Assembly: GCA_032654565.1 (NCBI GenBank)
Contig: JAULAX010000002.1
Location: 160,001 to 224,000 of the forward strand
DNA length: 64,000 nt
Direction: 5' to 3'
From: Anaeromyxobacteraceae bacterium
Lineage (GTDB): Bacteria; Myxococcota; Myxococcia; Myxococcales; Anaeromyxobacteraceae
The stretch's first letter is position 1, and each line of letters begins with the position of its first letter. A program made the position numbers and the translations under genes. This document shows positions 1 through 64,000 of this stretch, piece by piece. Below the pieces are notes generated by a model. The model did not search any database. It had not been told where the DNA came from and was given only the letters and a program-made list of their open reading frames with translations.

Positions 1-1
1 G

Positions 2-133
2 GGCGATGTCTACGCCTTCGACCCCGTGAACTACGCCGCCTCCTCCGCCGCCGCCACCACCGTCTGCCCGCTCGGCGTCTACGGCTACGCCTGGGCCGCC
101 GACGTCGCCTGCGCCTCCCGCCCCCTCCCCTGA
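2..133 (+). CDS. 3' end of a gene truncated by the window edge, upstream of the ABC importer
   Basis: Open frame GDVYAFDPVNY...ACASRPLP ends at TGA 131-133, overlapping the next ATG (TGATG coupling); GC3-rich codons. Confidence 0.6.
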   Translation, partial: GDVYAFDPVNYAASSAAATTVCPLGVYGYAWAADVACASRPLP

Positions 134-1065
134 TGCGAGCCGCCCGACCCACGCTCCTCGCCCTCCTCCTCGCCGCCGCGGCGCCGGCGGGGGCCATCAC
201 CCGGGGGCCCGGCCCCACCTCGGCGGCCGCGGGGCCGCTCCTGCCGGTCTCCTCGCGGGGAGCGGCGGCGGGGGGCGCCACCTGGGTGGGCCGGCCGCCG
301 GCGGCCGGAGCCCGGCGCATCGTCACGCTGGCGCCGTCGATGACCGACTACCTGGTGGCGCTCGGCGCCGCCGACCGGATCGTCGGCGTCACCCGCGTCG
401 ACCACGCCCCCGAGGTGGCCGGCCGGCCGCGCGTCGGGGGCTTCCTCGATCCCTCGCCGGAGGCGGTGCTCGGCCTCAAGCCGGACCTGGTCCTCTGGGT
501 GACCGACGGCGGGGCCCTGGCCGCGGTGCGCCGGCTGGCCGAGCTCTCGGCCGGCGCCTTCGCCATCCTCGCCGTCCCGGTGGTCACCGTGGCCGACGTG
601 CCGGCCACCGCCAGGCTGGTGGGCGAGGCCATCGGCGAGCCGGCCGCCGGCGCGGCGCTGGCCGCCCGGCTGCAGGGCGCGCTCGACCGGCTCGGCGCCG
701 GCGCCGCCGGGCGACCCCACCCGCGGGTGCTCTTCGTGGTGGGGCGCGACCCGCTGGTGGTGGCCGGGCCGGGCTCCTTCCCCGACGAGCTGCTCCGCCT
801 CGCCGGGGCGGTCAACGCCGTGGGCGGGTCGCGCCCCTGGCCGGTCTACCCGCTGGAGCTGGCGGTGGCCGCCAACCCGGACCTGGTCATCGACGCCGCC
901 TTCGACGAGCCGGCCCAGGGTATCGAGCGGCTGGCGGCCATCCCGGCGGTGCGGCGCGGCGCGGTGGCCCGGCTGCGGCGCGACGACCTGCTGCGGGCCG
1001 GCCCGCGGATGATCGAGGCGCTCGGCGACCTGGAGCAGGCCCTGCGCGGAGCCGGCCCCCGGTGA
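133..1065 (+). CDS. Periplasmic binding protein of a cobalamin/iron-chelate ABC importer (BtuF/helical-backbone family)
   Basis: Signal peptide; RIVTLAPSMTD, LGAADRIVGV, LKPDLVL and RAGPR motifs; followed by permease and ATPase. Confidence 0.85.
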   Translation: MRAARPTLLALLLAAAAPAGAITRGPGPTSAAAGPLLPVSSRGAAAGGATWVGRPPAAGARRIVTLAPSMTDYLVALGAADRIVGVTRVDHAPEVAGRPRVGGFLDPSPEAVLGLKPDLVLWVTDGGALAAVRRLAELSAGAFAILAVPVVTVADVPATARLVGEAIGEPAAGAALAARLQGALDRLGAGAAGRPHPRVLFVVGRDPLVVAGPGSFPDELLRLAGAVNAVGGSRPWPVYPLELAVAANPDLVIDAAFDEPAQGIERLAAIPAVRRGAVARLRRDDLLRAGPRMIEALGDLEQALRGAGPR

Positions 1066-2104
1066 CCCGCCTGCGGCGCTCCCGGCTGACGCTGGCGCTC
1101 GGCCTCGGCCTGCTGGCCATCGTCGCCGCCGTGGGGGTCTCCTGCCTGCTCGGTCCCCAGCCCATCTCGCTTCGCGCCGCGCTCGACGGCGTCGAGCCCG
1201 ACCGGGCCATCCTCTTCGGCCTGCGGCTGCCGCGGGCGGCGCTGGCGGCGGTGGTCGGCTTCGCGCTGGCCGCGGCCGGGACGGCGCTGCAGGCCCTGCT
1301 GCGCAACCCGCTGGCCGAGCCCTTCGTGCTCGGGGTCTCGGGCGGCGCGGCCCTGGGCGGGACGCTGGTGATGCTGGCGGCGGCCGGGCTCTCGGCGGTG
1401 GCCGGGCCGGCCGGGGCGCTGCTCGGGTCGGCGCCGCCGGTGGCCGCCGGCGCGGTGGCCGGCGCCGTCCTCTCCACCTTCCTGGTCTTCGGCCTCGGGC
1501 GCATCGGGGGGCGGCTGGTGCCGGAGGCGGCATTGCTGGTCGGCATCGTCTTCAACGCCTTCGTGGCCGGGGTCATCACCCTGCTGAAGATGCTGGCCCC
1601 GCCCGACCAGGCGGCCCGGCTGCTCTACTGGCTGATGGGGGCCATCGGCTACGAGTCCCCGGCCACGCTGGCGGCCGGCACCGTGCTGGTGCTGCTCTCG
1701 GTGGGCACCCTCGGCCTGCTCTCGGCCCGGCTCAACCTGCTCACCCTCGGCGACGAGGAGGCCGCCTCGCTGGGCGTCGACGTCAAGCGCACCCGGGCCC
1801 TGGTCTTCTTCGCCGCCTCGGCCGCCACCGGCGCCGCCGTGGCGCTGGCCGGCATGGTCGGCTTCGTCGGCCTCATCGTCCCGCACCTGGTGCGGCGGCT
1901 GGTCGGCCCCGACCACCGGCTGCTGCTCCCCGCCTCGGCCCTCTTCGGCGCCGCCTTCCTGGTGGGCGCCGACGCCCTGGCCCGGCTCGCCTTCCTGCCG
2001 CTCGGCACCGAGCCGCCGGTCGGCGCCGTCACCGCCTTCCTGGGCGGGCCGTTCTTCCTCTGGCTGCTGCGCCGCCAGGCCCGCGAGCACGACGAGGCGA
2101 CCAC

Positions 2105-2108
<4 letters not shown>
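1062..2108 (+). CDS. FecCD/BtuC-family ABC permease
   Basis: LRLPR, LRNPLAEPFVLGVSGGA, LGDEEAASLGV and GFVGLIVPH motifs; GTGA overlap with the previous gene. Confidence 0.92.
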
Positions 2109-2918
<810 letters not shown>

Positions 2919-2929
<11 letters not shown>

Positions 2930-3332
2930 GCGCGCCACCGGCTGGCTCGGCGCCGCCCGGCTGCTGCTGCGCGACCTGGCGCTCCGGGCCCGGCAGCGCT
3001 GGGGGCGGCACCAGCGGCGCGTCTTCCAGCGGCGCGCCGTGGCCTGCGAGGCCCGGCTGGACATCGACGCCGGCACGCTCCACGTCCGGGTCTGCGATAT
3101 CTCCGAGGGCGGCGCCCTGCTCGAGCTCGACGAGCCGCTCGAGCCCGGGGCGCGGGCCCAGCTCCGCTTCCCCGACCTCCCCGGGCGCCCGGCCGCCTGG
3201 TGCGTGGTCCAGCACGCCCGGCCCGAGGGGCGCCGCATCGGCGTCGAGTTCCAGGGCGATCCGGCCGTCAACGCCCGGCTGGCGGCGGCGCTGGTGGAGC
3301 GCCACGGCGCCCCCTCGCCCGGCCTGGGCTGA
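2919..3332 (+). CDS. PilZ-domain protein
   Basis: QRRVFQR (RxxxR) and DISEGG (DxSxxG) c-di-GMP motifs; IGVEF. Confidence 0.8.
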
Positions 3333-3344
3333 GGGCCGCCGCGC

Positions 3345-4238
3345 CTACTGCGGCGGGTAGTAGCGGAGCGAGAGGGCCAGCTCGCGGGCGCTGGACGCCT
3401 GGAACGACTGCTTGTAGCCGAAGTCGATGGAGAAGCCGTCGTCGGAGGTCACGCCGACGCCGCCCGACCACCAGGCGCCGCCCAGCAGCTCGTCGCGCGT
3501 CCAGCCGGCCCGCACCGCCAGCATCCCGCCCACCAGCCCGACGGCGCCGGCGGCGTAGCGGTTGGCGGTGCGCCCGTGGGGAAGGAAGACGCCCCGCCAG
3601 TCGGCCTGCACCCGGACGCTGGTGTCGCTGCCGACCGCCAGCCCGGCCCCCATGGCCTGCGGCAGGGAGTCGGGGTGGTGGGTGGGGACCAGGTTGAAGC
3701 CGGAGACCGCCAGCGTCACCGCGCCGGTCAGGTCCCAGGTCAGGCCGGCGTCGGCGGTGACGGCCTGGATGGGCTCGGCCCCGCCCAGCTTCAGGTAGCG
3801 CCCCTGGACGCCGGCGCGGAGGGTCTCGCTCATGGCGCCGGAGAAGCCGAGCAGGAAGAGGGTGCCCTTGGCGTCGCCCTCCAGCGACTGGAAGTAGCCG
3901 ACCGAGGTGGCCACCGGCGTGCTCACCGGGTCGACCACGACCAGGCCGAGGTAGCGGCCGGTGGTGAGGGCGCCGCGCCGCTCGTTCACCACCATGGCCT
4001 CGGCCACGTAGCCGGTGCGGAGGCCGGTGGCGGCGGGGTTGACCAGGACCGCCTCGCTGCCGGTGATCCCGGCGGTGGCGGCGCTGGTCCCCAGCGCCCT
4101 CGGGCCCACCAGCTCGAAGAGGCCGCCCGGGCAGGGCGGCGACGGGCAGGTCGGCGGGACGTCGGCGGCCAGGGTGGGCGCGGCGGCGAGCGCGAGCAGC
4201 GTCGCGGCGGCGAGGATCAGGGGGTTGGGGCGAGGCAC
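3345..4238 (-). CDS. Putative outer-membrane beta-barrel (FadL/PorV-like N-terminus)
   Basis: Signal peptide; GPRALG...AVLVNPAA hatch-like motif; alternating beta-strands ending LSLRYY. Confidence 0.6.
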   Translation of the reverse strand: MPRPNPLILAAATLLALAAAPTLAADVPPTCPSPPCPGGLFELVGPRALGTSAATAGITGSEAVLVNPAATGLRTGYVAEAMVVNERRGALTTGRYLGLVVVDPVSTPVATSVGYFQSLEGDAKGTLFLLGFSGAMSETLRAGVQGRYLKLGGAEPIQAVTADAGLTWDLTGAVTLAVSGFNLVPTHHPDSLPQAMGAGLAVGSDTSVRVQADWRGVFLPHGRTANRYAAGAVGLVGGMLAVRAGWTRDELLGGAWWSGGVGVTSDDGFSIDFGYKQSFQASSARELALSLRYYPPQ

Positions 4239-4290
4239 GCGGCGAGGATAGCCCGGGAGGGGCCGGGCGCAAGGATGCTAGACTCCCGCC

Positions 4291-5154
4291 ATGTCGAAGC
4301 CCATCCGCAAGGCGGTCATCCCCGCCGCCGGCCTGGGGACCCGCTTCCTCCCCGCCACCAAGGCGGTGCCCAAGGAGCTGCTCCCCATCGTCGACATCCC
4401 CACCATCCAGTACATCGTCGAGGAGGCGGTGGCGGCCGGGGTGCGCGACGTCATCCTCATCTGCGCCCGCGGCAAGGACTCCATCGTCGACCACTTCGAC
4501 ATCGCCGCCGAGCTGGAGGCCAACCTGGAGCGGACCGGCAAGACCGCGCTGCGCGCCGAGATGCGCCGCATCGCCCAGATGGCCCGGGTGGTGACGGTGC
4601 GGCAGCAGGAGCCGCTCGGCCTCGGCCACGCCGTGCTCTGCGCCAAGGCGCTGGTCGGCGACGAGCCCTTCGTGGTGATGCTGGGCGACGACATCATCGA
4701 CGCCAAGGTGCCGGCCACCCGCCAGCTGGCCGACTGCTGGGCCCGCCACGGCCTCGGCACCATCGCCCTCATGGAGGTGCCGCCCGCCGAGACCTCGATG
4801 TACGGCATCGCCGCCGGCACGCCGCTCGACGAGCGCACCACCCGCATCGAGCGGCTGGTGGAGAAGCCGAAGCAGGATCCGCCCTCCACCCTGGCGGTCA
4901 TCGGCCGTTACGTGCTGCCGCCGCGCATCTTCGAGCTGCTGGAGCAGGTCAAGCCGGGCGTGGGGGGCGAGATCCAGCTCACCGACGCGCTGGCCATGCT
5001 GGCCAGGGAGCAGGGGCTGCTCGGCTACCGGTTCGAAGGGGACCGCTACGACGCCGGCGACCGGCTCGGCTACCTGAAGGCCAACATCGCCTTCGCCATG
5101 AAGCGGCCGGAGCTGGCCGGGCCGCTGCGCCAGTACCTCGCGGAGCTGCCGTGA
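4291..5154 (+). CDS. galU: UTP-glucose-1-phosphate uridylyltransferase
   Basis: KAVIPAAGLGTRFLPATKAVPKELLP, QEPLGLGHA, VEKP, GEIQLTDA. Confidence 0.97.
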   Translation: MSKPIRKAVIPAAGLGTRFLPATKAVPKELLPIVDIPTIQYIVEEAVAAGVRDVILICARGKDSIVDHFDIAAELEANLERTGKTALRAEMRRIAQMARVVTVRQQEPLGLGHAVLCAKALVGDEPFVVMLGDDIIDAKVPATRQLADCWARHGLGTIALMEVPPAETSMYGIAAGTPLDERTTRIERLVEKPKQDPPSTLAVIGRYVLPPRIFELLEQVKPGVGGEIQLTDALAMLAREQGLLGYRFEGDRYDAGDRLGYLKANIAFAMKRPELAGPLRQYLAELP

Positions 5155-5885
5155 GCCGTCGCCGCGCCCTCGCCGCCGCCGGGCTGCTGCTGGCCACGCC
5201 GGCGCTCGCCTACCTGCTCCCGGCCACCGCCATCCTGCGCAAGGCGGCCGAGACCCGGGCCGGGCTGGAGCTGAACGCCGTGGAGGCCATCGGGGCCCTG
5301 GAGCTGCGCGGCGCCGCCCTGCCGCCCGGCACGCCGCCGGTGGTCACGGCGCGGCTGCTCCTCAAGACCCCGGGCCGGGCCCGGCTGGAGCTGCTCACCG
5401 CCGACGCCGCCGACGCCGATCGCCCCGCCGCCATGGTGAAGGACGGGCGGCTGCTGGGTCGCGCCGGCCTGGAGCAGCAGCCGGCGGTGACGGCGCTGGT
5501 CCGCGGGCTGGCCACGCTGCTGGCCTGGCCCACCGGCGCCGAGGGGCAGGCGCTGGGCGAGGCGCTGGTGCGGCGCGGGGTGAAGCTCGACGAGGTCTCG
5601 CTGGGGCGGTTCAACGGGCGGCTGGCCTGGGTGCTGGGCGGCCGGCTCAACGACCCGAAGGCCCCGGCGCTGGCGCTGGTCGACAAGGAGAGCTGGATGC
5701 CGCTGCGGCTCCTCGTCACCGAGGGGGGCGCCACCTGGGACCTGCGCCTGCTCGACTGGGCCTCGGCGGTGGGGGCCGACCGGCTCCCCCGGGTCATCGA
5801 GGTCTGGCAGGGGGCGGAGCTGCTGCTCCGCTTCAACACCGAGAAGACCACCGCCAACCCCCGGCTGGCCGACGCCCTCTTCTAG
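5151..5885 (+). CDS. Exported protein, probably LolA-like fold
   Basis: GTGA overlap with galU; signal peptide; C-terminal LPRVIEV...NPRLADALF typical of LolA-like proteins. Confidence 0.6.
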   Translation: MSRRRALAAAGLLLATPALAYLLPATAILRKAAETRAGLELNAVEAIGALELRGAALPPGTPPVVTARLLLKTPGRARLELLTADAADADRPAAMVKDGRLLGRAGLEQQPAVTALVRGLATLLAWPTGAEGQALGEALVRRGVKLDEVSLGRFNGRLAWVLGGRLNDPKAPALALVDKESWMPLRLLVTEGGATWDLRLLDWASAVGADRLPRVIEVWQGAELLLRFNTEKTTANPRLADALF

Positions 5886-5932
5886 TCGCAGGCGTCCCGC
5901 CCGGCGTGGGGCCCGGCTGGTAGAGTCCCCCC

Positions 5933-8140
5933 GTGCTCGTCGAGGTCGCCGTCGCCGCCGCCGTGCGCGGCACCTTCACCTACCGGGTGCCCGCGGCGCT
6001 GAAGGGCGAGGTCTCGCTCGGCCAGCGGGTGGCCGTCCCCTTCGGCAAGAGCCCGCGCGCCACCGGCTACGTGGTCGGCTTCCCCACGGCGCCGCCGGCC
6101 GGCTTCGAGCTGCGCGACGTGGCCGCGGTGCTCGACGCCTTCCCCCCGTTCACGCCGAAGCTGGTGGAGCTGCTCCGCTGGGCCGAGTCCTACTACCTGG
6201 TCCCGCCCGGTGAGCTGCTCCGGGCCGCGCTGCCGCCCGGCCTCAACACCCGCGGCGGCGACGCCGGCCCCGACCGCCGGCGCGTCGAGTACGCCGCCCC
6301 GGCGCCCGGGGCCGCCGAGGCCCTGCCGTCGCTGGGGCGGGCCCGGGCCCAGCGGGCCGTGCTCGAGTACCTGCTGGCCCGCGGCCGCATCACCGTGGAG
6401 GAGCTCAAGGCCGCCTTCCCGGCCGGTCGCGCCGCCCTGGCCCAGCTGGGCCGGCGCGGCCTCGCCGTCATCGACGCCGAGATTCCGGTGACCGGGCGCG
6501 GCGTCCTCCACGCCGCCGACCGCGCCGTCGAGCTGACCGGCCACCAGGCGGCGGCCCTGGCCGAGGTGACCGGCGCCTTCGGGACCTTCGGCACCTTCCT
6601 GCTCCACGGCGTCACCGGCTCGGGCAAGACCGAGGTCTACCTGCGGGCCATCGCCGCGGCCCGGGCCGCCGGAAAGGGGGCGCTGGTGCTGGTCCCGGAG
6701 ATCGCCCTGACCCCGCAGCTCTCCGGGCGCTTCCGGGCCCGCTTCGGCGACCAGGTGGCCCTGCTCCACTCCGGCCTCTCCGACGCCGAGCGCCACGCCG
6801 AGTGGCTGCGGCTGCGGCGCGGTGAGGCCCGCATCTGCGTGGGGGTGCGCAGCGCCATCTTCGCGCCGGTCGAGGAGCTGGGCGTCATCGTGGTGGACGA
6901 GGAGCACGAGCCGAGCTTCAAGCAGGAGGACGGGCCGCCCTACCACGCCCGCGATCTCGCCGTGGTGCGCGGCCGGCTCGAGGACGCCGTGGTGGTGCTG
7001 GGCTCGGCCACCCCGTCGCTGGAGACGCTGGAGAACGCCCGGCGCGGCCGCTACCGCCTGCTCTCGCTGCCGGTCCGCGTCGACGATCGGCCCATGCCGC
7101 GGGTCGAGCTCATCGACCTGGCCCGGCGTCCCCGCCCCCGCCGCGGCGAGCCCCCGGCGCTGCTCTCCGCCGAGCTGCAGCAGGCGCTCGGCGAGACCCT
7201 GGCGGCCGGGCAGCAGTCGATCCTCTTCCTCAACCGGCGCGGCTACCAGACGCTGGTGCTCTGCGAGGCCTGCGGCCTGGAGGCCCGCTGCCCCGACTGC
7301 TCGGTCTCGCTCACCCACCACGCCCGCCGCGGCCTGCTGCTCTGCCACTACTGCGGGCGGCACGAGCCGGTGGCCAGGCCCTGCGCCGCCTGCGGCGGGG
7401 CCCGCTTCGGCCTGGGCTTCGGCACCGAGCAGGTGGAGGAGGCGACCCGGACGCTGCTGCCCACCGCCCGGGTCGGCCGGCTCGACCGCGACGCCGTCTC
7501 CGGCGCCGGCGACACCGCCGCGGTGCTGGCCCGCTTCGCCCGGCGCGAGCTCGACGTGCTGGTGGGGACCCAGATGGTCTCGAAGGGGCACGACTTCCCC
7601 GGGGTGACGCTGGTCGGCGTGGTGCTGGCCGACACCTCGCTGGCGCTGCCCGACTTCCGCGCCGCCGAGCGGACCTTCCAGCTCCTCACCCAGGTGGCCG
7701 GCCGGGCCGGGCGGGGCGCCGACGCCGGCCGGGTGCTGATCCAGACCTACAACCCCACCACCCCGGCGGTGGCCCGCTCGGTGCTCCACGACTACCTGGG
7801 GTTCGCCGAGGAGGAGCTGGCCCGCCGCCAGGCGCTCGCCTACCCGCCCTTCGCCCGGCTCATGGCGGTGCGCGTCGAGGGCTCGGAGGCCGGCGCCCGC
7901 CAGGCGGCCGAGGCGCTGGCCGAGGCGGCCCGGCCGGCGCTGGGGCCGGGGACGGCGCTGATCGGCCCGGCCCCGGCCGCCATCGAGCGGATCCGCGGCA
8001 AGAGCCGCTGGCACCTGCTCTTCCGCGCCGCCAGCAACCCCCCGCTGATGAAGATCCACCGGGCCCTGGCCCTGGTGGCCCACCGCCCGCCCGGCGGCGC
8101 CAGCATCCGCTTCGACATGGACCCCTACTCGATGATGTGA
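5933..8140 (+). CDS. priA: Primosomal protein N' helicase
   Basis: GVTGSGKTEVY, DEEHE, GSATPS, four CxxC, GTQMVSKGHDFP, QVAGRAGR. Confidence 0.97.
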   Translation: MLVEVAVAAAVRGTFTYRVPAALKGEVSLGQRVAVPFGKSPRATGYVVGFPTAPPAGFELRDVAAVLDAFPPFTPKLVELLRWAESYYLVPPGELLRAALPPGLNTRGGDAGPDRRRVEYAAPAPGAAEALPSLGRARAQRAVLEYLLARGRITVEELKAAFPAGRAALAQLGRRGLAVIDAEIPVTGRGVLHAADRAVELTGHQAAALAEVTGAFGTFGTFLLHGVTGSGKTEVYLRAIAAARAAGKGALVLVPEIALTPQLSGRFRARFGDQVALLHSGLSDAERHAEWLRLRRGEARICVGVRSAIFAPVEELGVIVVDEEHEPSFKQEDGPPYHARDLAVVRGRLEDAVVVLGSATPSLETLENARRGRYRLLSLPVRVDDRPMPRVELIDLARRPRPRRGEPPALLSAELQQALGETLAAGQQSILFLNRRGYQTLVLCEACGLEARCPDCSVSLTHHARRGLLLCHYCGRHEPVARPCAACGGARFGLGFGTEQVEEATRTLLPTARVGRLDRDAVSGAGDTAAVLARFARRELDVLVGTQMVSKGHDFPGVTLVGVVLADTSLALPDFRAAERTFQLLTQVAGRAGRGADAGRVLIQTYNPTTPAVARSVLHDYLGFAEEELARRQALAYPPFARLMAVRVEGSEAGARQAAEALAEAARPALGPGTALIGPAPAAIERIRGKSRWHLLFRAASNPPLMKIHRALALVAHRPPGGASIRFDMDPYSMM

Positions 8141-8273
8141 GCGTGGGGCCGCCGGGGACGGCCGGGCAGGCCCCGCCGATATCGGCGGCGGCCCGTCCGG
8201 CGGGCGCCGGGAGGTCGGTCCGCCGGTGCGTGAGCTTGCCCCCCCTCCGGGGCCGATCCATCATCCACCGAGC

Positions 8274-10775
8274 GTGGCACGCCTCCTCCTCGTCGACGAC
8301 GACATCTCAGAGATCTCCGCGGTCAAGCGGGTGCTGTCGCGCTCCGGCCATGCGCCGCTGCTCGCCACCAACGGCTCGGACGCGCTGGCCTCGGTCGGGC
8401 AGGCGCGCCCCGACCTGCTGATCGTCGGCGCCACCTGCGAGGGGGGCGAGGCCATCGAGGCCCTCCGCCAGCTCGAGGAGGACGAGGCCACCCGGGACAT
8501 CCCGCTCCTCCTCCTCGGCGAGTCGGCGGCGGCGCCGGAGCGGGCGGTGCAGCTGCCCCGCCCGGTCGACCCGGCGGCGCTGGCCGAGCAGGTGAAGCTG
8601 CTGCTGGCCGGCGGCCCGGCCCCCCGGTCCTTCGAGCGGCGGGTCTCGGCCCCGGAGCTGCCCGGCTCGCTGGAGCGGCGCAGCGGGCCGAGCGACCCGG
8701 CGCTGGCCCGCAAGGCGGCCGCCGAGGCGCTGCTGGCGCGGGCCCGCGAGCTGCGCGGCCCCCCTCGGTCCACGCCCGGTGACCCGCCCCCCGCCGCCTC
8801 CACCCCGGCGCCGTCGGAGGCGGCGGCTGGGCTCGACGCCCTCTTCGAGCTGGGGCCGCCGGCCGGGGTGCCCGGGGCTCAGCCGGCGCGCGTCGACACG
8901 CCGGTCGGCCTGCGCACCGTCCCCCGCGCCGACACCCCGCCCAGCCTGCGCGCGCTCTCGTCGCCGGCCCGCGCCGCGCCGGAGCCGACCGCGCCACCTC
9001 CCGCGCCTTCCCCCGCGCCACCGCCTGCGCCGCCCGCGGCGCCGCCGTCTGCCCCGCCACCCCGGGCCGCGCCTCCCCCCGCGCCAGCCCCCCCGGCCGC
9101 GCCGCCCCCCGCACCTCCGCCGACGACGGTGGTCCAGCTGGCCCCGCCCGCCCGCTCGGCGCCGTCGCCGACCGCGCCCCAGCCGGCCGCTCCTCCCCCC
9201 GACTGGGAGCGGAACCGCGCCGAGGAGCGGGCGGCCCGCCGCAGGCTGGAGGACGACCTGCGCCTGCTGCGCGAGCAGCTGGAGGCCGACCGGCGGCGGC
9301 ACGACGAGGAGCTGCACACCGTCATCGAGCGTGCCACCGCGCACGAGCAGGCGGCGCTGGAGCGGCAGGCCAGCGTCGCCGAGGCGGCGCGCAAGTCGGA
9401 GGTCCAGGCCGCCGCCACCCGGGCCGCCGCCGAGGCGCTGGCCGAGGCCGAGGCCCGCATCCGCGCCGAGACCGAGGCCGACTTCCGCGCCGTCGCCGAG
9501 GCCGAGGCCTACGCCCGCGCCGAGGGGGAGGTCCGCGACGGGCGGGACGAGCTGCGGGCCCGGGCCGCCGCCGCGCCCGAGGCGCCGCCGCCGGCCGAGC
9601 TCCCCACCCCCTGGTTCGCCGACCTGCCGCCGATCGACCCGGCCCAGGAGGCGGCCCGCCGCCGCGCCCTCTCCCGCCGCGCCCCGTCCGACGCCCTGCC
9701 GCCCGGGCCCCCGGACGAGGAGTCGGCCTGGTCCCGCCCCGCCCCCGCGGCCCCGCCGGCCGAGCTGCGCGGCGGCCAGCTCGACGACCTGCCCATGCCC
9801 CGGCTGCTCACCGTGGCCCTCTCGGCCCGGGTCTCCGGCCGGCTCGACGTGGTGGGCGACGCCAGCCGCGCCCTCTGGTTCGAGGACGGCCGGGTGGTCG
9901 GCGCCGCCAGCAACGCCGCCGGGGAGCGGCTCGACGAGGTGGCGCTCCGGCTCGGCCTGCTCACCCGCGAGCAGTACCGCCAGGTGGCCGGCGCCGTGGC
10001 CGGGCTGGCGACGCGGCGGGCCGCCGTCCTGCTGGTGGACCGGGGCTATCTCAAGTCGGGCGAGCTGACCTCGCTGGTGCGGGCCCGGACCGAGGAGGTG
10101 GTCTTCGGCATCTTCGGCGAGCCGGCCGGCCGGTTCCGCTGGGTCGCCGACCTGGTCCCCTCCGACGAGCGGACCTCGCTCGATCGCCCGCCCCTGGCGC
10201 TTGCCGTGGAGGGGGTGCGCCGCCGCTGGCTGGCGCCACGCACCGAGGCCGTCCTCGGCGGCCCGGCCACGCTGGTGACGCCGGTCCACGGCGGCCCCGG
10301 CGCCGAGGAGCTCGGCCTGCTGCCCCAGGAGCGGCGGGCCCTGGCCATCGCCGACGGCCTGCGCACCCTCGACGAGGTGCTGGCCGCCAGCCCGCTCGAC
10401 ACCCTCTCCACCCGCCAGCTGCTCGCGGCGCTGGTGCTGGTCGGCGCCGTCGGCGTCAAGGTGGTGCAGGCGGGCCGCCCGGCGGCGCAGGTGGCCACCG
10501 GCATCGACCTGGCCCGGGTCAAGGAGAAGCTGGAGCAGGTGCGGCGCGCCGACTACTTCACCATCCTCGGCCTCGGCGGCGCGGCCACGCCGCACGAGGT
10601 GCGGTCCGCCGCCGAGCGGCTCACCGCCGAGTTCCAGCCGGAGCGGTTCCGCGGCCACCAGGAGGAGGGGCTGCCGGCCCGCCTCGAGGAGATCCGGCGG
10701 GTGGTGGCCGACGCCCGCGAGGTGCTGGCCGACCCGTTCCTGCGGGAGGAGTACCAGCGGGGGCTGGCCAGCTGA
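8274..10775 (+). CDS. Pseudo-receiver / Pro-rich linker / coiled coil / DUF4388-like / degenerate J-domain protein
   Basis: LLLVDDD receiver start; LWFEDGRVVGAASN...RLDEVALRLGLL DUF4388-like; DYFTILGL...EEY J-like end; GTG 8274 chosen because the receiver domain begins there. Confidence 0.75.
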   Translation: MARLLLVDDDISEISAVKRVLSRSGHAPLLATNGSDALASVGQARPDLLIVGATCEGGEAIEALRQLEEDEATRDIPLLLLGESAAAPERAVQLPRPVDPAALAEQVKLLLAGGPAPRSFERRVSAPELPGSLERRSGPSDPALARKAAAEALLARARELRGPPRSTPGDPPPAASTPAPSEAAAGLDALFELGPPAGVPGAQPARVDTPVGLRTVPRADTPPSLRALSSPARAAPEPTAPPPAPSPAPPPAPPAAPPSAPPPRAAPPPAPAPPAAPPPAPPPTTVVQLAPPARSAPSPTAPQPAAPPPDWERNRAEERAARRRLEDDLRLLREQLEADRRRHDEELHTVIERATAHEQAALERQASVAEAARKSEVQAAATRAAAEALAEAEARIRAETEADFRAVAEAEAYARAEGEVRDGRDELRARAAAAPEAPPPAELPTPWFADLPPIDPAQEAARRRALSRRAPSDALPPGPPDEESAWSRPAPAAPPAELRGGQLDDLPMPRLLTVALSARVSGRLDVVGDASRALWFEDGRVVGAASNAAGERLDEVALRLGLLTREQYRQVAGAVAGLATRRAAVLLVDRGYLKSGELTSLVRARTEEVVFGIFGEPAGRFRWVADLVPSDERTSLDRPPLALAVEGVRRRWLAPRTEAVLGGPATLVTPVHGGPGAEELGLLPQERRALAIADGLRTLDEVLAASPLDTLSTRQLLAALVLVGAVGVKVVQAGRPAAQVATGIDLARVKEKLEQVRRADYFTILGLGGAATPHEVRSAAERLTAEFQPERFRGHQEEGLPARLEEIRRVVADAREVLADPFLREEYQRGLAS

Positions 10776-10858
10776 CCGGGCCCCGGGGGGTGGCCGGATC
10801 TGGTGCGCGCCGGGGCCGGCCGGGTTAGAACACCGTCACCTCGACCGAGGGATTCCGC

Positions 10859-11428
10859 ATGGTCCGCGACATCGTCATCTGGCCCGACCCCATCCTCAAG
10901 CAGATCGCCAAGCCGGTCGATCGCGTCGACGACGCCCTGCGCCGGCTGCTCGACGACATGGCCGAGACCATGTACGCCGCCGACGGCGTCGGGCTGGCGG
11001 CGCCGCAGGTCGGCGAGCTGGTGCGGGCCATCGTCATCGATGTCTCCTCCCGCCAGGAGGGACAGCGGCTCATCCACCTGGTCAACCCGGAGATCGTCAA
11101 GACCGAGGGGACCCGGGTCTACACCGAGGGGTGCCTCTCCATCCCCGGCGAGGCCGAGGACGTGGAGCGGGCCGACAAGGTCTGGGTCCGGGCCCTGGGG
11201 CGCAACGGCAAGCCCTTCGAGCTGGAGTGCGACGAGCTGCTGGCCATCGCCGTGCAGCACGAGTACGACCACCTGCAGGGCACGGTCTTCGTCGACCACC
11301 TCTCCTCGCTGAAGCGCGAGATCATCCGCCGCCGCATGAAGAAGCTGAAGCTGGAGCAGGCCGAGGAGCGCGCCGAGGAGCGGGCCGACATGGTCAAGGG
11401 CGCCTCCAAGCACGAGTCGGCGCTGTAG
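10859..11428 (+). CDS. def: Peptide deformylase
   Basis: GVGLAAPQVG, EGCLS, QHEYDH. Confidence 0.97.
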   Translation: MVRDIVIWPDPILKQIAKPVDRVDDALRRLLDDMAETMYAADGVGLAAPQVGELVRAIVIDVSSRQEGQRLIHLVNPEIVKTEGTRVYTEGCLSIPGEAEDVERADKVWVRALGRNGKPFELECDELLAIAVQHEYDHLQGTVFVDHLSSLKREIIRRRMKKLKLEQAEERAEERADMVKGASKHESAL

Positions 11429-11592
11429 GACGCGGAGGCTCCGATGTGGGGAGCCCTTCGACCAGAGGCCAGAGCGCCGTCCCCCGGAGACGCCTTGCCT
11501 TGGCGAATGGGGCGATCAGGCCTGCGCGGCGCAGCTTCCTGCGCCTTGCGATTGGTGACATGGCCATGACGCGGCCGGGCGAGGATGGCGGC

Positions 11593-12249
11593 ATGTCCAC
11601 GGTCGCCCACGCCCCCGGTCCCAAGCCGCTGCTCCGCGGCGTCTCCCACGAGATCGCCGCCGCCTTCGCCGTCGCCGGCTGGATCGTCCTGTTCAACGCC
11701 TCGACCGGCCTGCGCGGCGCCGTGGCCGCCGCCGTCTACGGCTTCGCCCTGACCGCCCAGTTCTCCATCTCGGCGCTCTACCACCGGCCCCGCTGGGGCG
11801 ACCGGGCCCGGCTGCTGATGCGCCGGCTCGACCACGCCGCCATCTTCGTGCTCATCGCCGGCACCTACACCCCCTTCTGCCTGCTGATGCCGCCGGAGAC
11901 CGGCCACCCGCTGCTCTGGGTGGTCTGGACCGGCGCCCTGGCCGGCATGATCCTCTCGGTGCTCTGGCCGCTGGCCCCCAAGTGGCTGATGGCGCTGCTC
12001 ACCGTGGGGCTGGGCTGGGCCATCGTCCCCACCTTCCCCTCCATGCTGGCGGCCATCGGCTGGCACGGGGTGGGGCTGCTCGGCGCCGGCGGCGTCGCCT
12101 ACACGGTGGGGGCGGTGGTCTACGCCACCCGCTGGCCCAACCCCAACCCCCGGGTCTTCGGCTATCACGAGGTCTTCCACGTGCTGGTGATCGCAGCGGC
12201 CATCTGCCACTACGTCGCCGTGGCCGGGACCATCGGCGCCATCAGGTAG
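11593..12249 (+). CDS. Hemolysin III / PAQR-family membrane protein
   Basis: KPLLRG.SH, SALYH, RRLDHAAIFVLIAGTYTP, HEVFH. Confidence 0.92.
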   Translation: MSTVAHAPGPKPLLRGVSHEIAAAFAVAGWIVLFNASTGLRGAVAAAVYGFALTAQFSISALYHRPRWGDRARLLMRRLDHAAIFVLIAGTYTPFCLLMPPETGHPLLWVVWTGALAGMILSVLWPLAPKWLMALLTVGLGWAIVPTFPSMLAAIGWHGVGLLGAGGVAYTVGAVVYATRWPNPNPRVFGYHEVFHVLVIAAAICHYVAVAGTIGAIR

Positions 12250-13126
12250 GCTTGACCCGCCTCAGCTCGGCCTCGATGAGCTGGGCCAGCAACCGGATGC
12301 GCGGGATGTCCAGCGCCGACCGGGCCGCCACCAGGTGGAGCGCGCCGCGGGCGAAGGGGCCGAGGTCGAGGTCGAGCGGCACCAGCGCGCTGGGGCGGGA
12401 GAAGCGGTGGCGCAGCCGCGGCAGGACCATCGCCCCCACGCCCGCCTCGGCGGCCGCCTGCTGCACCAGGATGTGGTCCGAGGTGAAGGCGGGCGTGTAG
12501 CCGGGGATCAGCTCGGCCAGCTGCGGGTTGGGCGGCAGCTCCTGGTACGGGGGCGCCCAGGCGATCCAGGGCAGCTCCTGCAGCATCGGCCGCCGCGGCA
12601 GCTTCCGGGCCAGCGCCGGCGCCACGTGGACCGCGTGGGTCGTCTCCAGCGTGTAGACCAGCGCCAGGTCCGGGTGGTTGGGCGGTCGCACCCGCAGCGC
12701 CAGGTCGGCCTCGCCGCGGGCCAGGTCGAGGTGCTGCATGGTGCCCAGCACCTCGAGGCGCAGCCCGGGGTGCTGGCCGGCCAGCCAGCCCGCGAGCGGG
12801 GCCAGGAAGTCGTGCGCCACCATGGGCGGCGCCGTGATCCGCACCAGCCCCTGCGGTCCCCGGTCGGTCGGCTCGGCGGCCCGCCCCACCTCGCCGGCCC
12901 ACTCGGCCATGCGCCGCGCCGGCGCCAGCATCCGCTCCCCCGCGGTGGTGAGCGCCGCGCCCGCGGCGCTGCGGCGGAAGAGCGACTCGCCCACGGCCCG
13001 CTCCAGCGTGGCCAGCCGCCGGCTCAGGGTGGGCTGCGCCATCCGCAGCTTCCGGGCGGCGGCGCTCACGCTCCCCTCCTCGGCCACGGCGAGGAAGAGC
13101 TTCACCTCATCCCAGGAGATATCCAT
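12242..13126 (-). CDS. LysR-family transcriptional regulator
   Basis: N-terminal HTH GSVSAAARKLRMAQPTLSRR; DLARGEADLALR. Confidence 0.93.
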   Translation of the reverse strand: MDISWDEVKLFLAVAEEGSVSAAARKLRMAQPTLSRRLATLERAVGESLFRRSAAGAALTTAGERMLAPARRMAEWAGEVGRAAEPTDRGPQGLVRITAPPMVAHDFLAPLAGWLAGQHPGLRLEVLGTMQHLDLARGEADLALRVRPPNHPDLALVYTLETTHAVHVAPALARKLPRRPMLQELPWIAWAPPYQELPPNPQLAELIPGYTPAFTSDHILVQQAAAEAGVGAMVLPRLRHRFSRPSALVPLDLDLGPFARGALHLVAARSALDIPRIRLLAQLIEAELRRVKPT

Positions 13127-13130
13127 TGGC

Positions 13131-13144
13131 GCATGATGTCATGC
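13131..13144. promoter_or_regulatory. Palindrome GCATGA-TG-TCATGC between divergent lysR and MBL genes; candidate operator
   Basis: Perfect 6-bp inverted repeat 4 nt upstream of the lysR ATG. Confidence 0.4.
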
Positions 13145-13208
13145 CTCCTTTGCTCTTTTCCATACCTGGGCGACTAGGTAGATCAGCCGCTCACGGAGGT
13201 CGTCCGCC

Positions 13209-14135
13209 ATGTCCAGCCGCCCCCTCGCCGTCGCCGCCCTGCTCCTCTCCACCGCCTGCGCCACCACCAGCCACCCCACCGGCGTCTCCTCGCTCGGCGT
13301 CGCCAGGCCGGCCCGGGACCTGCTCGCCGTCATCGACCAGCCCGGGCCGGTGGAGGTCGAGACCGTCGCCTCGGCCGACTGGGTGGTGCCGCGGGAGGGA
13401 CTCATCAACCTCGACCACCCGCGCGCCCGCGCCGCGGGCCTGAAGGACGGGCTGGAGCCGATCCAGGTCTACTTCCACGCCGTCCGCCACCCGACCCGCG
13501 GCCTCTTCCTCGTCGACACCGGCATCGAGCGGGCGCTGCGCGACCGACCGGAGCAGGCCGCCTTCCGCGGCCTGGTGGCCTCGCAGATGCACCTCGAGGC
13601 CCTGAAGGTCCACGTCGCGCTCGGTGACTGGCTGGCCGCCCACCCCGGGCCGGTGGCCGGCGTCTTCCTCACCCACCTCCACCCAGACCACCTGGCCGGC
13701 CTGGCCGACGTCGCCGCCGGGACCCCGGTCTACGCCGGGCCCGGGGAGGCGGGTGAGCGGGCGCTGGTGAACCTCTTCCTGCAGCCCAACATCGACCGGG
13801 CCCTGGCCGGCAAGGGGCTGCTGGCGACCTGGCCCTTCACCTCCGAGGTGGGCGGGCCCTTCGACGGGGTCGTCGACGTCTTCGGCGACGGCTCGGTCTG
13901 GGCGCTCTGGGTTCCGGGCCACACCGGCGGCAGCACCGCCTACCTGCTCCGCACCCCGCGCGGCCCCGTGCTCCTCGCCGGAGACGCCTGCCACACCCGC
14001 TGGGGATGGGACCACGACGTCGAGCCGGGCTCCTTCTCCAGCGACCTGCCGCGCAGCGCCGCGAGCCTGGCGCGGCTGAAGCGGCTGGTCGCCGAGCACC
14101 CGGGCGTCGAGGTGAGGCTCGGGCACCAGCGGTGA
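13209..14135 (+). CDS. MBL-fold metallo-hydrolase lipoprotein, AHL-lactonase-like
   Basis: Lipobox LSTAC; THLHPDH, PGHT, LAGDA and GH metal ligands; SD GGAGG. Confidence 0.85.
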   Translation: MSSRPLAVAALLLSTACATTSHPTGVSSLGVARPARDLLAVIDQPGPVEVETVASADWVVPREGLINLDHPRARAAGLKDGLEPIQVYFHAVRHPTRGLFLVDTGIERALRDRPEQAAFRGLVASQMHLEALKVHVALGDWLAAHPGPVAGVFLTHLHPDHLAGLADVAAGTPVYAGPGEAGERALVNLFLQPNIDRALAGKGLLATWPFTSEVGGPFDGVVDVFGDGSVWALWVPGHTGGSTAYLLRTPRGPVLLAGDACHTRWGWDHDVEPGSFSSDLPRSAASLARLKRLVAEHPGVEVRLGHQR

Positions 14136-14280
14136 GGGCCGGGCCCGGCGTCCCGGGCCCAGCTTCCCCGGCTTCCGGTGCTGGCCCGTGCGCGCCTCAC
14201 GTCCGCACCGGGTGGCGCGGGCCACGGCGGCCCCGGTCGCCGTTGCGCCCGGCCGGCCCGGCGTGCTCTCTTGCCGCGCC

Positions 14281-14874
14281 ATGACCGCTCCCCAGCGCTT
14301 CGACGCCGCCTACTACCGCCGCCACTACCAGGACCGGGCCCGGGTCCACTCCGCCGAGGAGGTGGGGCGTCTGGCCGAGGGCGTGGTGGGGCTGGCCGGC
14401 TGGCTGGGCGTGGCGCTGGACTCGGTGCTGGACGTCGGGGCCGGGCCGGGGCTGTGGCGCGACTGGTTCCGCCGCCACCGGCCGGCGGTCCGCTACCGCT
14501 CCACCGACGTCTCGCCGTTCGCCTGCCAGGCCTACGGCCACGAGCGGCGCGACATCGGCGCCTGGCGCTCGCGGGAGCGGTACGACCTGGTGGTCTGCCA
14601 GGGGGTGCTGCAGTACCTCGAGGCCGACGACGCCGCCGCGGCCATCGAGAACCTGGGCGCCATGAGCCGCGGCCTGCTCTACCTGGAGGCCATCACCCGC
14701 CGGGATCTCGCCGAGGTGGTCGACCTGGCGCGGACCGACACCGCCATCCACGCCCGGAGCGGCGCCTGGTACCGGCGGCGGCTCCAGCCCCACTTCGTGC
14801 AGGTGGGGGCGGGGCTCTGGGCGGCGCGGCGGGCCGGGCTCGCCTTCTACGAGCTGGAGGCGGCCGGGCGCTGA
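14281..14874 (+). CDS. Class I SAM-dependent methyltransferase
   Basis: VLDVGAGPG motif I; YDLVVCQGVLQYL. Confidence 0.85.
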   Translation: MTAPQRFDAAYYRRHYQDRARVHSAEEVGRLAEGVVGLAGWLGVALDSVLDVGAGPGLWRDWFRRHRPAVRYRSTDVSPFACQAYGHERRDIGAWRSRERYDLVVCQGVLQYLEADDAAAAIENLGAMSRGLLYLEAITRRDLAEVVDLARTDTAIHARSGAWYRRRLQPHFVQVGAGLWAARRAGLAFYELEAAGR

Positions 14875-14910
14875 GCGGGGGGCCGGGCCGGACGGCGGCG
14901 AGGGGCGTCC

Positions 14911-15684
14911 CTACAGCCGCTCGTCGATGGCCCGGTTCGACATGGCGTCGGCCTGGCCGTTCTCCTCGCGGGGGATGTGGCGGATCTCGATCTGGTCGAA
15001 GCCCTTGAAGAGCGCCACCGCCTCGGCGTGCAGCGGCGCCAGGTGCTCGGCCTTGACCGCGTACTCACCCTTCACCTGCTTCACCACCAGCTCGGAGTCG
15101 GCCAGCACCTCGAGCTCCTTGATGCCCATGGCCTTGGCCCGCTTCAGCCCCAGGATCAGCCCCATGTACTCGGCGACGTTGTTGGTCTCGTCGCCGAGGA
15201 ACTTCCCCACCTTGGCGACGATGTGGCCGGCCGGGTTGACGATCACCGCGCCGGCGCCGGCCGGGCCGGGGTTGCCGCGGGCGGCCCCGTCGCAGTAGAG
15301 CCGGGTGTGGACCGGGCGGGCCTGGGCGGCCACCTCGGCGATCACCGCCTGCTCCTGCTTCTCGGCCTCGGCGGCGGCGGCGGCCCGCTCCCGGCGGCGC
15401 GCCTCGCGCTCGGCCTTGGAGAGCTCCATCGACTCCTGCAGCTCCTCGGCGGCCCGGGCCGCGGCCCGCTCCACCTCGCTGCCCTTGCGGACCTTGAGCC
15501 CCTGCTTGCTGGCGGCGGGCGGGGGCGGGGCCTCGGCGTCGAGCGCCTCGATCCGGTCGGCGGCGGCGCCCAGCACCTTGCCCAGGGTGTCGCGGGTGTG
15601 GCCCGGGTAGCGGGCCAGGGAGCGTGGCAGCTCCTCGTTGGCGGCGATGAAGCGGAGCAGGTCGGCGAGGACGGACTTGGACAC
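14911..15684 (-). CDS. rnhA: Ribonuclease HI (actinobacterial/archaeal-like type) with N-terminal helical extension
   Basis: DGAARGNPGPAG, TNNVAEY, DSELVVKQ, HIPREEN..AD. Confidence 0.9.
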   Translation of the reverse strand: MSKSVLADLLRFIAANEELPRSLARYPGHTRDTLGKVLGAAADRIEALDAEAPPPPAASKQGLKVRKGSEVERAAARAAEELQESMELSKAEREARRRERAAAAAEAEKQEQAVIAEVAAQARPVHTRLYCDGAARGNPGPAGAGAVIVNPAGHIVAKVGKFLGDETNNVAEYMGLILGLKRAKAMGIKELEVLADSELVVKQVKGEYAVKAEHLAPLHAEAVALFKGFDQIEIRHIPREENGQADAMSNRAIDERL

Positions 15685-15691
15685 GGTGGCC

Positions 15692-16438
15692 CTAGGCCGG
15701 GGGCGGCGGCGCCGGAGGGCTGACCGCGGCGAGCGAGTAGATGATGCGGTTGCAGTTGGGGCAGGTCTCGATGGAGTCGGCCCGCTGCAGGACGATGGAG
15801 AGCTGGGGCGGGATGTTGCGGTGGCAGCCCTTGCAGGTGGAGCCGATCACCGCGGCCACGGCCACCCCGGCCCGCCGCTTCCTGATGTTCTCGTACTTGC
15901 CGAGCAGCCCGGCGTCCACCAGCGTCGCCGCGGTGGCCCGCCGCGCCGCCAGGGCGGCCAGCTTGGCCTCGGCCTCGGCGGCGGCCTGGTCCAGCTTGGC
16001 GGCGGCGGCCTGGGCGGCGTCCTCCACCTCGGCCAGCGCCTCGCCGCCGTCCTCGAGGGCGATGCGGATCTCCACGGCGGCGGCGGCCAGCACCTTGGCC
16101 TGCTCGCTCTGGGTCTCGTTCGACTTCTTGGCGATGTCGATCTCGCGTGACATGGCGGCGTACTCGCGCGGGGTCTTGATCTCGCCGAGCCGCCCCTCCC
16201 ACTTCTTCACCTTGTCGCGGTCCATCCCCAGCAGGGCCTCGACCTGGCGCTTCTCGCGCTCGTTGGCGTCCAGCCGGGCCTTCTGGTCGTCGTAGGCCTT
16301 GCGGGCCGCCTTGACCCGGGCCTCCAGGATGGCCCGCTCGGCGGGGATGGCCTCCAGCCCCTGGCGGGCGGCGTGGGCGTCGAGATCGATCTGCTGCAGC
16401 TCCTCCAGCACCCTCAGCTTCTCTCGCAGCGACGACAA
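15692..16438 (-). CDS. Coiled-coil plus C4 zinc-ribbon protein (DUF164 / HP0958 / CT398 family)
   Basis: LEELQQID, long heptad region, CKGC...CPNCNRI; TTG start with AGGAG SD. Confidence 0.88.
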   Translation of the reverse strand: MSSLREKLRVLEELQQIDLDAHAARQGLEAIPAERAILEARVKAARKAYDDQKARLDANEREKRQVEALLGMDRDKVKKWEGRLGEIKTPREYAAMSREIDIAKKSNETQSEQAKVLAAAAVEIRIALEDGGEALAEVEDAAQAAAAKLDQAAAEAEAKLAALAARRATAATLVDAGLLGKYENIRKRRAGVAVAAVIGSTCKGCHRNIPPQLSIVLQRADSIETCPNCNRIIYSLAAVSPPAPPPPA

Positions 16439-16475
16439 AGCGACTCTCCTTGCTGTGTCCAACCAACCGGTGATG

Positions 16476-16547
16476 TGGGCCCACCAGGATTTGAACCTGG
16501 ATCGGGTCGGTTATGAGCCGATGGCTCTGCCGTTGAGCTATGGGCCC
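16476..16547 (-). tRNA. tRNA-Ile2, anticodon CAU (lysidine-modified); CCA end not encoded
   Basis: Cloverleaf GGGCCCA/TGGGCCC, D-arm GCTC/GAGC, loop CTCATAA, T-arm CCAGG-TTCAAAT-CCTGG; paired G1-C72 (not initiator); C4-G69 and C5-G68; located just after rpoD. Confidence 0.9.
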
Positions 16548-16588
16548 GAGCTCGCCTGGCAGGGCGGTCGTACCACTTTCCTCGTCCT

Positions 16589-18856
<2,268 letters not shown>

Positions 18857-18959
18857 GATCTCTCGACTCCTTGGACTGCGGTGCCGCTCCGTGTTCACTA
18901 CCCGCGGGCCCTGCGCCGGGCCCAGCCATCCTTCGCGCCCCCCGCGGGGGCCCCGCCCG

Positions 18960-20888
18960 TCAGCCGCTGCTCTCCAGCCCGCGCAGCCGGCGCTCCAGCT
19001 CGGCCCGCCGCCGCATCGCCACCTCGGCCTCGACGCGCAGGCCGTCGGCGACCGGCGAGCCGGCCTTGACGATGCGGGCGCTGCAGCGCTCCTGCTCGGC
19101 CACCACCGCGGCGATGGCCGCCTTGATGGCGGCGCGCCGCAGCAGCCGCTCGGCCACGCCCCGCTCCACGCCGCCCGGGCCGGTCAGGGCCTCGATGCGC
19201 CGCCGCAGCGGCTCCTCGACGTCGGCCAGCCGGGCCAGCGCCGCCTCGCGGGTCAGCGGCTCGCGGATCAGGTCTCGGGCCAGGTCGGCCAGCGGCCCCG
19301 GCGGCAGCAGCCCGGGGAGGTTCTCCTCGGCGGCCGCCGGCCCCAGGTCGCCGAAGGCGATGAGCAGGCCGAGGGCGTCCACCGCCGGCCCGGGCAGCAC
19401 CGCCTGGACCCGCTGGTGCGAGGCCAGCAGGCTGCCCGACGGCGACGGCCGCCGATCCCGCCGCCAGCCACCGCCCTCGCGGGGCGGCGGCGACCCGCCG
19501 TCCTCCGAGCCGCCCTCGTCGGCCTCGGGCGGGGGCGCCTCGCTTCGAGCCTCGCTCCGCGATCCCCTCGGCCCGGCCGCCAGCTCCCGCCGCAGCGCCT
19601 CGACGTCGAGGTCGAGCTTGCGGGCCACCGCCTCCTCGAGCACGCCCCGGGCCAGCCCCTCGGGGGCCAGCCGGGTGAGCGGGGCCAGCTCGGCCACCGC
19701 CGCCAGCTTGGCCTCCAGCGCCGCCGTCTTCGGCTCGCGACCGCAGGTCTTCTCCACCGCCCGGTCGATGAGGAACTGCGAGAGCGGCACCGCCGCGGCC
19801 AGCAGCGCCTCGACGCCGGCCTTGCCGTGGGCGCGGGCGAAGTCGTCGGGGTCCAGCTTGGCGTCGCCGGCCGGCAGCAGCGCCACCTTGCCGGCCAGCC
19901 CGGCCGGGAAGAGCGCCGCCGCCGCCTTGCCGGGCGCGGCCAGCCCGGCCTGGTCGCCGTCGAACAGCACCGTGACCTCGCGGCAGTCGCAGCGCTTGAG
20001 CAGCTCCACGTGCTCCGGCGTCAGCGCCGTGCCGCAGACCGCCACGGCGTTCTTGACGCCGGCCTGGTGCAGCCCGATCACGTCGAAGTACCCCTCCACC
20101 AGCACCGCCGTCCGCGTCTTGCGGATCGACTCGCGCGCCAGGTCGAGCCCGTAGAGCACCCGGCTCTTCTTGTAGAGCGGGGTCTCCGGGGTGTTGATGT
20201 ACTTGGCCCCCTTCTCCTCGCCCATGGCCCTCGCGCCGAACCCGATCACCACGCCGTCCAGCCCGGCGATGGGGAACATCAGCCGCCCCCGGAACCGGTC
20301 GTAGGTCCGGCCGTCCTCCTTCTCCACCAGCAGCCCGGCCTTGAGGACGGCCGCCTCCCCGATCCCCTTCTCCTTGAGCCGCGGCGGCAGGTCGTCCCAC
20401 CCCGAGGCCGCCACCCCGAGGCGGAAGGCCTTGACCTGCTCGTCCGCCACCCCCCGCGAGGCCAGGTAGGCCCGGGCGTCGGTGCCGTAGCCGCTGCCCA
20501 GCCGGGCCGCCCAGTAGCGGGCCGCGGCGTCGCAGGCGGCCTGGAGCTCGTTGCGCTCCTTGCGCCGGCGCTGCGCCTCGGCCGTCTCCTGGGCGTCCGA
20601 CTCGGGGATCTCGATCCCCACCTCGGCCGCCAGCTCGCGCACCACCTCGGGAAACTCCTTGCCCTGCAGCTTCTGCAGGAACGTGAAGACGTTGCCGTAC
20701 TCACCGCAGCCGTAGCACTTGTAGTGCTTGTCCTCGGTGTAGACGTGGAAGCTGGGCGTCCGCTCCCCGTGAAAGGGGCAGCAGCCCCGCCAGGTCCGTC
20801 CGGCCCGCTTCAGCTCCACGTGGCGGCCGATCAGCGCCACCACGTCGACGCGGGCCTTGATCTCCTCGATGACCTCGTCGGGGATCAG
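18960..20888 (-). CDS. dnaG: DNA primase (probable CTG start)
   Basis: [46 protein letters not shown]; conserved N-terminus (L)[14 protein letters not shown] lies upstream of the first GTG. Confidence 0.95.
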
Positions 20889-20906
20889 GTGTCGCCCCCG
20901 GTCCGG

Positions 20907-21356
20907 CTAGGTCCCCGAGAGGCGGGCCTTCACCAGCTCCGAGACCAGCTTGCCGTCGGCCTTGCCCTGCACCTCCGGCAGGAGCGCCTTCATCACCGTC
21001 CCCATGTCGCGCGGGCCCGCGGCGCCGGTCTTCTTCACCGCCGCCTCGACCAGCCGCTTCAGCTCGGCCTCGTCGAGCTGGGCCGGCAGGTAGCCGAGCA
21101 GGATGGCGGTCTCCGCCTCCTCCTTGGCCACCAGGTCCAGCCGGTTCCCGGCCCGGTACTGCTCGATCGAGTCCTTGTGCCGCTTGATCTCGCCGGAGAT
21201 CACCTGCAGCACCCCGGCGTCGTCGAGCGGCTTCATGGCCTCGATCTCCCGGTACTTGATGGCGCTCTTGAGCATGCGGACCACGGAGAGCTTCACCGTG
21301 TCCTTCACGCGCATCGACGCCTTCAGGTCGGCGTCGAGCTGGTCCTTGAGCGCCAT
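20907..21356 (-). CDS. GatB/YqeY-domain protein
   Basis: LKDQLDADLKASM, YLPAQL, DMGTVMK, KADGKLVS; between rpsU and dnaG. Confidence 0.92.
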   Translation of the reverse strand: MALKDQLDADLKASMRVKDTVKLSVVRMLKSAIKYREIEAMKPLDDAGVLQVISGEIKRHKDSIEQYRAGNRLDLVAKEEAETAILLGYLPAQLDEAELKRLVEAAVKKTGAAGPRDMGTVMKALLPEVQGKADGKLVSELVKARLSGT

Positions 21357-21390
21357 GGGGTCCCCCGGGAGGTGCGGCGACGACGGGCGG

Positions 21391-21585
21391 CTAGTACGTC
21401 TTCCGCGACTTCTTCATGGCGCGCTTCTTGGCCGCCAGCGCCTTCTTCTTGCGCTTGACGCTCGGCTTCTCGTAGTGCTCGCGCTTGCGGATCTCCGAGA
21501 GGATGCCGGCCTTCTCGCACTGCTTCTTGAACCGCTTCATCGCGTTCTCGAAGGATTCGCCTTCCTTGACACGCACTCCGGTCAT
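21391..21585 (-). CDS. rpsU: 30S ribosomal protein S21
   Basis: [16 protein letters not shown]...REHYEKPS. Confidence 0.97.
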
Positions 21586-21684
21586 TCTTTGCCTCGAACC
21601 TTTGGGTTGGCTTCGTGAGGGGCTCACGAAAGCGCAAAGCCGGATGCCCTGGGGCACCCGGCTCAAGCGCACGGTGGAACGGGG

Positions 21685-21713
21685 TGCTTAGAAAGATTTC
21701 GCCAGTTTGTCAA
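21685..21713 (-). promoter_or_regulatory. Sigma70 promoter of rpsU-yqeY-dnaG-rpoD
   Basis: TTGACA-N17-TAAGCA on the minus strand; the -35 overlaps the hisE stop. Confidence 0.65.
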
Positions 21714-22036
21714 GGACTTCCGGGTCGCCGGGGGGCCCCGTGGCGGGCCTCCAGCGCCTCGTAGACCTGCGCCGGCGTCACCCCCGCCGAGGCCAGCACC
21801 ACGAACAGGTGGTAGACGAGGTCGGCCGCCTCCAGGGCCAGGTGCTCGCCGGTGTCCTGCCCGGCCAGCAGCCCCTGCTGGGCCTCTACGACCTCGTAGG
21901 CCTCCTCGATGACCTTGCGGCGGGCCTTGGCCGGGGCGGCGAGGAGCTTGCGGGTGTAGCTCTCGAGCTCCGCCGGGTCGTCGCGGCGGGCTTCGATGGT
22001 CTTCCAGAGGGTCGCGAGGAACCGCTCGTCGGCCAT
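21710..22036 (-). CDS. hisE: Phosphoribosyl-ATP pyrophosphohydrolase
   Basis: [31 protein letters not shown]. Confidence 0.93.
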
Positions 22037-22425
22037 GGCATCTCCTGGGTGGTGTGGAAGCAGCTCCGCTCCCCGGTGTGGCAGGCCGGCCCGGCCTGCC
22101 GGACCACGTAGAGCACGGCGTCGCCGTCGCAGTCCACCGAGACCGAGAGCACCTGCTGGACGTGGCCGGAGGTGTCCCCCTTGCGCCAGAGCGCGCCGCG
22201 GCTGCGCGACCAGTAGGTGCCGCGCCCGGTGGCCAGCGTCCGCTCGAGCGCCTCGCGGTTGGCCCAGGCCAGCATCAGCACCGTGCCGTCGGCCTCCTGG
22301 GCCACCACCGGGACCAGCCCGCGCCCGTCGAACTGGATGAGCCCGAGCAGCGCCGCCGACGACCCGGCCGCCTTCGCCAGGGCCTTCCCCGGCCCCTTCC
22401 CCGGGGCCTTCCTGGGAGCCTTCAT
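21886..22425 (-). CDS. hisI: Phosphoribosyl-AMP cyclohydrolase; frame runs 151 nt into hisE
   Basis: [28 protein letters not shown]; homology ends near 22048. Confidence 0.9.
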
Positions 22426-23189
22426 GGCCGCACCTCCACGCCGCGTTCCAGCAGGAACCGCTTGGCCTCGCCGACGGTGTGGGTGCCGTCGTGGAAGATC
22501 GAGGCGGCCAGCGCCGCGTCGGCGTACCTGAGTCCTTCAGCCAGGTGCTGGAGGCTTCCCACACCTCCCGAGGCGATCACCGGGATGCGCACCGCCGCCT
22601 GCACCCGCTCCAGCAGCGCCAGGTCGTAGCCGGCGTGGGTGCCGTCGCGGTCCATCGAGGTGAGCAGCAGCTCGCCGGCGCCGCGGTCGGCCACCTCGCG
22701 GATCCAGGCCAGCCCCTCGCGCCCGGTGGCCCTCGAGCCCCCGGCCACGTAGACCTCCCACTCGGTGCCCCGCCCCTCAACCCGGGGCCGGCGCTTGACG
22801 TCCACCGCCACCACCAGCGCCTGGGCCCCGGCGATGGCCGAGAGCCGGTCGACCAGGCCCGGCTCCTTCACCGCCGAGGAGTTGACGCTCACCTTGTCGG
22901 CCCCGGCCCGCAGCAGGGCCACGAAGTCGGCCTCGCTGCGCACCCCGCCGCCCACGGTGAGCGGGGCGAAGACCCGGGCCGCGGTCCGGCTCACCAGGTC
23001 GAGCAGCGTGCCGCGGTTCTCCAGCGTGGCGGCGATGTCCAGGTAGGTGATCTCGTCGGCCCCCTGGGCGTCGTAGCGGGCCGCCGCCTCGACCGGGTCG
23101 CCGGCGTCGCGCAGGTTCTGGAACTTGACGCCCTTGACGACGCGGCCGTCCTTGACGTCGAGGCAGGGGATGATCCGCTTGGCCGGCAC
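22422..23189 (-). CDS. hisF: Imidazole glycerol phosphate synthase cyclase subunit
   Basis: [36 protein letters not shown]. Confidence 0.97.
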
Positions 23190-23190
23190 C

Positions 23191-23946
23191 CTAGGCCCCC
23201 GCCCCCGGCGCGCCGACCGGGGCCGCTCCGCCCGCCGCCGCCAGCGCCACCGCCTCGGCCAGCTTGATCCGCCCCTCGTAGAGCGCCTTGCCGACGATGA
23301 CCCCGGCCACGCCGGCCGCCAGGCAGGCGCGGATGTCGTCGAGCCCGGCCACGCCCCCCGAGGCCACCACCGCCACCCCCGCCTCGGCCTGCAGCGCCGC
23401 GGCGCCGGCGGCGTCGACGCCGGTGAACATGCCGTCGCGGGCCACGTCGGTGTACTCCACCAGCGTCACCCCGGCCTCCTTGACCCGCCGCGCCACCTCG
23501 GCCGCCTTCAGCCCAGAGCCCTCGAGCCAGCCGGCCACCTTGACCTCGCCGTTGCGGGCGTCGATGCCGCAGCGGACCCGGCCGGGGAACCGCTGGCAGG
23601 CCTGCCGGACCAGATCCAGCCGCTCCACCGCGGCGGTGCCGAGCACCACCGCCGCCACCCCCAGCCCCAGCACCTTCTCGATGTCGCCGAGCGTGCGCAG
23701 CCCGCCCCCCAGCTCGATCTCCAGCCCCGGGACGGCGCAGAGCTCGGCCACCGTGGAGAGGTTGACCGGCCAGCCGGCCTTGGCCCCGTCGAGGTCGACG
23801 ACGTGGAGCCGGGTGGCGCCGGCGGCGGCGAACTTCGCAGCCTCCTCGGCGGGGTGGCGCGAGTAGACCTGCCGGGTGGCGAAGTCGCCCTTCTGCAGCC
23901 GGACCACCTCGCCGCTCATCAGGTCGATGGCCGGGATCACGAGCAC
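23191..23946 (-). CDS. hisA: ProFAR isomerase
   Basis: [34 protein letters not shown]. Confidence 0.96.
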
Positions 23947-23976
23947 GGGGGGACCTCCACGAAGCGCTGGGTCATT

Positions 23977-24615
23977 CTAGTGGATCCCCACGAAGCGACG
24001 CAGGAAGGCCAGCCCGACCTGCTGGCTCTTCTCCGGGTGGAACTGGACGGCGAAGAGGTGGCCCTGCGCCAGCCCGGCGCAGAAGGGCCGGCCGTGGGTG
24101 GCGGTGAGCTGGGTGCCGGGGGCGTCGGCCGGGGCGGCGTAGCTGTGGGCGAAGTAGACGAACTGGCCGTCGAGCGGGGCGAAGAGCGGGTGCAGCGGGC
24201 CGGCGGCGGCCAGCTTCGACCAGCCGATGTGCGGCAGGCGCACCTCGGGCGGCAGCTTGCGGACGGTACCGGGGACCAGCCCCAGCCCGCGCGCCCCGCC
24301 CGCCTCCTCGCCGTCGCTGAAGAGGATCTGCAGGCCGACGCAGATGCCCAGCACCGGCGTGCCGCGGGCGATCACCTCGCGCAGCGCCGCCTCGACGCCG
24401 CTGCCGCGCATGGCCTCGGCGCAGGCCGGCATGGCCCCCTGCCCCGGCACCACCACGCTGGCGGCGGCGCGCACCGCGGCCGGGTCGCGGGTCACCACCA
24501 CCTCGGCCCCGACCTCGCGCAGGGCGTTCTCCACCGAGCGCAGGTTGCCGGCGCCGTAGTCCACCAGCGCGACCGTCCCGCTCACGGCGCGGCTCTCGCG
24601 GACCGGTCCGGCCAC
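23977..24615 (-). CDS. hisH: Imidazole glycerol phosphate synthase glutaminase subunit (alternative start GTG 24585)
   Basis: DYGAGNL.SV, GICVGLQ, YFAHSY, QFHPEKS. Confidence 0.95.
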   Translation of the reverse strand: MAGPVRESRAVSGTVALVDYGAGNLRSVENALREVGAEVVVTRDPAAVRAAASVVVPGQGAMPACAEAMRGSGVEAALREVIARGTPVLGICVGLQILFSDGEEAGGARGLGLVPGTVRKLPPEVRLPHIGWSKLAAAGPLHPLFAPLDGQFVYFAHSYAAPADAPGTQLTATHGRPFCAGLAQGHLFAVQFHPEKSQQVGLAFLRRFVGIH

Positions 24616-24616
24616 A

Positions 24617-25231
24617 TCAGAGCACGCCCTTGGTCGACGCCAGCGCCGTCCCCTCGCGCACCGTGGCGGCGCGCAGGGCCCGGGCCACCGCCTTGAAGGT
24701 GGCCTCGACGATGTGGTGCAGGTTGCGGCCGTAGCGCACGTTGACGTGGAGGCAGACCCGGGCGTGGTTGCAGAGGGCCTGCAGGAAGTCCTGGGTCAGG
24801 TCGACGTCGTAGCCGCCGATGAACTTCTTGCCGCTGGGGAGCCGGGCGTTGAAGGTCAGGTGGGGGCGGCCGGAGAGGTCGATGACCGCCTCCACCAGCG
24901 CCTCGTCGAGCGGCACCACGGCGTGGCCGTAGCGGGCCAGCCCGGCCTTGTCGCCGAGCGCCTCGCGCAGCGCCTCGCCGATGGCGATGCCGACGTCCTC
25001 GACGGTGTGGTGGGCGTCGACCTCCAGGTCGCCGCGGGCCCGGACCTCGAGGGCCAGGCCGCCGTGGCGGGAGAGCTGCGCCAGCATGTGGTCGAAGAAG
25101 GGCAGGCCGGTGTCGGTGCGGCAGGCGCCGCCGCCCAGCGCCAGCGCCACGGCGATGTCGGTCTCCTTCGTCTTCCGGGCGATCCGCCCCTGCCCCGGCT
25201 TCGACTTCGGCTTCGACTTCCTGGCCGCCAT
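24617..25231 (-). CDS. hisB: Imidazoleglycerol-phosphate dehydratase
   Basis: RKTKETDI, FFDHML, DAHHTVED, NLHHIVE, STKGVL; TGATG overlap with hisD. Confidence 0.96.
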   Translation of the reverse strand: MAARKSKPKSKPGQGRIARKTKETDIAVALALGGGACRTDTGLPFFDHMLAQLSRHGGLALEVRARGDLEVDAHHTVEDVGIAIGEALREALGDKAGLARYGHAVVPLDEALVEAVIDLSGRPHLTFNARLPSGKKFIGGYDVDLTQDFLQALCNHARVCLHVNVRYGRNLHHIVEATFKAVARALRAATVREGTALASTKGVL

Positions 25232-26646
25232 CAGCTCCTCCCCCGCTTCGGCTTCGACCGCTGCGGCTGCTTCGAACCCTTCGCCTGCTTCGACGGCTTC
25301 CTCGACGGCCGCGCCGCCTTCTTCGCCGGAGCCGGCGCCGCCTTCCCCTCGACCCGCACCTGCACGGCGCGCCAGTGGCCCAGCAGCCCCTCGGCCAGGG
25401 CCAGCGCCTCGACCGCCGGCGCCACCGCCGCCAGCGCCCGGGGCGTGAACTCGAGGACGCTCTGGCGCCGCCGGAAGGTGGCCACCGAGAGCGGCGAGGC
25501 GAAGCGGGCGGTGCCGGCCGTCGGCAGCACGTGGCTGGGGCCGGCCAGGTAGTCGCCCACCGCCTCCGGCGTCGAGGCGCCCACGAAGAGGGCGCCGGCC
25601 CGGGTCAGCTTCGGGGCCAGCCTGCGGGCGTCGGCGGCGTGGATGGCCAGGTGCTCGGGGGCGAACCGGTCGGCCAGCGCCACCGCCTCGGCCAGGGTGC
25701 GGGTCACCACCACCGCCCCGCGCTCGGCGATGGCCTGGCCGGCGATCTCCCGGCGCGGCAGGTCGGCGAGCTGCCGCCCCACCTCCACCTGCGCCGCCGC
25801 CGCCAGCGCCTTCGACGGGGTCACCAGCACCGCCACGGCGCGCACGTCGTGCTCGGCCTGGGCCAGCAGGTCGCTGGCCACCTCGACGGCGCTGGCCGCG
25901 GCGTCGGCCAGCACCAGGATCTCGCTGGGGCCGGCGATCATGTCGATGTCCACCTGGCCGAAGACCAGCCGCTTGGCGGCGGCCACGTAGGCGTTGCCCG
26001 GGCCGCAGATCTTGTCGACCGCCGGCACCGTGGCGGTGCCGTAGGCCAGCGCCGCCACCGCCTGGGCCCCGCCCACCTTGAAGAGGCGGGAGACGCCGGC
26101 CACGTGGCAGGCGGCCAGCGTCCAGCCGTCGACGGCGCCGGTGGCGTGGAGGCCGGGGGTGGTCACCACCACCTCGCCGACGCCGGCCACCCGGGCCGGG
26201 ATGGCGGTCATCAGCACCGACGAGGGGTAGCGGGCGGTGCCGCCGGGGACGTAGAGGCCGACCCGCGCCAGGGGGTGGGTGCGCTGGGCCAGCCGGGCGC
26301 CCAGGGCGTCGGTGAACTCCGGCACCTCGGCGTCGCGCTCGCGCTGGTGGAAGGCGCGGACCCGGTCGGCGGCCAGCTGCAGCGCCCGGCGGCCGGCGTC
26401 GGGCAGGCCGCGCCAGGCGGCGGCGAAGTCGGCCGGCCCGAGCGCCAGGGCGTCGGCCGAGGCCGGCACCCAGCGGTCCCAGCGGGCGGTGTAGTCGAGC
26501 AGGGCGGCGTCGCCGCGGGCCCGGACGTCGGCCACCACCCGGGCGGCCGCCTCGCGCACCGGGGCCTCGTCCTCGTCGGAGCCGCGGGCGCAGAGGGCGC
26601 GCCAGGCGTCGGCGAAGCTGGGGGCGGTGGTGACGAGCGTCTTCAC
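25231..26646 (-). CDS. hisD: Histidinol dehydrogenase with Lys-rich C-terminal tail
   Basis: GLYVPGG, GPGNAYV, DMIAGPSE, QAEHD, APEHL, GPSHVLPT. Confidence 0.96.
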   Translation of the reverse strand: MKTLVTTAPSFADAWRALCARGSDEDEAPVREAAARVVADVRARGDAALLDYTARWDRWVPASADALALGPADFAAAWRGLPDAGRRALQLAADRVRAFHQRERDAEVPEFTDALGARLAQRTHPLARVGLYVPGGTARYPSSVLMTAIPARVAGVGEVVVTTPGLHATGAVDGWTLAACHVAGVSRLFKVGGAQAVAALAYGTATVPAVDKICGPGNAYVAAAKRLVFGQVDIDMIAGPSEILVLADAAASAVEVASDLLAQAEHDVRAVAVLVTPSKALAAAAQVEVGRQLADLPRREIAGQAIAERGAVVVTRTLAEAVALADRFAPEHLAIHAADARRLAPKLTRAGALFVGASTPEAVGDYLAGPSHVLPTAGTARFASPLSVATFRRRQSVLEFTPRALAAVAPAVEALALAEGLLGHWRAVQVRVEGKAAPAPAKKAARPSRKPSKQAKGSKQPQRSKPKRGRS

Positions 26647-26728
26647 GGGGGGTCCTCTCTTCGGGAACCCGGGAAAATACCGCATCGGCGGCGGTGAGGC
26701 GAGCCGGGCTGCGGCTGCTGGGTTGCGG

Positions 26729-27265
26729 CTGCAGAGCGCAGGGGTCCAGCCGCAGCGCTCCGGCGGTGGCCCGGTCGGAGGTGGCGGAGAAGCCGAGCTC
26801 GAGCGCGGTGACCGTCACGGCGCCCCCCGTCCCCTCGGTCCACGCCACCGAGCCGGAGGCGGCAGCCTGGCTGCTCCCGAGGACGCCCCCGGTCCGCTGG
26901 GTGAGCTCCCCCACCCCCTGGCCGGCGGCCGGGGTCGCCGCCGCCAGCACCGAGGCCACGGTGGTGCCATCCGCCGGCGGCAGGATCCGCAACGCCAGCA
27001 GGGTCCAGGTGCCCACCGGCACCAGCCGGATGGCCAGGCAGGTGTCCGGCTGGTCGGAGACGTAGAGCTCCAGCAGGCCGGCGCGGCGCCCCACCGCGCC
27101 GCTGACCATCTTCAGCGTGGTGCCGCCGACGGTGAACTCGGGGGGCGGGGTGAGATCCACCGGACCCGAGGCCGGGAGGCCGCAGCCTGACGGGAGGGCG
27201 AGCGCCAGGAGGAGGAGCGCCCCTCCCGGCCCGAGCCGCCCCCCGGTCCGGCCGCCCCGGCTCAC
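26729..27265 (-). CDS. Hypothetical lipoprotein with no in-frame stop (end placed at the suspected CAG)
   Basis: Lipobox-like LPSGC; GTGA overlap with pulA; protein-like to LDPCAL, after which the frame stays open through hisD into hisB. Confidence 0.55.
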
Positions 27266-30200
27266 CGGACCACGTAGACCACGGCGGTGCGCGGGGGCAC
27301 GGTGAAGGTCCCGGTGGCCGAGGCGTAGGCGGCCTGCGTGCGGGGGCGCTGGTCCGCCGCCGTGGCGCTGTCCTGCACCGGGTGGAGCACCCAGGGCTTG
27401 CCGGCCTCCGCGGCCAGCACCAGGTCGTGCGCCACCTTGTCGACGTTGACCAGGTAGAGCACCTCGGCGAAGCCGGCGCCGGTGTAGCCGGTGCCGTCGA
27501 GGTGGCCCGCCATCACCGTGGCCACCTGCCCGGCGCCGCTGTTGGGGAAGGTGAGCCGCAACTTGACGTCGGCGGCGGTCCGGAGCCGGAAGAGCGTGGA
27601 GCTCTTGCGGATGGCCAGCAGGTCGCGGAAGCCGTCACGGGCGAAGGCGATGGCCGCCCCGTCCGGCCGGAGCGCCGGGGAGGCGAGGAGCGGCTGGATG
27701 ATCGACCAGTTGGCCCCGTTGTCGCCCTGCATGGGCATGCCGACCCCGAAGTTGTTGGTGGCGTAGGTCCAGTCGAGCCGGTTGAACCAGTCCCCCGAGT
27801 CGTAGCTGTTCCGGTCCATCGACTTGCTGCGGAGCGTGTCGACGCCGGCGTGGAAGTAGGCGACCCCCTGGCTGAAGGCGTTGAGGGCGACCCCCAGCAG
27901 CTGGGACCGGACCCGGTCGTCCATGGTGGTGGCGACCGGCAGCTTGTAGACGTTGATGTCGTAGAGGGTCTGGTTGTCGTGGTTCTCGACGTAGTTCACC
28001 ACCTCGTCGGGCGAGGTCACGTAGCCGGCCGGCTGGCCGTTGTAGTCGATGGCCTCCAGCGTGGTGGCGGTGCCGTTCCAGGCGGTGAGCGGGAAGGAGC
28101 GGATCGAGCCGGCCAGCCCGACCCGGACCATGTCGGCGGCCGAGGCCAGGGCGTCGGCCGCGGCGGCCCCGGTGGGACCGGTCGGGTTGGGGTCGTAGGA
28201 GAGGCCGTTGATGTACCCCTGGTTCTTGACCAGGTCGGCGCCGCCGTCGAACGGGCTGCCGCCGCGGATCCGGTCGCGGGCCCGGTCGCTGAAGGTGGCG
28301 ATCCCCGAGCCGTTGAGCGAGAGCTGCGAGGCCTGCTCGAAGCGGGCCCCGCCGGCCACCTCACCGAAGTTCCAGCCCTCGCCGACCAGCTGGACGGCGC
28401 GACCGGTCGTGGCCAGGAGCCGGGCCTTGATGGCCTCCATCACCGAGCGCGGCTGGTGGCCCATCAGGTCGAAGCGGAAGGAGTCGATCCGGTACTGGGA
28501 GGCCCAGGTGACCACCGAGTCGCTCATCAGCTTGGCCATCATGGCGTTCTCGGTGGCGGTGTTGCTGCAGCAGGTGGACTGCTCCACTGCCCCGGTGGCG
28601 TCGAGCCGGTGGTAGTAGCCCGGGACGATCCGGTCGAGCACCGACTTCTCGTCCTGCCCGTGGCGGGTGGTGTGGTTGTAGACCACGTCCATGCCGACCC
28701 GGAGGCCGGCCTGGTGCAGCCCCATCACCATCTGCCGGAACTCCAGCACCCGGGTGGCGCCGTCGGCGGCGTCGCTGGCGTAGCTCCCCTCCGGCGCCGT
28801 GTAGTGGAACGGGTCGTAGCCCCAGTTGAAGCCGTCCTGCCCGGCGATGACCCGGGTGAACTCCTGCTGCTTGTCGTCGGTCGGGCCGTAGCTGGCCAGG
28901 GCCTGGCCCACCGTCTGGCCGGCGAAGGGCACGCAGCGCGAGGAGGCGATGGGCACGGTGGCCTTGGTGCACAGGTCGCTGAACAGGGAGGTGAGGTCGA
29001 TGCGGTCGGCCGGGTTCTCCTTGACGGTGGCGATGTCGAAGACCGGCAGCAGGTGGACGTCGGTGATCCCGGCGGTGGCCAGCGCCCGCAGGTGCTTCAT
29101 CCCGTCGGAGGTGGCGTCGGTGAAGGCCAGGTACTTCCCGCGGTGCGCCGCCGGCACGGTGGCGTCGGAGACCGAGAAGTCACGGACGTGCAGCTCGTAG
29201 ATGGAGAGATCGGTCTGCGCGCCGAGGGCCGGGGGGACCACGGCGGCGTCCCAGCCGGTGGGGCGGAGCTTCGCCGACGACAGGTCGGCGACGTAGCTGC
29301 GCTTCGAGTCGGTGGTCAGGCTGACCGAGTAGGGATCGGTGACCAGGTTCCGCACCACGCCCACCCCGCGGACGAAGACCTCGACGGCGTAGGCGTAGTA
29401 CTTGCCCGAGAGGTCGCCGGTCCGGCTGGCGCTCCAGGTGCCGCGGGCGGCGTCGAAGCTCATGGCGTCGAGCCCGGTGGCGGCGCCGGTCCCGGTGTCG
29501 TAGGTGCAGAGCGAGACCTTGCGCGCCGTCGGGGCCCAGACCTTGAAGGCGGTCGTGCCGGAGGCCAGGCTGACGCCCAGATCGGTGGTGGCGGCGTTGG
29601 CGCTGGCGTAGAGGCCGTCGAGCGCCCCGGCCAGCTGCAGCGTGGTGGCGTTCTGGACGACGCCGGCGGAGTCCTCCTGCACCAGCAGCACCTGCTCCTT
29701 GAGCAGCGCCGCGACCCCGGCCTGGTCGGCCGCCTTGACGGAGAGGACCACGCCGCCGGAGAGGAACTTGAAGCGGGTCGCCGCCTCGGCGGGCACGGCG
29801 CCGGTGAAGACGTCGAGCGTGAGGGAGCCGTCGCTGCCGGTCACCTTGGTGTCCTTGGCGGCCACCAGCTGGCCGGTGGCCGAGCGGTAGAGCTTGAAGA
29901 CCCCGGCGCCGTTCACCTTGGGCCACTTGATCAGCTGCGACGTCAGCCAGGAGGCGCGGGCGTCGGTGGTGGAGGCGGCGCGCAGGTCGGGCGGCGAGGT
30001 GTAGACGGTCCCGTCCTCCTGGGCGATCCAGATCTCGGCCACCTGGGCGGTGGGCGTCAGCCCGGCGTAGCTGGCCACCAGGTCGCTGCTCCGGCCGTCC
30101 TTGTTGTCGACGTTGGTGGCGGGAGGGGGCAGCCCATGGATGACGAAGGTGAGCCCGGTCCGGGTGGGGTCGGTCAGGGGATTGATCACCGGGATGTCGA

Positions 30201-30900
30201 AGGTCACCTGCGAGCCGTCCAGCGCCGCGGAGTAGTTGGGCATGGAGGAGAGGGGCACCGGAGCGGACCAGGTGTTGAGGGTCAGGCCGGAGAGCCGGGT
30301 GGCGTCGACGCCGCCGGCCGGGAACAGGTGCAGCCCCCAGGTCGAGTAGCTGGAGTCGAAGCGCAGGTAGTGGACCCGGACGGTGGCGATGTCCTTGGGG
30401 CCGGCCCCGGTGGGATCGCTCAGGTAGGTGGTCGGATCGCCGGAGATCCGCCAGATCTCGTTGGCGCCCGGCTTGAGCGTGTAGCTCTGGTCGGTGGGGA
30501 GGTCCTTGGTGTCCCCCATGTGGATGATGTAGCCGACGGTCCCCGAGGCGGCGACGATGGTGGGCCTGAAGACGACGCCGAAGGCGTCGGTGGAGACCTG
30601 GGGATAGCCGACGCTCCAGCCCATGTCCTGCGCCGCGCCCCAGGCGTGCAGCACCCAGCCGGTGTAGATGCCGTCCGCCCGCTTGTAGTGGATGGTCAGC
30701 GTCGGCAGGGCGCCGCCGCCCCCGCCGCCCGGCGTGGCGACGGCGTTGAGCGTCACCATGACGTTCCCGTCGCAGGCGCTCAGGTCCGGCCCAGGGGGGG
30801 AGGTGCTGGAGCTGGAGCAGCCGCCGAGCAGGGCGGCCAGCGTGACGGCGAGGAGGGCGCGGGAGGGGGTGGTGGTCACGGCGTGGCGGGGCTGGGTCAC
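27262..30900 (-). CDS. pulA: Pullulanase-type alpha-1,6-glucosidase lipoprotein (GH13; two CBM41-like modules, CBM48, C-terminal DUF3372-like)
   Basis: Lipobox LGGC; IHYKRADG.Y.GW.LH.W-like module twice; FNWGYDP, DVVYNH, FRFDLMG, GEGW, YVENHDN. Confidence 0.93.
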   Translation of the reverse strand: MTQPRHAVTTTPSRALLAVTLAALLGGCSSSSTSPPGPDLSACDGNVMVTLNAVATPGGGGGGALPTLTIHYKRADGIYTGWVLHAWGAAQDMGWSVGYPQVSTDAFGVVFRPTIVAASGTVGYIIHMGDTKDLPTDQSYTLKPGANEIWRISGDPTTYLSDPTGAGPKDIATVRVHYLRFDSSYSTWGLHLFPAGGVDATRLSGLTLNTWSAPVPLSSMPNYSAALDGSQVTFDIPVINPLTDPTRTGLTFVIHGLPPPATNVDNKDGRSSDLVASYAGLTPTAQVAEIWIAQEDGTVYTSPPDLRAASTTDARASWLTSQLIKWPKVNGAGVFKLYRSATGQLVAAKDTKVTGSDGSLTLDVFTGAVPAEAATRFKFLSGGVVLSVKAADQAGVAALLKEQVLLVQEDSAGVVQNATTLQLAGALDGLYASANAATTDLGVSLASGTTAFKVWAPTARKVSLCTYDTGTGAATGLDAMSFDAARGTWSASRTGDLSGKYYAYAVEVFVRGVGVVRNLVTDPYSVSLTTDSKRSYVADLSSAKLRPTGWDAAVVPPALGAQTDLSIYELHVRDFSVSDATVPAAHRGKYLAFTDATSDGMKHLRALATAGITDVHLLPVFDIATVKENPADRIDLTSLFSDLCTKATVPIASSRCVPFAGQTVGQALASYGPTDDKQQEFTRVIAGQDGFNWGYDPFHYTAPEGSYASDAADGATRVLEFRQMVMGLHQAGLRVGMDVVYNHTTRHGQDEKSVLDRIVPGYYHRLDATGAVEQSTCCSNTATENAMMAKLMSDSVVTWASQYRIDSFRFDLMGHQPRSVMEAIKARLLATTGRAVQLVGEGWNFGEVAGGARFEQASQLSLNGSGIATFSDRARDRIRGGSPFDGGADLVKNQGYINGLSYDPNPTGPTGAAAADALASAADMVRVGLAGSIRSFPLTAWNGTATTLEAIDYNGQPAGYVTSPDEVVNYVENHDNQTLYDINVYKLPVATTMDDRVRSQLLGVALNAFSQGVAYFHAGVDTLRSKSMDRNSYDSGDWFNRLDWTYATNNFGVGMPMQGDNGANWSIIQPLLASPALRPDGAAIAFARDGFRDLLAIRKSSTLFRLRTAADVKLRLTFPNSGAGQVATVMAGHLDGTGYTGAGFAEVLYLVNVDKVAHDLVLAAEAGKPWVLHPVQDSATAADQRPRTQAAYASATGTFTVPPRTAVVYVVR

Positions 30901-30986
30901 GGGGCTGTCCTCTGGTGTCGCTGCGTTGGTCCGGTGTGCATGTCTAATTGCCTGGGGCGAGTTGCGCCCGCTGGCGAGGAGGCGCG

Positions 30987-32186
30987 TCAGGCCGCCCGAA
31001 CGCCATTCCCGTGGGAGCGGGCCAGCGGGTGGAGCGCCTGGTGCAGGACGCTGCCGGCGGCTCCCACGGCGGCGGCGTTGAGGCCGAAGCGGCAGACCCT
31101 GACCTCGGTGCGGTGGTAGGGCAGCTCCCCGGTCAGCCGCTGCAACTCGGCGATGGCCACGTCCACCAGCCCCTGGAGCCGGCTCAGCGTCCCGCCCAGG
31201 ATCAGCACCTCGGGGTTGATGGTCACCACCAGGTTCTGGAGGACCAGGCCGAGGTGCTCGCCGGCCTCGCGGACCACCCGCCGCATGGTGGCGTCGCCCC
31301 GGTCGAGCAGCGCCACCAGCTCCGAGACGCGGAGCACCGGGGTCTCCTGGCCGGTGGCCTGCCGGCTGATCACCTTCTGCGAGAGGATGGTCTCGGCGCA
31401 GCCGCGGCGACCGCAGGCGCAGCGGGTGCCGTCCACCTTGAGGATGGTGTGGCCCACCTCGCCGGCCAGGCCGTCGAACCCGACGTGCAGGCCTCCCTCG
31501 AGCACGATGCCGGCGCCGACGCCGTAGCCGAGGCTGAGGAAGACCAGCGAGCCGACCGCGGGCCCGGTCCCGAAGACGTACTCGCTGAGCGCCGCGGCGT
31601 TGGCGTCGTTGAGCACCTGGACCGGCATGTCGCCGGCGCGCCGCTCCAGCAGCGCGGCGCCCAGCAGGTCGCCGAAGGGGACGTCACGCCAGCCGATGCT
31701 GGGGGCCAGCCGGAGGAAGCCCTCGGTGTCCACCATCCCGGCCACCGCCACGCCGGCGCCGAGGACCTTGCGCTTCCCGGCCAGGACCGCGGCCCGGGCC
31801 TCGGCGACCAGCCCGGCGGTGTCGCGGATCGACTGCCCCTGGTCGACGTGGCGGTAGTCGATCCTCCTGGAGAAGAGCACCTCCCCCTGGAGACCGCAGG
31901 CCACGGCGTTGATGAAGTCGTCCCCCACCTCGGCGCCGACCAGGGCCAGCCGGGTGGAGTCGAGGTCGAGCGCCTTGGGCCGGCGTCCCAGGGCCCCCGT
32001 CCCGCGGGACCCCTCCTGGCGGAGCCAGCCGTCCTCGATCAGCTCTCCCACCAGGACCGAGACGGTCGATTCGGCGAGCCCGATCAGCTCCGCCAGCTCG
32101 CCCCGGGCCAGCCCTGGCCTGGCCTTGACGTGCCGGACGATGGCCATCCGGTTCAGTCTCTTCAGCATGCGCTGGGAGCCGGCCAT
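30987..32186 (-). CDS. ROK-family transcriptional repressor
   Basis: N-terminal wHTH, GRRP linker, NDANAAAL.E, GEVGH, CACGRRGCAE. Confidence 0.93.
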   Translation of the reverse strand: MAGSQRMLKRLNRMAIVRHVKARPGLARGELAELIGLAESTVSVLVGELIEDGWLRQEGSRGTGALGRRPKALDLDSTRLALVGAEVGDDFINAVACGLQGEVLFSRRIDYRHVDQGQSIRDTAGLVAEARAAVLAGKRKVLGAGVAVAGMVDTEGFLRLAPSIGWRDVPFGDLLGAALLERRAGDMPVQVLNDANAAALSEYVFGTGPAVGSLVFLSLGYGVGAGIVLEGGLHVGFDGLAGEVGHTILKVDGTRCACGRRGCAETILSQKVISRQATGQETPVLRVSELVALLDRGDATMRRVVREAGEHLGLVLQNLVVTINPEVLILGGTLSRLQGLVDVAIAELQRLTGELPYHRTEVRVCRFGLNAAAVGAAGSVLHQALHPLARSHGNGVRAA

Positions 32187-32383
32187 CCCTTATCTTCCCC
32201 TTGCCACCCCCTCGACGGAAGGGGGGATGCTGGACGGGACCACTGGTCAGATGCTCTGCAAGTTACTGAAATTGCTAGATTACCGGATGATACATGGATC
32301 CGACGACCACCGGCGGCGTTCGCATGGGGCTGTGACCCCATGGGCCCTACCAGCGGCGCCGCGAGATGCTACGACCACTTCCA

Positions 32384-32433
32384 CCTAGTCCTTTTCTATA
32401 AATTCGACCATACTCCGAATTATCCAGACTAGG
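32384..32433. promoter_or_regulatory. AT-rich nested palindrome; candidate ROK operator
   Basis: AATTCG-N9-CGAATT (32401-32421) inside CCTAGTC...GACTAGG, in the divergent ROK/amylase spacer. Confidence 0.55.
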
Positions 32434-32519
32434 AAGTCCAAGTGAAGGACCGTGAGCGATGCCTGCGCACATGGGAGGCCGATGTCGGTGGACGTGACGA
32501 GCGGGCCCGGAGGCCATCG

Positions 32520-34184
32520 ATGCTGGTGAAGCCACCCACGGTGCGGCTCGCCGGCCTGGTCGCGGCCGCGCTGCTGGCCTGCGCCTGCGGCGGCTCCAGC
32601 ACGCCGCCGGGCCCCACCATCACCCCCAACACCCAGGGGTGGTGGCGCAGCCAGGTCGGCTACGAGCTCTTCGTCCGCAGCTTCGCCGACTCCGACGGGG
32701 ACGGCACAGGCGACTTCCGGGGGCTGACCGCCCACCTCGACGCCCTCAACGACGGGAAGGGGCCGGCCAGCACCAACTCGCTGGGGGTCGACTTCGTCTG
32801 GCTGATGCCGGTCTTCCCGTCGCCCAGCTACCACGGGTACGACGTGTCCGACTACCGGTCCATCAACCCCGACTACGGCACCCTCGACGACTTCAAGGCC
32901 TTCGTGGCGGCCGCCCACCAGCGCGGCATCAAGGTGGTGCTGGACATGGTGCTGAACCACTCCTCGTCGCTGCACCCGTGGTTCGTCTCCTCCCGCCTGG
33001 GGCCGGTCTCCGCCACCTCCGGCTGGTACGTCTGGCGGCCGGTCGACCCGGGCTGGCTGAGCCCGGTGGGAAGCGGCAACGCCTTCCGCTACGCCGGCCC
33101 CGCTCCCGGCTATTACTACGCGGTCTTCGGCGCCGACATGCCCGACCTCAACCTGCTCAACCCGGCCGTGGAGCAGGAGCTGGTCGACTCCATGAAGTAC
33201 TGGCTGTCGCTCGGCGTCGACGGCTTCCGGCTCGACGCCGTCCGCTACTTCGTCGAGGGGCCCGGGGGCAACTTCAACGACCTGGTGGACCAGCCCGGCA
33301 CCCACGCCTTCCTCCGGCGCATCCGCGCCGCGCTCCAGGCCACCTACCCGAACACCCTGCTGGTCGCCGAGGCCTGGGCCATGCCGGAGGTGACCGCCAG
33401 CTACTACGGCGCCGGCGACGAGGCCCAGCTGGCCTTCTCCTTCGACCTGTCGACCGGGATCCTCGACGCCTCGCAGTCGGGGAGCACGGTCGGGCTGGTC
33501 ACCGCCCTCGCCCGCTTCGAGGCGGCGCTGGCCGGCAAGGACCGCGGCTTCGAGGCCCCCATCGTCTCCAACCACGACATCGGCCGGGCCATGCGACGGC
33601 TCTCCGGCCAGGTCCCCCAGGCGCGCCTGGCCACCGCCACGCTGCTGGCCATGCCCGGCACCCCGTTCATCTACTACGGGGACGAGATCGGCATGCAGGG
33701 GGGGGACAGCGATCCGCAGAAGCGCACCCCGTACCACTGGAACGCCACCGGCCCCGGCTACGGCTTCACCACCAGGGCCACCACCTGGTACGAGGACCGC
33801 AACGGCGTGGCCCGGCCGGTCGAGGCGGCCGGGGTCGACCTGGAGTCGCAGCGCGCCGACCCGGCCTCGCTCTGGAACCTGCACCGCTCGCTCATCGCGC
33901 TGCGCCACGCCCAGGCCCCGCTGGCCACCGGCGACGCCACCCGGCCGGCGGTCACCGGGGGCGGCGCCGGCGCCTTCGCCCTGCTCCGGACCGCCGCCGG
34001 GAAGCGGGTCCTCTTCGTGGCCAACTACGCCGTCGCCGCCAGCGGCCCCTTCACCGTGGCCGTGGCCGGCACGCCGGGGGTCCTGCTCGACGGCGGCCTG
34101 AGCGGCGCGCCCACCCTCGCCGCCGGCGCGCTCACCTTCCCCGGACTGGCCGGCCAGTCCTTCGCCTTCCTGTCGCTCGACTGA
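32520..34184 (+). CDS. GH13 alpha-amylase lipoprotein
   Basis: Lipobox LACAC; FVRSFADSDGDG.GD, SYHGYD, DMVLNH, DGFRLDA, VAEAW, SNHD, YYGDEIG. Confidence 0.92.
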   Translation: MLVKPPTVRLAGLVAAALLACACGGSSTPPGPTITPNTQGWWRSQVGYELFVRSFADSDGDGTGDFRGLTAHLDALNDGKGPASTNSLGVDFVWLMPVFPSPSYHGYDVSDYRSINPDYGTLDDFKAFVAAAHQRGIKVVLDMVLNHSSSLHPWFVSSRLGPVSATSGWYVWRPVDPGWLSPVGSGNAFRYAGPAPGYYYAVFGADMPDLNLLNPAVEQELVDSMKYWLSLGVDGFRLDAVRYFVEGPGGNFNDLVDQPGTHAFLRRIRAALQATYPNTLLVAEAWAMPEVTASYYGAGDEAQLAFSFDLSTGILDASQSGSTVGLVTALARFEAALAGKDRGFEAPIVSNHDIGRAMRRLSGQVPQARLATATLLAMPGTPFIYYGDEIGMQGGDSDPQKRTPYHWNATGPGYGFTTRATTWYEDRNGVARPVEAAGVDLESQRADPASLWNLHRSLIALRHAQAPLATGDATRPAVTGGGAGAFALLRTAAGKRVLFVANYAVAASGPFTVAVAGTPGVLLDGGLSGAPTLAAGALTFPGLAGQSFAFLSLD

Positions 34185-34210
34185 ACCAACCGATCGCCCT
34201 GGAGCCCCGC

Positions 34211-35068
34211 ATGGTCACGCCCCTCCGCCCCCTCCTCGCCGCCCTGGCCCTCCTCGGCCCCGCCGCCACCCTGGCCGTCGACCCGGCCGCCACCTGCGAC
34301 GCCAAGGGTGGCTTCAAGTTCACCGACCCGGCCGGCGACGACAAGGGGCCGGGCACCTACGTCTACCCGACCGACGCCGTCTACAAGCCCGGCTCCTTCG
34401 ACCTCACCGAGCTCGAGGTGGTGCCGCGCGGCGACCAGGTCGAGTTCCGCATCACCGTCAAGTCGCGCATCGAGGACCCCTGGGACAGCGCCGCCTGGGG
34501 CGGCAACGGCTTCTCGGTGCAGATGGCCGCCATCCACATCGACACCGATCACGTGAAGGGCAGCGGCGTCCGCGACGGCCTGCCCGGCTTCAACGTGCGC
34601 TTCGCCGAGGAGGAGGCCTGGGACAAGGTGGTCATCGTCTCCCCCCAGGGGCCGACCCGGGTGAACTCGGAGGTCGACTCGAAGTGCCCGCAGTGGAAGG
34701 ACCGGATCGTGGTCCCCAAGATCACCCGCGCCCAGGGCCGGACGCTGGTGGCCACCGTCGACGCCAAGCAGCTGGGCGGCACGCCGCAGCCGGGCTGGGG
34801 CTACCAGGTGCTCATGCAGTCGAACGAGGGCTTCCCGGCCAAGACCGACCTGCTCACCCGCAAGGTGAACGAGTCCGAGGGACAGCACCGCTTCGGCGGC
34901 GGCACCGACTACGACAACGACCCGCACGTCCTCGACCTCATCGTGCCCGGGGGCGGCGACGCGGCCAAGAAGCAGTACGAGCTCCTCTCCAAGTACAACA
35001 AGACCACCACCGAGCCGAAGCCCGAGGACCTGGCGGTGGTGCCGATGGTCTACCCGTGCGCCAAGTGA
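34211..35068 (+). CDS. Secreted stand-alone glucodextranase DOMON-like (Glucodextran_C) protein
   Basis: Signal peptide; DPAGDDKGPGTYVYPT...FDL; GFSVQ..IHIDT. Confidence 0.8.
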   Translation: MVTPLRPLLAALALLGPAATLAVDPAATCDAKGGFKFTDPAGDDKGPGTYVYPTDAVYKPGSFDLTELEVVPRGDQVEFRITVKSRIEDPWDSAAWGGNGFSVQMAAIHIDTDHVKGSGVRDGLPGFNVRFAEEEAWDKVVIVSPQGPTRVNSEVDSKCPQWKDRIVVPKITRAQGRTLVATVDAKQLGGTPQPGWGYQVLMQSNEGFPAKTDLLTRKVNESEGQHRFGGGTDYDNDPHVLDLIVPGGGDAAKKQYELLSKYNKTTTEPKPEDLAVVPMVYPCAK

Positions 35069-35076
35069 GGGCCGCC

Positions 35077-37074
35077 ATGACGAGCGCTTGGAGACTGGGG
35101 CTGCTGGCGGGGACCACCGGGCTCGCCCTGGCGGCCGCGCCGGCCCGTGCCGACACCGTCAACTTCGACCTGAGCGGCAAGATCTACACGAAGTACATGT
35201 ACAAGAACGACAACACCCAGGGCTGCCTGTCGATGTCCAACCCGTTCTGGGTGGACAACATCCAGGGGTCCAACGGCGCCTGCACCGAGTTCGAGCTGAC
35301 CATGAAGGCCCGGGTGGGGCCGAAGGTGAGCGCCGGCGTCCGGCTGCAGAGCCGCTGGGGCATGATGTGGCAGGACTGGTGGGAGAACGGCGACATGAAG
35401 CCGGGCGTCTCCGACACCTCCGGCGAGAGCCTGGGCATGAACCACGCCCAGTACATCAAGCTCCGCGGCGCCTACGCGCGGCTGGCGCCGCCCATCCCCA
35501 CCGTGAAGTGGATCACCATCGGCTCCACCGACTACTCGATGTGGAACGAGTGGACCATCGGCAAGGCCCGCTACATCGACCGGGACAACGGCAGCGGCGT
35601 CTTCGTCGAGGGTGAGCTGCTCCCGGCGAAGCGGCTCTCCTACACCACCGGCGCCATGGCCCTCCCCAAGCTCTGGGCCGGTCCGGGCTGGCAGACCGGC
35701 ATCCCCGGCGACGCCAGCGGCGGCGGCGGCGACACCAAGGCCGGCCTCTACGGGACCGACTGGGCCTTCGCGGCCAAGCTGGAGAGCCAGGTCAGCGACG
35801 ACCTCCGGCTCAAGCTCATCGGCAGCCTGATCCAGGACTGGGAGGCCGACCGGAACAGCCCCTTCCTCACCACCGGACCGTCCAGCGCGGCGCGCGGCGC
35901 CGATCACTCGGTGGCGCTCGCCACCCGCTTCCGCGGCGTCAACGCCACGCTCGACGGCGCCTGGACCCCCGGCTCACTGGAGTTCCTCTCCATCTCCGGC
36001 CTGGCGGCCTACTCCTCCAACTACGTCAACCCCGACTACGCCACCAACATGGTCCGCAACGGCCAGGGCTTCTCCCCGGTGGTCTTCAAGGTCGACGGAA
36101 GGGGCCAGGCGGTGGCCTCCAACGGCGCGGCCGGCAAGCTGCTGGTCGAGCTCTTCGACCCGCTGCGGAACGGCCTCTCCGCCAAGGTCGAGGGCTTCTA
36201 CATCGGGTCCGAGTACAACGCCATCATGGGGGCCCGGCGTGAGGCCGACGTGCTCCTCACCGACGGCATCATCACCGGCGGCTTCACCCGCGGCGGCCAG
36301 CTGCCCACCCTCAACGTCGCCAACGAGTTCCAGGACTGGGACGAGCCCTGGTACGAGACCTGTATCGGCTGGCAGGGCGCGACGGTGCTGCTGGAGTACG
36401 TCAGCGGCGGCCTCAAGACCACGCTCGAGGGCACCGCCATCGGCTACAACACCAACAAGCAGAACCGGGACGTCAGCAACCAGTACCCGGACTTCCTCTA
36501 CCCGAACGGCTTCACCGACACCACGGCGTACACGGCCGACGCCGACTACGCCAACAAGTACGCCCGCGGCAAGGATCCCCGCAGCGTCTACGCCCGCTTC
36601 CAGGATCGCTTCACCTCCCTCGCCGTCCTCAACGCCCAGTACGCCGTCTCCGCCCCGGGGAACCCGGTGCTGAGCGGGAAGGCCAAGTACGTCCACGACT
36701 CCGACGGCCGCAACAAGGCCTTCGTCGACCCGGGCACCGGCCAGGTGACGCCCAAGGGCGACGACTACCTGGGCAAGGCGCTGATGTTCATGCTGGCGGC
36801 CACCGTGCAGCCCACCAGCGAGCTCAAGCTCTCGGCGGGCTACGAGTACAGCACCTGGACCGAGAAGAACCGGGTCGGGTCGCAGTCGGCCGGTTACTAC
36901 GACGACGACACCCGGCGCCACACCGTCCACGCCGGCCTGAACTACGCCTTCGGCGGCGCGCTGCTCGGCTACTCCCTGGAGTACTTCCACAAGAACCTGC
37001 TCCGGCAGGCCCCCAACTACGACATGGTCTGGAACGTCTGGCGCTCGAAGGCCACGTTCGAGGTGGCATGGTGA
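35077..37074 (+). CDS. Uncharacterised outer-membrane beta-barrel; candidate maltodextrin channel
   Basis: Signal peptide ending ARA; aromatic-rich amphipathic strands; C-terminal KATFEVAW beta-signal; inside the starch operon. Confidence 0.7.
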   Translation: MTSAWRLGLLAGTTGLALAAAPARADTVNFDLSGKIYTKYMYKNDNTQGCLSMSNPFWVDNIQGSNGACTEFELTMKARVGPKVSAGVRLQSRWGMMWQDWWENGDMKPGVSDTSGESLGMNHAQYIKLRGAYARLAPPIPTVKWITIGSTDYSMWNEWTIGKARYIDRDNGSGVFVEGELLPAKRLSYTTGAMALPKLWAGPGWQTGIPGDASGGGGDTKAGLYGTDWAFAAKLESQVSDDLRLKLIGSLIQDWEADRNSPFLTTGPSSAARGADHSVALATRFRGVNATLDGAWTPGSLEFLSISGLAAYSSNYVNPDYATNMVRNGQGFSPVVFKVDGRGQAVASNGAAGKLLVELFDPLRNGLSAKVEGFYIGSEYNAIMGARREADVLLTDGIITGGFTRGGQLPTLNVANEFQDWDEPWYETCIGWQGATVLLEYVSGGLKTTLEGTAIGYNTNKQNRDVSNQYPDFLYPNGFTDTTAYTADADYANKYARGKDPRSVYARFQDRFTSLAVLNAQYAVSAPGNPVLSGKAKYVHDSDGRNKAFVDPGTGQVTPKGDDYLGKALMFMLAATVQPTSELKLSAGYEYSTWTEKNRVGSQSAGYYDDDTRRHTVHAGLNYAFGGALLGYSLEYFHKNLLRQAPNYDMVWNVWRSKATFEVAW

Positions 37075-38477
37075 TGCGCACCCAACTCTTCGTCGGAATC
37101 GCCGCGCTCGCCGCCCTGACCGGCTGCGGGCTGGAGAACATCTTCGGGAACGCCGGCCACGCGCCCTACGACCGGCCCGCCTCGCGCATCACCGGGACCC
37201 TGCAGGAGGGCGTCCCCGCCACCAGGCTGGCGGTGCTGGACGGCGCCGGGAACGGGCTGGAGCCCTTCCAGGTGACCGCGGGAGGCGGCGGCTACGAGAT
37301 CCGCCTCCCCTCATCCAAGTACGCCTTCATCCGGATCCAGGGGCGCGGCGGCAACGCCCAGTGGCGCGCCCTGGTCCCCTTCGTCGGGGAGGAGTCCTCG
37401 ACCGTGGAGAACCTGGACGCCCGGTCGCTGACCGAGGTGCTCCTGGTGGAGGCCTGGCTGGGCGCCAGGGGGAAGAAGTTCCTCCAGCTCAATCCGGCGG
37501 CCCACCTCGGCGACGGCTTGACCAGCGGCACCCGGACCCTGATCCGGCGCGACATGGACACCGCGGGGACGCCGACGGCGCAGCTCCTCGGCATGGTCAC
37601 CAGGGTCCTCACCCGGGTCAACCTCTCGGCCGGCTCCGTCGACCCGGACTTCTTCGGGGTGCCGGAGATGACCGGCTGGACGGTGAAGACCAGCCCCCTC
37701 GGCGCCGGCTTCCTGACCCGCAACCCGCTCGACTACGACTCCGACGGCATCGCCGAGAGCGACAGCGCCAAGTTCGACGCCAAGCTGGCCGAGGCGGCCC
37801 AGCGCTACAACCCGGCCGGCTGCGCCGACCCGAGCCGGGTGCGGGTGCTGTTCACCTCCGACTTCCGGGCCAACAAGCTCGACGGCAACTGCGGCGTCAT
37901 CAACCGCTTCAAGTGGGCGGTGGACAAGCCGGGCAAGTCGATGTTCTTCGTCGGCTGGGTCCACCAGGACTCGCCGGTCCAGGACGACAAGGCCGACCAG
38001 CTGCTCGGCGCCGGAACCCCCAACATGGTCCGCATGTACGACGACGGGACCAACGGCGACGAGGTGGCCGGCGACGGCATCTGGACCGTCAGCTTCGACC
38101 TGCCGCCGGGGCTGCGGGTCGGCTACAAGTACACGTGGGGGACCAGTGGGGCCCCCTGGACCGGCAGCGAGGAGTGGCCGGGCAACTCCCGCCTCCTCGA
38201 GGTGCTCGACGTCGGCCCCATCGACCCGGCCACCGGCCAGGGCGATAACTTCGTCTACCGGCGCGACGTGTTCGGCGACGAGGCCACCAACAAGGACCGC
38301 AGCAACCAGAACGGCTCGTCCGACAAGGGGGCCATCACCTGGACCACCGACATGCACGGCTGCGGACCCGAGGTCCGCGAGCAACCCTTCACCGACGGTA
38401 ACGCTTGCGTGTGTGGCACGTCCTGGCACACGCCGGAGTCCGTGGGGCCCCTCACCGTAGCCTGCACGGGCCCCTGA
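37074..38477 (+). CDS. Lipoprotein with choice-of-anchor X-like domain
   Basis: Lipobox LTGC; MYDDGTNGDEVAGDGIWT; YKYTWG; Cys-rich tail. Confidence 0.7.
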   Translation: MRTQLFVGIAALAALTGCGLENIFGNAGHAPYDRPASRITGTLQEGVPATRLAVLDGAGNGLEPFQVTAGGGGYEIRLPSSKYAFIRIQGRGGNAQWRALVPFVGEESSTVENLDARSLTEVLLVEAWLGARGKKFLQLNPAAHLGDGLTSGTRTLIRRDMDTAGTPTAQLLGMVTRVLTRVNLSAGSVDPDFFGVPEMTGWTVKTSPLGAGFLTRNPLDYDSDGIAESDSAKFDAKLAEAAQRYNPAGCADPSRVRVLFTSDFRANKLDGNCGVINRFKWAVDKPGKSMFFVGWVHQDSPVQDDKADQLLGAGTPNMVRMYDDGTNGDEVAGDGIWTVSFDLPPGLRVGYKYTWGTSGAPWTGSEEWPGNSRLLEVLDVGPIDPATGQGDNFVYRRDVFGDEATNKDRSNQNGSSDKGAITWTTDMHGCGPEVREQPFTDGNACVCGTSWHTPESVGPLTVACTGP

Positions 38478-38529
38478 CCACCGCGCCCGGCAGGTGACCG
38501 GGCGCGCCTCGACACCAAGGAGCATCACA

Positions 38530-39492
38530 ATGAAGCGTCTGACCCTCATCTGCTCGGCCCTGCTCGCCTTCGGGCTGGTGGCCTGCAGCGACACCACCAC
38601 CACCAACATCCCGCCTCCCTGCACCCCGTCCCTCTGGGCCAACAACACCATCCCGCCCTGCACCGTCCCGGTGAACTTCTCCGTCGACGACACCGCCAAC
38701 AAGGCCTTCAAGAACGGCGGCGACATCCTCTGGAAGGGCTCGTTCCAGTACGACGCCCCCCACCGGATCGCCTACAAGGACTCGAGCTGGGGCGGGCCGT
38801 ACGTGCCGCTCTATGACGACGGCCCCTGGACCGGCTGGGTGGACACCTCGGTGACCCCGGCGGTGACCCGCTACGGCCACGAGCCGAAGGGCTCGTTCGC
38901 CAAGGACAACATCTGGGGCGCCACCGTCTTCGTCTATCCCCCGGCCACCGGCACCGACACCTGGGAGTACGGCCTGGTCGACAACCTCTACGAGATCTTC
39001 CACGGCAACGGCTGGATGTGGAAGGGCGCCAACGGCACCTTCACGGTGGCCGCCAACGCCACCGCCCCCGTCGACGCGCTCGGCATGACCATCGCCAAGT
39101 TCGGCGACGTCGACTTCCGGCTCGAGCTCGACTCCGCCAACCTGGCGGTCAAGGCGCCGCCCTTCACCACGGCCACCTCGGTCAAGGTGAAGAGCTCGAT
39201 CTGGGGCTGGGGCGAGTACCCGCTGGTCAGCGTCGGCGGCGGCATCTACTCGCTGACCCTCTCGCAGAACTTCGGCCCCGGGACCCAGTTCCCGCACACC
39301 GGCCTCCTCAAGTCGGCCGACAAGCCCGAGTTCGTCTTCGTCCTCGACGGCGCAGAGTACAAGGTCTCCTCGGTGCCGCCGACCACGGGCGTCAAGGCCT
39401 TCACCAAGGCGGCCGCCGCCGGCTCCCTCTGGGTCGAGCAGACGGTCGTCAACCTGGTCAGCAACGGCAACACCTCGATCACCGTTCCGTAG
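38530..39492 (+). CDS. Beta-rich lipoprotein, putative carbohydrate-binding
   Basis: AGGAG SD; lipobox LVAC; LYDDGPW...GHEP.G...DNIWG; Trp/Tyr-rich. Confidence 0.7.
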   Translation: MKRLTLICSALLAFGLVACSDTTTTNIPPPCTPSLWANNTIPPCTVPVNFSVDDTANKAFKNGGDILWKGSFQYDAPHRIAYKDSSWGGPYVPLYDDGPWTGWVDTSVTPAVTRYGHEPKGSFAKDNIWGATVFVYPPATGTDTWEYGLVDNLYEIFHGNGWMWKGANGTFTVAANATAPVDALGMTIAKFGDVDFRLELDSANLAVKAPPFTTATSVKVKSSIWGWGEYPLVSVGGGIYSLTLSQNFGPGTQFPHTGLLKSADKPEFVFVLDGAEYKVSSVPPTTGVKAFTKAAAAGSLWVEQTVVNLVSNGNTSITVP

Positions 39493-39507
39493 CCGCTGTT
39501 CGCATCC

Positions 39508-39550
39508 CGGGGCCGGCGGGGGATCACCTCCGCCGGCCCCGTCTCATTTT
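39508..39550 (+). terminator. Strong intra-operon hairpin (partial terminator or mRNA stabiliser)
   Basis: CGGGGCCGGCGG...CCGCCGGCCCCG 12-bp stem followed by TCTCATTTT. Confidence 0.55.
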
Positions 39551-39565
39551 CCCCGGGGGACTCAC

Positions 39566-40807
39566 ATGCGCCTCGCCGCGCTCTCGCTGCTCCTCGCCGC
39601 CCTGGTCACGCCCGCCCCGGCCATCGCCGGGCGCCCCGTCCAGGTGGTCTCCTTCGAGGACGACGCCCACGACGCCACCGGCCCCGGCAGCTACACGCCG
39701 CCGGGCGACACCGCCTTCCAGGAGGGCGACTTCGACCTGCGCCGCTTCGCCGTGCTCACCGACGGTGACGATGTCCTCTTCGTGGTGACCCTCGGCGCCG
39801 CCATCCGCACCCCGTCGGTCACCGCCCAGTCCGGATCGACGCCGCTCGAGCTCTCGAACGGCCTCTACCTGCAGAACATCGACATCTACCTCGACACCGA
39901 CCCCACGCCCGGCGCCGGCTCCTCCGCCTGCATCCCGGGGCGGCGGGTGACCTTCGCCGACGGCCGCACCTGGGAGGCGGCGGTGGTGCTGACGCCCCGG
40001 CCCGGCCCGGCGCGGGCCGTCACCGAGGACGCCCTGGGGCGCCTCGCCGACCGGGTGCACTTCGCCGAGCGGCTGCTGGTCCAGGGGCGCACCCTCACCG
40101 CCCGGGTCCCGGCCGCGTGGCTCGGTGGCTTCCCCCAGCCTGGCTGGGGCTACTCGGTCCACGTCTCCGGCGCCAGCTGGGAGCAGAGCTACGGCGTCAC
40201 CAGCCGCTTCCGGGGGACGCACGAGCCGGACGCCTTCACCATGCCGGTGCTGACCACGCCCGAGGCCTTCGCCTTCGGCGGAGCGCCCATGGGCTCGGCC
40301 CACCCGCGCGTGGTCGACGTGCTGCTGCCGCCCGGCGCCGACCAGGCCGCGGTGCTCGGCTCCTTCGACGCCCGCAGCGGCGCCTTCGCCCGCGTCCCCT
40401 TCGTCTACGGCAGGCCGCCCGGCCCGGCCCCGGCCACCGCGGCGCTCCCCGAGGGCACCCCACCGTCGGCCGCACCCGCCCCATACCAGGTGGTCGACGT
40501 CTCCGGCACCATGATCAGCCTCTCCGGGCCGGGCAAGGAGCTCAAGGCCATGCAGCTCGGCGTCGTGCTCGGATCGAAGGGCGAGCCGGTGGCGCGGCTG
40601 GTGATCATCCAGGTGATGGAGAAGGGGGCGGTGGCCAGCGCCGTGGACGGCGTCGATCGGATCGTGCCCGGGTCCCGGATCCGCTTCGAGCCTCCGCCCC
40701 GGACGGCGCCGCTGGCCTCGCCGCCCGCGTCGCTGCCCGCCCCACCGCCCGGCCCCGTCGAGGGGCCTGCCGAGGCGCCGCGCCCGCCCGCCCCGACTAC
40801 CCCTTGA
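39566..40807 (+). CDS. Second secreted glucodextranase DOMON-like protein with small C-terminal beta domain
   Basis: DDAHDATGPGSYTPP...FDL; LQNIDIYLDT; Pro-rich linker and tail. Confidence 0.75.
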   Translation: MRLAALSLLLAALVTPAPAIAGRPVQVVSFEDDAHDATGPGSYTPPGDTAFQEGDFDLRRFAVLTDGDDVLFVVTLGAAIRTPSVTAQSGSTPLELSNGLYLQNIDIYLDTDPTPGAGSSACIPGRRVTFADGRTWEAAVVLTPRPGPARAVTEDALGRLADRVHFAERLLVQGRTLTARVPAAWLGGFPQPGWGYSVHVSGASWEQSYGVTSRFRGTHEPDAFTMPVLTTPEAFAFGGAPMGSAHPRVVDVLLPPGADQAAVLGSFDARSGAFARVPFVYGRPPGPAPATAALPEGTPPSAAPAPYQVVDVSGTMISLSGPGKELKAMQLGVVLGSKGEPVARLVIIQVMEKGAVASAVDGVDRIVPGSRIRFEPPPRTAPLASPPASLPAPPPGPVEGPAEAPRPPAPTTP

Positions 40808-41678
40808 CGCTGCCGGCGGTCAGGCCGCCGACCAGGTACTTCTGCAGGTAGAGGAAGAGCACCACCACCGGGATGGAGACGATGATCGATCCGGCGGCGA
40901 AGTAGCCCCACTGCTGCTGGAAGCCGCCCACGAAGAACCGCAGCGCCACCGGCGCCGTGTACATGTTCTCCTGGTCCATGAAGGTGGCGGCCAGGATGAA
41001 CTCGTTCCAGGCGGTCATGAAGGAGAAGAGCGCGGTGATGGCGATGGCCGGCAGCGCCAGCGGCAGCACGATGCGCCAGAAGATCATCCCCGGCCCCGCC
41101 CCCTCGATGATGGCCGCCTCCTCCAGCTCCTTGGGGATGGTGTCGAAGTAGCCCTTGAGCATCCAGACCGAGAAGGGGATCGAGGTGGTGGCGTAGACGA
41201 TGATCAGCCCCAGCCGCGTCGAGCCCAGCCCCAGCCACTGCACGATGATGATGTAGAGCGGGATGAGCGTGAGCACGCCGGGGAACATCTGCGACACCAG
41301 GAAGGCCATCATGCCGGCCCGCCGCCCCGGGAACTTGAAGCGGGAGAAGGCGTAGGCCGCGGTGCAGGAGAGGAAGACGCCCACCAGCGTGGTGGCCAGG
41401 GCCACCGCCATGCTGTTGAGCACCCAGCGGGCGAAGGGCTGGTCATTGAAGACCGAGACGAAGTTGGCCGTCGACCACTGGGCCGGCCACGGGGTCACGG
41501 CGCGGAGCCGGTCCAGGAAGCCGGGCTCGGCCGGCAGGTCGGCGATGGCCAGGCTCTGCTTGCCGGAGAAGGCGATGGTGACCACCCAGAGCACCGGGTA
41601 GACGGTGTAGAGCACCACCAGCGCCAGGAAGGCGTGGAGCAGCCCGTGCGGCACCTTCTCTTCGCGCGCGCCGGACAT
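40797..41678 (-). CDS. malG: Maltose/maltodextrin ABC permease
   Basis: AYAFSRFKFPG, QMFP, KGYFDTIPKELEEAA, AWNEF, GLTAGSVKG. Confidence 0.92.
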   Translation of the reverse strand: MSGAREEKVPHGLLHAFLALVVLYTVYPVLWVVTIAFSGKQSLAIADLPAEPGFLDRLRAVTPWPAQWSTANFVSVFNDQPFARWVLNSMAVALATTLVGVFLSCTAAYAFSRFKFPGRRAGMMAFLVSQMFPGVLTLIPLYIIIVQWLGLGSTRLGLIIVYATTSIPFSVWMLKGYFDTIPKELEEAAIIEGAGPGMIFWRIVLPLALPAIAITALFSFMTAWNEFILAATFMDQENMYTAPVALRFFVGGFQQQWGYFAAGSIIVSIPVVVLFLYLQKYLVGGLTAGSVKG

Positions 41679-41709
41679 CAGTGCTCCTTCCCTGGCCGGA
41701 GGCGGTCCA

Positions 41710-43665
41710 CTAGACGCCCTCCGTGGCCTTGGTGACCCGGTTCTGGATGTTTCCGTAGACCAGCAGGATGCCGAAGATCACCGTGGCGTAGGCCGCGGCG
41801 TAGCCGTACTGGTACTTCTGGAAGGCGAACTTGTAGGCCTGGGTGATGAGGATCTCGGTGGACCCGTTGGGATCGCCGCCGGTCACCAGGAAGATGATGT
41901 TGAACATGTTGAAGGTCCAGACCACCGAGAGGATCACCGCCGGGACCAGCGCCGGCTTCAGCGACGGCAGGGTGATGGCGGTGAACTGCTGCCAGCGGGT
42001 GGCGCCGTCCACCCGGGCCGCCTCGTAGAGGTCGGCCGGGATCGACTGCAGGGCGCCCAGCGAGACCACCATCATGAAGGGGAAGCTGAGCCAGCCGTTG
42101 GTGGCCAGCGCCGTCAGGTAGGAGGTGAAGGGGGTGTCGAACCAGGAGATGGGCTCCAGGCCGGCCATGGCCAGCACCTGGTTCACCACGCCGAACTGCT
42201 GGTGGAACATCCCCTTCCAGATCAGCGCGGTGATGTAGTTGGGCATGGCCCAGGGCAGGATCAGCAGCACCCGGTAGATGGGGCGGAAGGCCAGCCCCTT
42301 GGTGTTGAGCACCAGCGCCAGGACCAGGCCGAAGGTGACGCCGAAGGTGACGTTGGTGATGGTCCAGATCACCGTGAAGAGGAAGGTCCAGTAGAAGTTG
42401 AGGTAGTTCCAGACCAGGGCGCCGTCGGCGCCGCGCCGGGCGATGCCGAAGTCGGAGAGGATGGCGACGTAGTTGCGGAAGCCGACCCAGAGCTCCGAGA
42501 GCGGCGCGCCGGTGTTGTAGATGTTGGAGGAGGTGAAGCTCAGGGCGATGCCGTAGATGAACGGGAAGAAGACCAGCACGGTGGTGCCGAGCATGGCCGG
42601 GGCGATGTAGCGGTAGGCCTGCCGGTGGACCACCAGGGCCCGCCCGAAGCGGTAGATCAGCCCGGAGCCGACCAGCCCCAGCCCCAGCAGCCCCAGCAGC
42701 CCCGCCGCCACCAGCGCCCCGGTGGCGTCGCCGCGCGCCTTCCTCACCTCGGCCGCCGCCTGGGCCTCGACCAGCTGGCCGGAGGGGCCGATCAGCCCCC
42801 GCGGCCGCCGCATCTGGTCGACGTCCCAGCGCCCGGCGTCGAGCCCCGGCCCGGCCGCCAGCCCCTGGGCCGCCAGCAGCCGCTCGGCGCCCGCCTTCAC
42901 CTCGCCGGCGTGGCGGGAGAGCTCCCGCTGCGCCGCCCGGTAGTCCTGCTCGAGCCGCCCCACCTCCGAGGCGCCCAGCCCGCCGACGCCGGCCAGCAGC
43001 AGCGCCGCGGCCAGGAGCCCCAGCGACCAGCCCCGGGGCGGCAGCATCCGCGCCGCCAACCAGAAGGCGCCGAGCAGCACGGCGACGCCGAGCAGCTCCC
43101 GCCACGGCCCGGGCGCCCGGGGCGGCGGCTCCGGCGGCAGGTCGACCTGCACCAGGCCGACCACCGCCCCGTCCAGCTCCAGCGGCGCCGCCAGCCGCAG
43201 CCCGCCGGAAGGCAGCCGCTCCACCTCGCGCTCGCGCTTGGTGGCGCCGCCCTCCCGGTTCCCGTCCACCGCGCCGCGCAGCCGCTGGCCGCGGTCGAAG
43301 AGCACCTTGTCCTCCGGCGAGCTCCGCGCCAGCCGCCGCGGCGCCGCCAGCTCGCCCACGTCCACACGGGCGGTGGAGGCCTCGAGCTGCGCCCCGGAGA
43401 GCCGGACCACCCGCACCTCGGTCCCGGCCGGCTGCCCCGCCTGCCAGGCCGCCAGCAGGGCGCGCAGCGGCTCGCCCTCTCCCCCGGCCCGCTGCGCCAG
43501 CAGGTCGAGGGCCATGGCCGTCACCGCCCCCCGCCGCATGGCCAGCTCCTCGCGCAGGTTGGCCTGCTCGCCGCGCAGCAGCGCCCAGGCCCCGCCCACG
43601 CCCAGGGCCAGCGCCAGGGCCAGCCCCAGGGTGAAGCGGCGACGGAGGGTGCGGGGATCGTTCAC
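41710..43665 (-). CDS. malF: Maltose/maltodextrin ABC permease with long N-terminal extension
   Basis: YRVLLILPWAMP, LQSIP.DLYEAARVDGA, TFNMFN, YGYAAA. Confidence 0.9.
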   Translation of the reverse strand: MNDPRTLRRRFTLGLALALALGVGGAWALLRGEQANLREELAMRRGAVTAMALDLLAQRAGGEGEPLRALLAAWQAGQPAGTEVRVVRLSGAQLEASTARVDVGELAAPRRLARSSPEDKVLFDRGQRLRGAVDGNREGGATKREREVERLPSGGLRLAAPLELDGAVVGLVQVDLPPEPPPRAPGPWRELLGVAVLLGAFWLAARMLPPRGWSLGLLAAALLLAGVGGLGASEVGRLEQDYRAAQRELSRHAGEVKAGAERLLAAQGLAAGPGLDAGRWDVDQMRRPRGLIGPSGQLVEAQAAAEVRKARGDATGALVAAGLLGLLGLGLVGSGLIYRFGRALVVHRQAYRYIAPAMLGTTVLVFFPFIYGIALSFTSSNIYNTGAPLSELWVGFRNYVAILSDFGIARRGADGALVWNYLNFYWTFLFTVIWTITNVTFGVTFGLVLALVLNTKGLAFRPIYRVLLILPWAMPNYITALIWKGMFHQQFGVVNQVLAMAGLEPISWFDTPFTSYLTALATNGWLSFPFMMVVSLGALQSIPADLYEAARVDGATRWQQFTAITLPSLKPALVPAVILSVVWTFNMFNIIFLVTGGDPNGSTEILITQAYKFAFQKYQYGYAAAYATVIFGILLVYGNIQNRVTKATEGV

Positions 43666-43666
43666 G

Positions 43667-44878
43667 TCACTTGCCCTTGCGCAGGCCGGCCACGTCCTTC
43701 TCCACCGCCTTCTGGGCGGTGTCGAGGGCGCCCTGGGGCGAGGCCCCGGCGTTGATCTTGTTGAGGGCGGTGGTGGCCGGCGACCAGACCATGGTCATCT
43801 CCGGGACGTTGGGCATGGGGACCGCCACCTCCACCTGCTTCTTGAAGGCGGAGATCTGGGCGTCCCGGGCCACCGCGGGATCGTCGTAGACCGCCTTGAC
43901 CGCCGGCGTGAAGCGCCCCTCCAGCGCCAGCACCTTGGCCGCCTCGACGTCGGTCAGGTACTTCACCAGCTCGAAGGCCGCCTCCTTCTGCTTCGACGGG
44001 GCGGCGATGAAGACCCCCTCCACCGTCATCCAGGGGCGCATGGGCTTGCCGCCCGCCTCGCTGATGCCGGGCAGCGGCGCCAGCCCGTACTCGACGCCGG
44101 CGGCGATCTCGCCGAGGAACCAGGGGCCGGAGAAGACCATGGCCGCCTTGCCCTCGTTGAAGAGCGAGGTGATGAGCGCCACCGACGGCTCGGCCGGCAT
44201 GAAGCCGGCCTTGTTCCAGCCCTGCAGCTGCGCCATCCCGGTGACGTTGGCCGGGGCGTTGAGCGTCGGCTTGGTGCCGGGGCCGAAGACGGCGCCGCCG
44301 TTGCCGTTGAGCAGCGAGGCCACGTAGTAGAAGTCGTTGTAGGCCCAGGCCAGCCCGAACTTGCCGGCCGGCTTGTTGGTGAGCGCGGCGCCGACCTTGT
44401 AGAGCTCGGCGGTGGTCTTCGGCGGCGTGGCGATCAGCTTCTTGTTGTAGATGAGGGTGATCACCTTGTAGTCGAGCGGCAGGCCCCAGAGGCTGCCGCG
44501 GTAGGTGAGCGCCTCGATGGTGGTGGGGATGTACTTCTTCTTGAGGGCGTCATCGACGAAGAAGTCGATGGGCTCGACGGTGTTGCCGGCCTCGATCCAG
44601 CCGCCCATGCGGTCCTGGGCGTAGATGAAGACGTCCGGCCCCTTGCCGCGCGGCACCGCCGCCGAGACCTTGTCGGCGAAGGCGTCGAAGGGGACGGCCA
44701 GCGGCTCGGCCTTCACCTTGGTGCCGGGGCGGGCGTTGAAGGCGGCGATCACCTTCTCGAAGGCGGCCTTCTCCCCGCCCCGGTAGGCGTGCCAGATCAC
44801 CAGCCTGGCGCCTTGCGCCGCGGCCGCGGCCGGCAGGGCCAGCGCGGCGGTGAGGAGGAGCAGTGTCAGCTTGCGCAT
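43667..44878 (-). CDS. malE: Maltose/maltodextrin-binding protein
   Basis: Signal peptide; LVIWH, GPDVFIYAQDRMG, LIYNK, SGPW, PMPNVPEM..VW. Confidence 0.9.
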   Translation of the reverse strand: MRKLTLLLLTAALALPAAAAAQGARLVIWHAYRGGEKAAFEKVIAAFNARPGTKVKAEPLAVPFDAFADKVSAAVPRGKGPDVFIYAQDRMGGWIEAGNTVEPIDFFVDDALKKKYIPTTIEALTYRGSLWGLPLDYKVITLIYNKKLIATPPKTTAELYKVGAALTNKPAGKFGLAWAYNDFYYVASLLNGNGGAVFGPGTKPTLNAPANVTGMAQLQGWNKAGFMPAEPSVALITSLFNEGKAAMVFSGPWFLGEIAAGVEYGLAPLPGISEAGGKPMRPWMTVEGVFIAAPSKQKEAAFELVKYLTDVEAAKVLALEGRFTPAVKAVYDDPAVARDAQISAFKKQVEVAVPMPNVPEMTMVWSPATTALNKINAGASPQGALDTAQKAVEKDVAGLRKGK

Positions 44879-44898
44879 GGGTGGGTCTCCCTGGTGGA

Positions 44899-45993
<1,095 letters not shown>

Positions 45994-46097
45994 CGGGGAT
46001 TCTCCTCGCCAAAGGTCCAAGGGTGCATGACCATTATGTCATTTCCCCGGTCTGGCGCACGCGCGGCCGCCGCCGCACCCCTGTTAGATTCCCGGCC

Positions 46098-47213
46098 ATG
46101 AACCCCCGCACCGACCTCTGGATGCAGAACCTCGTCGACGAGCGCGACGGCGCCGCCCTCTACGAGGGGCTGGCCAAGTACGAGAGCGACGCCGGCAAGG
46201 CCACCAGCTTCACCGAGCTGGCTGCCGCCGAGCGGCGCCACGCCGAGGTCTGGATCCGCAAGCTGGAGAAGGAGGGGGTGGCCATCCCCGCCGACCGGCC
46301 CTCCTCGCGCATCCGCGCCCTCATCTGGCTGGCGCGGCGGCTCGGCAGCGAGGCGGTGGTCCCCATGATCCTGGAGGCCGAGGCCGGCGACGCCGACAAG
46401 TACGACGCCCAGGGGGGCGACGCCTCGGCCATCGCCGACGAGGAGCGGGCCCACCGGGTGGTGCTGGCCGGCATGGGCGACGGCCAGACCCGCGACGCCC
46501 GGGCCCTGATCGCCGTGCGCGAGCGCTGGCACGGCAACAGCGGGCGGGCCGGCTCGGTCCGGGCGGCCATCTTCGGCATGAACGACGGCCTGCTCTCCAA
46601 CCTCTCGCTGATCCTCGGCGTGGCCGGGGCGGGGGCCGACCCACACACCGTGGTGGTGACCGGCGTGGCCGGCCTGCTGGCCGGCGCCTTCTCCATGGCC
46701 GCCGGCGAGTACTCCTCGGTGGCCAGCCAGCGCGACCTGCTGACCCGCCAGGTGGAGCTGGAGAAGCGTGAGATCGAGGAGGCCCCGGAGGAGGAGGCGG
46801 CCGAGCTGGCGCTGATCTTCAAGCAGAAGGGGCTCTCCACCGAGCAGGCCTCCCGGGTGGCCGCCGAGATCCTCAAGAACCCGGCCCAGGCGGCCGACAC
46901 CCTGGTGCGCGAGGAGCTCGGGCTCGACCCCGACGACCTCGGCTCGCCCTGGAACGCCGCCTGGTCCTCCTTCGTGATGTTCGCGGTGGGGGCCACGGTG
47001 CCGCTCATCCCCTTCCTGCTCACCACCGGGACCACGGCGGTGGCCACCTCCGCCGCGCTCGCCTTCGGCGTGCTCGGGCTGGTGGGCGGCTTCGTCGGCT
47101 TCCTCTCCGGCACCAGCATCTGGCGCTCGGCGGCGCGGATGGTCGGGCTGGCGCTGCTGGCGGCCGGCGTCACCTACGCGGTGGGGCGCGCCTTCGGGGC
47201 CTCGGTCGGGTAG
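46098..47213 (+). CDS. VIT1/CCC1 transporter with N-terminal ferritin/rubrerythrin-like domain
   Basis: DERDGAALY...AERRH and EERAH; RAAIFGMNDGL, AFSMAAGEY, REELG. Confidence 0.88.
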   Translation: MNPRTDLWMQNLVDERDGAALYEGLAKYESDAGKATSFTELAAAERRHAEVWIRKLEKEGVAIPADRPSSRIRALIWLARRLGSEAVVPMILEAEAGDADKYDAQGGDASAIADEERAHRVVLAGMGDGQTRDARALIAVRERWHGNSGRAGSVRAAIFGMNDGLLSNLSLILGVAGAGADPHTVVVTGVAGLLAGAFSMAAGEYSSVASQRDLLTRQVELEKREIEEAPEEEAAELALIFKQKGLSTEQASRVAAEILKNPAQAADTLVREELGLDPDDLGSPWNAAWSSFVMFAVGATVPLIPFLLTTGTTAVATSAALAFGVLGLVGGFVGFLSGTSIWRSAARMVGLALLAAGVTYAVGRAFGASVG

Positions 47214-47221
47214 CGGCCCGC

Positions 47222-47860
47222 TCAGGGCACGCAGGTGGTCGAGGCGCACCCGCCCTTCAGCGAGCCGCAGAAGGCGGCGTCGGAGGCGGCGCAGATCGGC
47301 ACGTCGAACGACCCGGCCAGCGTGCTGCCGTCGGTGGCGTGGGCGCTGGCCGAGCCGCGCAGCCGGGCCGGGCCGACCTCGTCGAGGACCAGCCGGTCGA
47401 CCGTCCACTCCTTGGGGACGGGGAGCGGGGCGCAGGCCGGGCCGGTGCGGTCCAGGCCCGCCCAGAAGTGGTTCACCACGCCGTCGGCGTCGGCCATCCC
47501 GTTGGTGCCGGGGTCGTAGGTGCCGGGGACGATCGGCGCCACCGCGCCGCCCAGGGCGTTGCTCCGGGCCAGCGCCACCCAGGCGGTCACGGCGTCCGGG
47601 CGCTGGGCGCAGGTGGCGTGGTCGATGGCCAGGGCGCAGGCGCCGCCGACCGAGGAGAGCTGGATCCAGGCGAGGGCGTGCAGCCCGGGTCCGAGCGGCC
47701 CGCAGGCGATCGGCTCCACCAGGAACCCGGTGGCGTCGGCCGGCGTGAAGGGGGCCCCGGCGATGGTGCCGGCGAGGAGGGGCGGCCGCTGCGGGCCTGT
47801 GACGGGGGCGTCGCCGCAGGCGGCGGCGAGCAGCAGGGCGAGGGGGAGGGCGCGGCGCAT
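47222..47860 (-). CDS. Cys-rich hypothetical lipoprotein
   Basis: MRR plus lipobox AAAC; GSFDVPIC; several Cys. Confidence 0.65.
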   Translation of the reverse strand: MRRALPLALLLAAACGDAPVTGPQRPPLLAGTIAGAPFTPADATGFLVEPIACGPLGPGLHALAWIQLSSVGGACALAIDHATCAQRPDAVTAWVALARSNALGGAVAPIVPGTYDPGTNGMADADGVVNHFWAGLDRTGPACAPLPVPKEWTVDRLVLDEVGPARLRGSASAHATDGSTLAGSFDVPICAASDAAFCGSLKGGCASTTCVP

Positions 47861-47954
47861 GGGTCGCGAGTATGCACGCCGGAGGACGCACCGCAAGTGG
47901 AATACCGGTCGCGACCGGGGGGCCGGAGCCGGTGCCCCAGGCCCGGCCCGCGCC

Positions 47955-48014
47955 GGGCTCACGCACGGCCCGCGGGCTCACGCACGACCCGCGCACGGCC
48001 CGCGCACGGCCCGA
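47955..48014. repeat. Intergenic tandem repeat (2 x 19 bp plus 2 x 11 bp, core GCACGGCCCGC)
   Basis: GGGCTCACGCACGGCCCGC, GGGCTCACGCACGACCCGC, GCACGGCCCGC, GCACGGCCCGA read directly. Confidence 0.75.
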
Positions 48015-48044
48015 GCCTGCCCGGAGCTCGACCGCGGCGCGCCG

Positions 48045-48479
48045 TCAGGCGCTGGCGGGCCCCTGCTGCTGGCGGGCCGGAAGGCCGTGGGCCCGCAGGT
48101 GGGCGGCCAGCGCCAGGTCGGAGCCGGCCACGTGGGAGATCAGCCACTCCTCGATCCAGGCGCCCACCCGGACCGGCTGCAGCCCCGGGCCGCGCTTCCG
48201 CTCGTGCTCGGCGCTGAGCGCCATCAGCTCGCGGATGAAGCCGTCGTGCGCCTTCTGGTGCTCGGCCTGGCCCGGGTAGCCCGACTGGCGCATCCAGTCC
48301 TCCTCGGCGCCGAAGTGGGTCACGCAGTAGTTCCGCAGGTAGGAGAGCAGGATCCCGGTGTCCTGGCGGGTGCGATCGCCGAGGCTCTCCAGGAACTGCC
48401 CGGCGCGCCGGATGATCTCCTGGTGCTGCTCGTCGATCTCGGCGATGCCAACGCCCATGGACGGCTTCCACGTGATCAT
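48045..48479 (-). CDS. Single-domain bacteriohemerythrin
   Basis: W...MGVG..EID.QH, HFGAEE, HQKAH, WL..HVAGSD; SD GGAGG. Confidence 0.92.
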   Translation of the reverse strand: MITWKPSMGVGIAEIDEQHQEIIRRAGQFLESLGDRTRQDTGILLSYLRNYCVTHFGAEEDWMRQSGYPGQAEHQKAHDGFIRELMALSAEHERKRGPGLQPVRVGAWIEEWLISHVAGSDLALAAHLRAHGLPARQQQGPASA

Positions 48480-48585
48480 CGTCCCCTCCCTGCGTGAACC
48501 CTGCCGACCCCTGCATGCTACGCCATCGGCGCGGCGCGTCCGCTGCCGAAGTGCCGACTGACCCAGGTCAAGCCGCCCGGCGCCC

Positions 48586-49305
48586 CTACCGCTGCTCCAC
48601 GGCGTCGAGCAGCCGCTGGCGCACCGTGGCCCGCAGCGACTCCACGTCGTCCACCGACATCCCCACCGTGGAGATGGGCTCGAGGATGCGGACCAGGATC
48701 CGCGACGGCTTGATCCAGGGCTGGTCGGCCGGCATGGCGGCGCCGGCGCCGGAGATGGCCACCGGGATGATGGGCACCCCGGCCTCGATGGCCAGCTTGA
48801 ACGGCCCGGCCTTGAAGCCCTGCAGCTGTCCGTCGCGGCTCCTCGTCCCCTCGGCGAAGAGCCCCACCGGGATCCCATCGGCCAGGTAGCCGCGCAGCCG
48901 GGCCAGCGCCCGCCGGCCGTCGGCCTTCTCGCCGCGCAGCACCGGGACGTAGCCGGCCAGGCGGAAGGCCCAGCCGATCCAGGGGAGCTGGAAGGCGGAG
49001 CGCTTGCCGATCCACTTCAGGTTGGCGGGCAGGCAGGCCACCGCCAGGGCGTCGATGATCGACTGGTGGTTGGGGACCACCACGTAGGTGTGCGGGGCGG
49101 CGGGCAGCGCTCCCACCACCGTCACCGCCCAGAGCGGCGAGGCCCGCAGCAGGATGCGGCCGGCGTAGACCAGCGACCAGCCCACCAGGGTGCGGTGGCG
49201 GTCGAAGGGGAAGGTGAGCAGCCGCAGCAGCAGCGCCACCGGGAAGGTGAGGAAGATCACCGCGGCGGCGAGCGCGTAGGTGGCGGCGGCGAGGAAGACT
49301 CTCAC
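48586..49305 (-). CDS. plsC: 1-acyl-sn-glycerol-3-phosphate acyltransferase family
   Basis: NHQSIID, FAEGTRS, FKAG, IIPVAI; start uncertain. Confidence 0.85.
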   Translation of the reverse strand: MRVFLAAATYALAAAVIFLTFPVALLLRLLTFPFDRHRTLVGWSLVYAGRILLRASPLWAVTVVGALPAAPHTYVVVPNHQSIIDALAVACLPANLKWIGKRSAFQLPWIGWAFRLAGYVPVLRGEKADGRRALARLRGYLADGIPVGLFAEGTRSRDGQLQGFKAGPFKLAIEAGVPIIPVAISGAGAAMPADQPWIKPSRILVRILEPISTVGMSVDDVESLRATVRQRLLDAVEQR

Positions 49306-49388
49306 CCGCCCACGGTGCCGCCACCCCGGGATTCTGGCAACCACGAAAGGGCTCGCGCTCCGGCCGGGGAGGCGGCAGGCTGGCGCGC

Positions 49389-51083
49389 ATGAACGGCTGC
49401 CTGCTCGCGCTCCTCCTCTCCGGGACCGCCGCCTCGCCGCGCGGGGCCATCGCCACCGCCCACCCGCTGGCCAGCGCCGCCGGGGCCGAGGCCCTCCGCG
49501 ACGGGGGCAACGCCGTCGACGCCGCGGTGGCCGCGGCCCTGGCCCTCTCGGTGGTCCAGAACGAGAGCTCCGGGATCGGCGGCGGCGGCTTCGCGCTGGT
49601 CTGGCTGGCGAAGGAGCGGCGGCTGGTGGCGCTCGACTTCCGCGAGGTGGCGCCGGCCGCGGCCAGCCGCGACATGTTCCTCGTCGACGGCAAGCCGGCG
49701 CCGCGCCGCTCCACCGAGGGCGGCCTGGCGGTGGCGGTGCCGGGCGCGGTCAAGGGATACGCCGAGCTGGCGCGCCGCTTCGGCCGGCTCTCCTACGCCC
49801 GCCTCAGCGAGCCGGCGGCGCGGCTGGCGGAGCGCGGCTTCCAGGTGGGCCCGTACCACGCCCGGGCCGCCACCGAGCAGCGGGAGTGCCTCGGCGCCGA
49901 CCCGGCCGCCGCCGCCGAGTTCCTGGTCCCGGAGACCTCGGCGGCGCCGGGCGCGCCCCCGCGCCGGGTGGCCCGCCGCCCCGGCGACACGCTGCGCCGC
50001 CCCGACCTGGCCCGCACCCTGCGCCTGCTGGGGCGCGACCCCGAGGCGCTCTACCGCGGGGAGCTGGCCCGCAAGCTGGTCACCGCCGTCCGGGCCCGCG
50101 GCGGGCTGCTCACCGCCGCCGACCTGGCCGCCTACCGGACCGTGGAGCGCACCCCGCTGACCGGGACCTTCCGCGGCCACCGGGTGGTCTCCTGGCCACC
50201 GCCCTCGGCGGGCGGGGCCATCGTCATCGGCCTGCTGCAGGCGCTCGAGGGGGATATCACGACGGGTGAAGGCTACCGGCCGGTGGCCCAGCTGCACGCC
50301 TTCGTGGAGGTGGAGAAGCGGCTCTACGCAGCGCGGGCCGGCCGCTTCGCCGACCCGGCCTTCCTCCCCGGCGCCGACGCCGCGGCGGCCGAGCTGGTGA
50401 GCCCGGCCCACGCCAGGCGGCTGCGCGCCGAGGTGGGGGAGCGGGCCACGCCGTCGTCGACCCTCGCCCCGCCGGCGCCGGACGCGCCCGGCGGCGACCA
50501 CACCTCGCACCTCTCGGTGGTCGACGCCGAGGGCAACGCCGTGGCGCTCACCACCACCGTCAACGGCTGGTTCGGCGCCTGCGTGGTGGTGCCGGGGACC
50601 GGGCTCCTGCTCAACAACCAGATGGACGACTTCGACGCCGCGCCGGGGGTCCCCAACGCCTTCGGCCTGGTCGGCACCGGCGTCAACGGGGTGGCCCCGG
50701 GGAAGCGGCCGCTCTCCTCGATGGCCCCGACGCTGGTCTTCGACGCCGAGGGGCGGGTGGTGCTGGCGGTGGGGGCGCCGGGCGGCGCGACCATCCCCTC
50801 CACGGTGGCCCAGGTGATCATGCGCTTCCTCGGCGACGGGATGCCGCTCGACCAGGCGCTGGGGGCGCCGCGGGTTCACCACCAGTGGCTGCCGGACGCC
50901 GTGGTGGTGGAGCCCTTCGGCCTCGACGCCGCCACCGCCGAGGGGCTGCGGGGGCGCGGCCACGCGCTGAGCTTCCGGGCCCACCCGTTCGGCAACCCGC
51001 AGGCGGCGGCCATCGACTGGAAGACCGGGCTGCGGGAGGCGGCCAGCGAGCCGCGCTACGACGGGGCCCCGGCCATTCCCTGA
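49389..51083 (+). CDS. ggt: Gamma-glutamyltransferase
   Basis: GGNAVDAAVA, LDFRE.AP, HTSHLSVVD (Thr nucleophile), NNQMDDF, KRPLSSM. Confidence 0.95.
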   Translation: MNGCLLALLLSGTAASPRGAIATAHPLASAAGAEALRDGGNAVDAAVAAALALSVVQNESSGIGGGGFALVWLAKERRLVALDFREVAPAAASRDMFLVDGKPAPRRSTEGGLAVAVPGAVKGYAELARRFGRLSYARLSEPAARLAERGFQVGPYHARAATEQRECLGADPAAAAEFLVPETSAAPGAPPRRVARRPGDTLRRPDLARTLRLLGRDPEALYRGELARKLVTAVRARGGLLTAADLAAYRTVERTPLTGTFRGHRVVSWPPPSAGGAIVIGLLQALEGDITTGEGYRPVAQLHAFVEVEKRLYAARAGRFADPAFLPGADAAAAELVSPAHARRLRAEVGERATPSSTLAPPAPDAPGGDHTSHLSVVDAEGNAVALTTTVNGWFGACVVVPGTGLLLNNQMDDFDAAPGVPNAFGLVGTGVNGVAPGKRPLSSMAPTLVFDAEGRVVLAVGAPGGATIPSTVAQVIMRFLGDGMPLDQALGAPRVHHQWLPDAVVVEPFGLDAATAEGLRGRGHALSFRAHPFGNPQAAAIDWKTGLREAASEPRYDGAPAIP

Positions 51084-51108
51084 GGGAAGCCGGGCGCTTC
51101 GGGCCCTC

Positions 51109-51142
51109 TTCCTCCCTTCCCAGAGTTCCTCCCTTCCCAGAG
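51109..51142. repeat. Perfect 17-bp tandem direct repeat TTCCTCCCTTCCCAGAG x2
   Basis: 51109-51125 and 51126-51142 are identical. Confidence 0.85.
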
Positions 51143-51273
51143 TAGTTCGTGACGCGGTGGCGGCCGGTGGCCTCGCCCCTGGACCGGTCCGCGCCGCGGA
51201 CCCGGCGGCCGTCTCGCGACCTCGGCACGCGCCGCCCCGGCCCCTTTCACCAGCAAGTTCACGCGCTCCGCGC

Positions 51274-51289
51274 CGGCACGGCGGATGCT
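51274..51289 (+). promoter_or_regulatory. Sigma54 (-24/-12) promoter candidate for the type III cluster
   Basis: CGGCACG-GCGG-ATGCT with exact GG-N10-GC spacing; predicted start near 51300, just before SD GGAGGA and ATG 51315. Confidence 0.6.
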
Positions 51290-51314
51290 CCCTCCTCGGC
51301 CCGGAGGAACCACC

Positions 51315-51818
51315 ATGAGCCGAGTCGAGTCGATCAACGTCGCCACCACCACCGAGCGCAAGACCGTCCCAGGGCGCTTCGAGGCGGCGCTGCAGGGGGC
51401 CACCCGTGCGCTCGCCTCCGGGGTGGTGGGCGCCGTCGAGCTGGCCGCCCCCGCCGTCCCCTTCGGCACCGTGCTGGCCGGGGCGGTGCGCGGGGGGCTC
51501 CAGGGCGGCCCCGGGCCGTCCTCCGGTCCGACCGGCGGGGAGCGGCTCTCCCGGCTCGGCCCCGGCGGCGCCCCGCTGGGGAGCGGGGGACCCGGCGGCG
51601 TCCCCCTCACCGGCGGAAGTCCCAGCGGCGGCGGCGGCTCGCCGGGGGACCTGCTGGAGGCGACCCGCGTCATGCAGCAGGAGGCGCAGGCCATGAACCT
51701 GCAGTACCTGCAGCTCCAGGAGCGGATGCAGCAGGAGAACCGCGAGTTCACGGCCCTCTCCAACGTCATGCGGGTCAAGCACGACACCGCCCGCACCGCC
51801 ATCGGCAACGTCCACTAG
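51315..51818 (+). CDS. Putative type III needle/filament-like subunit
   Basis: C-terminal helix YLQLQERMQQENREFTALSNVMRVKHDTARTAIGNVH; first gene, ahead of the rod-like gene and sctJ. Confidence 0.5.
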   Translation: MSRVESINVATTTERKTVPGRFEAALQGATRALASGVVGAVELAAPAVPFGTVLAGAVRGGLQGGPGPSSGPTGGERLSRLGPGGAPLGSGGPGGVPLTGGSPSGGGGSPGDLLEATRVMQQEAQAMNLQYLQLQERMQQENREFTALSNVMRVKHDTARTAIGNVH

Positions 51819-51827
51819 GAGCCGACC

Positions 51828-52166
51828 GTGCCCATCCCACCCGTGGCCCCGGCCGCCGTCGCCTCCCCCGCACCGCGCCCCGCGGCGGGGTCCGGCTTCG
51901 AGGCCCGGCTCGCCGCCCACGCCACCCCACCCCGGGCCCCGCCTCCCCCGGCGCCGCTGGCCCAGGCCCTCCGCTCGCTGGAGGCCTCGCAGGCCCGGCT
52001 CGACCGGGTGCTGCAGGCCGCCCGCGCCGGCCGGACCTTCACGGCGGGTGAGTTGCTGGCGCTCCAGGCGGACACCTACCGCTTCGCGCAGACGCTCGAC
52101 GTGGCCTCCAAGCTGGTGGAGCACGGGGTCCAGTCGGTGAAGCAGGCGGTCAACGCCCAGGTCTAG
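51828..52166 (+). CDS. Putative type III inner-rod protein (SctI/HrpB2-like)
   Basis: ELLALQ...LDVASKLVE.GVQSVKQAVNAQ C-terminus; directly upstream of sctJ. Confidence 0.6.
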   Translation: MPIPPVAPAAVASPAPRPAAGSGFEARLAAHATPPRAPPPPAPLAQALRSLEASQARLDRVLQAARAGRTFTAGELLALQADTYRFAQTLDVASKLVEHGVQSVKQAVNAQV

Positions 52167-52174
52167 AGGCCACC

Positions 52175-52900
52175 GTGCGCCCTCCCCTCGCCACCGCCCC
52201 GCTGCTCCTCGGCCTGCTGCTCGGCGGCTGCGCCGACGAGCCGCTGCTCCACGACCTGGCCGAGCGCCAGGCCAACGAGGTGCTGGTGGCCCTCGACGAG
52301 GAGGGCGTGGCCGGCACCAAGGCCCGGCAGGAGGGAACCGAGGCGGCCTGGACCGTGGCGGTGGCGCGCGCCGAGGTGGGCAAGGCCCACCGGGTGCTGG
52401 CGGCCCGGCAGCTGCCGCGGGCCCGGCCGCAGGGACTGGGCGAGGTCTTCGGCCAGGGCGGCATGGTCCCCACGCCGGTCGAGGAGCGGGCGCGCTGGCT
52501 CCACGCCCTCTCCGGCGAGCTGGCCCGCAGTCTCGAGGCGCTCGACGGCGTCATCGAGGCCCGGGTCCACCTCGGCCTGCCGGCCGAGGACCCGCTCCAC
52601 CCCGGCGCCCGCCCGGCGCCCCGGGCGGCGGTGCTGGTCAAGTGCCGGCCGGCGGCCTGCGGGACGCTGCGCGACCTGGAGCCGGGGCTCCGGGCGCTGG
52701 TGGCCGGCTCGGCCGACGGGCTCTCGGCGGAGGCGGTGGCGGTGGTGATCGCCGAGGCGGCGCCGGTGCCGGCCGCGGCGCCGCTGGTCGGCCGGACCCG
52801 GCGATTCGCCCCCTGGCTGGCCGGCCTGGCGGCGCTGGCGGCCTGCGCCGTGGGGGCCCTGGCCTGGCGGGAGCGCCGCGGCCCCGGCGAGGCGGCGTGA
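52175..52900 (+). CDS. sctJ: Type III inner-membrane ring lipoprotein (YscJ/HrcJ)
   Basis: Lipobox LGGC; L.ERQANEV, F...GMVPTP.EE.AR, DGVIEARVHL; C-terminal TM. Confidence 0.9.
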   Translation: MRPPLATAPLLLGLLLGGCADEPLLHDLAERQANEVLVALDEEGVAGTKARQEGTEAAWTVAVARAEVGKAHRVLAARQLPRARPQGLGEVFGQGGMVPTPVEERARWLHALSGELARSLEALDGVIEARVHLGLPAEDPLHPGARPAPRAAVLVKCRPAACGTLRDLEPGLRALVAGSADGLSAEAVAVVIAEAAPVPAAAPLVGRTRRFAPWLAGLAALAACAVGALAWRERRGPGEAA

Positions 52901-53229
52901 CCGAGGCGCTGCACCGGCTGGTGGCGCTGGCCGCCGTGCTGGCCCCGGCGCGCGCGGTGCGCCTGCTCGGCCGGCTCCAGGACCCGGAGGGGGCCGAGGC
53001 GGTGCGGCGGGTCGGGGCGCTGGCCCTGGCGCCCCGGCGAGCCCGGCTGGCGGCGCTGGCGTCGGCGCTCCCCGGCGCCGGATCGGCGTCACCGACCCTC
53101 CCCGCCTCCCCGGGCACCCTGCCCGACCACCCGCTGGCCCGGCGGCTGGAGGTGGAGCGGCGCAGCCGTGCGACCGCGGGGCGGACCCTGGTCCGCGGCG
53201 CGACCGCTCCCGCCCCCCGCCCCACCTGA
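52897..53229 (+). CDS. Small helical protein at the SctK/OrgA position
   Basis: GTGA overlap with sctJ; position only. Confidence 0.45.
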   Translation: MTEALHRLVALAAVLAPARAVRLLGRLQDPEGAEAVRRVGALALAPRRARLAALASALPGAGSASPTLPASPGTLPDHPLARRLEVERRSRATAGRTLVRGATAPAPRPT

Positions 53230-53276
53230 GATCGCGGGTGGTTCCGAGCGGCACGGGGCGTGAAGTCTCCGAGACC

Positions 53277-54260
53277 ATGGCGCTCCCCTTCGACCTCCCC
53301 TCCATCTCCCGCGGCTTCGCCGCGCTCGACCGGGGCGCCCGGGCCACCGGCGCCGAGGCGGCCGCGGCGGCGGCCCGCGCCCTGGCCGAGGTGCTCGGCG
53401 TCGAGGTGACGCTGACCGGCTCGGCCCGTCCGGTGGCCGCCGGGCCGGCCCGCCCGGCCGTCCGCCTGGCCATCGAGCTGGCGGCGCTGCCCGGCTCGGC
53501 CCTGCTCGAGGTGGACCCGTCGCTGGTGGTCCGGCTGGTGGGGCTGGTCTCGGGCGGCGGCGAGTCGCTGGCCGGCGCCACGTCGCTGACCCCGCTCGAG
53601 GAGTCGGCGCTCGAGCTGCTGGTGCTGGCCGCCATCGACGGCGCCGCCGAGCTCGACGCCGTCACCGATCGGCTGGCCCCTCGCCTGGCCCGCGCCGCGC
53701 CGCCACCTCGGTCGCCGCTGGCCATCGATCTCGAGGTGTGCGCCGGCGGGGTTCGTGGCCGCGCCAGGCTGCTCCTCCCGCCCGCGGCGGTGGAGGCGCT
53801 GGCCACGCCGCCCGAGCTGGCCGAGCCGCTGCTGGCCTTCCCCCTCTTCGCCTCGCTCCGGGGCGGCTCCGCGCCGCTGCAGCCCGGGGAGCTGCGGGCC
53901 CTGGCCCCCGGCGACGTGGTGCTGGCCGACCCCCCGGCCGACGGGCGCCACCGCCTCGCCTTCCCCGGCGGCTTCACCGCCGTCGGCACCCTGACCGACG
54001 GCTCATTCCTCGTGGAGGAGACGATGATGGAGACACCCCTGGCGCAGGTCCCGGTCCTGCTCGAGGTGGAGCTGGCGCGGGTCCCGCTGACACTCAGCGA
54101 CCTCGCCCGCCTCACCCCGGGCGCCACGCTGCCCGTCCAGCTCGACCGGCGCGGGCTGGTGACGCTGCGGATCGGCGAGCGGCCGATCGGCCGCGGCGAG
54201 CTGGTGGAGATCGACGGCGCGGTCGGCGTGCGGGTGCTCTCGCTGGAGGTGCTGCCGTGA
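53277..54260 (+). CDS. sctQ: Type III C-ring / sorting-platform protein (FliM/FliN-like SPOA domains)
   Basis: L.PGDVV; VPV.LEVELAR..L...DL..L.PG; IGRGELVEIDG.VGVRV. Confidence 0.85.
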   Translation: MALPFDLPSISRGFAALDRGARATGAEAAAAAARALAEVLGVEVTLTGSARPVAAGPARPAVRLAIELAALPGSALLEVDPSLVVRLVGLVSGGGESLAGATSLTPLEESALELLVLAAIDGAAELDAVTDRLAPRLARAAPPPRSPLAIDLEVCAGGVRGRARLLLPPAAVEALATPPELAEPLLAFPLFASLRGGSAPLQPGELRALAPGDVVLADPPADGRHRLAFPGGFTAVGTLTDGSFLVEETMMETPLAQVPVLLEVELARVPLTLSDLARLTPGATLPVQLDRRGLVTLRIGERPIGRGELVEIDGAVGVRVLSLEVLP

Positions 54261-54601
54261 TCACGCTCCCCTTCGGCGCCCGCGGCCCGGCGCTGGCCCT
54301 GGTCGCGGTCGGCCTCCTCGGGGGCGCCGCGCTGGCGCTCCTCCCCGGCGAGGCGGGGGTGGTGGCCGCCCGCGCCGGGCTGCTGGTGCTCGCGCTCGGC
54401 GCCGGGGTGGTGCTCCTGCGCCGCCGGGCGGCCGGGGACCCGCCGCCGCGGCTCCGGGTGGTGGCCCGGGCGGCGCTGGCCCGCGACGCCGCCGCGGTGC
54501 TGGTGGAGCTGGATGGCCGGCCCATGCTGCTGGGGGTGGGGCGCGACGGCGTCCGGCTGCTGATGGAGACCGGGTGGATGGGACCGGAGGCGGAGCCGTG
54601 A
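54257..54601 (+). CDS. fliO: FliO-like membrane protein
   Basis: TM segments, then LRVVAR..L...VLVELDGR.MLLGVG...V.LL; between the FliN-like and FliP-like genes. Confidence 0.65.
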   Translation: MITLPFGARGPALALVAVGLLGGAALALLPGEAGVVAARAGLLVLALGAGVVLLRRRAAGDPPPRLRVVARAALARDAAAVLVELDGRPMLLGVGRDGVRLLMETGWMGPEAEP

Positions 54602-55275
54602 TCGCCGAGCTGCCGGTCGCCGGCCCGCTGGCCGCCCGCCCCGCCGACTGGCTGCTGCTGCTCGGCCTCACCGCGCTGGCGCCGGTGCTGCTGGTCACCC
54701 TCACCTCCTTCCTGAAGATCTCGGTGGTGCTCTCGGTGCTCCGCTCGGCGCTGGGCGCGCCGCAGGTCCCGCCCACCACCGCGGTCACCGGGCTGGCGCT
54801 GGTCCTGACCCTGGCGGTGATGGCGCCGGTGGGCGAGGCCGCCTGGGCGGCGGCGCGGATCGTCCCCCCGGGCGGAGAGGCCGGGGCCCTGGCCTCCGGG
54901 GCCCGGGCCCTGGTCCCGGTGAAGGGCTTCCTGGCCCGCTTCGCCCGCGCCGACGACCGCGCGGTCTTCCTCGACCTGGCCCGCCGGCTGCGGCCCGGGG
55001 CGGTGGAGGTGGACGGCGACGACCTGGCCGTGCTGGCCCCGGCCTTCATGGTCTCCGAGCTGCGCCGCGCCTTCACCATCGGCTTCCTGGTCTTCCTCCC
55101 CTTCCTGGTGGTCGACCTGGTGGTCGCCAACGTCCTGCTGGCGCTGGGGCTGACCCAGCTCTCGCCCACCGCGGTCTCGCTGCCGCTCAAGCTCCTCCTG
55201 CTGGTGGCGGTCGATGGCTGGCGGCTGCTGGCGCGCGGGCTGGCCCTGGCCTACGCCCCCGGGAGCCTCCCGTGA
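54598..55275 (+). CDS. sctR: Export gate protein SctR/FliP
   Basis: TSF.KISVVLS.LR.ALG..QVPP; PAF.VSEL..AF.IGF..FLPF.VVDLVVA; SLPLK...DGW. Confidence 0.92.
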   Translation: MIAELPVAGPLAARPADWLLLLGLTALAPVLLVTLTSFLKISVVLSVLRSALGAPQVPPTTAVTGLALVLTLAVMAPVGEAAWAAARIVPPGGEAGALASGARALVPVKGFLARFARADDRAVFLDLARRLRPGAVEVDGDDLAVLAPAFMVSELRRAFTIGFLVFLPFLVVDLVVANVLLALGLTQLSPTAVSLPLKLLLLVAVDGWRLLARGLALAYAPGSLP

Positions 55276-55538
55276 CCGGCACCGTGCTGCACCTCGGTCG
55301 CGAGGCGCTGCTGCTGGCGCTGCTGGTCTCGGCGCCGCCGCTCTGCGCCGCCCTGGTGGTCGGGCTCCTCACCGGGGTGCTGCAGGCGGCCACCCAGCTG
55401 CAGGAGCACGCCCTCGGCGCCGTCCCGCGCATCGCCGCGGTGATCGCGGCGCTGCTGGTGACCGGCCCGTGGATGGGGGCGCGGCTGGCCCGCTTCGCCG
55501 CCGAGGTGCTGGCGCTGGCGGCCGGAGGCGTGCCGTGA
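55272..55538 (+). CDS. sctS: Export gate protein SctS/FliQ
   Basis: LVVGL..GVLQAATQLQE..L..VPR; GPWM. Confidence 0.9.
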   Translation: MTGTVLHLGREALLLALLVSAPPLCAALVVGLLTGVLQAATQLQEHALGAVPRIAAVIAALLVTGPWMGARLARFAAEVLALAAGGVP

Positions 55539-56323
55539 GCGGCTGGCCCCCCGACGCCGGCGCGCTCCACGGGCCGCTGCTCCACGCCCTCCGGCTGCTG
55601 CCGGTGGCGATCCTCTCGCCGTTCCTCGGCGGCCCGCTGGTCCCGGCGCCGCTCCGGCTGCTGCTGGGGATCGGGCTGGGGACGGTGGCCTGGGCGCTGG
55701 GCGGCGCGCGGCCGGTGGCCGCCCCGGGGCTGGAGCTGGCGGCGCTGGGGCTGCGGGAGCTGGCGCTGGGCGCCGGGCTGGCGGTGGTGATGGCCGCCCC
55801 GCTGGAGGCGGCGCGGGCCGCCGGGCGGCTGGCCGACACCGCCCGGGGCGCCACCCTGGCGGAGCTGCACGTGGCGCCGCTGCGCCAGCGCGAGACCGCG
55901 CTCGGTGACCTGCTGGTGCAGCAGCTGGTGGTGCTGGCCGCGGTGGGCGGCGGACTCCAGCTGGTCCTGCGCGGTCTCCTCCTCTCCTTCGTCGCCCTCC
56001 CCGTCGGCGCCCCCTTCGCCGCCCTGCCGGTGGCCGAGCTGGCGCTGCGGGCCTCCTCGCTGGTGCTGGCCACGGCGGTGGCGGTGGCGGCCCCGGCGGT
56101 GGCCGGCGTCCTCGCCGCCGAGCTGGCGGTGGCGGCGGTGGTGCGGGTCGCCCCCGGGCTCCAGCTGCCCGAGCTGACGCAGCCGGCGCGCGCCTCGCTG
56201 GGGTTGCTGGCCATGGCGCTGGCCGCCTCGGCCGGCGCCGGCCGGCTGGTGGCGCTGCTGGCCCAGGCCGCCGACGTCCAGGCGCTGTTCGCCGCGCTGG
56301 CCCGGCCGGGCGTGACGCCATGA
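55535..56323 (+). CDS. sctT: Export gate protein SctT/FliR (divergent)
   Basis: R...P.LGG..VP...R; RELALG; AG.LAD..RG; SF..LPVG; R.AP.L; gene order R-S-T-U. Confidence 0.8.
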   Translation: MSGWPPDAGALHGPLLHALRLLPVAILSPFLGGPLVPAPLRLLLGIGLGTVAWALGGARPVAAPGLELAALGLRELALGAGLAVVMAAPLEAARAAGRLADTARGATLAELHVAPLRQRETALGDLLVQQLVVLAAVGGGLQLVLRGLLLSFVALPVGAPFAALPVAELALRASSLVLATAVAVAAPAVAGVLAAELAVAAVVRVAPGLQLPELTQPARASLGLLAMALAASAGAGRLVALLAQAADVQALFAALARPGVTP

Positions 56324-57354
56324 GCGGGGAGCGGACCGAGCGCCCGTCACCGAAGCGGCTGGCCCAGGCCCGGCGCCAGGGCGAGGTGGCGGTCTCGCGC
56401 GAGCTCTCCGGCGCCGTCTCGCTGCTGGCCGGCCTGGCGGCGCTGGCGGCCTGCGGCCCCTGGTGGTTCTCGGCCCTGGCCGCCGAGGTGCGGGGCGGGC
56501 TGCAGGCGGCGGTCGCGGCCGAGCGGGTCCCCGGCGGCGCGCTGGCCTCGGCGGCGCTGGCGGTGGTCCGCCTCTCGGCCTTCCCGGCCCTGGCCGCGCT
56601 CGCGGCGGCGCTGGCGGCCGGGGCGCTCCAGAGCGGCGGGCTCTGCACCCTCCGCCCGCTGGCGCCGAAGCTGGAGCGGATCGATCCCTTCCGCGGGCTG
56701 GCCCGGCTCTGCTCGGCGGCCCGGCTCGCGGCCCTCGGGCTGGGGCTGCTCAAGGCGGCGCTGGTGATCGCGGCCGCCCTCCATGGCTGGCGCGCCACCG
56801 CCGCCACGCTGGCCCAGCTGCCGCGGGCCACGGCGACCGGCGCGGCGCTGGCCGCCCTGCTCTGGCCGCTGGCCTGGCGGCTGGCGGGCCTGCTGCTGCT
56901 GCTCGGCGGCGCCGACTGGCTGCTGGTCCGCCGTCGCCACCTGCGGCAGCTGCGGATGTCCCGCGACGAGCTCCGGCGCGAGGCCCGCGAGGACGACGGC
57001 GACCCGGCCCACCGGGCGGAGCGGCGGCGCCTCCACCGGGCCCTGGCCGAGGCGCCGCCGGTGGCCCGCGCCACCTGCCTGGTGGTCAACCCCACCCACG
57101 TGGCCGTGGCCCTCCTCCACCGGCGCGGCTCGGACGAGGCGCCGCGGGTGCTGGCCAAGGGGTCCGGGAGCGCCGCCGCTCGGCTCCGCTCCCAGGCGCG
57201 GCGGGCCGGCGTGCCCATCGTCCGCGATCCGCCCCTGGCGCGGGCGCTCCACCGGCTGGCCGAGGTGGGCGACGAGATCCCCGAGGAGCTCTACGACGCC
57301 GCCGCCGCGGCGCTCGCCCACCTGCACGGAACCCCGCCGCCGGAGGCCACGTGA
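56320..57354 (+). CDS. sctU: Export switch protein SctU/FlhB
   Basis: ERTERPS.KRL..AR..G.V..S.EL; LRMS.DE...E...DGDP; NPTH autocleavage motif. Confidence 0.93.
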   Translation: MSGERTERPSPKRLAQARRQGEVAVSRELSGAVSLLAGLAALAACGPWWFSALAAEVRGGLQAAVAAERVPGGALASAALAVVRLSAFPALAALAAALAAGALQSGGLCTLRPLAPKLERIDPFRGLARLCSAARLAALGLGLLKAALVIAAALHGWRATAATLAQLPRATATGAALAALLWPLAWRLAGLLLLLGGADWLLVRRRHLRQLRMSRDELRREAREDDGDPAHRAERRRLHRALAEAPPVARATCLVVNPTHVAVALLHRRGSDEAPRVLAKGSGSAAARLRSQARRAGVPIVRDPPLARALHRLAEVGDEIPEELYDAAAAALAHLHGTPPPEAT

Positions 57355-59405
57355 CCTGGCTCCACCCCCTGCTCTCCCGCCTGCGCGGCGCCGGCGACGC
57401 CGGCTTCGCCCTGGCCGTGCTCGCCCTGGTGGTGCTGCTGGTGGCGCCGGTGCCGCCCGCCCTGCTCGACGCCGGGCTGGCCTTCTCGCTGGCGCTGGCC
57501 GCCACCGTGCTGGTGGTGACGCTGCTGGCCCGCGACGCCCTGGCCTTCGCCAGCTTCCCCTCGCTGCTGCTCCTCACCACCCTGCTCCGGCTCGCCCTCT
57601 CGGTCTCCTCGACCCGCCTCGTGTTGACCCGGGGTGAAGCGGGGCGGGTCATCGAGGCCTTCGGCCGCGTGGTGGTGCAGGGGAGCCCGGTGGCCGGGGC
57701 GGTGGTCTTCGCCATCCTCACCCTGGTCCAGCTGCTGGTGGTGGCCAAGGGGGCGGAGCGGGTGGCCGAGGTGGCGGCGCGCTTCACCCTCGACGCCCTC
57801 CCCGGCAAGCAGATGGCCATCGACGCCGACCTGCGGGCCGGCCTGCTCGACGGCGCCGGGGCGGCGCGGCGCCGGCGGGCCCTGGAGCGGGAGAGCCAGC
57901 TCTACGGCGCCATGGACGGGGCCCTCAAGTTCGTGAAGGGCGACGCCGTCGCCGGCGTGGCCATCGTGCTGGTCAACGCCGTGGGCGGGCTGGTGGCGCT
58001 CTCGCTCCGCGGCCGGCCGCTGGGCGCGGCGGCCGAGCGGGCGGTGCTGCTGGCGGTCGGCGACGGCCTCACCGCCCAGCTCCCGGCGCTGCTGGTGGCG
58101 GTGGCCGCCGGGGTGGCGGTGACGCGGGTGGCCTCGGCGGAGGACGGCCAGCGGCTCGGCAGCGAGGTGGGGCGGCAGCTCTTCGGCGAGCCCCGGGCGC
58201 TGGCGGCGGTGGCGCTGCTGCTCGGCGCCATCGGCGTGGCGCCCGGGCTGCCGGCGGCGCCGTTCCTGCTGCTCTCGGCCGGGGCCGGGGCGCTGGCCTG
58301 GCGCGGGCTGCGGCGCGCCCCGGAGGCGGCCGGGCTCGAGGCGGGGGAGGGATCGACCGAGCCGGCCGGCGGCCCGGCGGGACCGGGCGACGGCCCGCTC
58401 CGCGACGAGGACGCCGGCGCCGTGGTGCTGGAGCTGGCCGAGGACCTCCTCGAGCTGGACAGCGCCGACGGCGGCGCCTTCGTGGGGGAGCTGGTGCCGG
58501 CGCTGCGCGAGCGGCTCTGGCGCGAGCTCGGCGTGGTGGCCCCGCCGCTCCTGGTCCGGCAGGCGCCGCTGGAGCCGGGCCGCTGGGCCCTGCTCATCCA
58601 CGGGGTCCCGGCCGCCGGGGGGCGGGTGGCGCTCCACGAGCGGCTCTCGCTGGCCCCGCTCGACGACCTGGCGCTGGCCGGGATCTCGCTGCGGCCGGAG
58701 CTGGAGCCGGCCAGCGGTCGGCGCGCCGCCGTGGTGTCGGACCTGGACTCGGCGCGGGCCCTGGCGCTGGGGCCGGTGCTGGGCTCCCTGGAGCGGGTCG
58801 CCGCCGCCTGCGCCGCCGAGCTGGAGCGGAGCGCCGGCCTGCTGGTGGGCGTCCAGGAAGCCCAGGCGCTGCTCGACCGGCTCGAGCCGCACGCCCCGGC
58901 GCTGGTGCGCGAGGTGTCACGCCAGGTGGCCCCGGCCCTGCTGGCCGAGGTGCTGCGCCGGCTGCTCGAGGAGGGGGTGTCGATCCGCCCGCTGCGGACC
59001 ATCCTCGAGGCGCTGCTGGAGGCGGGCGGCGGGCCGCGCGGCGCGGCGGCGCTGGCGGCAGCGGCCCGACGGTCCCTGCGGCGCCAGATCGGCCACCGGG
59101 CCGGCGGCGGCCGGGCCCTCCCGGCGCTGCTGCTGGATCCGGTCGCCGAGCAGAGCGTCCGGGAGTCGCTGCTCGGGGAGTGGCCGGCGCTCGAGCCGGC
59201 GCGGGCCGCGCTCCTCCTCGAGGCGCTGGAGCGGGCGCTCCTGGCGGCGGGCGGGACCCCGGTGCTGCTGGCCAGCGGCGACGTGCGGCGGGCGGTCCGG
59301 CTGCTGGTGGCCCCCCGCTGGCCGCGGCTGCAGGTGCTCAGCTACGACGAGCTGCCCCCGGAGCAGGCCATCCTGCCGGTGGGGCGGCTCGAGCTGGCGG
59401 CGTGA
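57351..59405 (+). CDS. sctV: Major export apparatus protein SctV/FlhA
   Basis: FPSLLL.TTL.RL; KGAERVAEVAARFTLDALPGKQMAIDADL; YGAMDGA.KFVKGDA; LL.EGVSIR; VLSYDEL. Confidence 0.94.
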   Translation: MTWLHPLLSRLRGAGDAGFALAVLALVVLLVAPVPPALLDAGLAFSLALAATVLVVTLLARDALAFASFPSLLLLTTLLRLALSVSSTRLVLTRGEAGRVIEAFGRVVVQGSPVAGAVVFAILTLVQLLVVAKGAERVAEVAARFTLDALPGKQMAIDADLRAGLLDGAGAARRRRALERESQLYGAMDGALKFVKGDAVAGVAIVLVNAVGGLVALSLRGRPLGAAAERAVLLAVGDGLTAQLPALLVAVAAGVAVTRVASAEDGQRLGSEVGRQLFGEPRALAAVALLLGAIGVAPGLPAAPFLLLSAGAGALAWRGLRRAPEAAGLEAGEGSTEPAGGPAGPGDGPLRDEDAGAVVLELAEDLLELDSADGGAFVGELVPALRERLWRELGVVAPPLLVRQAPLEPGRWALLIHGVPAAGGRVALHERLSLAPLDDLALAGISLRPELEPASGRRAAVVSDLDSARALALGPVLGSLERVAAACAAELERSAGLLVGVQEAQALLDRLEPHAPALVREVSRQVAPALLAEVLRRLLEEGVSIRPLRTILEALLEAGGGPRGAAALAAAARRSLRRQIGHRAGGGRALPALLLDPVAEQSVRESLLGEWPALEPARAALLLEALERALLAAGGTPVLLASGDVRRAVRLLVAPRWPRLQVLSYDELPPEQAILPVGRLELAA

Positions 59406-59446
59406 CCGGGACCGCGGGGGCCGCGGTCACATCGCCCCCAGACGAC

Positions 59447-59472
59447 AAAAGCGCCCGTGGCTCCGGGCGCTT
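59447..59472 (-). terminator. Intrinsic terminator of ihfB (may also act on the convergent sct operon)
   Basis: AAGCGCCCG-TGGCTC-CGGGCGCTT stem; short T-tract on the minus strand. Confidence 0.6.
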
Positions 59473-59501
59473 CGGGGACGGCGGGAGGTGCGGCGCCTCG
59501 G

Positions 59502-59822
59502 CTACGCCCCGGGCGTGGGCGAGCCGGAGCCGCCGCTCGGCTCCTCGCCGAGGTTGACCCGGTCGCGCAGCTCCTTGCCGGTCCGGAAGAGGATGCCGCG
59601 CTTCGGCTTGACCGGGATGACCTCGCCGGTCTTGGGGTTGCGCCCCTGGTACCCCTCGTAGTGCTTCACGTGGAAGGCGCCAAGTCCGCGGATTTCGATG
59701 TTCTCACCGCGGCAGAGGGCGTCCTTCATCGAGTCGAAGATGGTCTCGATGGTGGACTCCGCCTGCTTCTGGGTCACACCGCGCTTCACCACGAGGATGT
59801 TGATGAGATCCGACTTCAGCAT
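59502..59822 (-). CDS. ihfB: Integration host factor beta / HU-family protein
   Basis: KSDLI, IEIRGLGAF, GRNPKTGE, GKELRDRVN. Confidence 0.85.
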   Translation of the reverse strand: MLKSDLINILVVKRGVTQKQAESTIETIFDSMKDALCRGENIEIRGLGAFHVKHYEGYQGRNPKTGEVIPVKPKRGILFRTGKELRDRVNLGEEPSGGSGSPTPGA

Positions 59823-59873
59823 CGGCGCTCCGCGTTGACGGCCCCTCACTGGAGACCGCTTTAGGGTGAAGGG

Positions 59874-59902
59874 AGACTAGCCGAAGGTTCCGAAATCGGC
59901 AA
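59874..59902 (-). promoter_or_regulatory. Sigma70 promoter candidate for ihfB
   Basis: TTGCCG-N17-TAGTCT on the minus strand. Confidence 0.55.
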
Positions 59903-59962
59903 GGGTTCCACGGGCATAACGCATCGGGGTCGACTGACCCCCCCGAAAGGCCGCGATCGGGC

Positions 59963-61264
59963 TCACGCCGGCCCCGGCTCCGGCTGCGGCGGCTGGTCCT
60001 GACCGGCCCCGGCCGGACGCGCCTCGGCGAGGTCGCAGAGCTGCTTCAGCGTGGTGCGCTGCAGCCACTTCGCCCCCTCCTCCTCGACCTCGGCCAGCGT
60101 CCGCTCCACCACGTCGAGCGCCGCCGAGGCCCGGGTCGGGGCCCGGCCGATCACCGCACGGCGCACGTCGAGGAGCGTGATCAGCTCCTCGGGCCGGCCC
60201 GGGACCAGCCCCCCGCCCTCGAGCGGCTTGAGCAGGGCGGCGGCCCGGAGCGCCTCGACCACCTCGGCCACGTCGCCATGGAGGACGCGGAGTGAACGGG
60301 CCAGCGCCCCCTCGTCGGGCGCCAGGCCGCCCGGACGCCGGTGCTCCAGCGCCACGGCGAGGAGCACCTCCCCGGCCAGCGTCTCGCGGGTGGTCGGGTG
60401 ATCGGCCAGCAGCCCGCCGCGCCAGAGCGCCGGGGCGAACTGCACCACGTAGGCGACGCGGGCGCCGGCCAGCAGGATGGCCCAGGAGACGAAGAGCCAG
60501 AGCAGGAAGGTGGGGAGGACCGCCACCGACCCGTAGATGGCGCTGTAGTTGAAGAAGCGCCGGACCGCCTCGGCGTAGCCCCACTTGGCCGCCTCCCAGG
60601 TCAGGCCGGCCACCAGCCCGGCGCTGACCGCGGCGTTGAGCCGGACCCGGGTGTGAGGCACCAGCCCGTAGATGACGGTGAAGACCGCGCAGGTGAGCAG
60701 CACGCTGCCGAGCGCGGCCAGCGAGCCGAAGCCGGTGCCGGCCAGCCAGGCGCGGGCCCCCACCCCCAGCGCCAGCGAGCCGGCCAGCAGCACCGGCCCC
60801 AGCGTCAACCCCACCCAGTAGATGACCGCCTGCCGGCCGAGGGACCGGCGGCGGCTGATCCCCCACTGGTCGTTGATGGCCCGCTCGACGTTGGAGAAGA
60901 GAGAGACCGCCGACCAGGCCAGCAAGGCGCCGCCGACCAGCCCCGCCGACGCGGCGTGGGCGTTGCTGGTGAAGCGGGTCAGGTAGGGCTCGAGCGTGGC
61001 CCGGGCGCCGACCGCCAGGTTGTCGAGGATGAAGGCGTTGAGCTGGGCGGCGATCCGATCCATGCCGGTGGCCGCCTGCACCACCGAGAAGATCACCACC
61101 AGCGCCGGGACCACGGCGAAGATGGAGAGGTAGGTGAGCGCCATGGCCCGCAGGCGGATGGACTCGCCGTCGAAGGCGCGGGTCACCGCCTCCACCGTGG
61201 CGCGCCAGAGCCGGCGGGCTCGATCGCCCAGCTGCTCCAGCGCCGCCCCGCCCTCGCCGGTCAT
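59963..61264 (-). CDS. YihY/BrkB-family membrane protein with C-terminal winged-helix
   Basis: A.ALTY.S..AVVP, IN..WG, Y..IYGS.A.LP.FLLW...SW...L.GA; P...ITLLDV. Confidence 0.88.
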   Translation of the reverse strand: MTGEGGAALEQLGDRARRLWRATVEAVTRAFDGESIRLRAMALTYLSIFAVVPALVVIFSVVQAATGMDRIAAQLNAFILDNLAVGARATLEPYLTRFTSNAHAASAGLVGGALLAWSAVSLFSNVERAINDQWGISRRRSLGRQAVIYWVGLTLGPVLLAGSLALGVGARAWLAGTGFGSLAALGSVLLTCAVFTVIYGLVPHTRVRLNAAVSAGLVAGLTWEAAKWGYAEAVRRFFNYSAIYGSVAVLPTFLLWLFVSWAILLAGARVAYVVQFAPALWRGGLLADHPTTRETLAGEVLLAVALEHRRPGGLAPDEGALARSLRVLHGDVAEVVEALRAAALLKPLEGGGLVPGRPEELITLLDVRRAVIGRAPTRASAALDVVERTLAEVEEEGAKWLQRTTLKQLCDLAEARPAGAGQDQPPQPEPGPA

Positions 61265-61276
61265 GGCGCCCTCGGG

Positions 61277-63796
61277 CTATCCCTCGGACGCGGGCGGGGG
61301 CTTCGGCTCGCCCTTGTTCTCGCCCTTGTTCTCGCCGCGCGGTCCGCCACCGCCGCCACCGCCGCCCCCACCGCCACCGCGACCACCACGGCCACGCCCG
61401 CGGCCACCGCGGTCCCGGCCACCACGCTCGCCGCCGCGCTCGCCGCCCCGCTCGCCACTCCGCTCGTGCCGCTCACCGCCGCCGGTGGCTCCGGCACCGC
61501 CGGCGCTGGGGACCCCGCCGCCTTCGCGCCCCTGGTCGACCCGCTCGTGGCGGCCGTAGATGTCGAACTGCTCCTGGTGGTAGCTGCCCTGCGACTTCAC
61601 CTGGATGGTCTTGTTGTAGCGATCCATCAGGTAGCGCAGCTCGTCGCGCTCCTCGCCGACCAGGACGTTGGCCACCTCGGGGTGGCAGTTGACCACCAGC
61701 ACCGGGTCGGGGAAGTGCGGCGACTCCCGCCGGATCTCGCGGAAGACCTCGTAGGCGACGGTGATCTTGGACTTGAGGTGACCCTTGCCGTCGCAGTAGC
61801 TGCACGGCTCGTTCATCATCCGGGTGGTCGACTCGCGGACCCGCTTGCGGGTCATCTCCACCAGCCCCAGCTCCGAGATCTTGAGGACGTTGGTCTTGGC
61901 CTTGTCCCGCCCCAGCGCCTCCTGCAGGGACTTGAAGACCTTCTCGCGGTTCTGCGCCTTGTCCATGTCGATGAAGTCGATGATGATGATGCCGCCGATG
62001 TTGCGCAGCCGGAGCTGGTAGACGATCTCCTTGGCCGCCTCGACGTTGATCTTGGTGATGGTCTCCTCGAGGCTCTTCTTGCCGACGTAGCGCCCCGAGT
62101 TGACGTCCACCGCGGTGAGCGCCTCGGCCTGGTCGATGATGATGTAGCCGCCGCTCTTCAGCCAGACCTTGCGCTGGCCGGCCCGCTTCAGCTCCTGCTC
62201 GATCCCGAAGGCGTCCAGCACCGGCTCGTCGCCGGTGTAGAGCTCGATCGACGACTCGAGGTGCGGCGCCTGCTCGTGCACGAAGCGGAGGATCCGCTCG
62301 TACTCGTCGCGGTCGTCGATCACCATCTTGCCGACCTCGGAGGTGAAGAGGTCGCGGGTGGCGCGCAGGATCAGGTCGAGGTCGCCGTGCAGCAGCGCCG
62401 GCGCCCCCACCTTGTCCTTGGTCCGGATGATCTCGTTCCAGACCTGGATGAGGAAGCGGATGTCGGCCTCGAGCTTCTCGGCGTCGACGCCGTCGGCCAC
62501 GGTGCGGACGATGAAGCCGGTCCCCTCCGGGCGCATCCGGTCGACGATCTCGCGGAGGCGGCGCCGCTCGCCGTCGCGCTCGATGCGCCGGGAGATGCCG
62601 ATGTGATCCACCGTCGGCATGAAGACCAGGTGCCGGCCGGGCAGCGAGATGTGGCTGGTGATGCGGGCGCCCTTGGTGCCGATGGGATCCTTGGCGACCT
62701 GGACGATCACCTCCTGCCCTTCCTTGAGCAGGTCCTGGATGTTCTTCAGCTCGCGGGGCTTGCGCTCCTCGCGGTGGCCGCCGTGGCCGTGGCCGCCGCG
62801 GGGGCGGTCCTTGCCGTTCCGGTCGCGGTCGCGACCCTTCCGGTCTCCCTTGGCGTCGCGCTCACCCTTGCCCTCGCGGTCGCCCCGCGGCTCGCGGGCC
62901 TCGCGCGCCACCTCCCGGGCCGGCGCGGCGATCTGGCCGGCGACGGGCGGCTCGGCCAGGACCAGCAGGGCCTCGGACCCCGGCGACGTCCCGGTCGACT
63001 CGGGGAGCAGGAGGACCGCCGCCGGATGGGTGTCGGCGGTGGCCGGCACGCCGATCAGCGCCAGCTCCTCGGCCGAGAGCGGCGGGAGCGGTGCCCGGGC
63101 GGAGGCCGGCTCGAGCGGCGGCAGGGGCGGCGGCAGGTCGGTGGGGTTGGCCCAGGCCGGCACGGCCGCGGCCACGGCCGGCTCGCTGACCGGCGCCTGC
63201 ACGGCGATGGGCGCGGCCTCGGTGACGGGCGCGGCCTCGGCAGCGGGCGCGGCCTCGGCGACGGTGGCGGTCTCAAAGGCGGTGGTGGTCTCGACGGCGG
63301 GCGCAGCCGCCGCGGCCGGGGCGTCCTCGGCGGCGGGGGAACCCTCGGTGGCGACCGGCGCCGCTTCGAGGTCCGTCGGCTCCGGGGCGGCCCCGTCCAG
63401 CGGGGCGGCGGCGGCCGGCTCGGCGCCATCCGGCGACGGCGCCACGGCCGCCTCCTGGGCCCTCAGCTCCTGCTGCTCGGCCTCCTCCTCGGTGGGGACC
63501 TCGGCCGGACCGACGGCGTGCTCGCCCTCGGTCAGCTCGAACTCCTCGGAGAAGTCGGGGTCGCCGTAGACGTCGCCGACGTAGAGGAAGGCGGCCTTCT
63601 CCAGGCCGATGTCGACGAAGGCGGCCTGCATGCCGGGGAGGACCCGGACCACGCGCCCCTTGTAGATGTTGCCGACGATCCCCTTCTCGCGCTTTCGCTC
63701 GAGGTAGTACTCGTGGATCGTCCCGTTCTCGATCAGCGCGACGCGCGTCTCCGCGCCTGCGGCGTTGATTACGAGGCTGCTCTTGTTCTCGGCCAT
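61277..63796 (-). CDS. RNase E/G-family endoribonuclease with large S1 insertion and RGG-rich tail
   Basis: GNIYKGRV.RVLPGMQAAFVDIG; VQV.KDP.GTKGAR; DVNSG; LRNIGGIIIIDFIDM; C..C.G. Confidence 0.95.
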   Translation of the reverse strand: MAENKSSLVINAAGAETRVALIENGTIHEYYLERKREKGIVGNIYKGRVVRVLPGMQAAFVDIGLEKAAFLYVGDVYGDPDFSEEFELTEGEHAVGPAEVPTEEEAEQQELRAQEAAVAPSPDGAEPAAAAPLDGAAPEPTDLEAAPVATEGSPAAEDAPAAAAAPAVETTTAFETATVAEAAPAAEAAPVTEAAPIAVQAPVSEPAVAAAVPAWANPTDLPPPLPPLEPASARAPLPPLSAEELALIGVPATADTHPAAVLLLPESTGTSPGSEALLVLAEPPVAGQIAAPAREVAREAREPRGDREGKGERDAKGDRKGRDRDRNGKDRPRGGHGHGGHREERKPRELKNIQDLLKEGQEVIVQVAKDPIGTKGARITSHISLPGRHLVFMPTVDHIGISRRIERDGERRRLREIVDRMRPEGTGFIVRTVADGVDAEKLEADIRFLIQVWNEIIRTKDKVGAPALLHGDLDLILRATRDLFTSEVGKMVIDDRDEYERILRFVHEQAPHLESSIELYTGDEPVLDAFGIEQELKRAGQRKVWLKSGGYIIIDQAEALTAVDVNSGRYVGKKSLEETITKINVEAAKEIVYQLRLRNIGGIIIIDFIDMDKAQNREKVFKSLQEALGRDKAKTNVLKISELGLVEMTRKRVRESTTRMMNEPCSYCDGKGHLKSKITVAYEVFREIRRESPHFPDPVLVVNCHPEVANVLVGEERDELRYLMDRYNKTIQVKSQGSYHQEQFDIYGRHERVDQGREGGGVPSAGGAGATGGGERHERSGERGGERGGERGGRDRGGRGRGRGGRGGGGGGGGGGGGPRGENKGENKGEPKPPPASEG

Positions 63797-64000
63797 GGCG
63801 GACCCCAGTGAGCCCGGGCCGGTGGCGCGAACGGGGCGAGGTCAGCCGGACTGGCCAACCACGATCGAAGCGTCCCCGGCGGCGCCGGGGCCTTCGCATC
63901 TTGTTCGGAGCAGGTGCTCACGAATCCGCCACCCTTCGCGCCGGGCGGCCGCGAGGTTCGCGGCCCGGTCCCGGGGCATGAATCGCTTGAAGAAACTCGA

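Follow-up and report, generated by a model that had tools for sequence, protein, structure and literature searches.

A 'short' type III secretion system (T3SS) of Myxococcales that is non-flagellar and has no secretin was described by Abby and Rocha in 2012 and proposed as an intermediate between the flagellum and the injectisome; the sections of their paper drawn on here also state that SctF is absent from this short locus (PMC3459982). In Myxococcus xanthus, the counterpart of the short system is cited as dispensable for prey killing, and FliO was reported in 2025 in both non-flagellar T3SSs of this species (both statements from the part of PMC12403147 drawn on here). Prey lysis by M. xanthus requires the T3SS* (the 'long' locus, MXAN_2434-2464) along with the Kil Tad pilus. 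According to a review, the long locus contains SctD, SctL and SctN in cis as well as LcrH-like chaperones. An older annotation gave the M. xanthus loci the status of relics.

The stretch of DNA analyzed here (the window, 64,000 nucleotides from an Anaeromyxobacteraceae bacterium) contains at 51315–59405, on the + strand, eleven co-oriented genes whose frames are all open in their ORF translations. This cluster is an intact copy of the known short, secretin-less myxobacterial T3SS locus, with its ATPase encoded elsewhere in the genome. As the initial annotation had described, the genes are intact and mostly overlapping (seven of the ten junctions), and all eleven were recovered independently by a caller using third-codon-position G+C alone. 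Eight of them were named by Pfam and NCBIfam profile searches, in which orfA, orfB and orfK had no match of their own. The cluster genes, in order, and their two neighbors are as follows.

49389–51083, + strand: ggt (PF01019, E 3e-157), upstream flank, outside the system
51315–51818 (less likely from 51285), + strand: orfA, needle-like, 167 aa (177 aa from 51285)
51828–52166, + strand: orfB, 112 aa, SctI-like, putative inner-rod/adaptor
52175–52900, + strand: SctJ (PF01514, E 2.3e-22), inner-membrane ring lipoprotein
52897–53229, + strand: orfK, 110 aa, unassigned, in the position of sctK of Yersinia
53238–54260 (alternative start 53277), + strand: SctQ (FliMN_C, E 2e-17), cytoplasmic ring/sorting platform
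54257–54601, + strand: FliO homologue (PF04347, 31.3 bits, cut-off 22), SctR/FliP assembly chaperone
54574–55275 (alternative start 54598), + strand: SctR (PF00813, E 2e-59), export gate
55272–55538, + strand: SctS (PF01313, E 1e-25), export gate
55535–56323, + strand: SctT (PF01311, E 3e-25), export gate
56320–57354, + strand: SctU (PF01312, E 9e-84), switch protein
57351–59405, + strand: SctV (FHIPEP, E 5e-174), major export gate protein
59502–59849, - strand: HU/IHF-family gene, ihfB (PF00216, E 1.5e-28), downstream neighbor

The PF01019 and PF00216 matches at the two flanks agree with the ggt and ihfB boundaries first proposed. SctJ scored 147 bits with TIGR02544 versus 36 with FliF and is thus of the SctJ rather than the FliF type; it carries a lipobox (LLGGC) and a hydrophobic stretch at its C-terminal end. 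SctQ reached 88.9 bits with TIGR02551, SctR reached 227 bits with NF009438, exceeding the cut-off of that model, and SctV scored 558.7 bits with TIGR01399 (hrcV) versus 501.8 with FlhA. The SctU translation carries an intact NPTH autocleavage motif. By these matches, the cluster encodes a complete inner-membrane export machine, consisting of SctRST with FliO, SctU, SctV, the SctJ ring and SctQ.

A FliO-like gene lies directly 5' of sctR in 16/16 short, 9/9 long-type and 2/2 Bryobacteraceae loci, compared to none of six classical injectisome-type loci; four of the 16 short-locus FliO-like genes score below the Pfam cut-off. The genome has two FliO genes, one in the cluster and one in the flagellar cluster.

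Secretins and the energizing module

Within the window, neither a FliI/SctN ATPase (genome-wide family search) nor a secretin (genome search) was found, nor FliH/SctL or a second YscJ/FliF gene, which bears out the original description of a locus lacking sctN, sctL and a secretin. Pfam matched no other T3SS family, translocon included, among the 42 other ORFs of the window. SctD (TIGR02500) had no match in the genome, which is weak evidence because the control of that search was silent as well. The only two secretins of the genome are PilQ of a type IV pilus, on contig C7, and GspD of a type II system. A Tad-type secretin was not found in the genome; neither was a long locus, as just two FHIPEP genes are present.

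The machine might reach across the outer membrane if it docked on a pore of another system, GspD or PilQ, and a borrowed pore had been among the options of the initial annotation. A GspC–GspD pair lies about 16 kb downstream of the cluster on the same contig, PilQ lies on C7, and a model of cooperation between the Kil Tad pilus and T3SS* exists for the paralogous long locus of M. xanthus. However, PilQ and GspD each sit within their own complete-looking gene context, a third secretin of the Tad type is missing from the genome search, and a citation in PMC12403147 describes the short system of M. xanthus as uninvolved in prey killing. We consider docking of this kind unlikely, and the option of a borrowed pore has found no support.

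On contig C17, rpoBC and a sigma factor gene are neighbored by a trio of genes for SctL, SctN and a FliJ-like protein. The trio matches PF02108 (E 1e-17) and ATP-synt_ab with T3SS_ATPase_C, and its third gene matches FliJ (E 9e-7) and no other model. SctL scored 55 bits versus 36 for FliH, SctN scored 552.6 bits versus 530.7 for FliI, and the Walker A motif GAGVGKST is intact. In the ATPase tree, this SctN falls within the non-flagellar clade (31/40 rows, support 99) and the genome's own FliI, from contig C9, within the flagellar clade; outside the family, the C17 ATPase is most closely related to the SctN of the M. xanthus long locus. The sigma–sctL–sctN order is kept through the family, with the same next gene downstream in most loci. 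These similarities indicate that the energizing module (SctL stator, SctN ATPase and FliJ/SctO-like stalk) is encoded in trans and that it contains a non-flagellar ATPase.

Under some conditions, FliHI can be dispensed with in flagellar export, and no ATPase in cis was found in any short locus examined; the gate could accordingly be imagined to run on proton-motive force alone, with the C17 ATPase serving something else. This is very improbable, as the C17-type trio has no other T3SS gate in genomes like G012, where the single SctV-type gene is short, a single T3SS ATPase is present and no flagellar copy of either was found. Moreover, the non-flagellar ATPase co-occurs with the short SctV, and both are missing in G017 (96% complete). 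Because SctL-SctN-FliJ-like genes exist on C17, the option of proton-motive force alone, raised in the initial annotation, is unnecessary, while its other option of an ATPase borrowed from another locus gains support. The ATPase is not exclusive to the short system, since the relatives G025, G029 and G036 carry both short and long loci and yet only one T3SS ATPase each that exceeds the family cut-off; G029 and G036 have this ATPase in the long locus.

Phylogeny, gene order and constraint

In an IQ-TREE quick tree of 47 SctV rows (LG+C20), 41 non-flagellar rows split from 6 flagellar rows with a support of 100, and the 13 short rows formed one clade (100 SH-aLRT) outside a clade (support 99) joining long-locus, Chlamydiae and Yersinia/rhizobial SctV; deep branching among the non-flagellar lineages of this tree is an unresolved polytomy, and the short-clade rows deviate in amino-acid make-up. 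A FastTree of 103 SctV rows gave the same picture, with a 17-row short clade (support 99). The named members of the short clade belong to Anaeromyxobacteraceae, Archangiaceae and Myxococcaceae. The cluster SctV is separate from the genome's own flagellar FlhA, which is encoded on another contig.

The order orfA, orfB, sctJ, sctQ, sctRSTUV, ihfB and a BrkB-like gene is the same in 11/11 short-type loci retrieved, which span at least three family codes, and the synteny holds down to 47–49% SctV identity. The HU/IHF-family gene adjoins sctV in all eleven, and ggt adjoins the cluster in three of them, within the genus only. Compared with two congeners, ten of the eleven cluster genes have dN/dS values of 0.16–0.46, similar to those of the flanking housekeeping genes (0.17–0.45), with which alone they are comparable, as dS is compressed by extreme third-position G+C. 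These values are far from 1, the value that the initial annotation had named as counting against its reading; the exception is orfK (0.66–0.68), the gene under the weakest constraint in the cluster.

Such constraint bears on the view that the cluster is a decaying, non-working relic of a once complete injectisome. The missing parts (secretin, SctD, translocon and ATPase in cis) would fit decay, as would the poor conservation of orfK. However, all eleven frames are open, the gene order is shared by all eleven short-type loci retrieved, dN/dS resembles that of neighboring housekeeping genes and the NPTH and Walker A motifs are intact; the cited sections of Abby and Rocha also argue against decay (PMC3459982). 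The relic view is largely refuted by these results and is hardly credible.

A second, auxiliary flagellar export apparatus, in which the C17 trio would supply flagellar functions such as a missing FliJ, is suggested by the presence of FliO, by a sctQ-fliO-sctRST-sctU-sctV order that mirrors fliN-fliO-fliPQR and flhBA, by the FliJ-only match of the third C17 gene and by the absence of fliJ from the flagellar cluster of A. dehalogenans 2CP-C (Thomas et al. 2008), but it is just as implausible, as SctV and SctN fall among non-flagellar proteins, the cluster and trio persist where flagellar FlhA/FliI were not found (e.g., in G012), SctJ is a lipoprotein of its own type rather than FliF, and the flagellar cluster is separately equipped with FliO, FliH, FliI and FlhA. 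The flagellar set, FliF included, is encoded on C9, and FliF was found solely there. The system is not tied to the flagellum; the initial annotation had named proteins grouping inside flagellar clades, as the organism's sole flagellar export genes, as a second observation that would speak against it, and the SctV found is non-flagellar beside a separate flagellar set.

Small genes of the cluster

A GGAGGA motif precedes the orfA ATG at 51315, and the database copy of the protein has 167 aa. Its N-terminal part is disordered and Gly/Pro-rich and its C-terminal part is one long conserved helix; in the AlphaFold model, helix 120–176 has a pLDDT above 90 and the remainder is below 50. Orthologues were found in 11/11 short-type loci, with weak PF09392 matches in 3/11 and weak HrpF matches in 4/11. 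Long (T3SS*) loci of relatives contain near-identical tandem genes of about 72 residues between sctU and sctV, whose matches to PF09392 (T3SS_needle_F), with E values of 6e-5 to 9e-5, do not reach the cut-off. The C-terminal profile of orfA aligns with these tandem genes (hhalign 97.5%, E 6.5e-12), and a joint profile of the two matches the PDB needle chains 7y6c_F (E 0.002) and MxiH (E 0.66) end to end. Direct hhalign comparisons of the orfA and orfB profiles with YscF, YscI and FliE were not significant. The assignments of both genes are drawn from sub-threshold or transitive similarity; on such evidence, weak to moderate in strength, orfA is probably a divergent subunit of the SctF (needle) family.

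Directly 5' of sctJ, orfB has the same placement as sctI in Yersinia. PF17001 (T3SS_basalb_I) was matched by 7/12 of its orthologues (best E 2.9e-5) and not by the window's own orfB, and the orfB profile retrieved a bona fide SctI from a locus in Lentisphaeria (E 1.1e-4). The orfB model is a helical hairpin (42–66 and 73–111); Foldseek gave no result at E <= 0.001, with FliE chains among the weak top rows. These results point to a SctI-like inner-rod/adaptor protein. Profile searches with orfK matched no family, and tblastn detected it in 2/11 short-type loci; its codon G+C pattern is coding-like, yet has the lowest score of the cluster. The labels needle-like and rod-like in the initial annotation are thus indirectly supported by orthologue and profile matches, whereas its sctK-like label has position alone behind it.

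The SctF-like reading of orfA and the tandem long-locus genes may be the one new point of this analysis. It leads to a broader conjecture, to which we give somewhat less than even credence: the secretin-less myxobacterial T3SSs would not be needle-less, as orfA and the tandem genes would belong to the SctF family; FliO, SctI and a polymerizing SctF-like subunit would have been retained by the earliest non-flagellar T3SS, which would build a filament within the periplasm or across it; and one SctL-SctN-SctO module could be unlinked from, and shared by, two gates. If the needle-like reading is true, both the label 'needleless' and the inference of SctF loss would need revision for the Myxococcales systems.

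Proposed working and comparison with known systems

The explanation that we strongly favor is a complete inner-membrane export machine with its energizing module in trans and an axial structure that ends in the periplasm. The C17 ATPase complex would dock on SctQ and SctV and, with proton-motive force, export the small products of the first two genes of the operon, orfA and orfB. On SctRST, SctI (orfB) and needle-like orfA would then polymerize to form a short axial structure. Given the absence of a dedicated secretin, SctD and a translocon, this structure is expected to end in the periplasm, and substrates would be delivered to the periplasm or outer-membrane region rather than injected into another cell.

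Among living systems, the short one is the best candidate for an intermediate stage linking flagellar export apparatus and injectisome. The initial annotation had proposed such an intermediate; the reading is supported, but it was already published (Abby and Rocha 2012; cited sections of PMC3459982), and this copy alone adds little to the question. The predation-linked T3SS* mentioned in the same annotation is, in M. xanthus, the paralogous long locus and not this one. The genetic setting here is simple, with one non-flagellar gate, an unlinked non-flagellar ATPase module and a separate flagellum. With neither a long locus nor a Tad secretin, the genome allows the role of the short system to be tested without the redundancy of M. 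xanthus.

Compared to the Yersinia Ysc system, the cluster shares the order needle ... sctI-sctJ-sctK and sctQ-R-S-T-U and the NPTH motif of SctU. YscC, YscD, ruler, gatekeeper, tip, translocon, chaperones and effectors were not found here, and FliO, absent from Ysc, is present in the cluster. Compared to E. coli flagellar export (fliMNOPQR, flhBA, fliHIJ), FliO lies directly 5' of the FliP homologue with a FliN-domain protein before it, and both have a stator with a FliH domain and a stalk resembling FliJ. In contrast, the cluster has no FliF, FliG, rod, hook or Mot genes, has a SctJ lipoprotein instead of FliF and is non-flagellar by phylogeny. The M. xanthus T3SS* is likewise secretin-less and non-flagellar, with SctJ, SctI, SctQ, FliO and SctRSTUV; it differs in its paralogous SctV clade and in having SctN in cis, whereas the ATPase of this cluster is on another contig.

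The closest system is the short locus of Cystobacterineae, including Anaeromyxobacter, described by Abby and Rocha. It has the same export apparatus, SctJ, inner rod, SctQ and genomic ATPase, the same absence of secretin, SctD and translocon, and the same conserved order, vertical inheritance and deep non-flagellar branching; nothing essential is different. To this published picture the present analysis adds four points. First, the ATPase module is unlinked and lies at a conserved site beside rpoBC. Second, relatives with both loci have one T3SS ATPase. Third, FliO is present, as published in 2025. Fourth, the first gene is SctF-like in appearance, although SctF is given as absent by Abby and Rocha.

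The eleven-gene cluster in the window

The initial annotation had described an eleven-gene type III secretion (T3SS) operon between ggt and an HU/IHF-family gene, and this cluster was confirmed by Pfam, by NCBIfam and by a gene caller using codon-position G+C only, which independently recovered all eleven genes. Because the window is about 75% G+C, open frames are plentiful on both strands; its genes were chosen by family scans together with third-codon-position G+C.

Genes of the cluster and its flanks (family matches from Pfam/NCBIfam; flanks from Pfam)
Upstream flank: ggt
51285 or, more likely, 51315 to 51818, +: orfA, no family match of its own
51828-52166, +: orfB, no family match of its own
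52175-52900, +: SctJ
52897-53229, +: orfK, no family match of its own
53238-54260, +: SctQ
54257-54601, +: FliO
54574-55275, +: SctR
55272-55538, +: SctS
55535-56323, +: SctT
56320-57354, +: SctU
57351-59405, +: SctV
Downstream flank, strand opposite to the cluster: HU/IHF-family gene

A GGAGGA motif precedes the 51315 start of orfA, and the genes overlap at 7 of the 10 junctions. Injectisome models of NCBIfam scored slightly ahead of flagellar models for SctJ, SctR, SctT, SctU and SctV, and the FliQ model slightly ahead for SctS, all these scores lying below the curated cut-offs except that of the SctR subfamily model NF009438. No promoter or terminator site was found by a consensus scan of 50800-60000, which is unsurprising at 78% G+C.

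The remaining window is ordinary chromosome, with priA, def, rpoD, dnaG, the his operon, genes for maltodextrin use and RNase E/G. Amid its housekeeping genes, 14911-15684 (-) encodes a 257-aa protein with RNase H/RVT_3 domains in the C-terminal half (residues 128-252), adjoining a zinc-ribbon protein. Within the maltodextrin/pullulanase utilisation region, 35056-39492 (+) holds three consecutive large ORFs of 672, 469 and 320 aa with no Pfam match at E <= 1e-8, flanked by two Glucodextran_C (SLH-like) proteins.

Two of the genes without a family match call for comment. First, orfB lies directly before sctJ, the place that sctI occupies in Yersinia, and is modeled as a helical hairpin. Seven of 12 orfB orthologues match PF17001 (YscI/HrpB/PscI; best E 2.9e-5), and the orfB profile retrieves a bona fide SctI/HrpB2 from Lentisphaeria. 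Foldseek gave no match of the model to the PDB at E <= 0.001. From its position, sequence matches and predicted fold, orfB is accepted here as the putative SctI, in agreement with Abby and Rocha. Second, orfK, which is left unassigned, was found by tblastn in only 2 of 11 short-type loci (short loci being the secretin-less non-flagellar kind of Myxococcales that includes the window cluster), and its dN/dS against two congeners is 0.66-0.68. In one relative, G020 (L051:5423-7828), sctJ and sctQ lie about 2.4 kb apart, compared to about 0.3 kb in the window, with an insertion at the orfK position.

Conservation and phylogenetic position

A search with SctV covered the window's own genome and 40 relatives and gave matches in 33 of the 41, and the surroundings of 13 places were compared. 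All 11 short-type loci keep, in this order, orfA, orfB, sctJ, sctQ, sctR, S, T, U and V, the HU/IHF gene and a BrkB-like gene, and ggt adjoins the cluster in only three. The order of the short locus persists even where SctV identity falls to 47-49%, in genomes of 9 Mb that belong to another family code; the same genomes contain L057 and L058, which are of the second, long kind (paralogous T3SS* loci). Third positions exceed 95% G+C, so that dS is compressed and dN/dS is meaningful only against the flanks: against two congeners, the cluster genes except orfK gave 0.16-0.46, compared to 0.30-0.39 for ggt, 0.17-0.19 for ihfB and 0.40-0.45 for the BrkB-like gene. A sctQ comparison with L049, at 11% identity in a wrong frame, was excluded.

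For FliO, the frame ending at the sctR start was scanned by Pfam in all 33 loci that hold sctR. A FliO match precedes sctR in 16 of 16 short loci (four under the 22-bit cut-off), in 9 of 9 long-type loci (35-44 bits; L143 was counted as long by identity only and is absent from the tree) and in 2 of 2 Bryobacteraceae loci. None of the six classical-type loci has FliO there; the gene before sctR is SctQ in all six. Retention of FliO thus characterises the deep non-flagellar lineages and is not special to the window cluster. In the Bryobacteraceae (Acidobacteriota) loci, L112:3973-4398 and L121:665-1000, the FliO match reaches 42-44 bits, and a protein with an orfA-like C-terminal domain is also encoded (E 5e-8 to 8e-12); both traits therefore extend beyond Myxococcota.

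The SctV/FlhA set comprised 103 rows, from short and long loci, 80 named related loci and references from E. coli, Yersinia, Ralstonia and NGR234; L048, L105, L113 and L143 were omitted from the trees for odd length or truncation. In a FastTree of all 103 rows, the window SctV groups with Anaeromyxobacteraceae, Archangiaceae and Myxococcaceae records in a clade of 17 rows (support 99). The sister of this clade comprises every other non-flagellar row, and the flagellar rows, the genome's own FlhA among them, lie far away. A quick IQ-TREE under LG+C20 used 47 of the 103 rows, with the long-branch L172, L163 and L139 omitted. It split 41 non-flagellar from 6 flagellar rows at support 100 and recovered 13 short rows and 7 long rows as one clade each, both at support 100. 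A clade of support 99 brings together the long, Bryobacteraceae and Chlamydiae rows and those of classical injectisomes, with the short clade outside it. At the base of the non-flagellar side, the short clade, the Polyangiaceae/Sandaracinaceae rows and two single rows form a polytomy, and the short rows were flagged for deviant amino-acid make-up; the short clade is therefore described as deep on the non-flagellar side rather than as the first branch.

Two FHIPEP genes occur in the window's genome (4.57 Mb, 21 contigs, 98% complete), the window SctV and a flagellar-type FlhA on contig C9. The latter contig also carries FliF, FliH, FliI and a second FliO, and the flagellar set is therefore separate from the cluster. 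With this set on C9 and SctV among the non-flagellar rows, the cluster does not represent the organism's only flagellar export genes within a flagellar clade, one of two findings that the initial annotation had named as fatal to its reading.

The ATPase module on contig C17

None of the short loci examined carries an ATPase in cis. The initial annotation had left three options for such a system: proton-motive force alone, periplasmic export, or an ATPase and outer-membrane pore borrowed from another locus. For the pore, the genome has only two secretins: PilQ, accompanied by PilNOP on C7, and GspD, about 16 kb downstream of sctV with a PDZ protein before it. SctD was not found in the genome by a search whose control was also silent.

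For the ATPase, a second FliI/SctN-family member above the family cut-off, carrying the T3SS ATPase C-terminal domain, sits on C17. In its surroundings, rpoB and rpoC are followed by a sigma-70-family gene, then by genes for a FliH-domain protein, for the ATPase itself and for a coiled-coil protein of 145 aa.

C17:213000-216500 (L009:8160-11420): sctL-sctN-fliJ-like trio, right after rpoB-rpoC and the sigma gene

In NCBIfam, the FliH-domain protein scored 55 bits for SctL vs 36 for FliH, and the ATPase 552.6 bits for SctN vs 530.7 for FliI; the third protein had FliJ as its sole match (E 9e-7, below the cut-off). Members of the family keep sigma, sctL and sctN in this order, and the same downstream gene comes next in most loci. 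The sigma-70-family gene encodes 244 aa and is RpoH/RpoS-like.

In a 40-row FastTree of ATPases, the C17 SctN lies within a non-flagellar clade of 31 rows (support 99), sister (support 95) to the ATPases of five relatives, G025, G027, G029, G036 and G039; the FliI on C9 lies within the flagellar clade. One relative, G012, lacks flagellar copies and has just one SctV-type gene, of the short kind, and one T3SS ATPase. In another, G017 (96% complete), neither a short SctV nor a non-flagellar ATPase was found. The trio thus tracks the short locus rather than the flagellum. G025, G029 and G036 have both short and long SctV genes, yet one T3SS ATPase each above the cut-off, located in the long locus in G029 and G036. 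These three relatives suggest that a single ATPase module can serve two gates. Collectively, the C17 trio, the pattern in G012 and G017 and the two-gate relatives support an ATPase borrowed from another locus.

The congener G001 has two copies of the non-flagellar ATPase region, C2:2-826 and C5:623833-625125 (L080, L090). One ATPase copy, at 83% identity, is cut by a contig end; the other is 58-64% identical, its sigma and sctL neighbours being 94% and 72%. This duplication may reflect an assembly problem or local divergence.

orfA, the needle family and published systems

In the predicted model of orfA, the N-terminal part is disordered and the C-terminal part forms one long, confident helix. 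A profile of its last 62 residues retrieved 2032 representative proteins (E <= 0.001) among 1.84 billion, the match lying at, or about one residue from, the C-terminal end in all 150 matches listed. Among the loci compared, it matches all short loci, the Bryobacteraceae loci and one Eisenbacteria locus, and also, in long loci, a tandem set of two or three almost identical small genes that lies between sctU and sctV.

Genes of about 72 residues matched in long loci
L109:7350-8561: tandem, Corallococcus aberystwythensis
L058:6849-7589: tandem, G029
L143:5732-6487: tandem, Cystobacter fuscus
L120:7929-8123: long locus

By hhalign, the orfA C-terminal family aligned with this tandem family at 97.5% probability (E 6.5e-12), in an alignment of 57 columns that reaches the last residue. 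The tandem proteins in turn match PF09392 (T3SS_needle_F) over nearly the full length, at E 6e-5 to 0.04 and below the cut-off; the best matches cover positions 5-70 of 71 (E 6e-5 to 9e-5, 23 bits vs a cut-off of 29.4). Their profile also matches a single PDB chain, 7y6c_F, from a needle/co-chaperone entry (E 8.7e-4); a joint orfA/long-locus profile matches 7y6c_F too (E 0.002) and aligns end to end with the Shigella needle MxiH (E 0.66). The depositors named the 43-residue 7y6c_F after the co-chaperone family; from its length and sequence we infer that the chain in fact represents the needle subunit's C-terminal half.

Compared directly, the orfA profile and Yersinia YscF gave no significant match (hhalign probability <1%), and orfA or orfB profiles against E. 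coli FliE, YscF, YscI and each other stayed below 1%. Full-length orfA and orfB profiles gave nothing meaningful against PDB sequences, and the orfA C-terminal profile alone gave no match. The 120 homologues listed for the orfA profile are close relatives without Pfam domains, and where a source name is given it is almost always "hypothetical protein". Pfam found no consistent family in the best 149 representatives of the C-terminal family: needle, HrpF and HrpA models appeared twice each, and coiled-coil noise was equally frequent. ESM Atlas neighbours with minority PF09392 shares are leads only. Weighing the indirect route against these comparisons, orfA may be an SctF-family subunit, a tentative assignment at or a little under even odds. 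A limited literature search found no paper describing needle-like genes in Myxo T3SS loci and, on SctF in Myxococcus, Abby and Rocha alone.

Compared to published systems, the cluster is real and is a further copy of a known kind. Abby and Rocha (2012, PMC3459982) reported "Myxo" loci of a short and a long kind in Cystobacterineae, Anaeromyxobacter among them, placed them at the root of the non-flagellar tree, described them as without secretin, SctF, tip or translocon, and argued that they are functional intermediates that may not secrete past the inner membrane. The long locus, T3SS* (MXAN_2434-2464), is described as carrying SctD, SctL and SctN (review PMC10433427; PMC12075869), FliO has been reported in both M. 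xanthus non-flagellar T3SSs by a paper that also cites Thiery et al. for the short M. xanthus system having no part in prey killing (PMC12403147), and the flagellar cluster of A. dehalogenans 2CP-C was described by Thomas et al. (2008). The "hybrid" reading and the point about FliO are both already in print. To these accounts the present analysis adds, first, where the trans-encoded ATPase module lies, how it is conserved and to which phylogenetic kind it belongs; second, the count of a single T3SS ATPase in three relatives that have two gates; and third, a case, open to testing, for divergent needle-family subunits in the so-called needleless systems of myxobacteria.

Follow-up and report, generated by a model that had tools for sequence, protein, structure and literature searches.

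Type III secretion system (T3SS) loci of the Myxococcales have been described, in the available text of the reports (e.g. PMC3459982, PMC12075869), as having no needle subunit, and current models rest on that absence. The accessible part of PMC3459982 makes the case for a loss of SctF and for a system in which outward secretion may not take place, and the corresponding part of PMC12075869 proposes the tips of Kil pili as a substitute for the missing needle. A conserved SctF-like gene at the head of the T3SS genes makes these models concretely and cheaply testable, and bears on the evolution of the injectisome from the flagellum. Here we describe such a gene, ORF1, and its neighbour ORF2 in a 64,000-nt stretch of DNA from an Anaeromyxobacteraceae bacterium (hereafter the window). 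On balance, ORF1, as a double-length relative of SctF, and ORF2, as an SctI-type protein, are probably the two exported axial proteins of the short non-flagellar T3SS of Myxococcota. We found no report of ORF1 as a needle-type gene of a Myxococcota T3SS in the text of the literature searched; the figures and supplements of PMC3459982 may annotate the gene.

Operon structure and gene context

ORF1 and ORF2 are genuine, conserved genes that open a T3SS operon of the order ORF1, ORF2, SctJ, ORF4, SctQ, FliO and SctRSTUV (Table 1), a 'short' non-flagellar T3SS of the Anaeromyxobacter type. An earlier note, made by eye from the sequence, had placed two ORFs at 51315-51818 and 51828-52166, and both are present at exactly those positions. 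GC3 is 0.96 in each, within a window of 74.5% GC, and differences from same-genus orthologues are most frequent at the third codon position (13/20/45 at positions 1/2/3 between ORF1 and L020; 16/7/30 between ORF2 and L018). Because ORF1 has 407 relatives and ORF2 77 at E ≤ 0.001, the two are not chance ORFs of a high-GC genome.

The gene order F-I-J-K proposed in the same note stood in part: SctJ directly follows ORF2, as in mxiH-mxiI-mxiJ of pCP301, but the 'K' is unconfirmed because ORF4 showed no likeness to MxiK by hhalign (P = 0.96), and we rejected ORF4 as SctK. Genes for SctL, SctN and an SctO/FliJ-like protein lie elsewhere in the genome on another contig (C17), where a gene for a sigma-70-family factor sits directly upstream of SctL-SctN. 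Neither a T3SS-type secretin, nor SctD, nor a FliK-like ruler, nor a clear orthologue of the TPR chaperone of long loci was found in the window's genome; with no such secretin, ruler or clear chaperone orthologue, an external needle is not expected.

Table 1. Features of the T3SS operon and its first two genes, in window coordinates.
Feature	Position	Strand	Remarks
Sigma-54-type promoter element, GGCAC-N5-ATGCT (-24/-12)	51275..51289	+	sole GGCAYNNNNNWTGCW match in the 64-kb window
Shine-Dalgarno GGAGGA	51303..51308	+	6 nt ahead of ORF1 ATG; kept in same-family loci
ORF1	51315..51818	+	167 aa; ATG 51315, TAG 51816-51818; SctF-like candidate axial subunit with N-terminal extension
ORF1 conserved N-domain, aa 1-63	51315..51503	+	invariant F22-x-x-x-L26 (51378-51392) and P46-x-x-P49 (51450-51461)
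ORF1 variable Gly/Pro/Ser linker, aa 64-111	51504..51647	+	composition, low conservation; pLDDT <50
ORF1 C-terminal helix, aa 112-167, SctF-like segment	51648..51815	+	AlphaFold2; hhalign against SctF; family motif
Shine-Dalgarno AGGAG	51817-51821	+	6 nt ahead of ORF2 GTG
ORF2	51828..52166	+	112 aa; GTG 51828, TAG 52164-52166; SctI-like inner-rod protein
ORF2 F24-x-x-x-L28	51897-51911	+	N-terminal motif
ORF2 helical hairpin, aa 42-111	51951-52160	+	AlphaFold2 helices 42-66 and 73-111, block pLDDT 85-97
SctJ inner-membrane ring lipoprotein	52175..52900	+	Pfam YscJ_FliF 2.3e-22; TIGR02544 4.3e-43
ORF4, at SctK position	52897..53229	+	110 aa, conserved; no family match; kept in short loci
SctQ	53238..54260	+	FliMN_C 2e-17; TIGR02551 5.7e-25
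FliO-like protein	54260..54601	+	PF04347 2.2e-07; start codon not fixed
SctR	54574..55275	+	FliP 2.3e-59
SctS	55272..55538	+	Bac_export_3 1.3e-25
SctT	55535..56323	+	Bac_export_1 3e-25
SctU	56320..57354	+	Bac_export_2 8.9e-84
SctV	57351..59405	+	FHIPEP 4.7e-174

ORF1 architecture and likeness to needle subunits

ORF1 comprises two conserved parts around the Gly-rich, low-complexity middle that the earlier note had described, and which is indeed the least conserved part of the protein: Gly, Pro and Ser make up 44%, 19% and 15% of residues 64-111, where the majority fraction is 0.35 against 0.76 in the N-part and 0.87 in the C-part, and the linker varies from 21 to 60 aa across 33 relatives. Conserved ends around a hypervariable middle are the pattern of T3SS axial proteins. 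AlphaFold2 predicts a single helix over residues 110-166 (block pLDDT 89-97), with the N-part at low confidence and the protein mostly disordered outside that one helix. The terminal helix of the earlier description is thus predicted, but its supposed amphipathic character did not hold, as its maximum hydrophobic moment of 0.45 compares with 0.42 +/- 0.09 in shuffled sequences, 34% of which reach 0.45.

The by-eye likeness of this helix to the C-terminus of SctF was upheld by profile comparison. In hhalign, a query of 77 distinct ORF1-family C-terminal sequences matched a template of 21 Inv/Mxi SctF proteins with a Prob of 71.5, P = 3.6e-5 and a score of 29.0 over 34 aligned columns (query 42-75 of 75, template 52-85 of 85), reaching both C-termini, and none of 150 column-shuffled SctF templates attained this score (mean 10.3, sd 2.2, maximum 18.6). 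The match was specific: against the same query, the reversed SctF template scored 9.4 and the SctO, SctL, TPR, ORF4 and ORF2 families 6-12, and crossed pairs stayed at background (ORF1 with MxiI, 9.2; ORF2 with SctF, 14.3). All query subsets aligned to the C-terminal end of the template within one column (scores 20.9-28.3); leaving out the two most needle-like rows gave a score of 24.4 (P = 3.3e-4, Prob 38), and Anaeromyxobacter-type rows alone gave 20.9 (P = 0.0019, Prob 14). Aligned to MxiH alone, profile A2 of the ORF1 homologues kept this register, with 33% identity across 40 columns, and the nearly invariant D157 of ORF1 aligned with MxiH D73. According to the available text of PMC6455054, the needle core is built from the C-terminal helix of SctF, and this conserved Asp is important. 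The ORF1 helix retains the Ser-Asn, Lys/Arg, Asp, Ile-x-Asn and basic last residue of the SctF helix, and at the level of sequence the two helices appear to be homologous.

Outside the helix, ORF1 departs from the curated needle family. It gave no match to PF09392, TIGR02105 or PF09589 at E ≤ 1 in Pfam and NCBIfam and falls below the curated SctF cut-off, and a six-frame scan of the window's whole genome with PF09392 returned 0 matches at E ≤ 1. Rather than a helix-PxxP-helix hairpin of ~80 aa, ORF1 has 167 aa with one long C-helix, from which its invariant PxxP at aa 46-49 is parted by the linker; the N-domain showed no likeness to the N-terminal half of SctF, comprising the N-helix and PxxP turn (hhalign P = 0.79), and was rejected as an SctF N-helix. 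What ORF1 does share is a helix of needle-core type ending at the C-terminus, and a T3SS cluster in which it adjoins sctI and sctJ. Profile searches of all PDB sequences with A1 and A2 retrieved no T3SS protein at E ≤ 10, a Foldseek search with the ORF1 model, a check proposed in the earlier note, found nothing, and the EspA/Bsp22 likeness also suggested there was not reflected in any Pfam match of ORF1 at E ≤ 1.

These results bear on whether the SctF likeness could have arisen convergently in a short polar helix, with ORF1 then being a non-exported accessory such as a part of the cytoplasmic platform. The match covers only ~34 columns, with a Prob of 14-38% in the stricter subsets; no structural match was found; and single-sequence Pfam matches are at noise level, the best 150 family representatives giving 5 to PF09392, 12 to HrpA_pilin and 5 to HrpF, against 30 to an unrelated helical-bundle family. 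Convergence nevertheless seems very unlikely to us, given that 0 of 150 shuffles reached the score in two separate runs, that every subset reached the C-terminal end of the template, that ORF1 holds the operon position of SctF, and that graded relatives of ORF1 rise above the curated Pfam cut-off.

Relatives of ORF1 across Myxococcota

Profile A2 detected ORF1 homologues in 327 of 401 Myxococcota genomes (269 of the 316 of high quality). Measured against the PF09392 cut-off of 29.4 bits, two relatives exceed it (L053, 31.6; L052, 30.3), further ones reach 28.1, 27.3, 26.2 and 24.5, the long-locus homologue L099 scores 20.7 (E = 4.7e-4) and L047, the short-locus homologue of the Myxococcus-like genome G118, 13.6. 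For most frames of this graded series, a match to the ORF1 HMM extends as far as the C-terminus (E 7.6e-7 to 0.1). The long-locus homologue of G118 matched both PF09392 and TIGR02105 at E = 0.02, and in the ESM Atlas a Myxococcota cluster (score 0.90) carries PF09392 in 11% of its members. Weak matches to SrfA (PF24296) occur in 23 of 33 ORF1 relatives (best E 0.011).

Our locus sample consisted of 47 hand-picked loci, 44 of which hold an ORF1 homologue. These homologues head the T3SS genes in the sampled loci with neighbours in range, including both loci of G118. SctI lies downstream within range in 28/44; the homologue stands immediately 5' of SctI-SctJ in 14/44, and in another 14/44 it is followed by a TPR gene and then SctI-SctJ-SctL-SctN. 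In genome G001, SctI is separated from the ORF1/TPR pair by a gene for a sigma-70-family factor. Among the products of the long G118 locus (L046) there is also a FliK-type ruler domain (PF02120 6.3e-8, above cut-off), and its presence implies a structure of measured length.

Next to the ORF1 homologue, 25/44 loci carry a gene for a three-TPR protein. Its product in long loci resembles SycD/LcrH (4.4e-14 for L046), SctY (1e-6) and CdsG (1.6e-3), the SycD/LcrH model being the best or second-best curated match in three scanned examples; a predicted complex of a long-locus TPR protein (A3) with an ORF1 homologue (A4) scored 0.29 against a mark of 0.32. Such a neighbour would suit a small translocator-like, membrane-active substrate, one that a class II (SycD/LcrH-type) chaperone would keep soluble in its long-locus forms and that would insert into a target or outer membrane. 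ORF1 is also moderately hydrophobic over aa 37-55, a stretch whose 19-residue Kyte-Doolittle maximum is 1.69 (family median 1.51, range 1.08-1.92), and in comparison with translocators (SctB/SctE, PF04888) SseC matched weakly in 1 of 33 relatives. We nonetheless hold a translocator role to be quite unlikely: the stretch is borderline and bears two invariant prolines and, in the window's genome, a Glu; SctF is the only reproducible profile link of ORF1; the TPR protein is likewise similar to SctY and to CdsG, a needle co-chaperone; and the SycD/LcrH-like neighbour is confined to long loci of other genomes, the window's genome having no such chaperone orthologue. Known minor translocators are, moreover, about twice the size of ORF1, which we count against this role.

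ORF2 as a putative inner rod

A helical hairpin, one of the criteria named in the earlier note, is predicted by AlphaFold2 for ORF2 (mean pLDDT 81.6) but not for ORF1. The SctI-like end that had been seen in ORF2 was recovered by hhalign, in which its C-terminal profile matched MxiI over 50 columns with a score of 26.0 (P = 1.8e-4), a value reached by none of 100 shuffles. ORF2 itself gave no Pfam or NCBIfam match at E ≤ 1 and lies below the curated SctI cut-offs (PF17001/TIGR02497); PF17001 matched weakly in 12 of 36 relatives (best E 0.0072), and the G118 homologue matched NF038054 at 0.0042 and TIGR02497 at 0.011. Foldseek returned nothing at E ≤ 0.001 for the ORF2 model, its weak rows including PrgJ, MxiI and FliE chains, and a wide VIA-align search was headed by generic helical hairpins (top Z 7.8), with hook, proximal rod and needle chains at 6.6-6.7, values that do not discriminate between them. 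ORF2 combines an MxiI/PrgJ-like C-terminal helical region with a gene directly upstream of sctJ, and it is already listed in the available text of PMC3459982 as the inner-rod protein of the Myxococcales short locus.

Expression signals

The sigma-54-type element upstream of ORF1 is the only one in the window, where chance would give a mean of 0.57 matches, and the same element lies at -37 to -44 in 15/15 same-family loci, those with a locatable ORF1 start. None of 44 regions preceding ORF1 homologues of other families contained the motif, so we regard it as a feature of this lineage that stands outside the definition of the family. The strong Shine-Dalgarno site remarked on in the earlier note is present ahead of ORF1.

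This site enters into a further reading, that ORF1 is exported with its SctF-like helix and does not polymerise. It might instead plug or cap the SctI layer, act as a secreted anti-sigma-type regulator whose export reports assembly, or be a partner in the substrate switch. A sigma-70-family factor gene does lie beside T3SS genes, both on contig C17 and in G001, ORF1 has little predicted order beyond its one helix, and the genome has none of the ruler, secretin and SctD expected for a long structure. A strong Shine-Dalgarno site and the first position in the operon, however, suit an abundantly made protein, the helix retains the residues characteristic of the needle core, and ORF1 matched no FlgM or gatekeeper family at E ≤ 1. 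We consider this reading unlikely.

Proposed model

Under the axial reading that we prefer, the operon would be driven by the sigma-54 promoter together with the strong Shine-Dalgarno site, and the ORF1 and ORF2 proteins would be early substrates, possibly recognised at SctU via their common N-terminal F-x-x-x-L. ORF2, as an SctI-type inner rod or adaptor, would be expected on the SctRST cone; ORF1 would stack on SctI by its C-terminal helix, and the resulting narrow tube would carry the variable loop on its outer face. For want of a T3SS secretin in the genome, such a tube would stay in the periplasm as a short rod or stub and would not be a surface needle. The genes, their family architecture, their synteny and the profile likeness are results of the analysis, from which export, polymerisation and location are inferred. 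ORF1 and ORF2 resemble a relative of the needle subunit and a known inner rod, and a machine described as needleless may therefore build a tube.

It is possible, although here we are more tentative, that the description as needleless is wrong for myxobacterial T3SSs in general, the predation-linked T3SS* of Myxococcus xanthus among them, and that they assemble a tube from an SctF-derived subunit of 140-190 aa, seated on SctI, with no secretin of their own. In that case, a needle-type axial structure would already have existed in the earliest branch of non-flagellar T3SSs before a secretin was recruited, and that early structure would have been periplasmic or would have docked onto another envelope machine.

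Comparison with known systems

HrpA pilins of plant-pathogen T3SSs (PF09589) resemble ORF1 in their larger size, their rapid evolution and the C-terminal placement of their conserved part. The HrpA gene is the first of its operon, followed by hrpB (SctI) and hrcJ. PF09589 matches weakly in 14/33 ORF1 relatives, over about profile positions 15-87 of 96 (best E 0.0059), but the ORF1 family stays below its cut-off of 25 bits, example relatives reaching 14.8-16.5 bits in a comparison made via the Pfam model only.

With the early substrates of the flagellar rod and hook, ORF1 shares conserved termini and a variable middle, and FliO is retained in the operon. The N-terminal F-x-x-x-L of ORF1 and ORF2 resembles what we take to be the consensus of the gate recognition motif, but the spacing differs from that in FlgD (residues 36-40), and ORF1 matched no flagellar rod or hook family. 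As described in the available text of PMC8983047, it is through the gate recognition motif that subunits of the rod and hook dock on FlhB.

Like SctI (MxiI, PrgJ, YscI), ORF2 has a C-terminal hairpin, a match to the MxiI profile and a gene directly upstream of sctJ, but it scores below the curated cut-offs and has a long Pro/Ala-rich N-terminal part. ORF1 differs from SctF (MxiH, PrgI, YscF, PscF) in being twice as long, with an unrelated N-terminal 63 aa and an inserted variable Gly/Pro/Ser linker, in scoring below all curated thresholds and in belonging to a system without a secretin. It is nonetheless like SctF in its C-terminal motif, ...SN-x-x-(K/R)-V-x-(K/H)-D-x-x-x-x-I-x-N-x-(R/H) up to the last residue, in its place directly upstream of sctI-sctJ, as in mxiH, and in having relatives within the same phylum that exceed the PF09392 cut-off.

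Genomic setting of ORF1 and ORF2

ORF1 and ORF2 open a single, tightly packed forward-strand operon, bounded by a gamma-glutamyltranspeptidase gene upstream and an HU/IHF-family DNA-binding gene downstream on the opposite strand. This arrangement represents the 'short' locus type described for Myxococcales by Abby and Rocha (PMC3459982), and the presence of FliO in Myxococcota T3SS has already been reported in a 2025 preprint (PMC12248157). ORF4 is conserved and occupies the place of SctK; it matched no family and bore no likeness to MxiK, and its counterparts in Myxococcus-like genomes are longer and have a common LPPYHR-x-LFP motif, which the window's ORF4 lacks.

Elsewhere in the genome (98% complete), an ATPase module comprising a sigma-70-family factor, SctL, SctN and a FliJ/SctO-like gene directly follows rpoB and rpoC; another Myxococcota genome, G001, has a sigma factor gene inside its T3SS locus. 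A flagellar-type cluster with profile matches to FliF, FliG, FliH, FliI, FliN, FliP, FlhB and FlhA gives this genome two type III export gates. Its two secretins both fall below the SctC cut-off, and neither adjoins T3SS genes. One of them, of 845 aa, lies with a pilin-like gene and a sigma-54-type response regulator 5–15 kb past the end of the window, and housekeeping genes stand between it and the operon.

Positions of the features discussed, by sequence or fetched locus
Feature	Sequence	Position	Strand	Remark
Sigma-54-type element	window	51275–51289		GGCACGGCGGATGCT
ORF1	window	51315–51818	+	167 aa
F-x-x-x-L of ORF1	window	51378–51392		within residues 22–28
ORF2	window	51828–52166	+	112 aa
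F-x-x-x-L of ORF2	window	51897–51911		within residues 22–28
SctJ	window	52175–52900	+
ORF4	window	52897–53229	+
SctQ	window	53238–54260	+
FliO-like gene	window	about 54260–54601	+	PF04347, 2.2e-7; between SctQ and SctR
SctR, SctS, SctT, SctU, SctV	window	end of run 59405	+
Whole operon	window	51315–59405	+
ATPase module	L015 (G000, the window's genome, contig C17, 204000–223999)	9160–12420
Flagellar-type cluster	G000 contig C9	~214000–234300
Pilin-like gene to secretin	G000 contig C2	228972–238949
FliG_C-like, hexapeptide-repeat protein	L046 (G118 long locus)	11436–13760		774 aa; after SctJ
FliK-type domain protein	L046 (G118 long locus)	16368–17282		304 aa
Sigma factor gene	L049 (G001)	6249–7049
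Six to seven small tandem copies	G305 contig C1	37324–43149		SctF-like C-termini
Tandem genes	G168 contig C78	17147–18241		SctF-like C-termini

Both ORFs are real genes. GC3 is 0.96 in each (G+C of the window, 74.5%), differences from same-genus orthologues are concentrated at codon position 3, and relatives at E ≤ 0.001 number 407 for ORF1 and 77 for ORF2, the named relatives of ORF1 being Anaeromyxobacter (3 named rows among 120 matches listed). The relatives' alignment places the conserved ORF1 start at ATG 51315; an alternative upstream ATG at 51285 falls within the promoter element. Shine-Dalgarno sites stand 6 nt before both start codons, in keeping with the strong site that an earlier note had described for ORF1.

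A family-restricted, putative sigma-54-type promoter

The sigma-54-type element, 26 nt upstream of ORF1, fits the −24/−12 consensus, and is the sole site of its kind in the 64-kb window. All 15 same-family loci with a placeable ORF1 start (a start pattern missed it in 15 further loci) have the element, at −37 to −44, and it was found upstream of none of 44 homologues from other Myxococcota families. Neither a sigma-70-like promoter nor a terminator was found within 50900–52400.

ORF2 as the inner rod

The C-terminal profile of ORF2 (63 sequences) matched Shigella MxiI over 50 columns (P = 1.8e-4), with a score that none of 100 shuffled MxiI controls reached (mean 9.7, maximum 16.6), bearing out the by-eye observation that the second ORF ends like SctI/HrpB2. 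Weak PF17001 matches (12/36 relatives) mean little alone because 14/36 match an unrelated family too, and precomputed labels among the 77 relatives gave PF09392 in four and a YscI/HrpB-like name in one. The AlphaFold2 model (36 relatives; mean pLDDT 81.6) predicts helices at 42–66 and 73–111 joined by a short turn, with pLDDT 85–97 across the hairpin; in structure searches with this model, helical hairpins were not distinguishable from one another. An inner-rod protein is listed for the short locus in PMC3459982, and the assignment of ORF2 to SctI is therefore supported and already known.

A needle-like C-terminal helix in ORF1

Among 33 relatives, ORF1 comprises a conserved 63-aa N-terminal part (invariant R21, F22, A25, L26, P46, P49 and G51), a variable linker of 21–60 aa and a highly conserved C-terminal part. 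The Gly-rich middle noted earlier is this linker (44% Gly, 19% Pro and 15% Ser in the window's copy). In the AlphaFold2 model the helices of the N-terminal part are weak, the linker is disordered and a single helix spans 110–166 (block pLDDT 89–97). The terminal helix of the earlier note stands; its supposed amphipathicity, no higher than in shuffles, is not supported.

The window's ORF1 matched no curated needle model, a genome scan also gave none, and a PDB profile search with the family was empty. A profile of 77 distinct ORF1 C-terminal sequences was compared with one of 21 Inv/Mxi SctF proteins gathered with MxiH of pCP301, and the last 34 columns of both aligned (Prob 71.5, P = 3.6e-5, score 29.0), so that the suggested resemblance to the SctF C-terminus was upheld. 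None of 150 column-shuffled templates reached this score (maximum 18.6); the reversed template scored 9.4 and five other helical T3SS families 6.4–11.6. Dropping the two rows that most resemble needle proteins lowered the score to 24.4 (P = 3.3e-4; 0/150 shuffles, maximum 20.1), and Anaeromyxobacter-type, short-locus and long-locus rows gave 20.9, 26.3 and 21.4, every subset aligning to the C-terminal end of the template within one column. Crossed pairs scored 9.2 (ORF1 with MxiI) and 14.3 (ORF2 with SctF), making the specificity reciprocal. Aligned residues include an Asp with MxiH D73 and basic residues with K69, K72 and R83.

Speaking against a relation, single-sequence matches from the best 150 ORF1-family representatives to PF09392 (5), HrpA_pilin (12) and HrpF (5) were fewer than those to an unrelated helical bundle family (30). 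Beside the shuffled controls, a chance or convergent likeness, with ORF1 a non-exported accessory protein, seems very unlikely. The likeness is confined to the C-terminal helix, the N-domain showing none to the N-half of SctF; that ORF1 is instead an exported regulator or cap that does not polymerise we hold to be rather unlikely, and we consider its C-terminal helix probably homologous to that of SctF.

Relatives of intermediate likeness bridge the ORF1 family and the needle proteins. PF09392 was matched in 131/401 Myxococcota genomes at E ≤ 0.1 (over cut-off in five), compared with 1/14 control genomes (none over cut-off), and 10/12 matching frames examined also matched the ORF1 HMM at E ≤ 0.1. 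Scores of relatives form a series from 31.6 down to 13.6 bits, and two matches (loci L099 and L100) lie in the C-termini of long-locus ORF1 homologues. Two frames over the cut-off (L101 in G042, L102 in G099) matched the ORF1 HMM weakly (E = 0.097 and 0.0023), with no T3SS or ORF1 profile match at E < 1e-3 within ~6 kb either side; these proteins of ~150 aa come from small-genome Myxococcota (1.6–3.4 Mb).

Distribution and neighbourhood of ORF1 homologues

The ORF1 profile matched in 327/401 sampled Myxococcota genomes, 269/316 high-quality genomes and 121/154 genera (the 401 include G196, unpublished and counted in these tallies only). Its C-terminal 56-aa profile matched 4743 representative proteins at E ≤ 0.001, and in all 150 among the matches listed the match reached the protein C-terminus or came within one residue. 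Among 47 loci picked non-randomly from the match lists, 44 held an ORF1 homologue: directly before SctI-SctJ in 14 (13 continuing to SctQ...SctU in the short form, like the window), followed by a TPR gene and SctI-SctJ in 14 (the long form, usually then with a FliG-like gene and SctL-SctN), adjoining a TPR gene, without SctI inside the range covered, in 11, and alone, mostly at contig ends, in five. Genes with SctF-like C-termini also occur in tandem in G305, in G168 and on G162 contig C133 (L104/L052), the last as two 256–291-aa frames beside TPR genes and SctU/SctR.

G118 (Myxococcus-like, 9.0 Mb) has one ORF1 copy per locus type; its long locus, at 2.84 Mb, would correspond by gene content to the literature's T3SS* cluster. 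It encodes YscO (6.3e-46), a protein whose FliK-type hook-length C-terminal domain exceeds the Pfam cut-off and, after SctJ, a protein with FliG_C likeness and hexapeptide repeats. The long-locus TPR protein resembles SycD/LcrH (4.4e-14), SctY and CdsG, and this SycD-like neighbour, together with a borderline hydrophobic stretch in ORF1, would suit a small translocator-like protein, a reading we consider unlikely. None of these long-locus extras was detected in the window's genome.

ORF1 as a candidate axial subunit

The first axial layer of an injectisome, seated on the SctRST cone, consists of SctI, and the needle subunit SctF polymerises upon this layer. We lean towards ORF1 being an axial subunit: it would stack on ORF2, with its Gly-rich loop on the outside, and may form a short periplasmic tube in this secretin-less system. 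In SctF the C-terminal helix lines the channel and the N-terminal part faces outward, according to PMC6455054. The needle subunit is stated to be missing in PMC3459982, PMC10433427 and PMC12075869, and PMC12428579 terms the system 'needle-less'; literature searches, which covered neither Thiery et al. 2022 nor the figures and supplements of PMC3459982, turned up no needle-family gene described for Myxococcota T3SS loci. We file ORF1 as a putative new variant of the needle-type subunit, ORF2 being already known.

ORF1 and ORF2 each have, near residue 25, an F-x-x-x-L that is invariant or almost so. Evans et al. 2013 reportedly gave F-x-x-x-hydrophobic as the consensus of the gate recognition motif. 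The shared element resembles this motif of early flagellar substrates docking on FlhB, and we offer it as a lead for possible recognition at SctU. According to PMC8983047, a short hydrophobic gate recognition motif docks flagellar rod and hook subunits on FlhB. With T3SS axial proteins in general ORF1 has in common conserved ends around a variable middle, and with SctF its C-terminal helix and its gene position.
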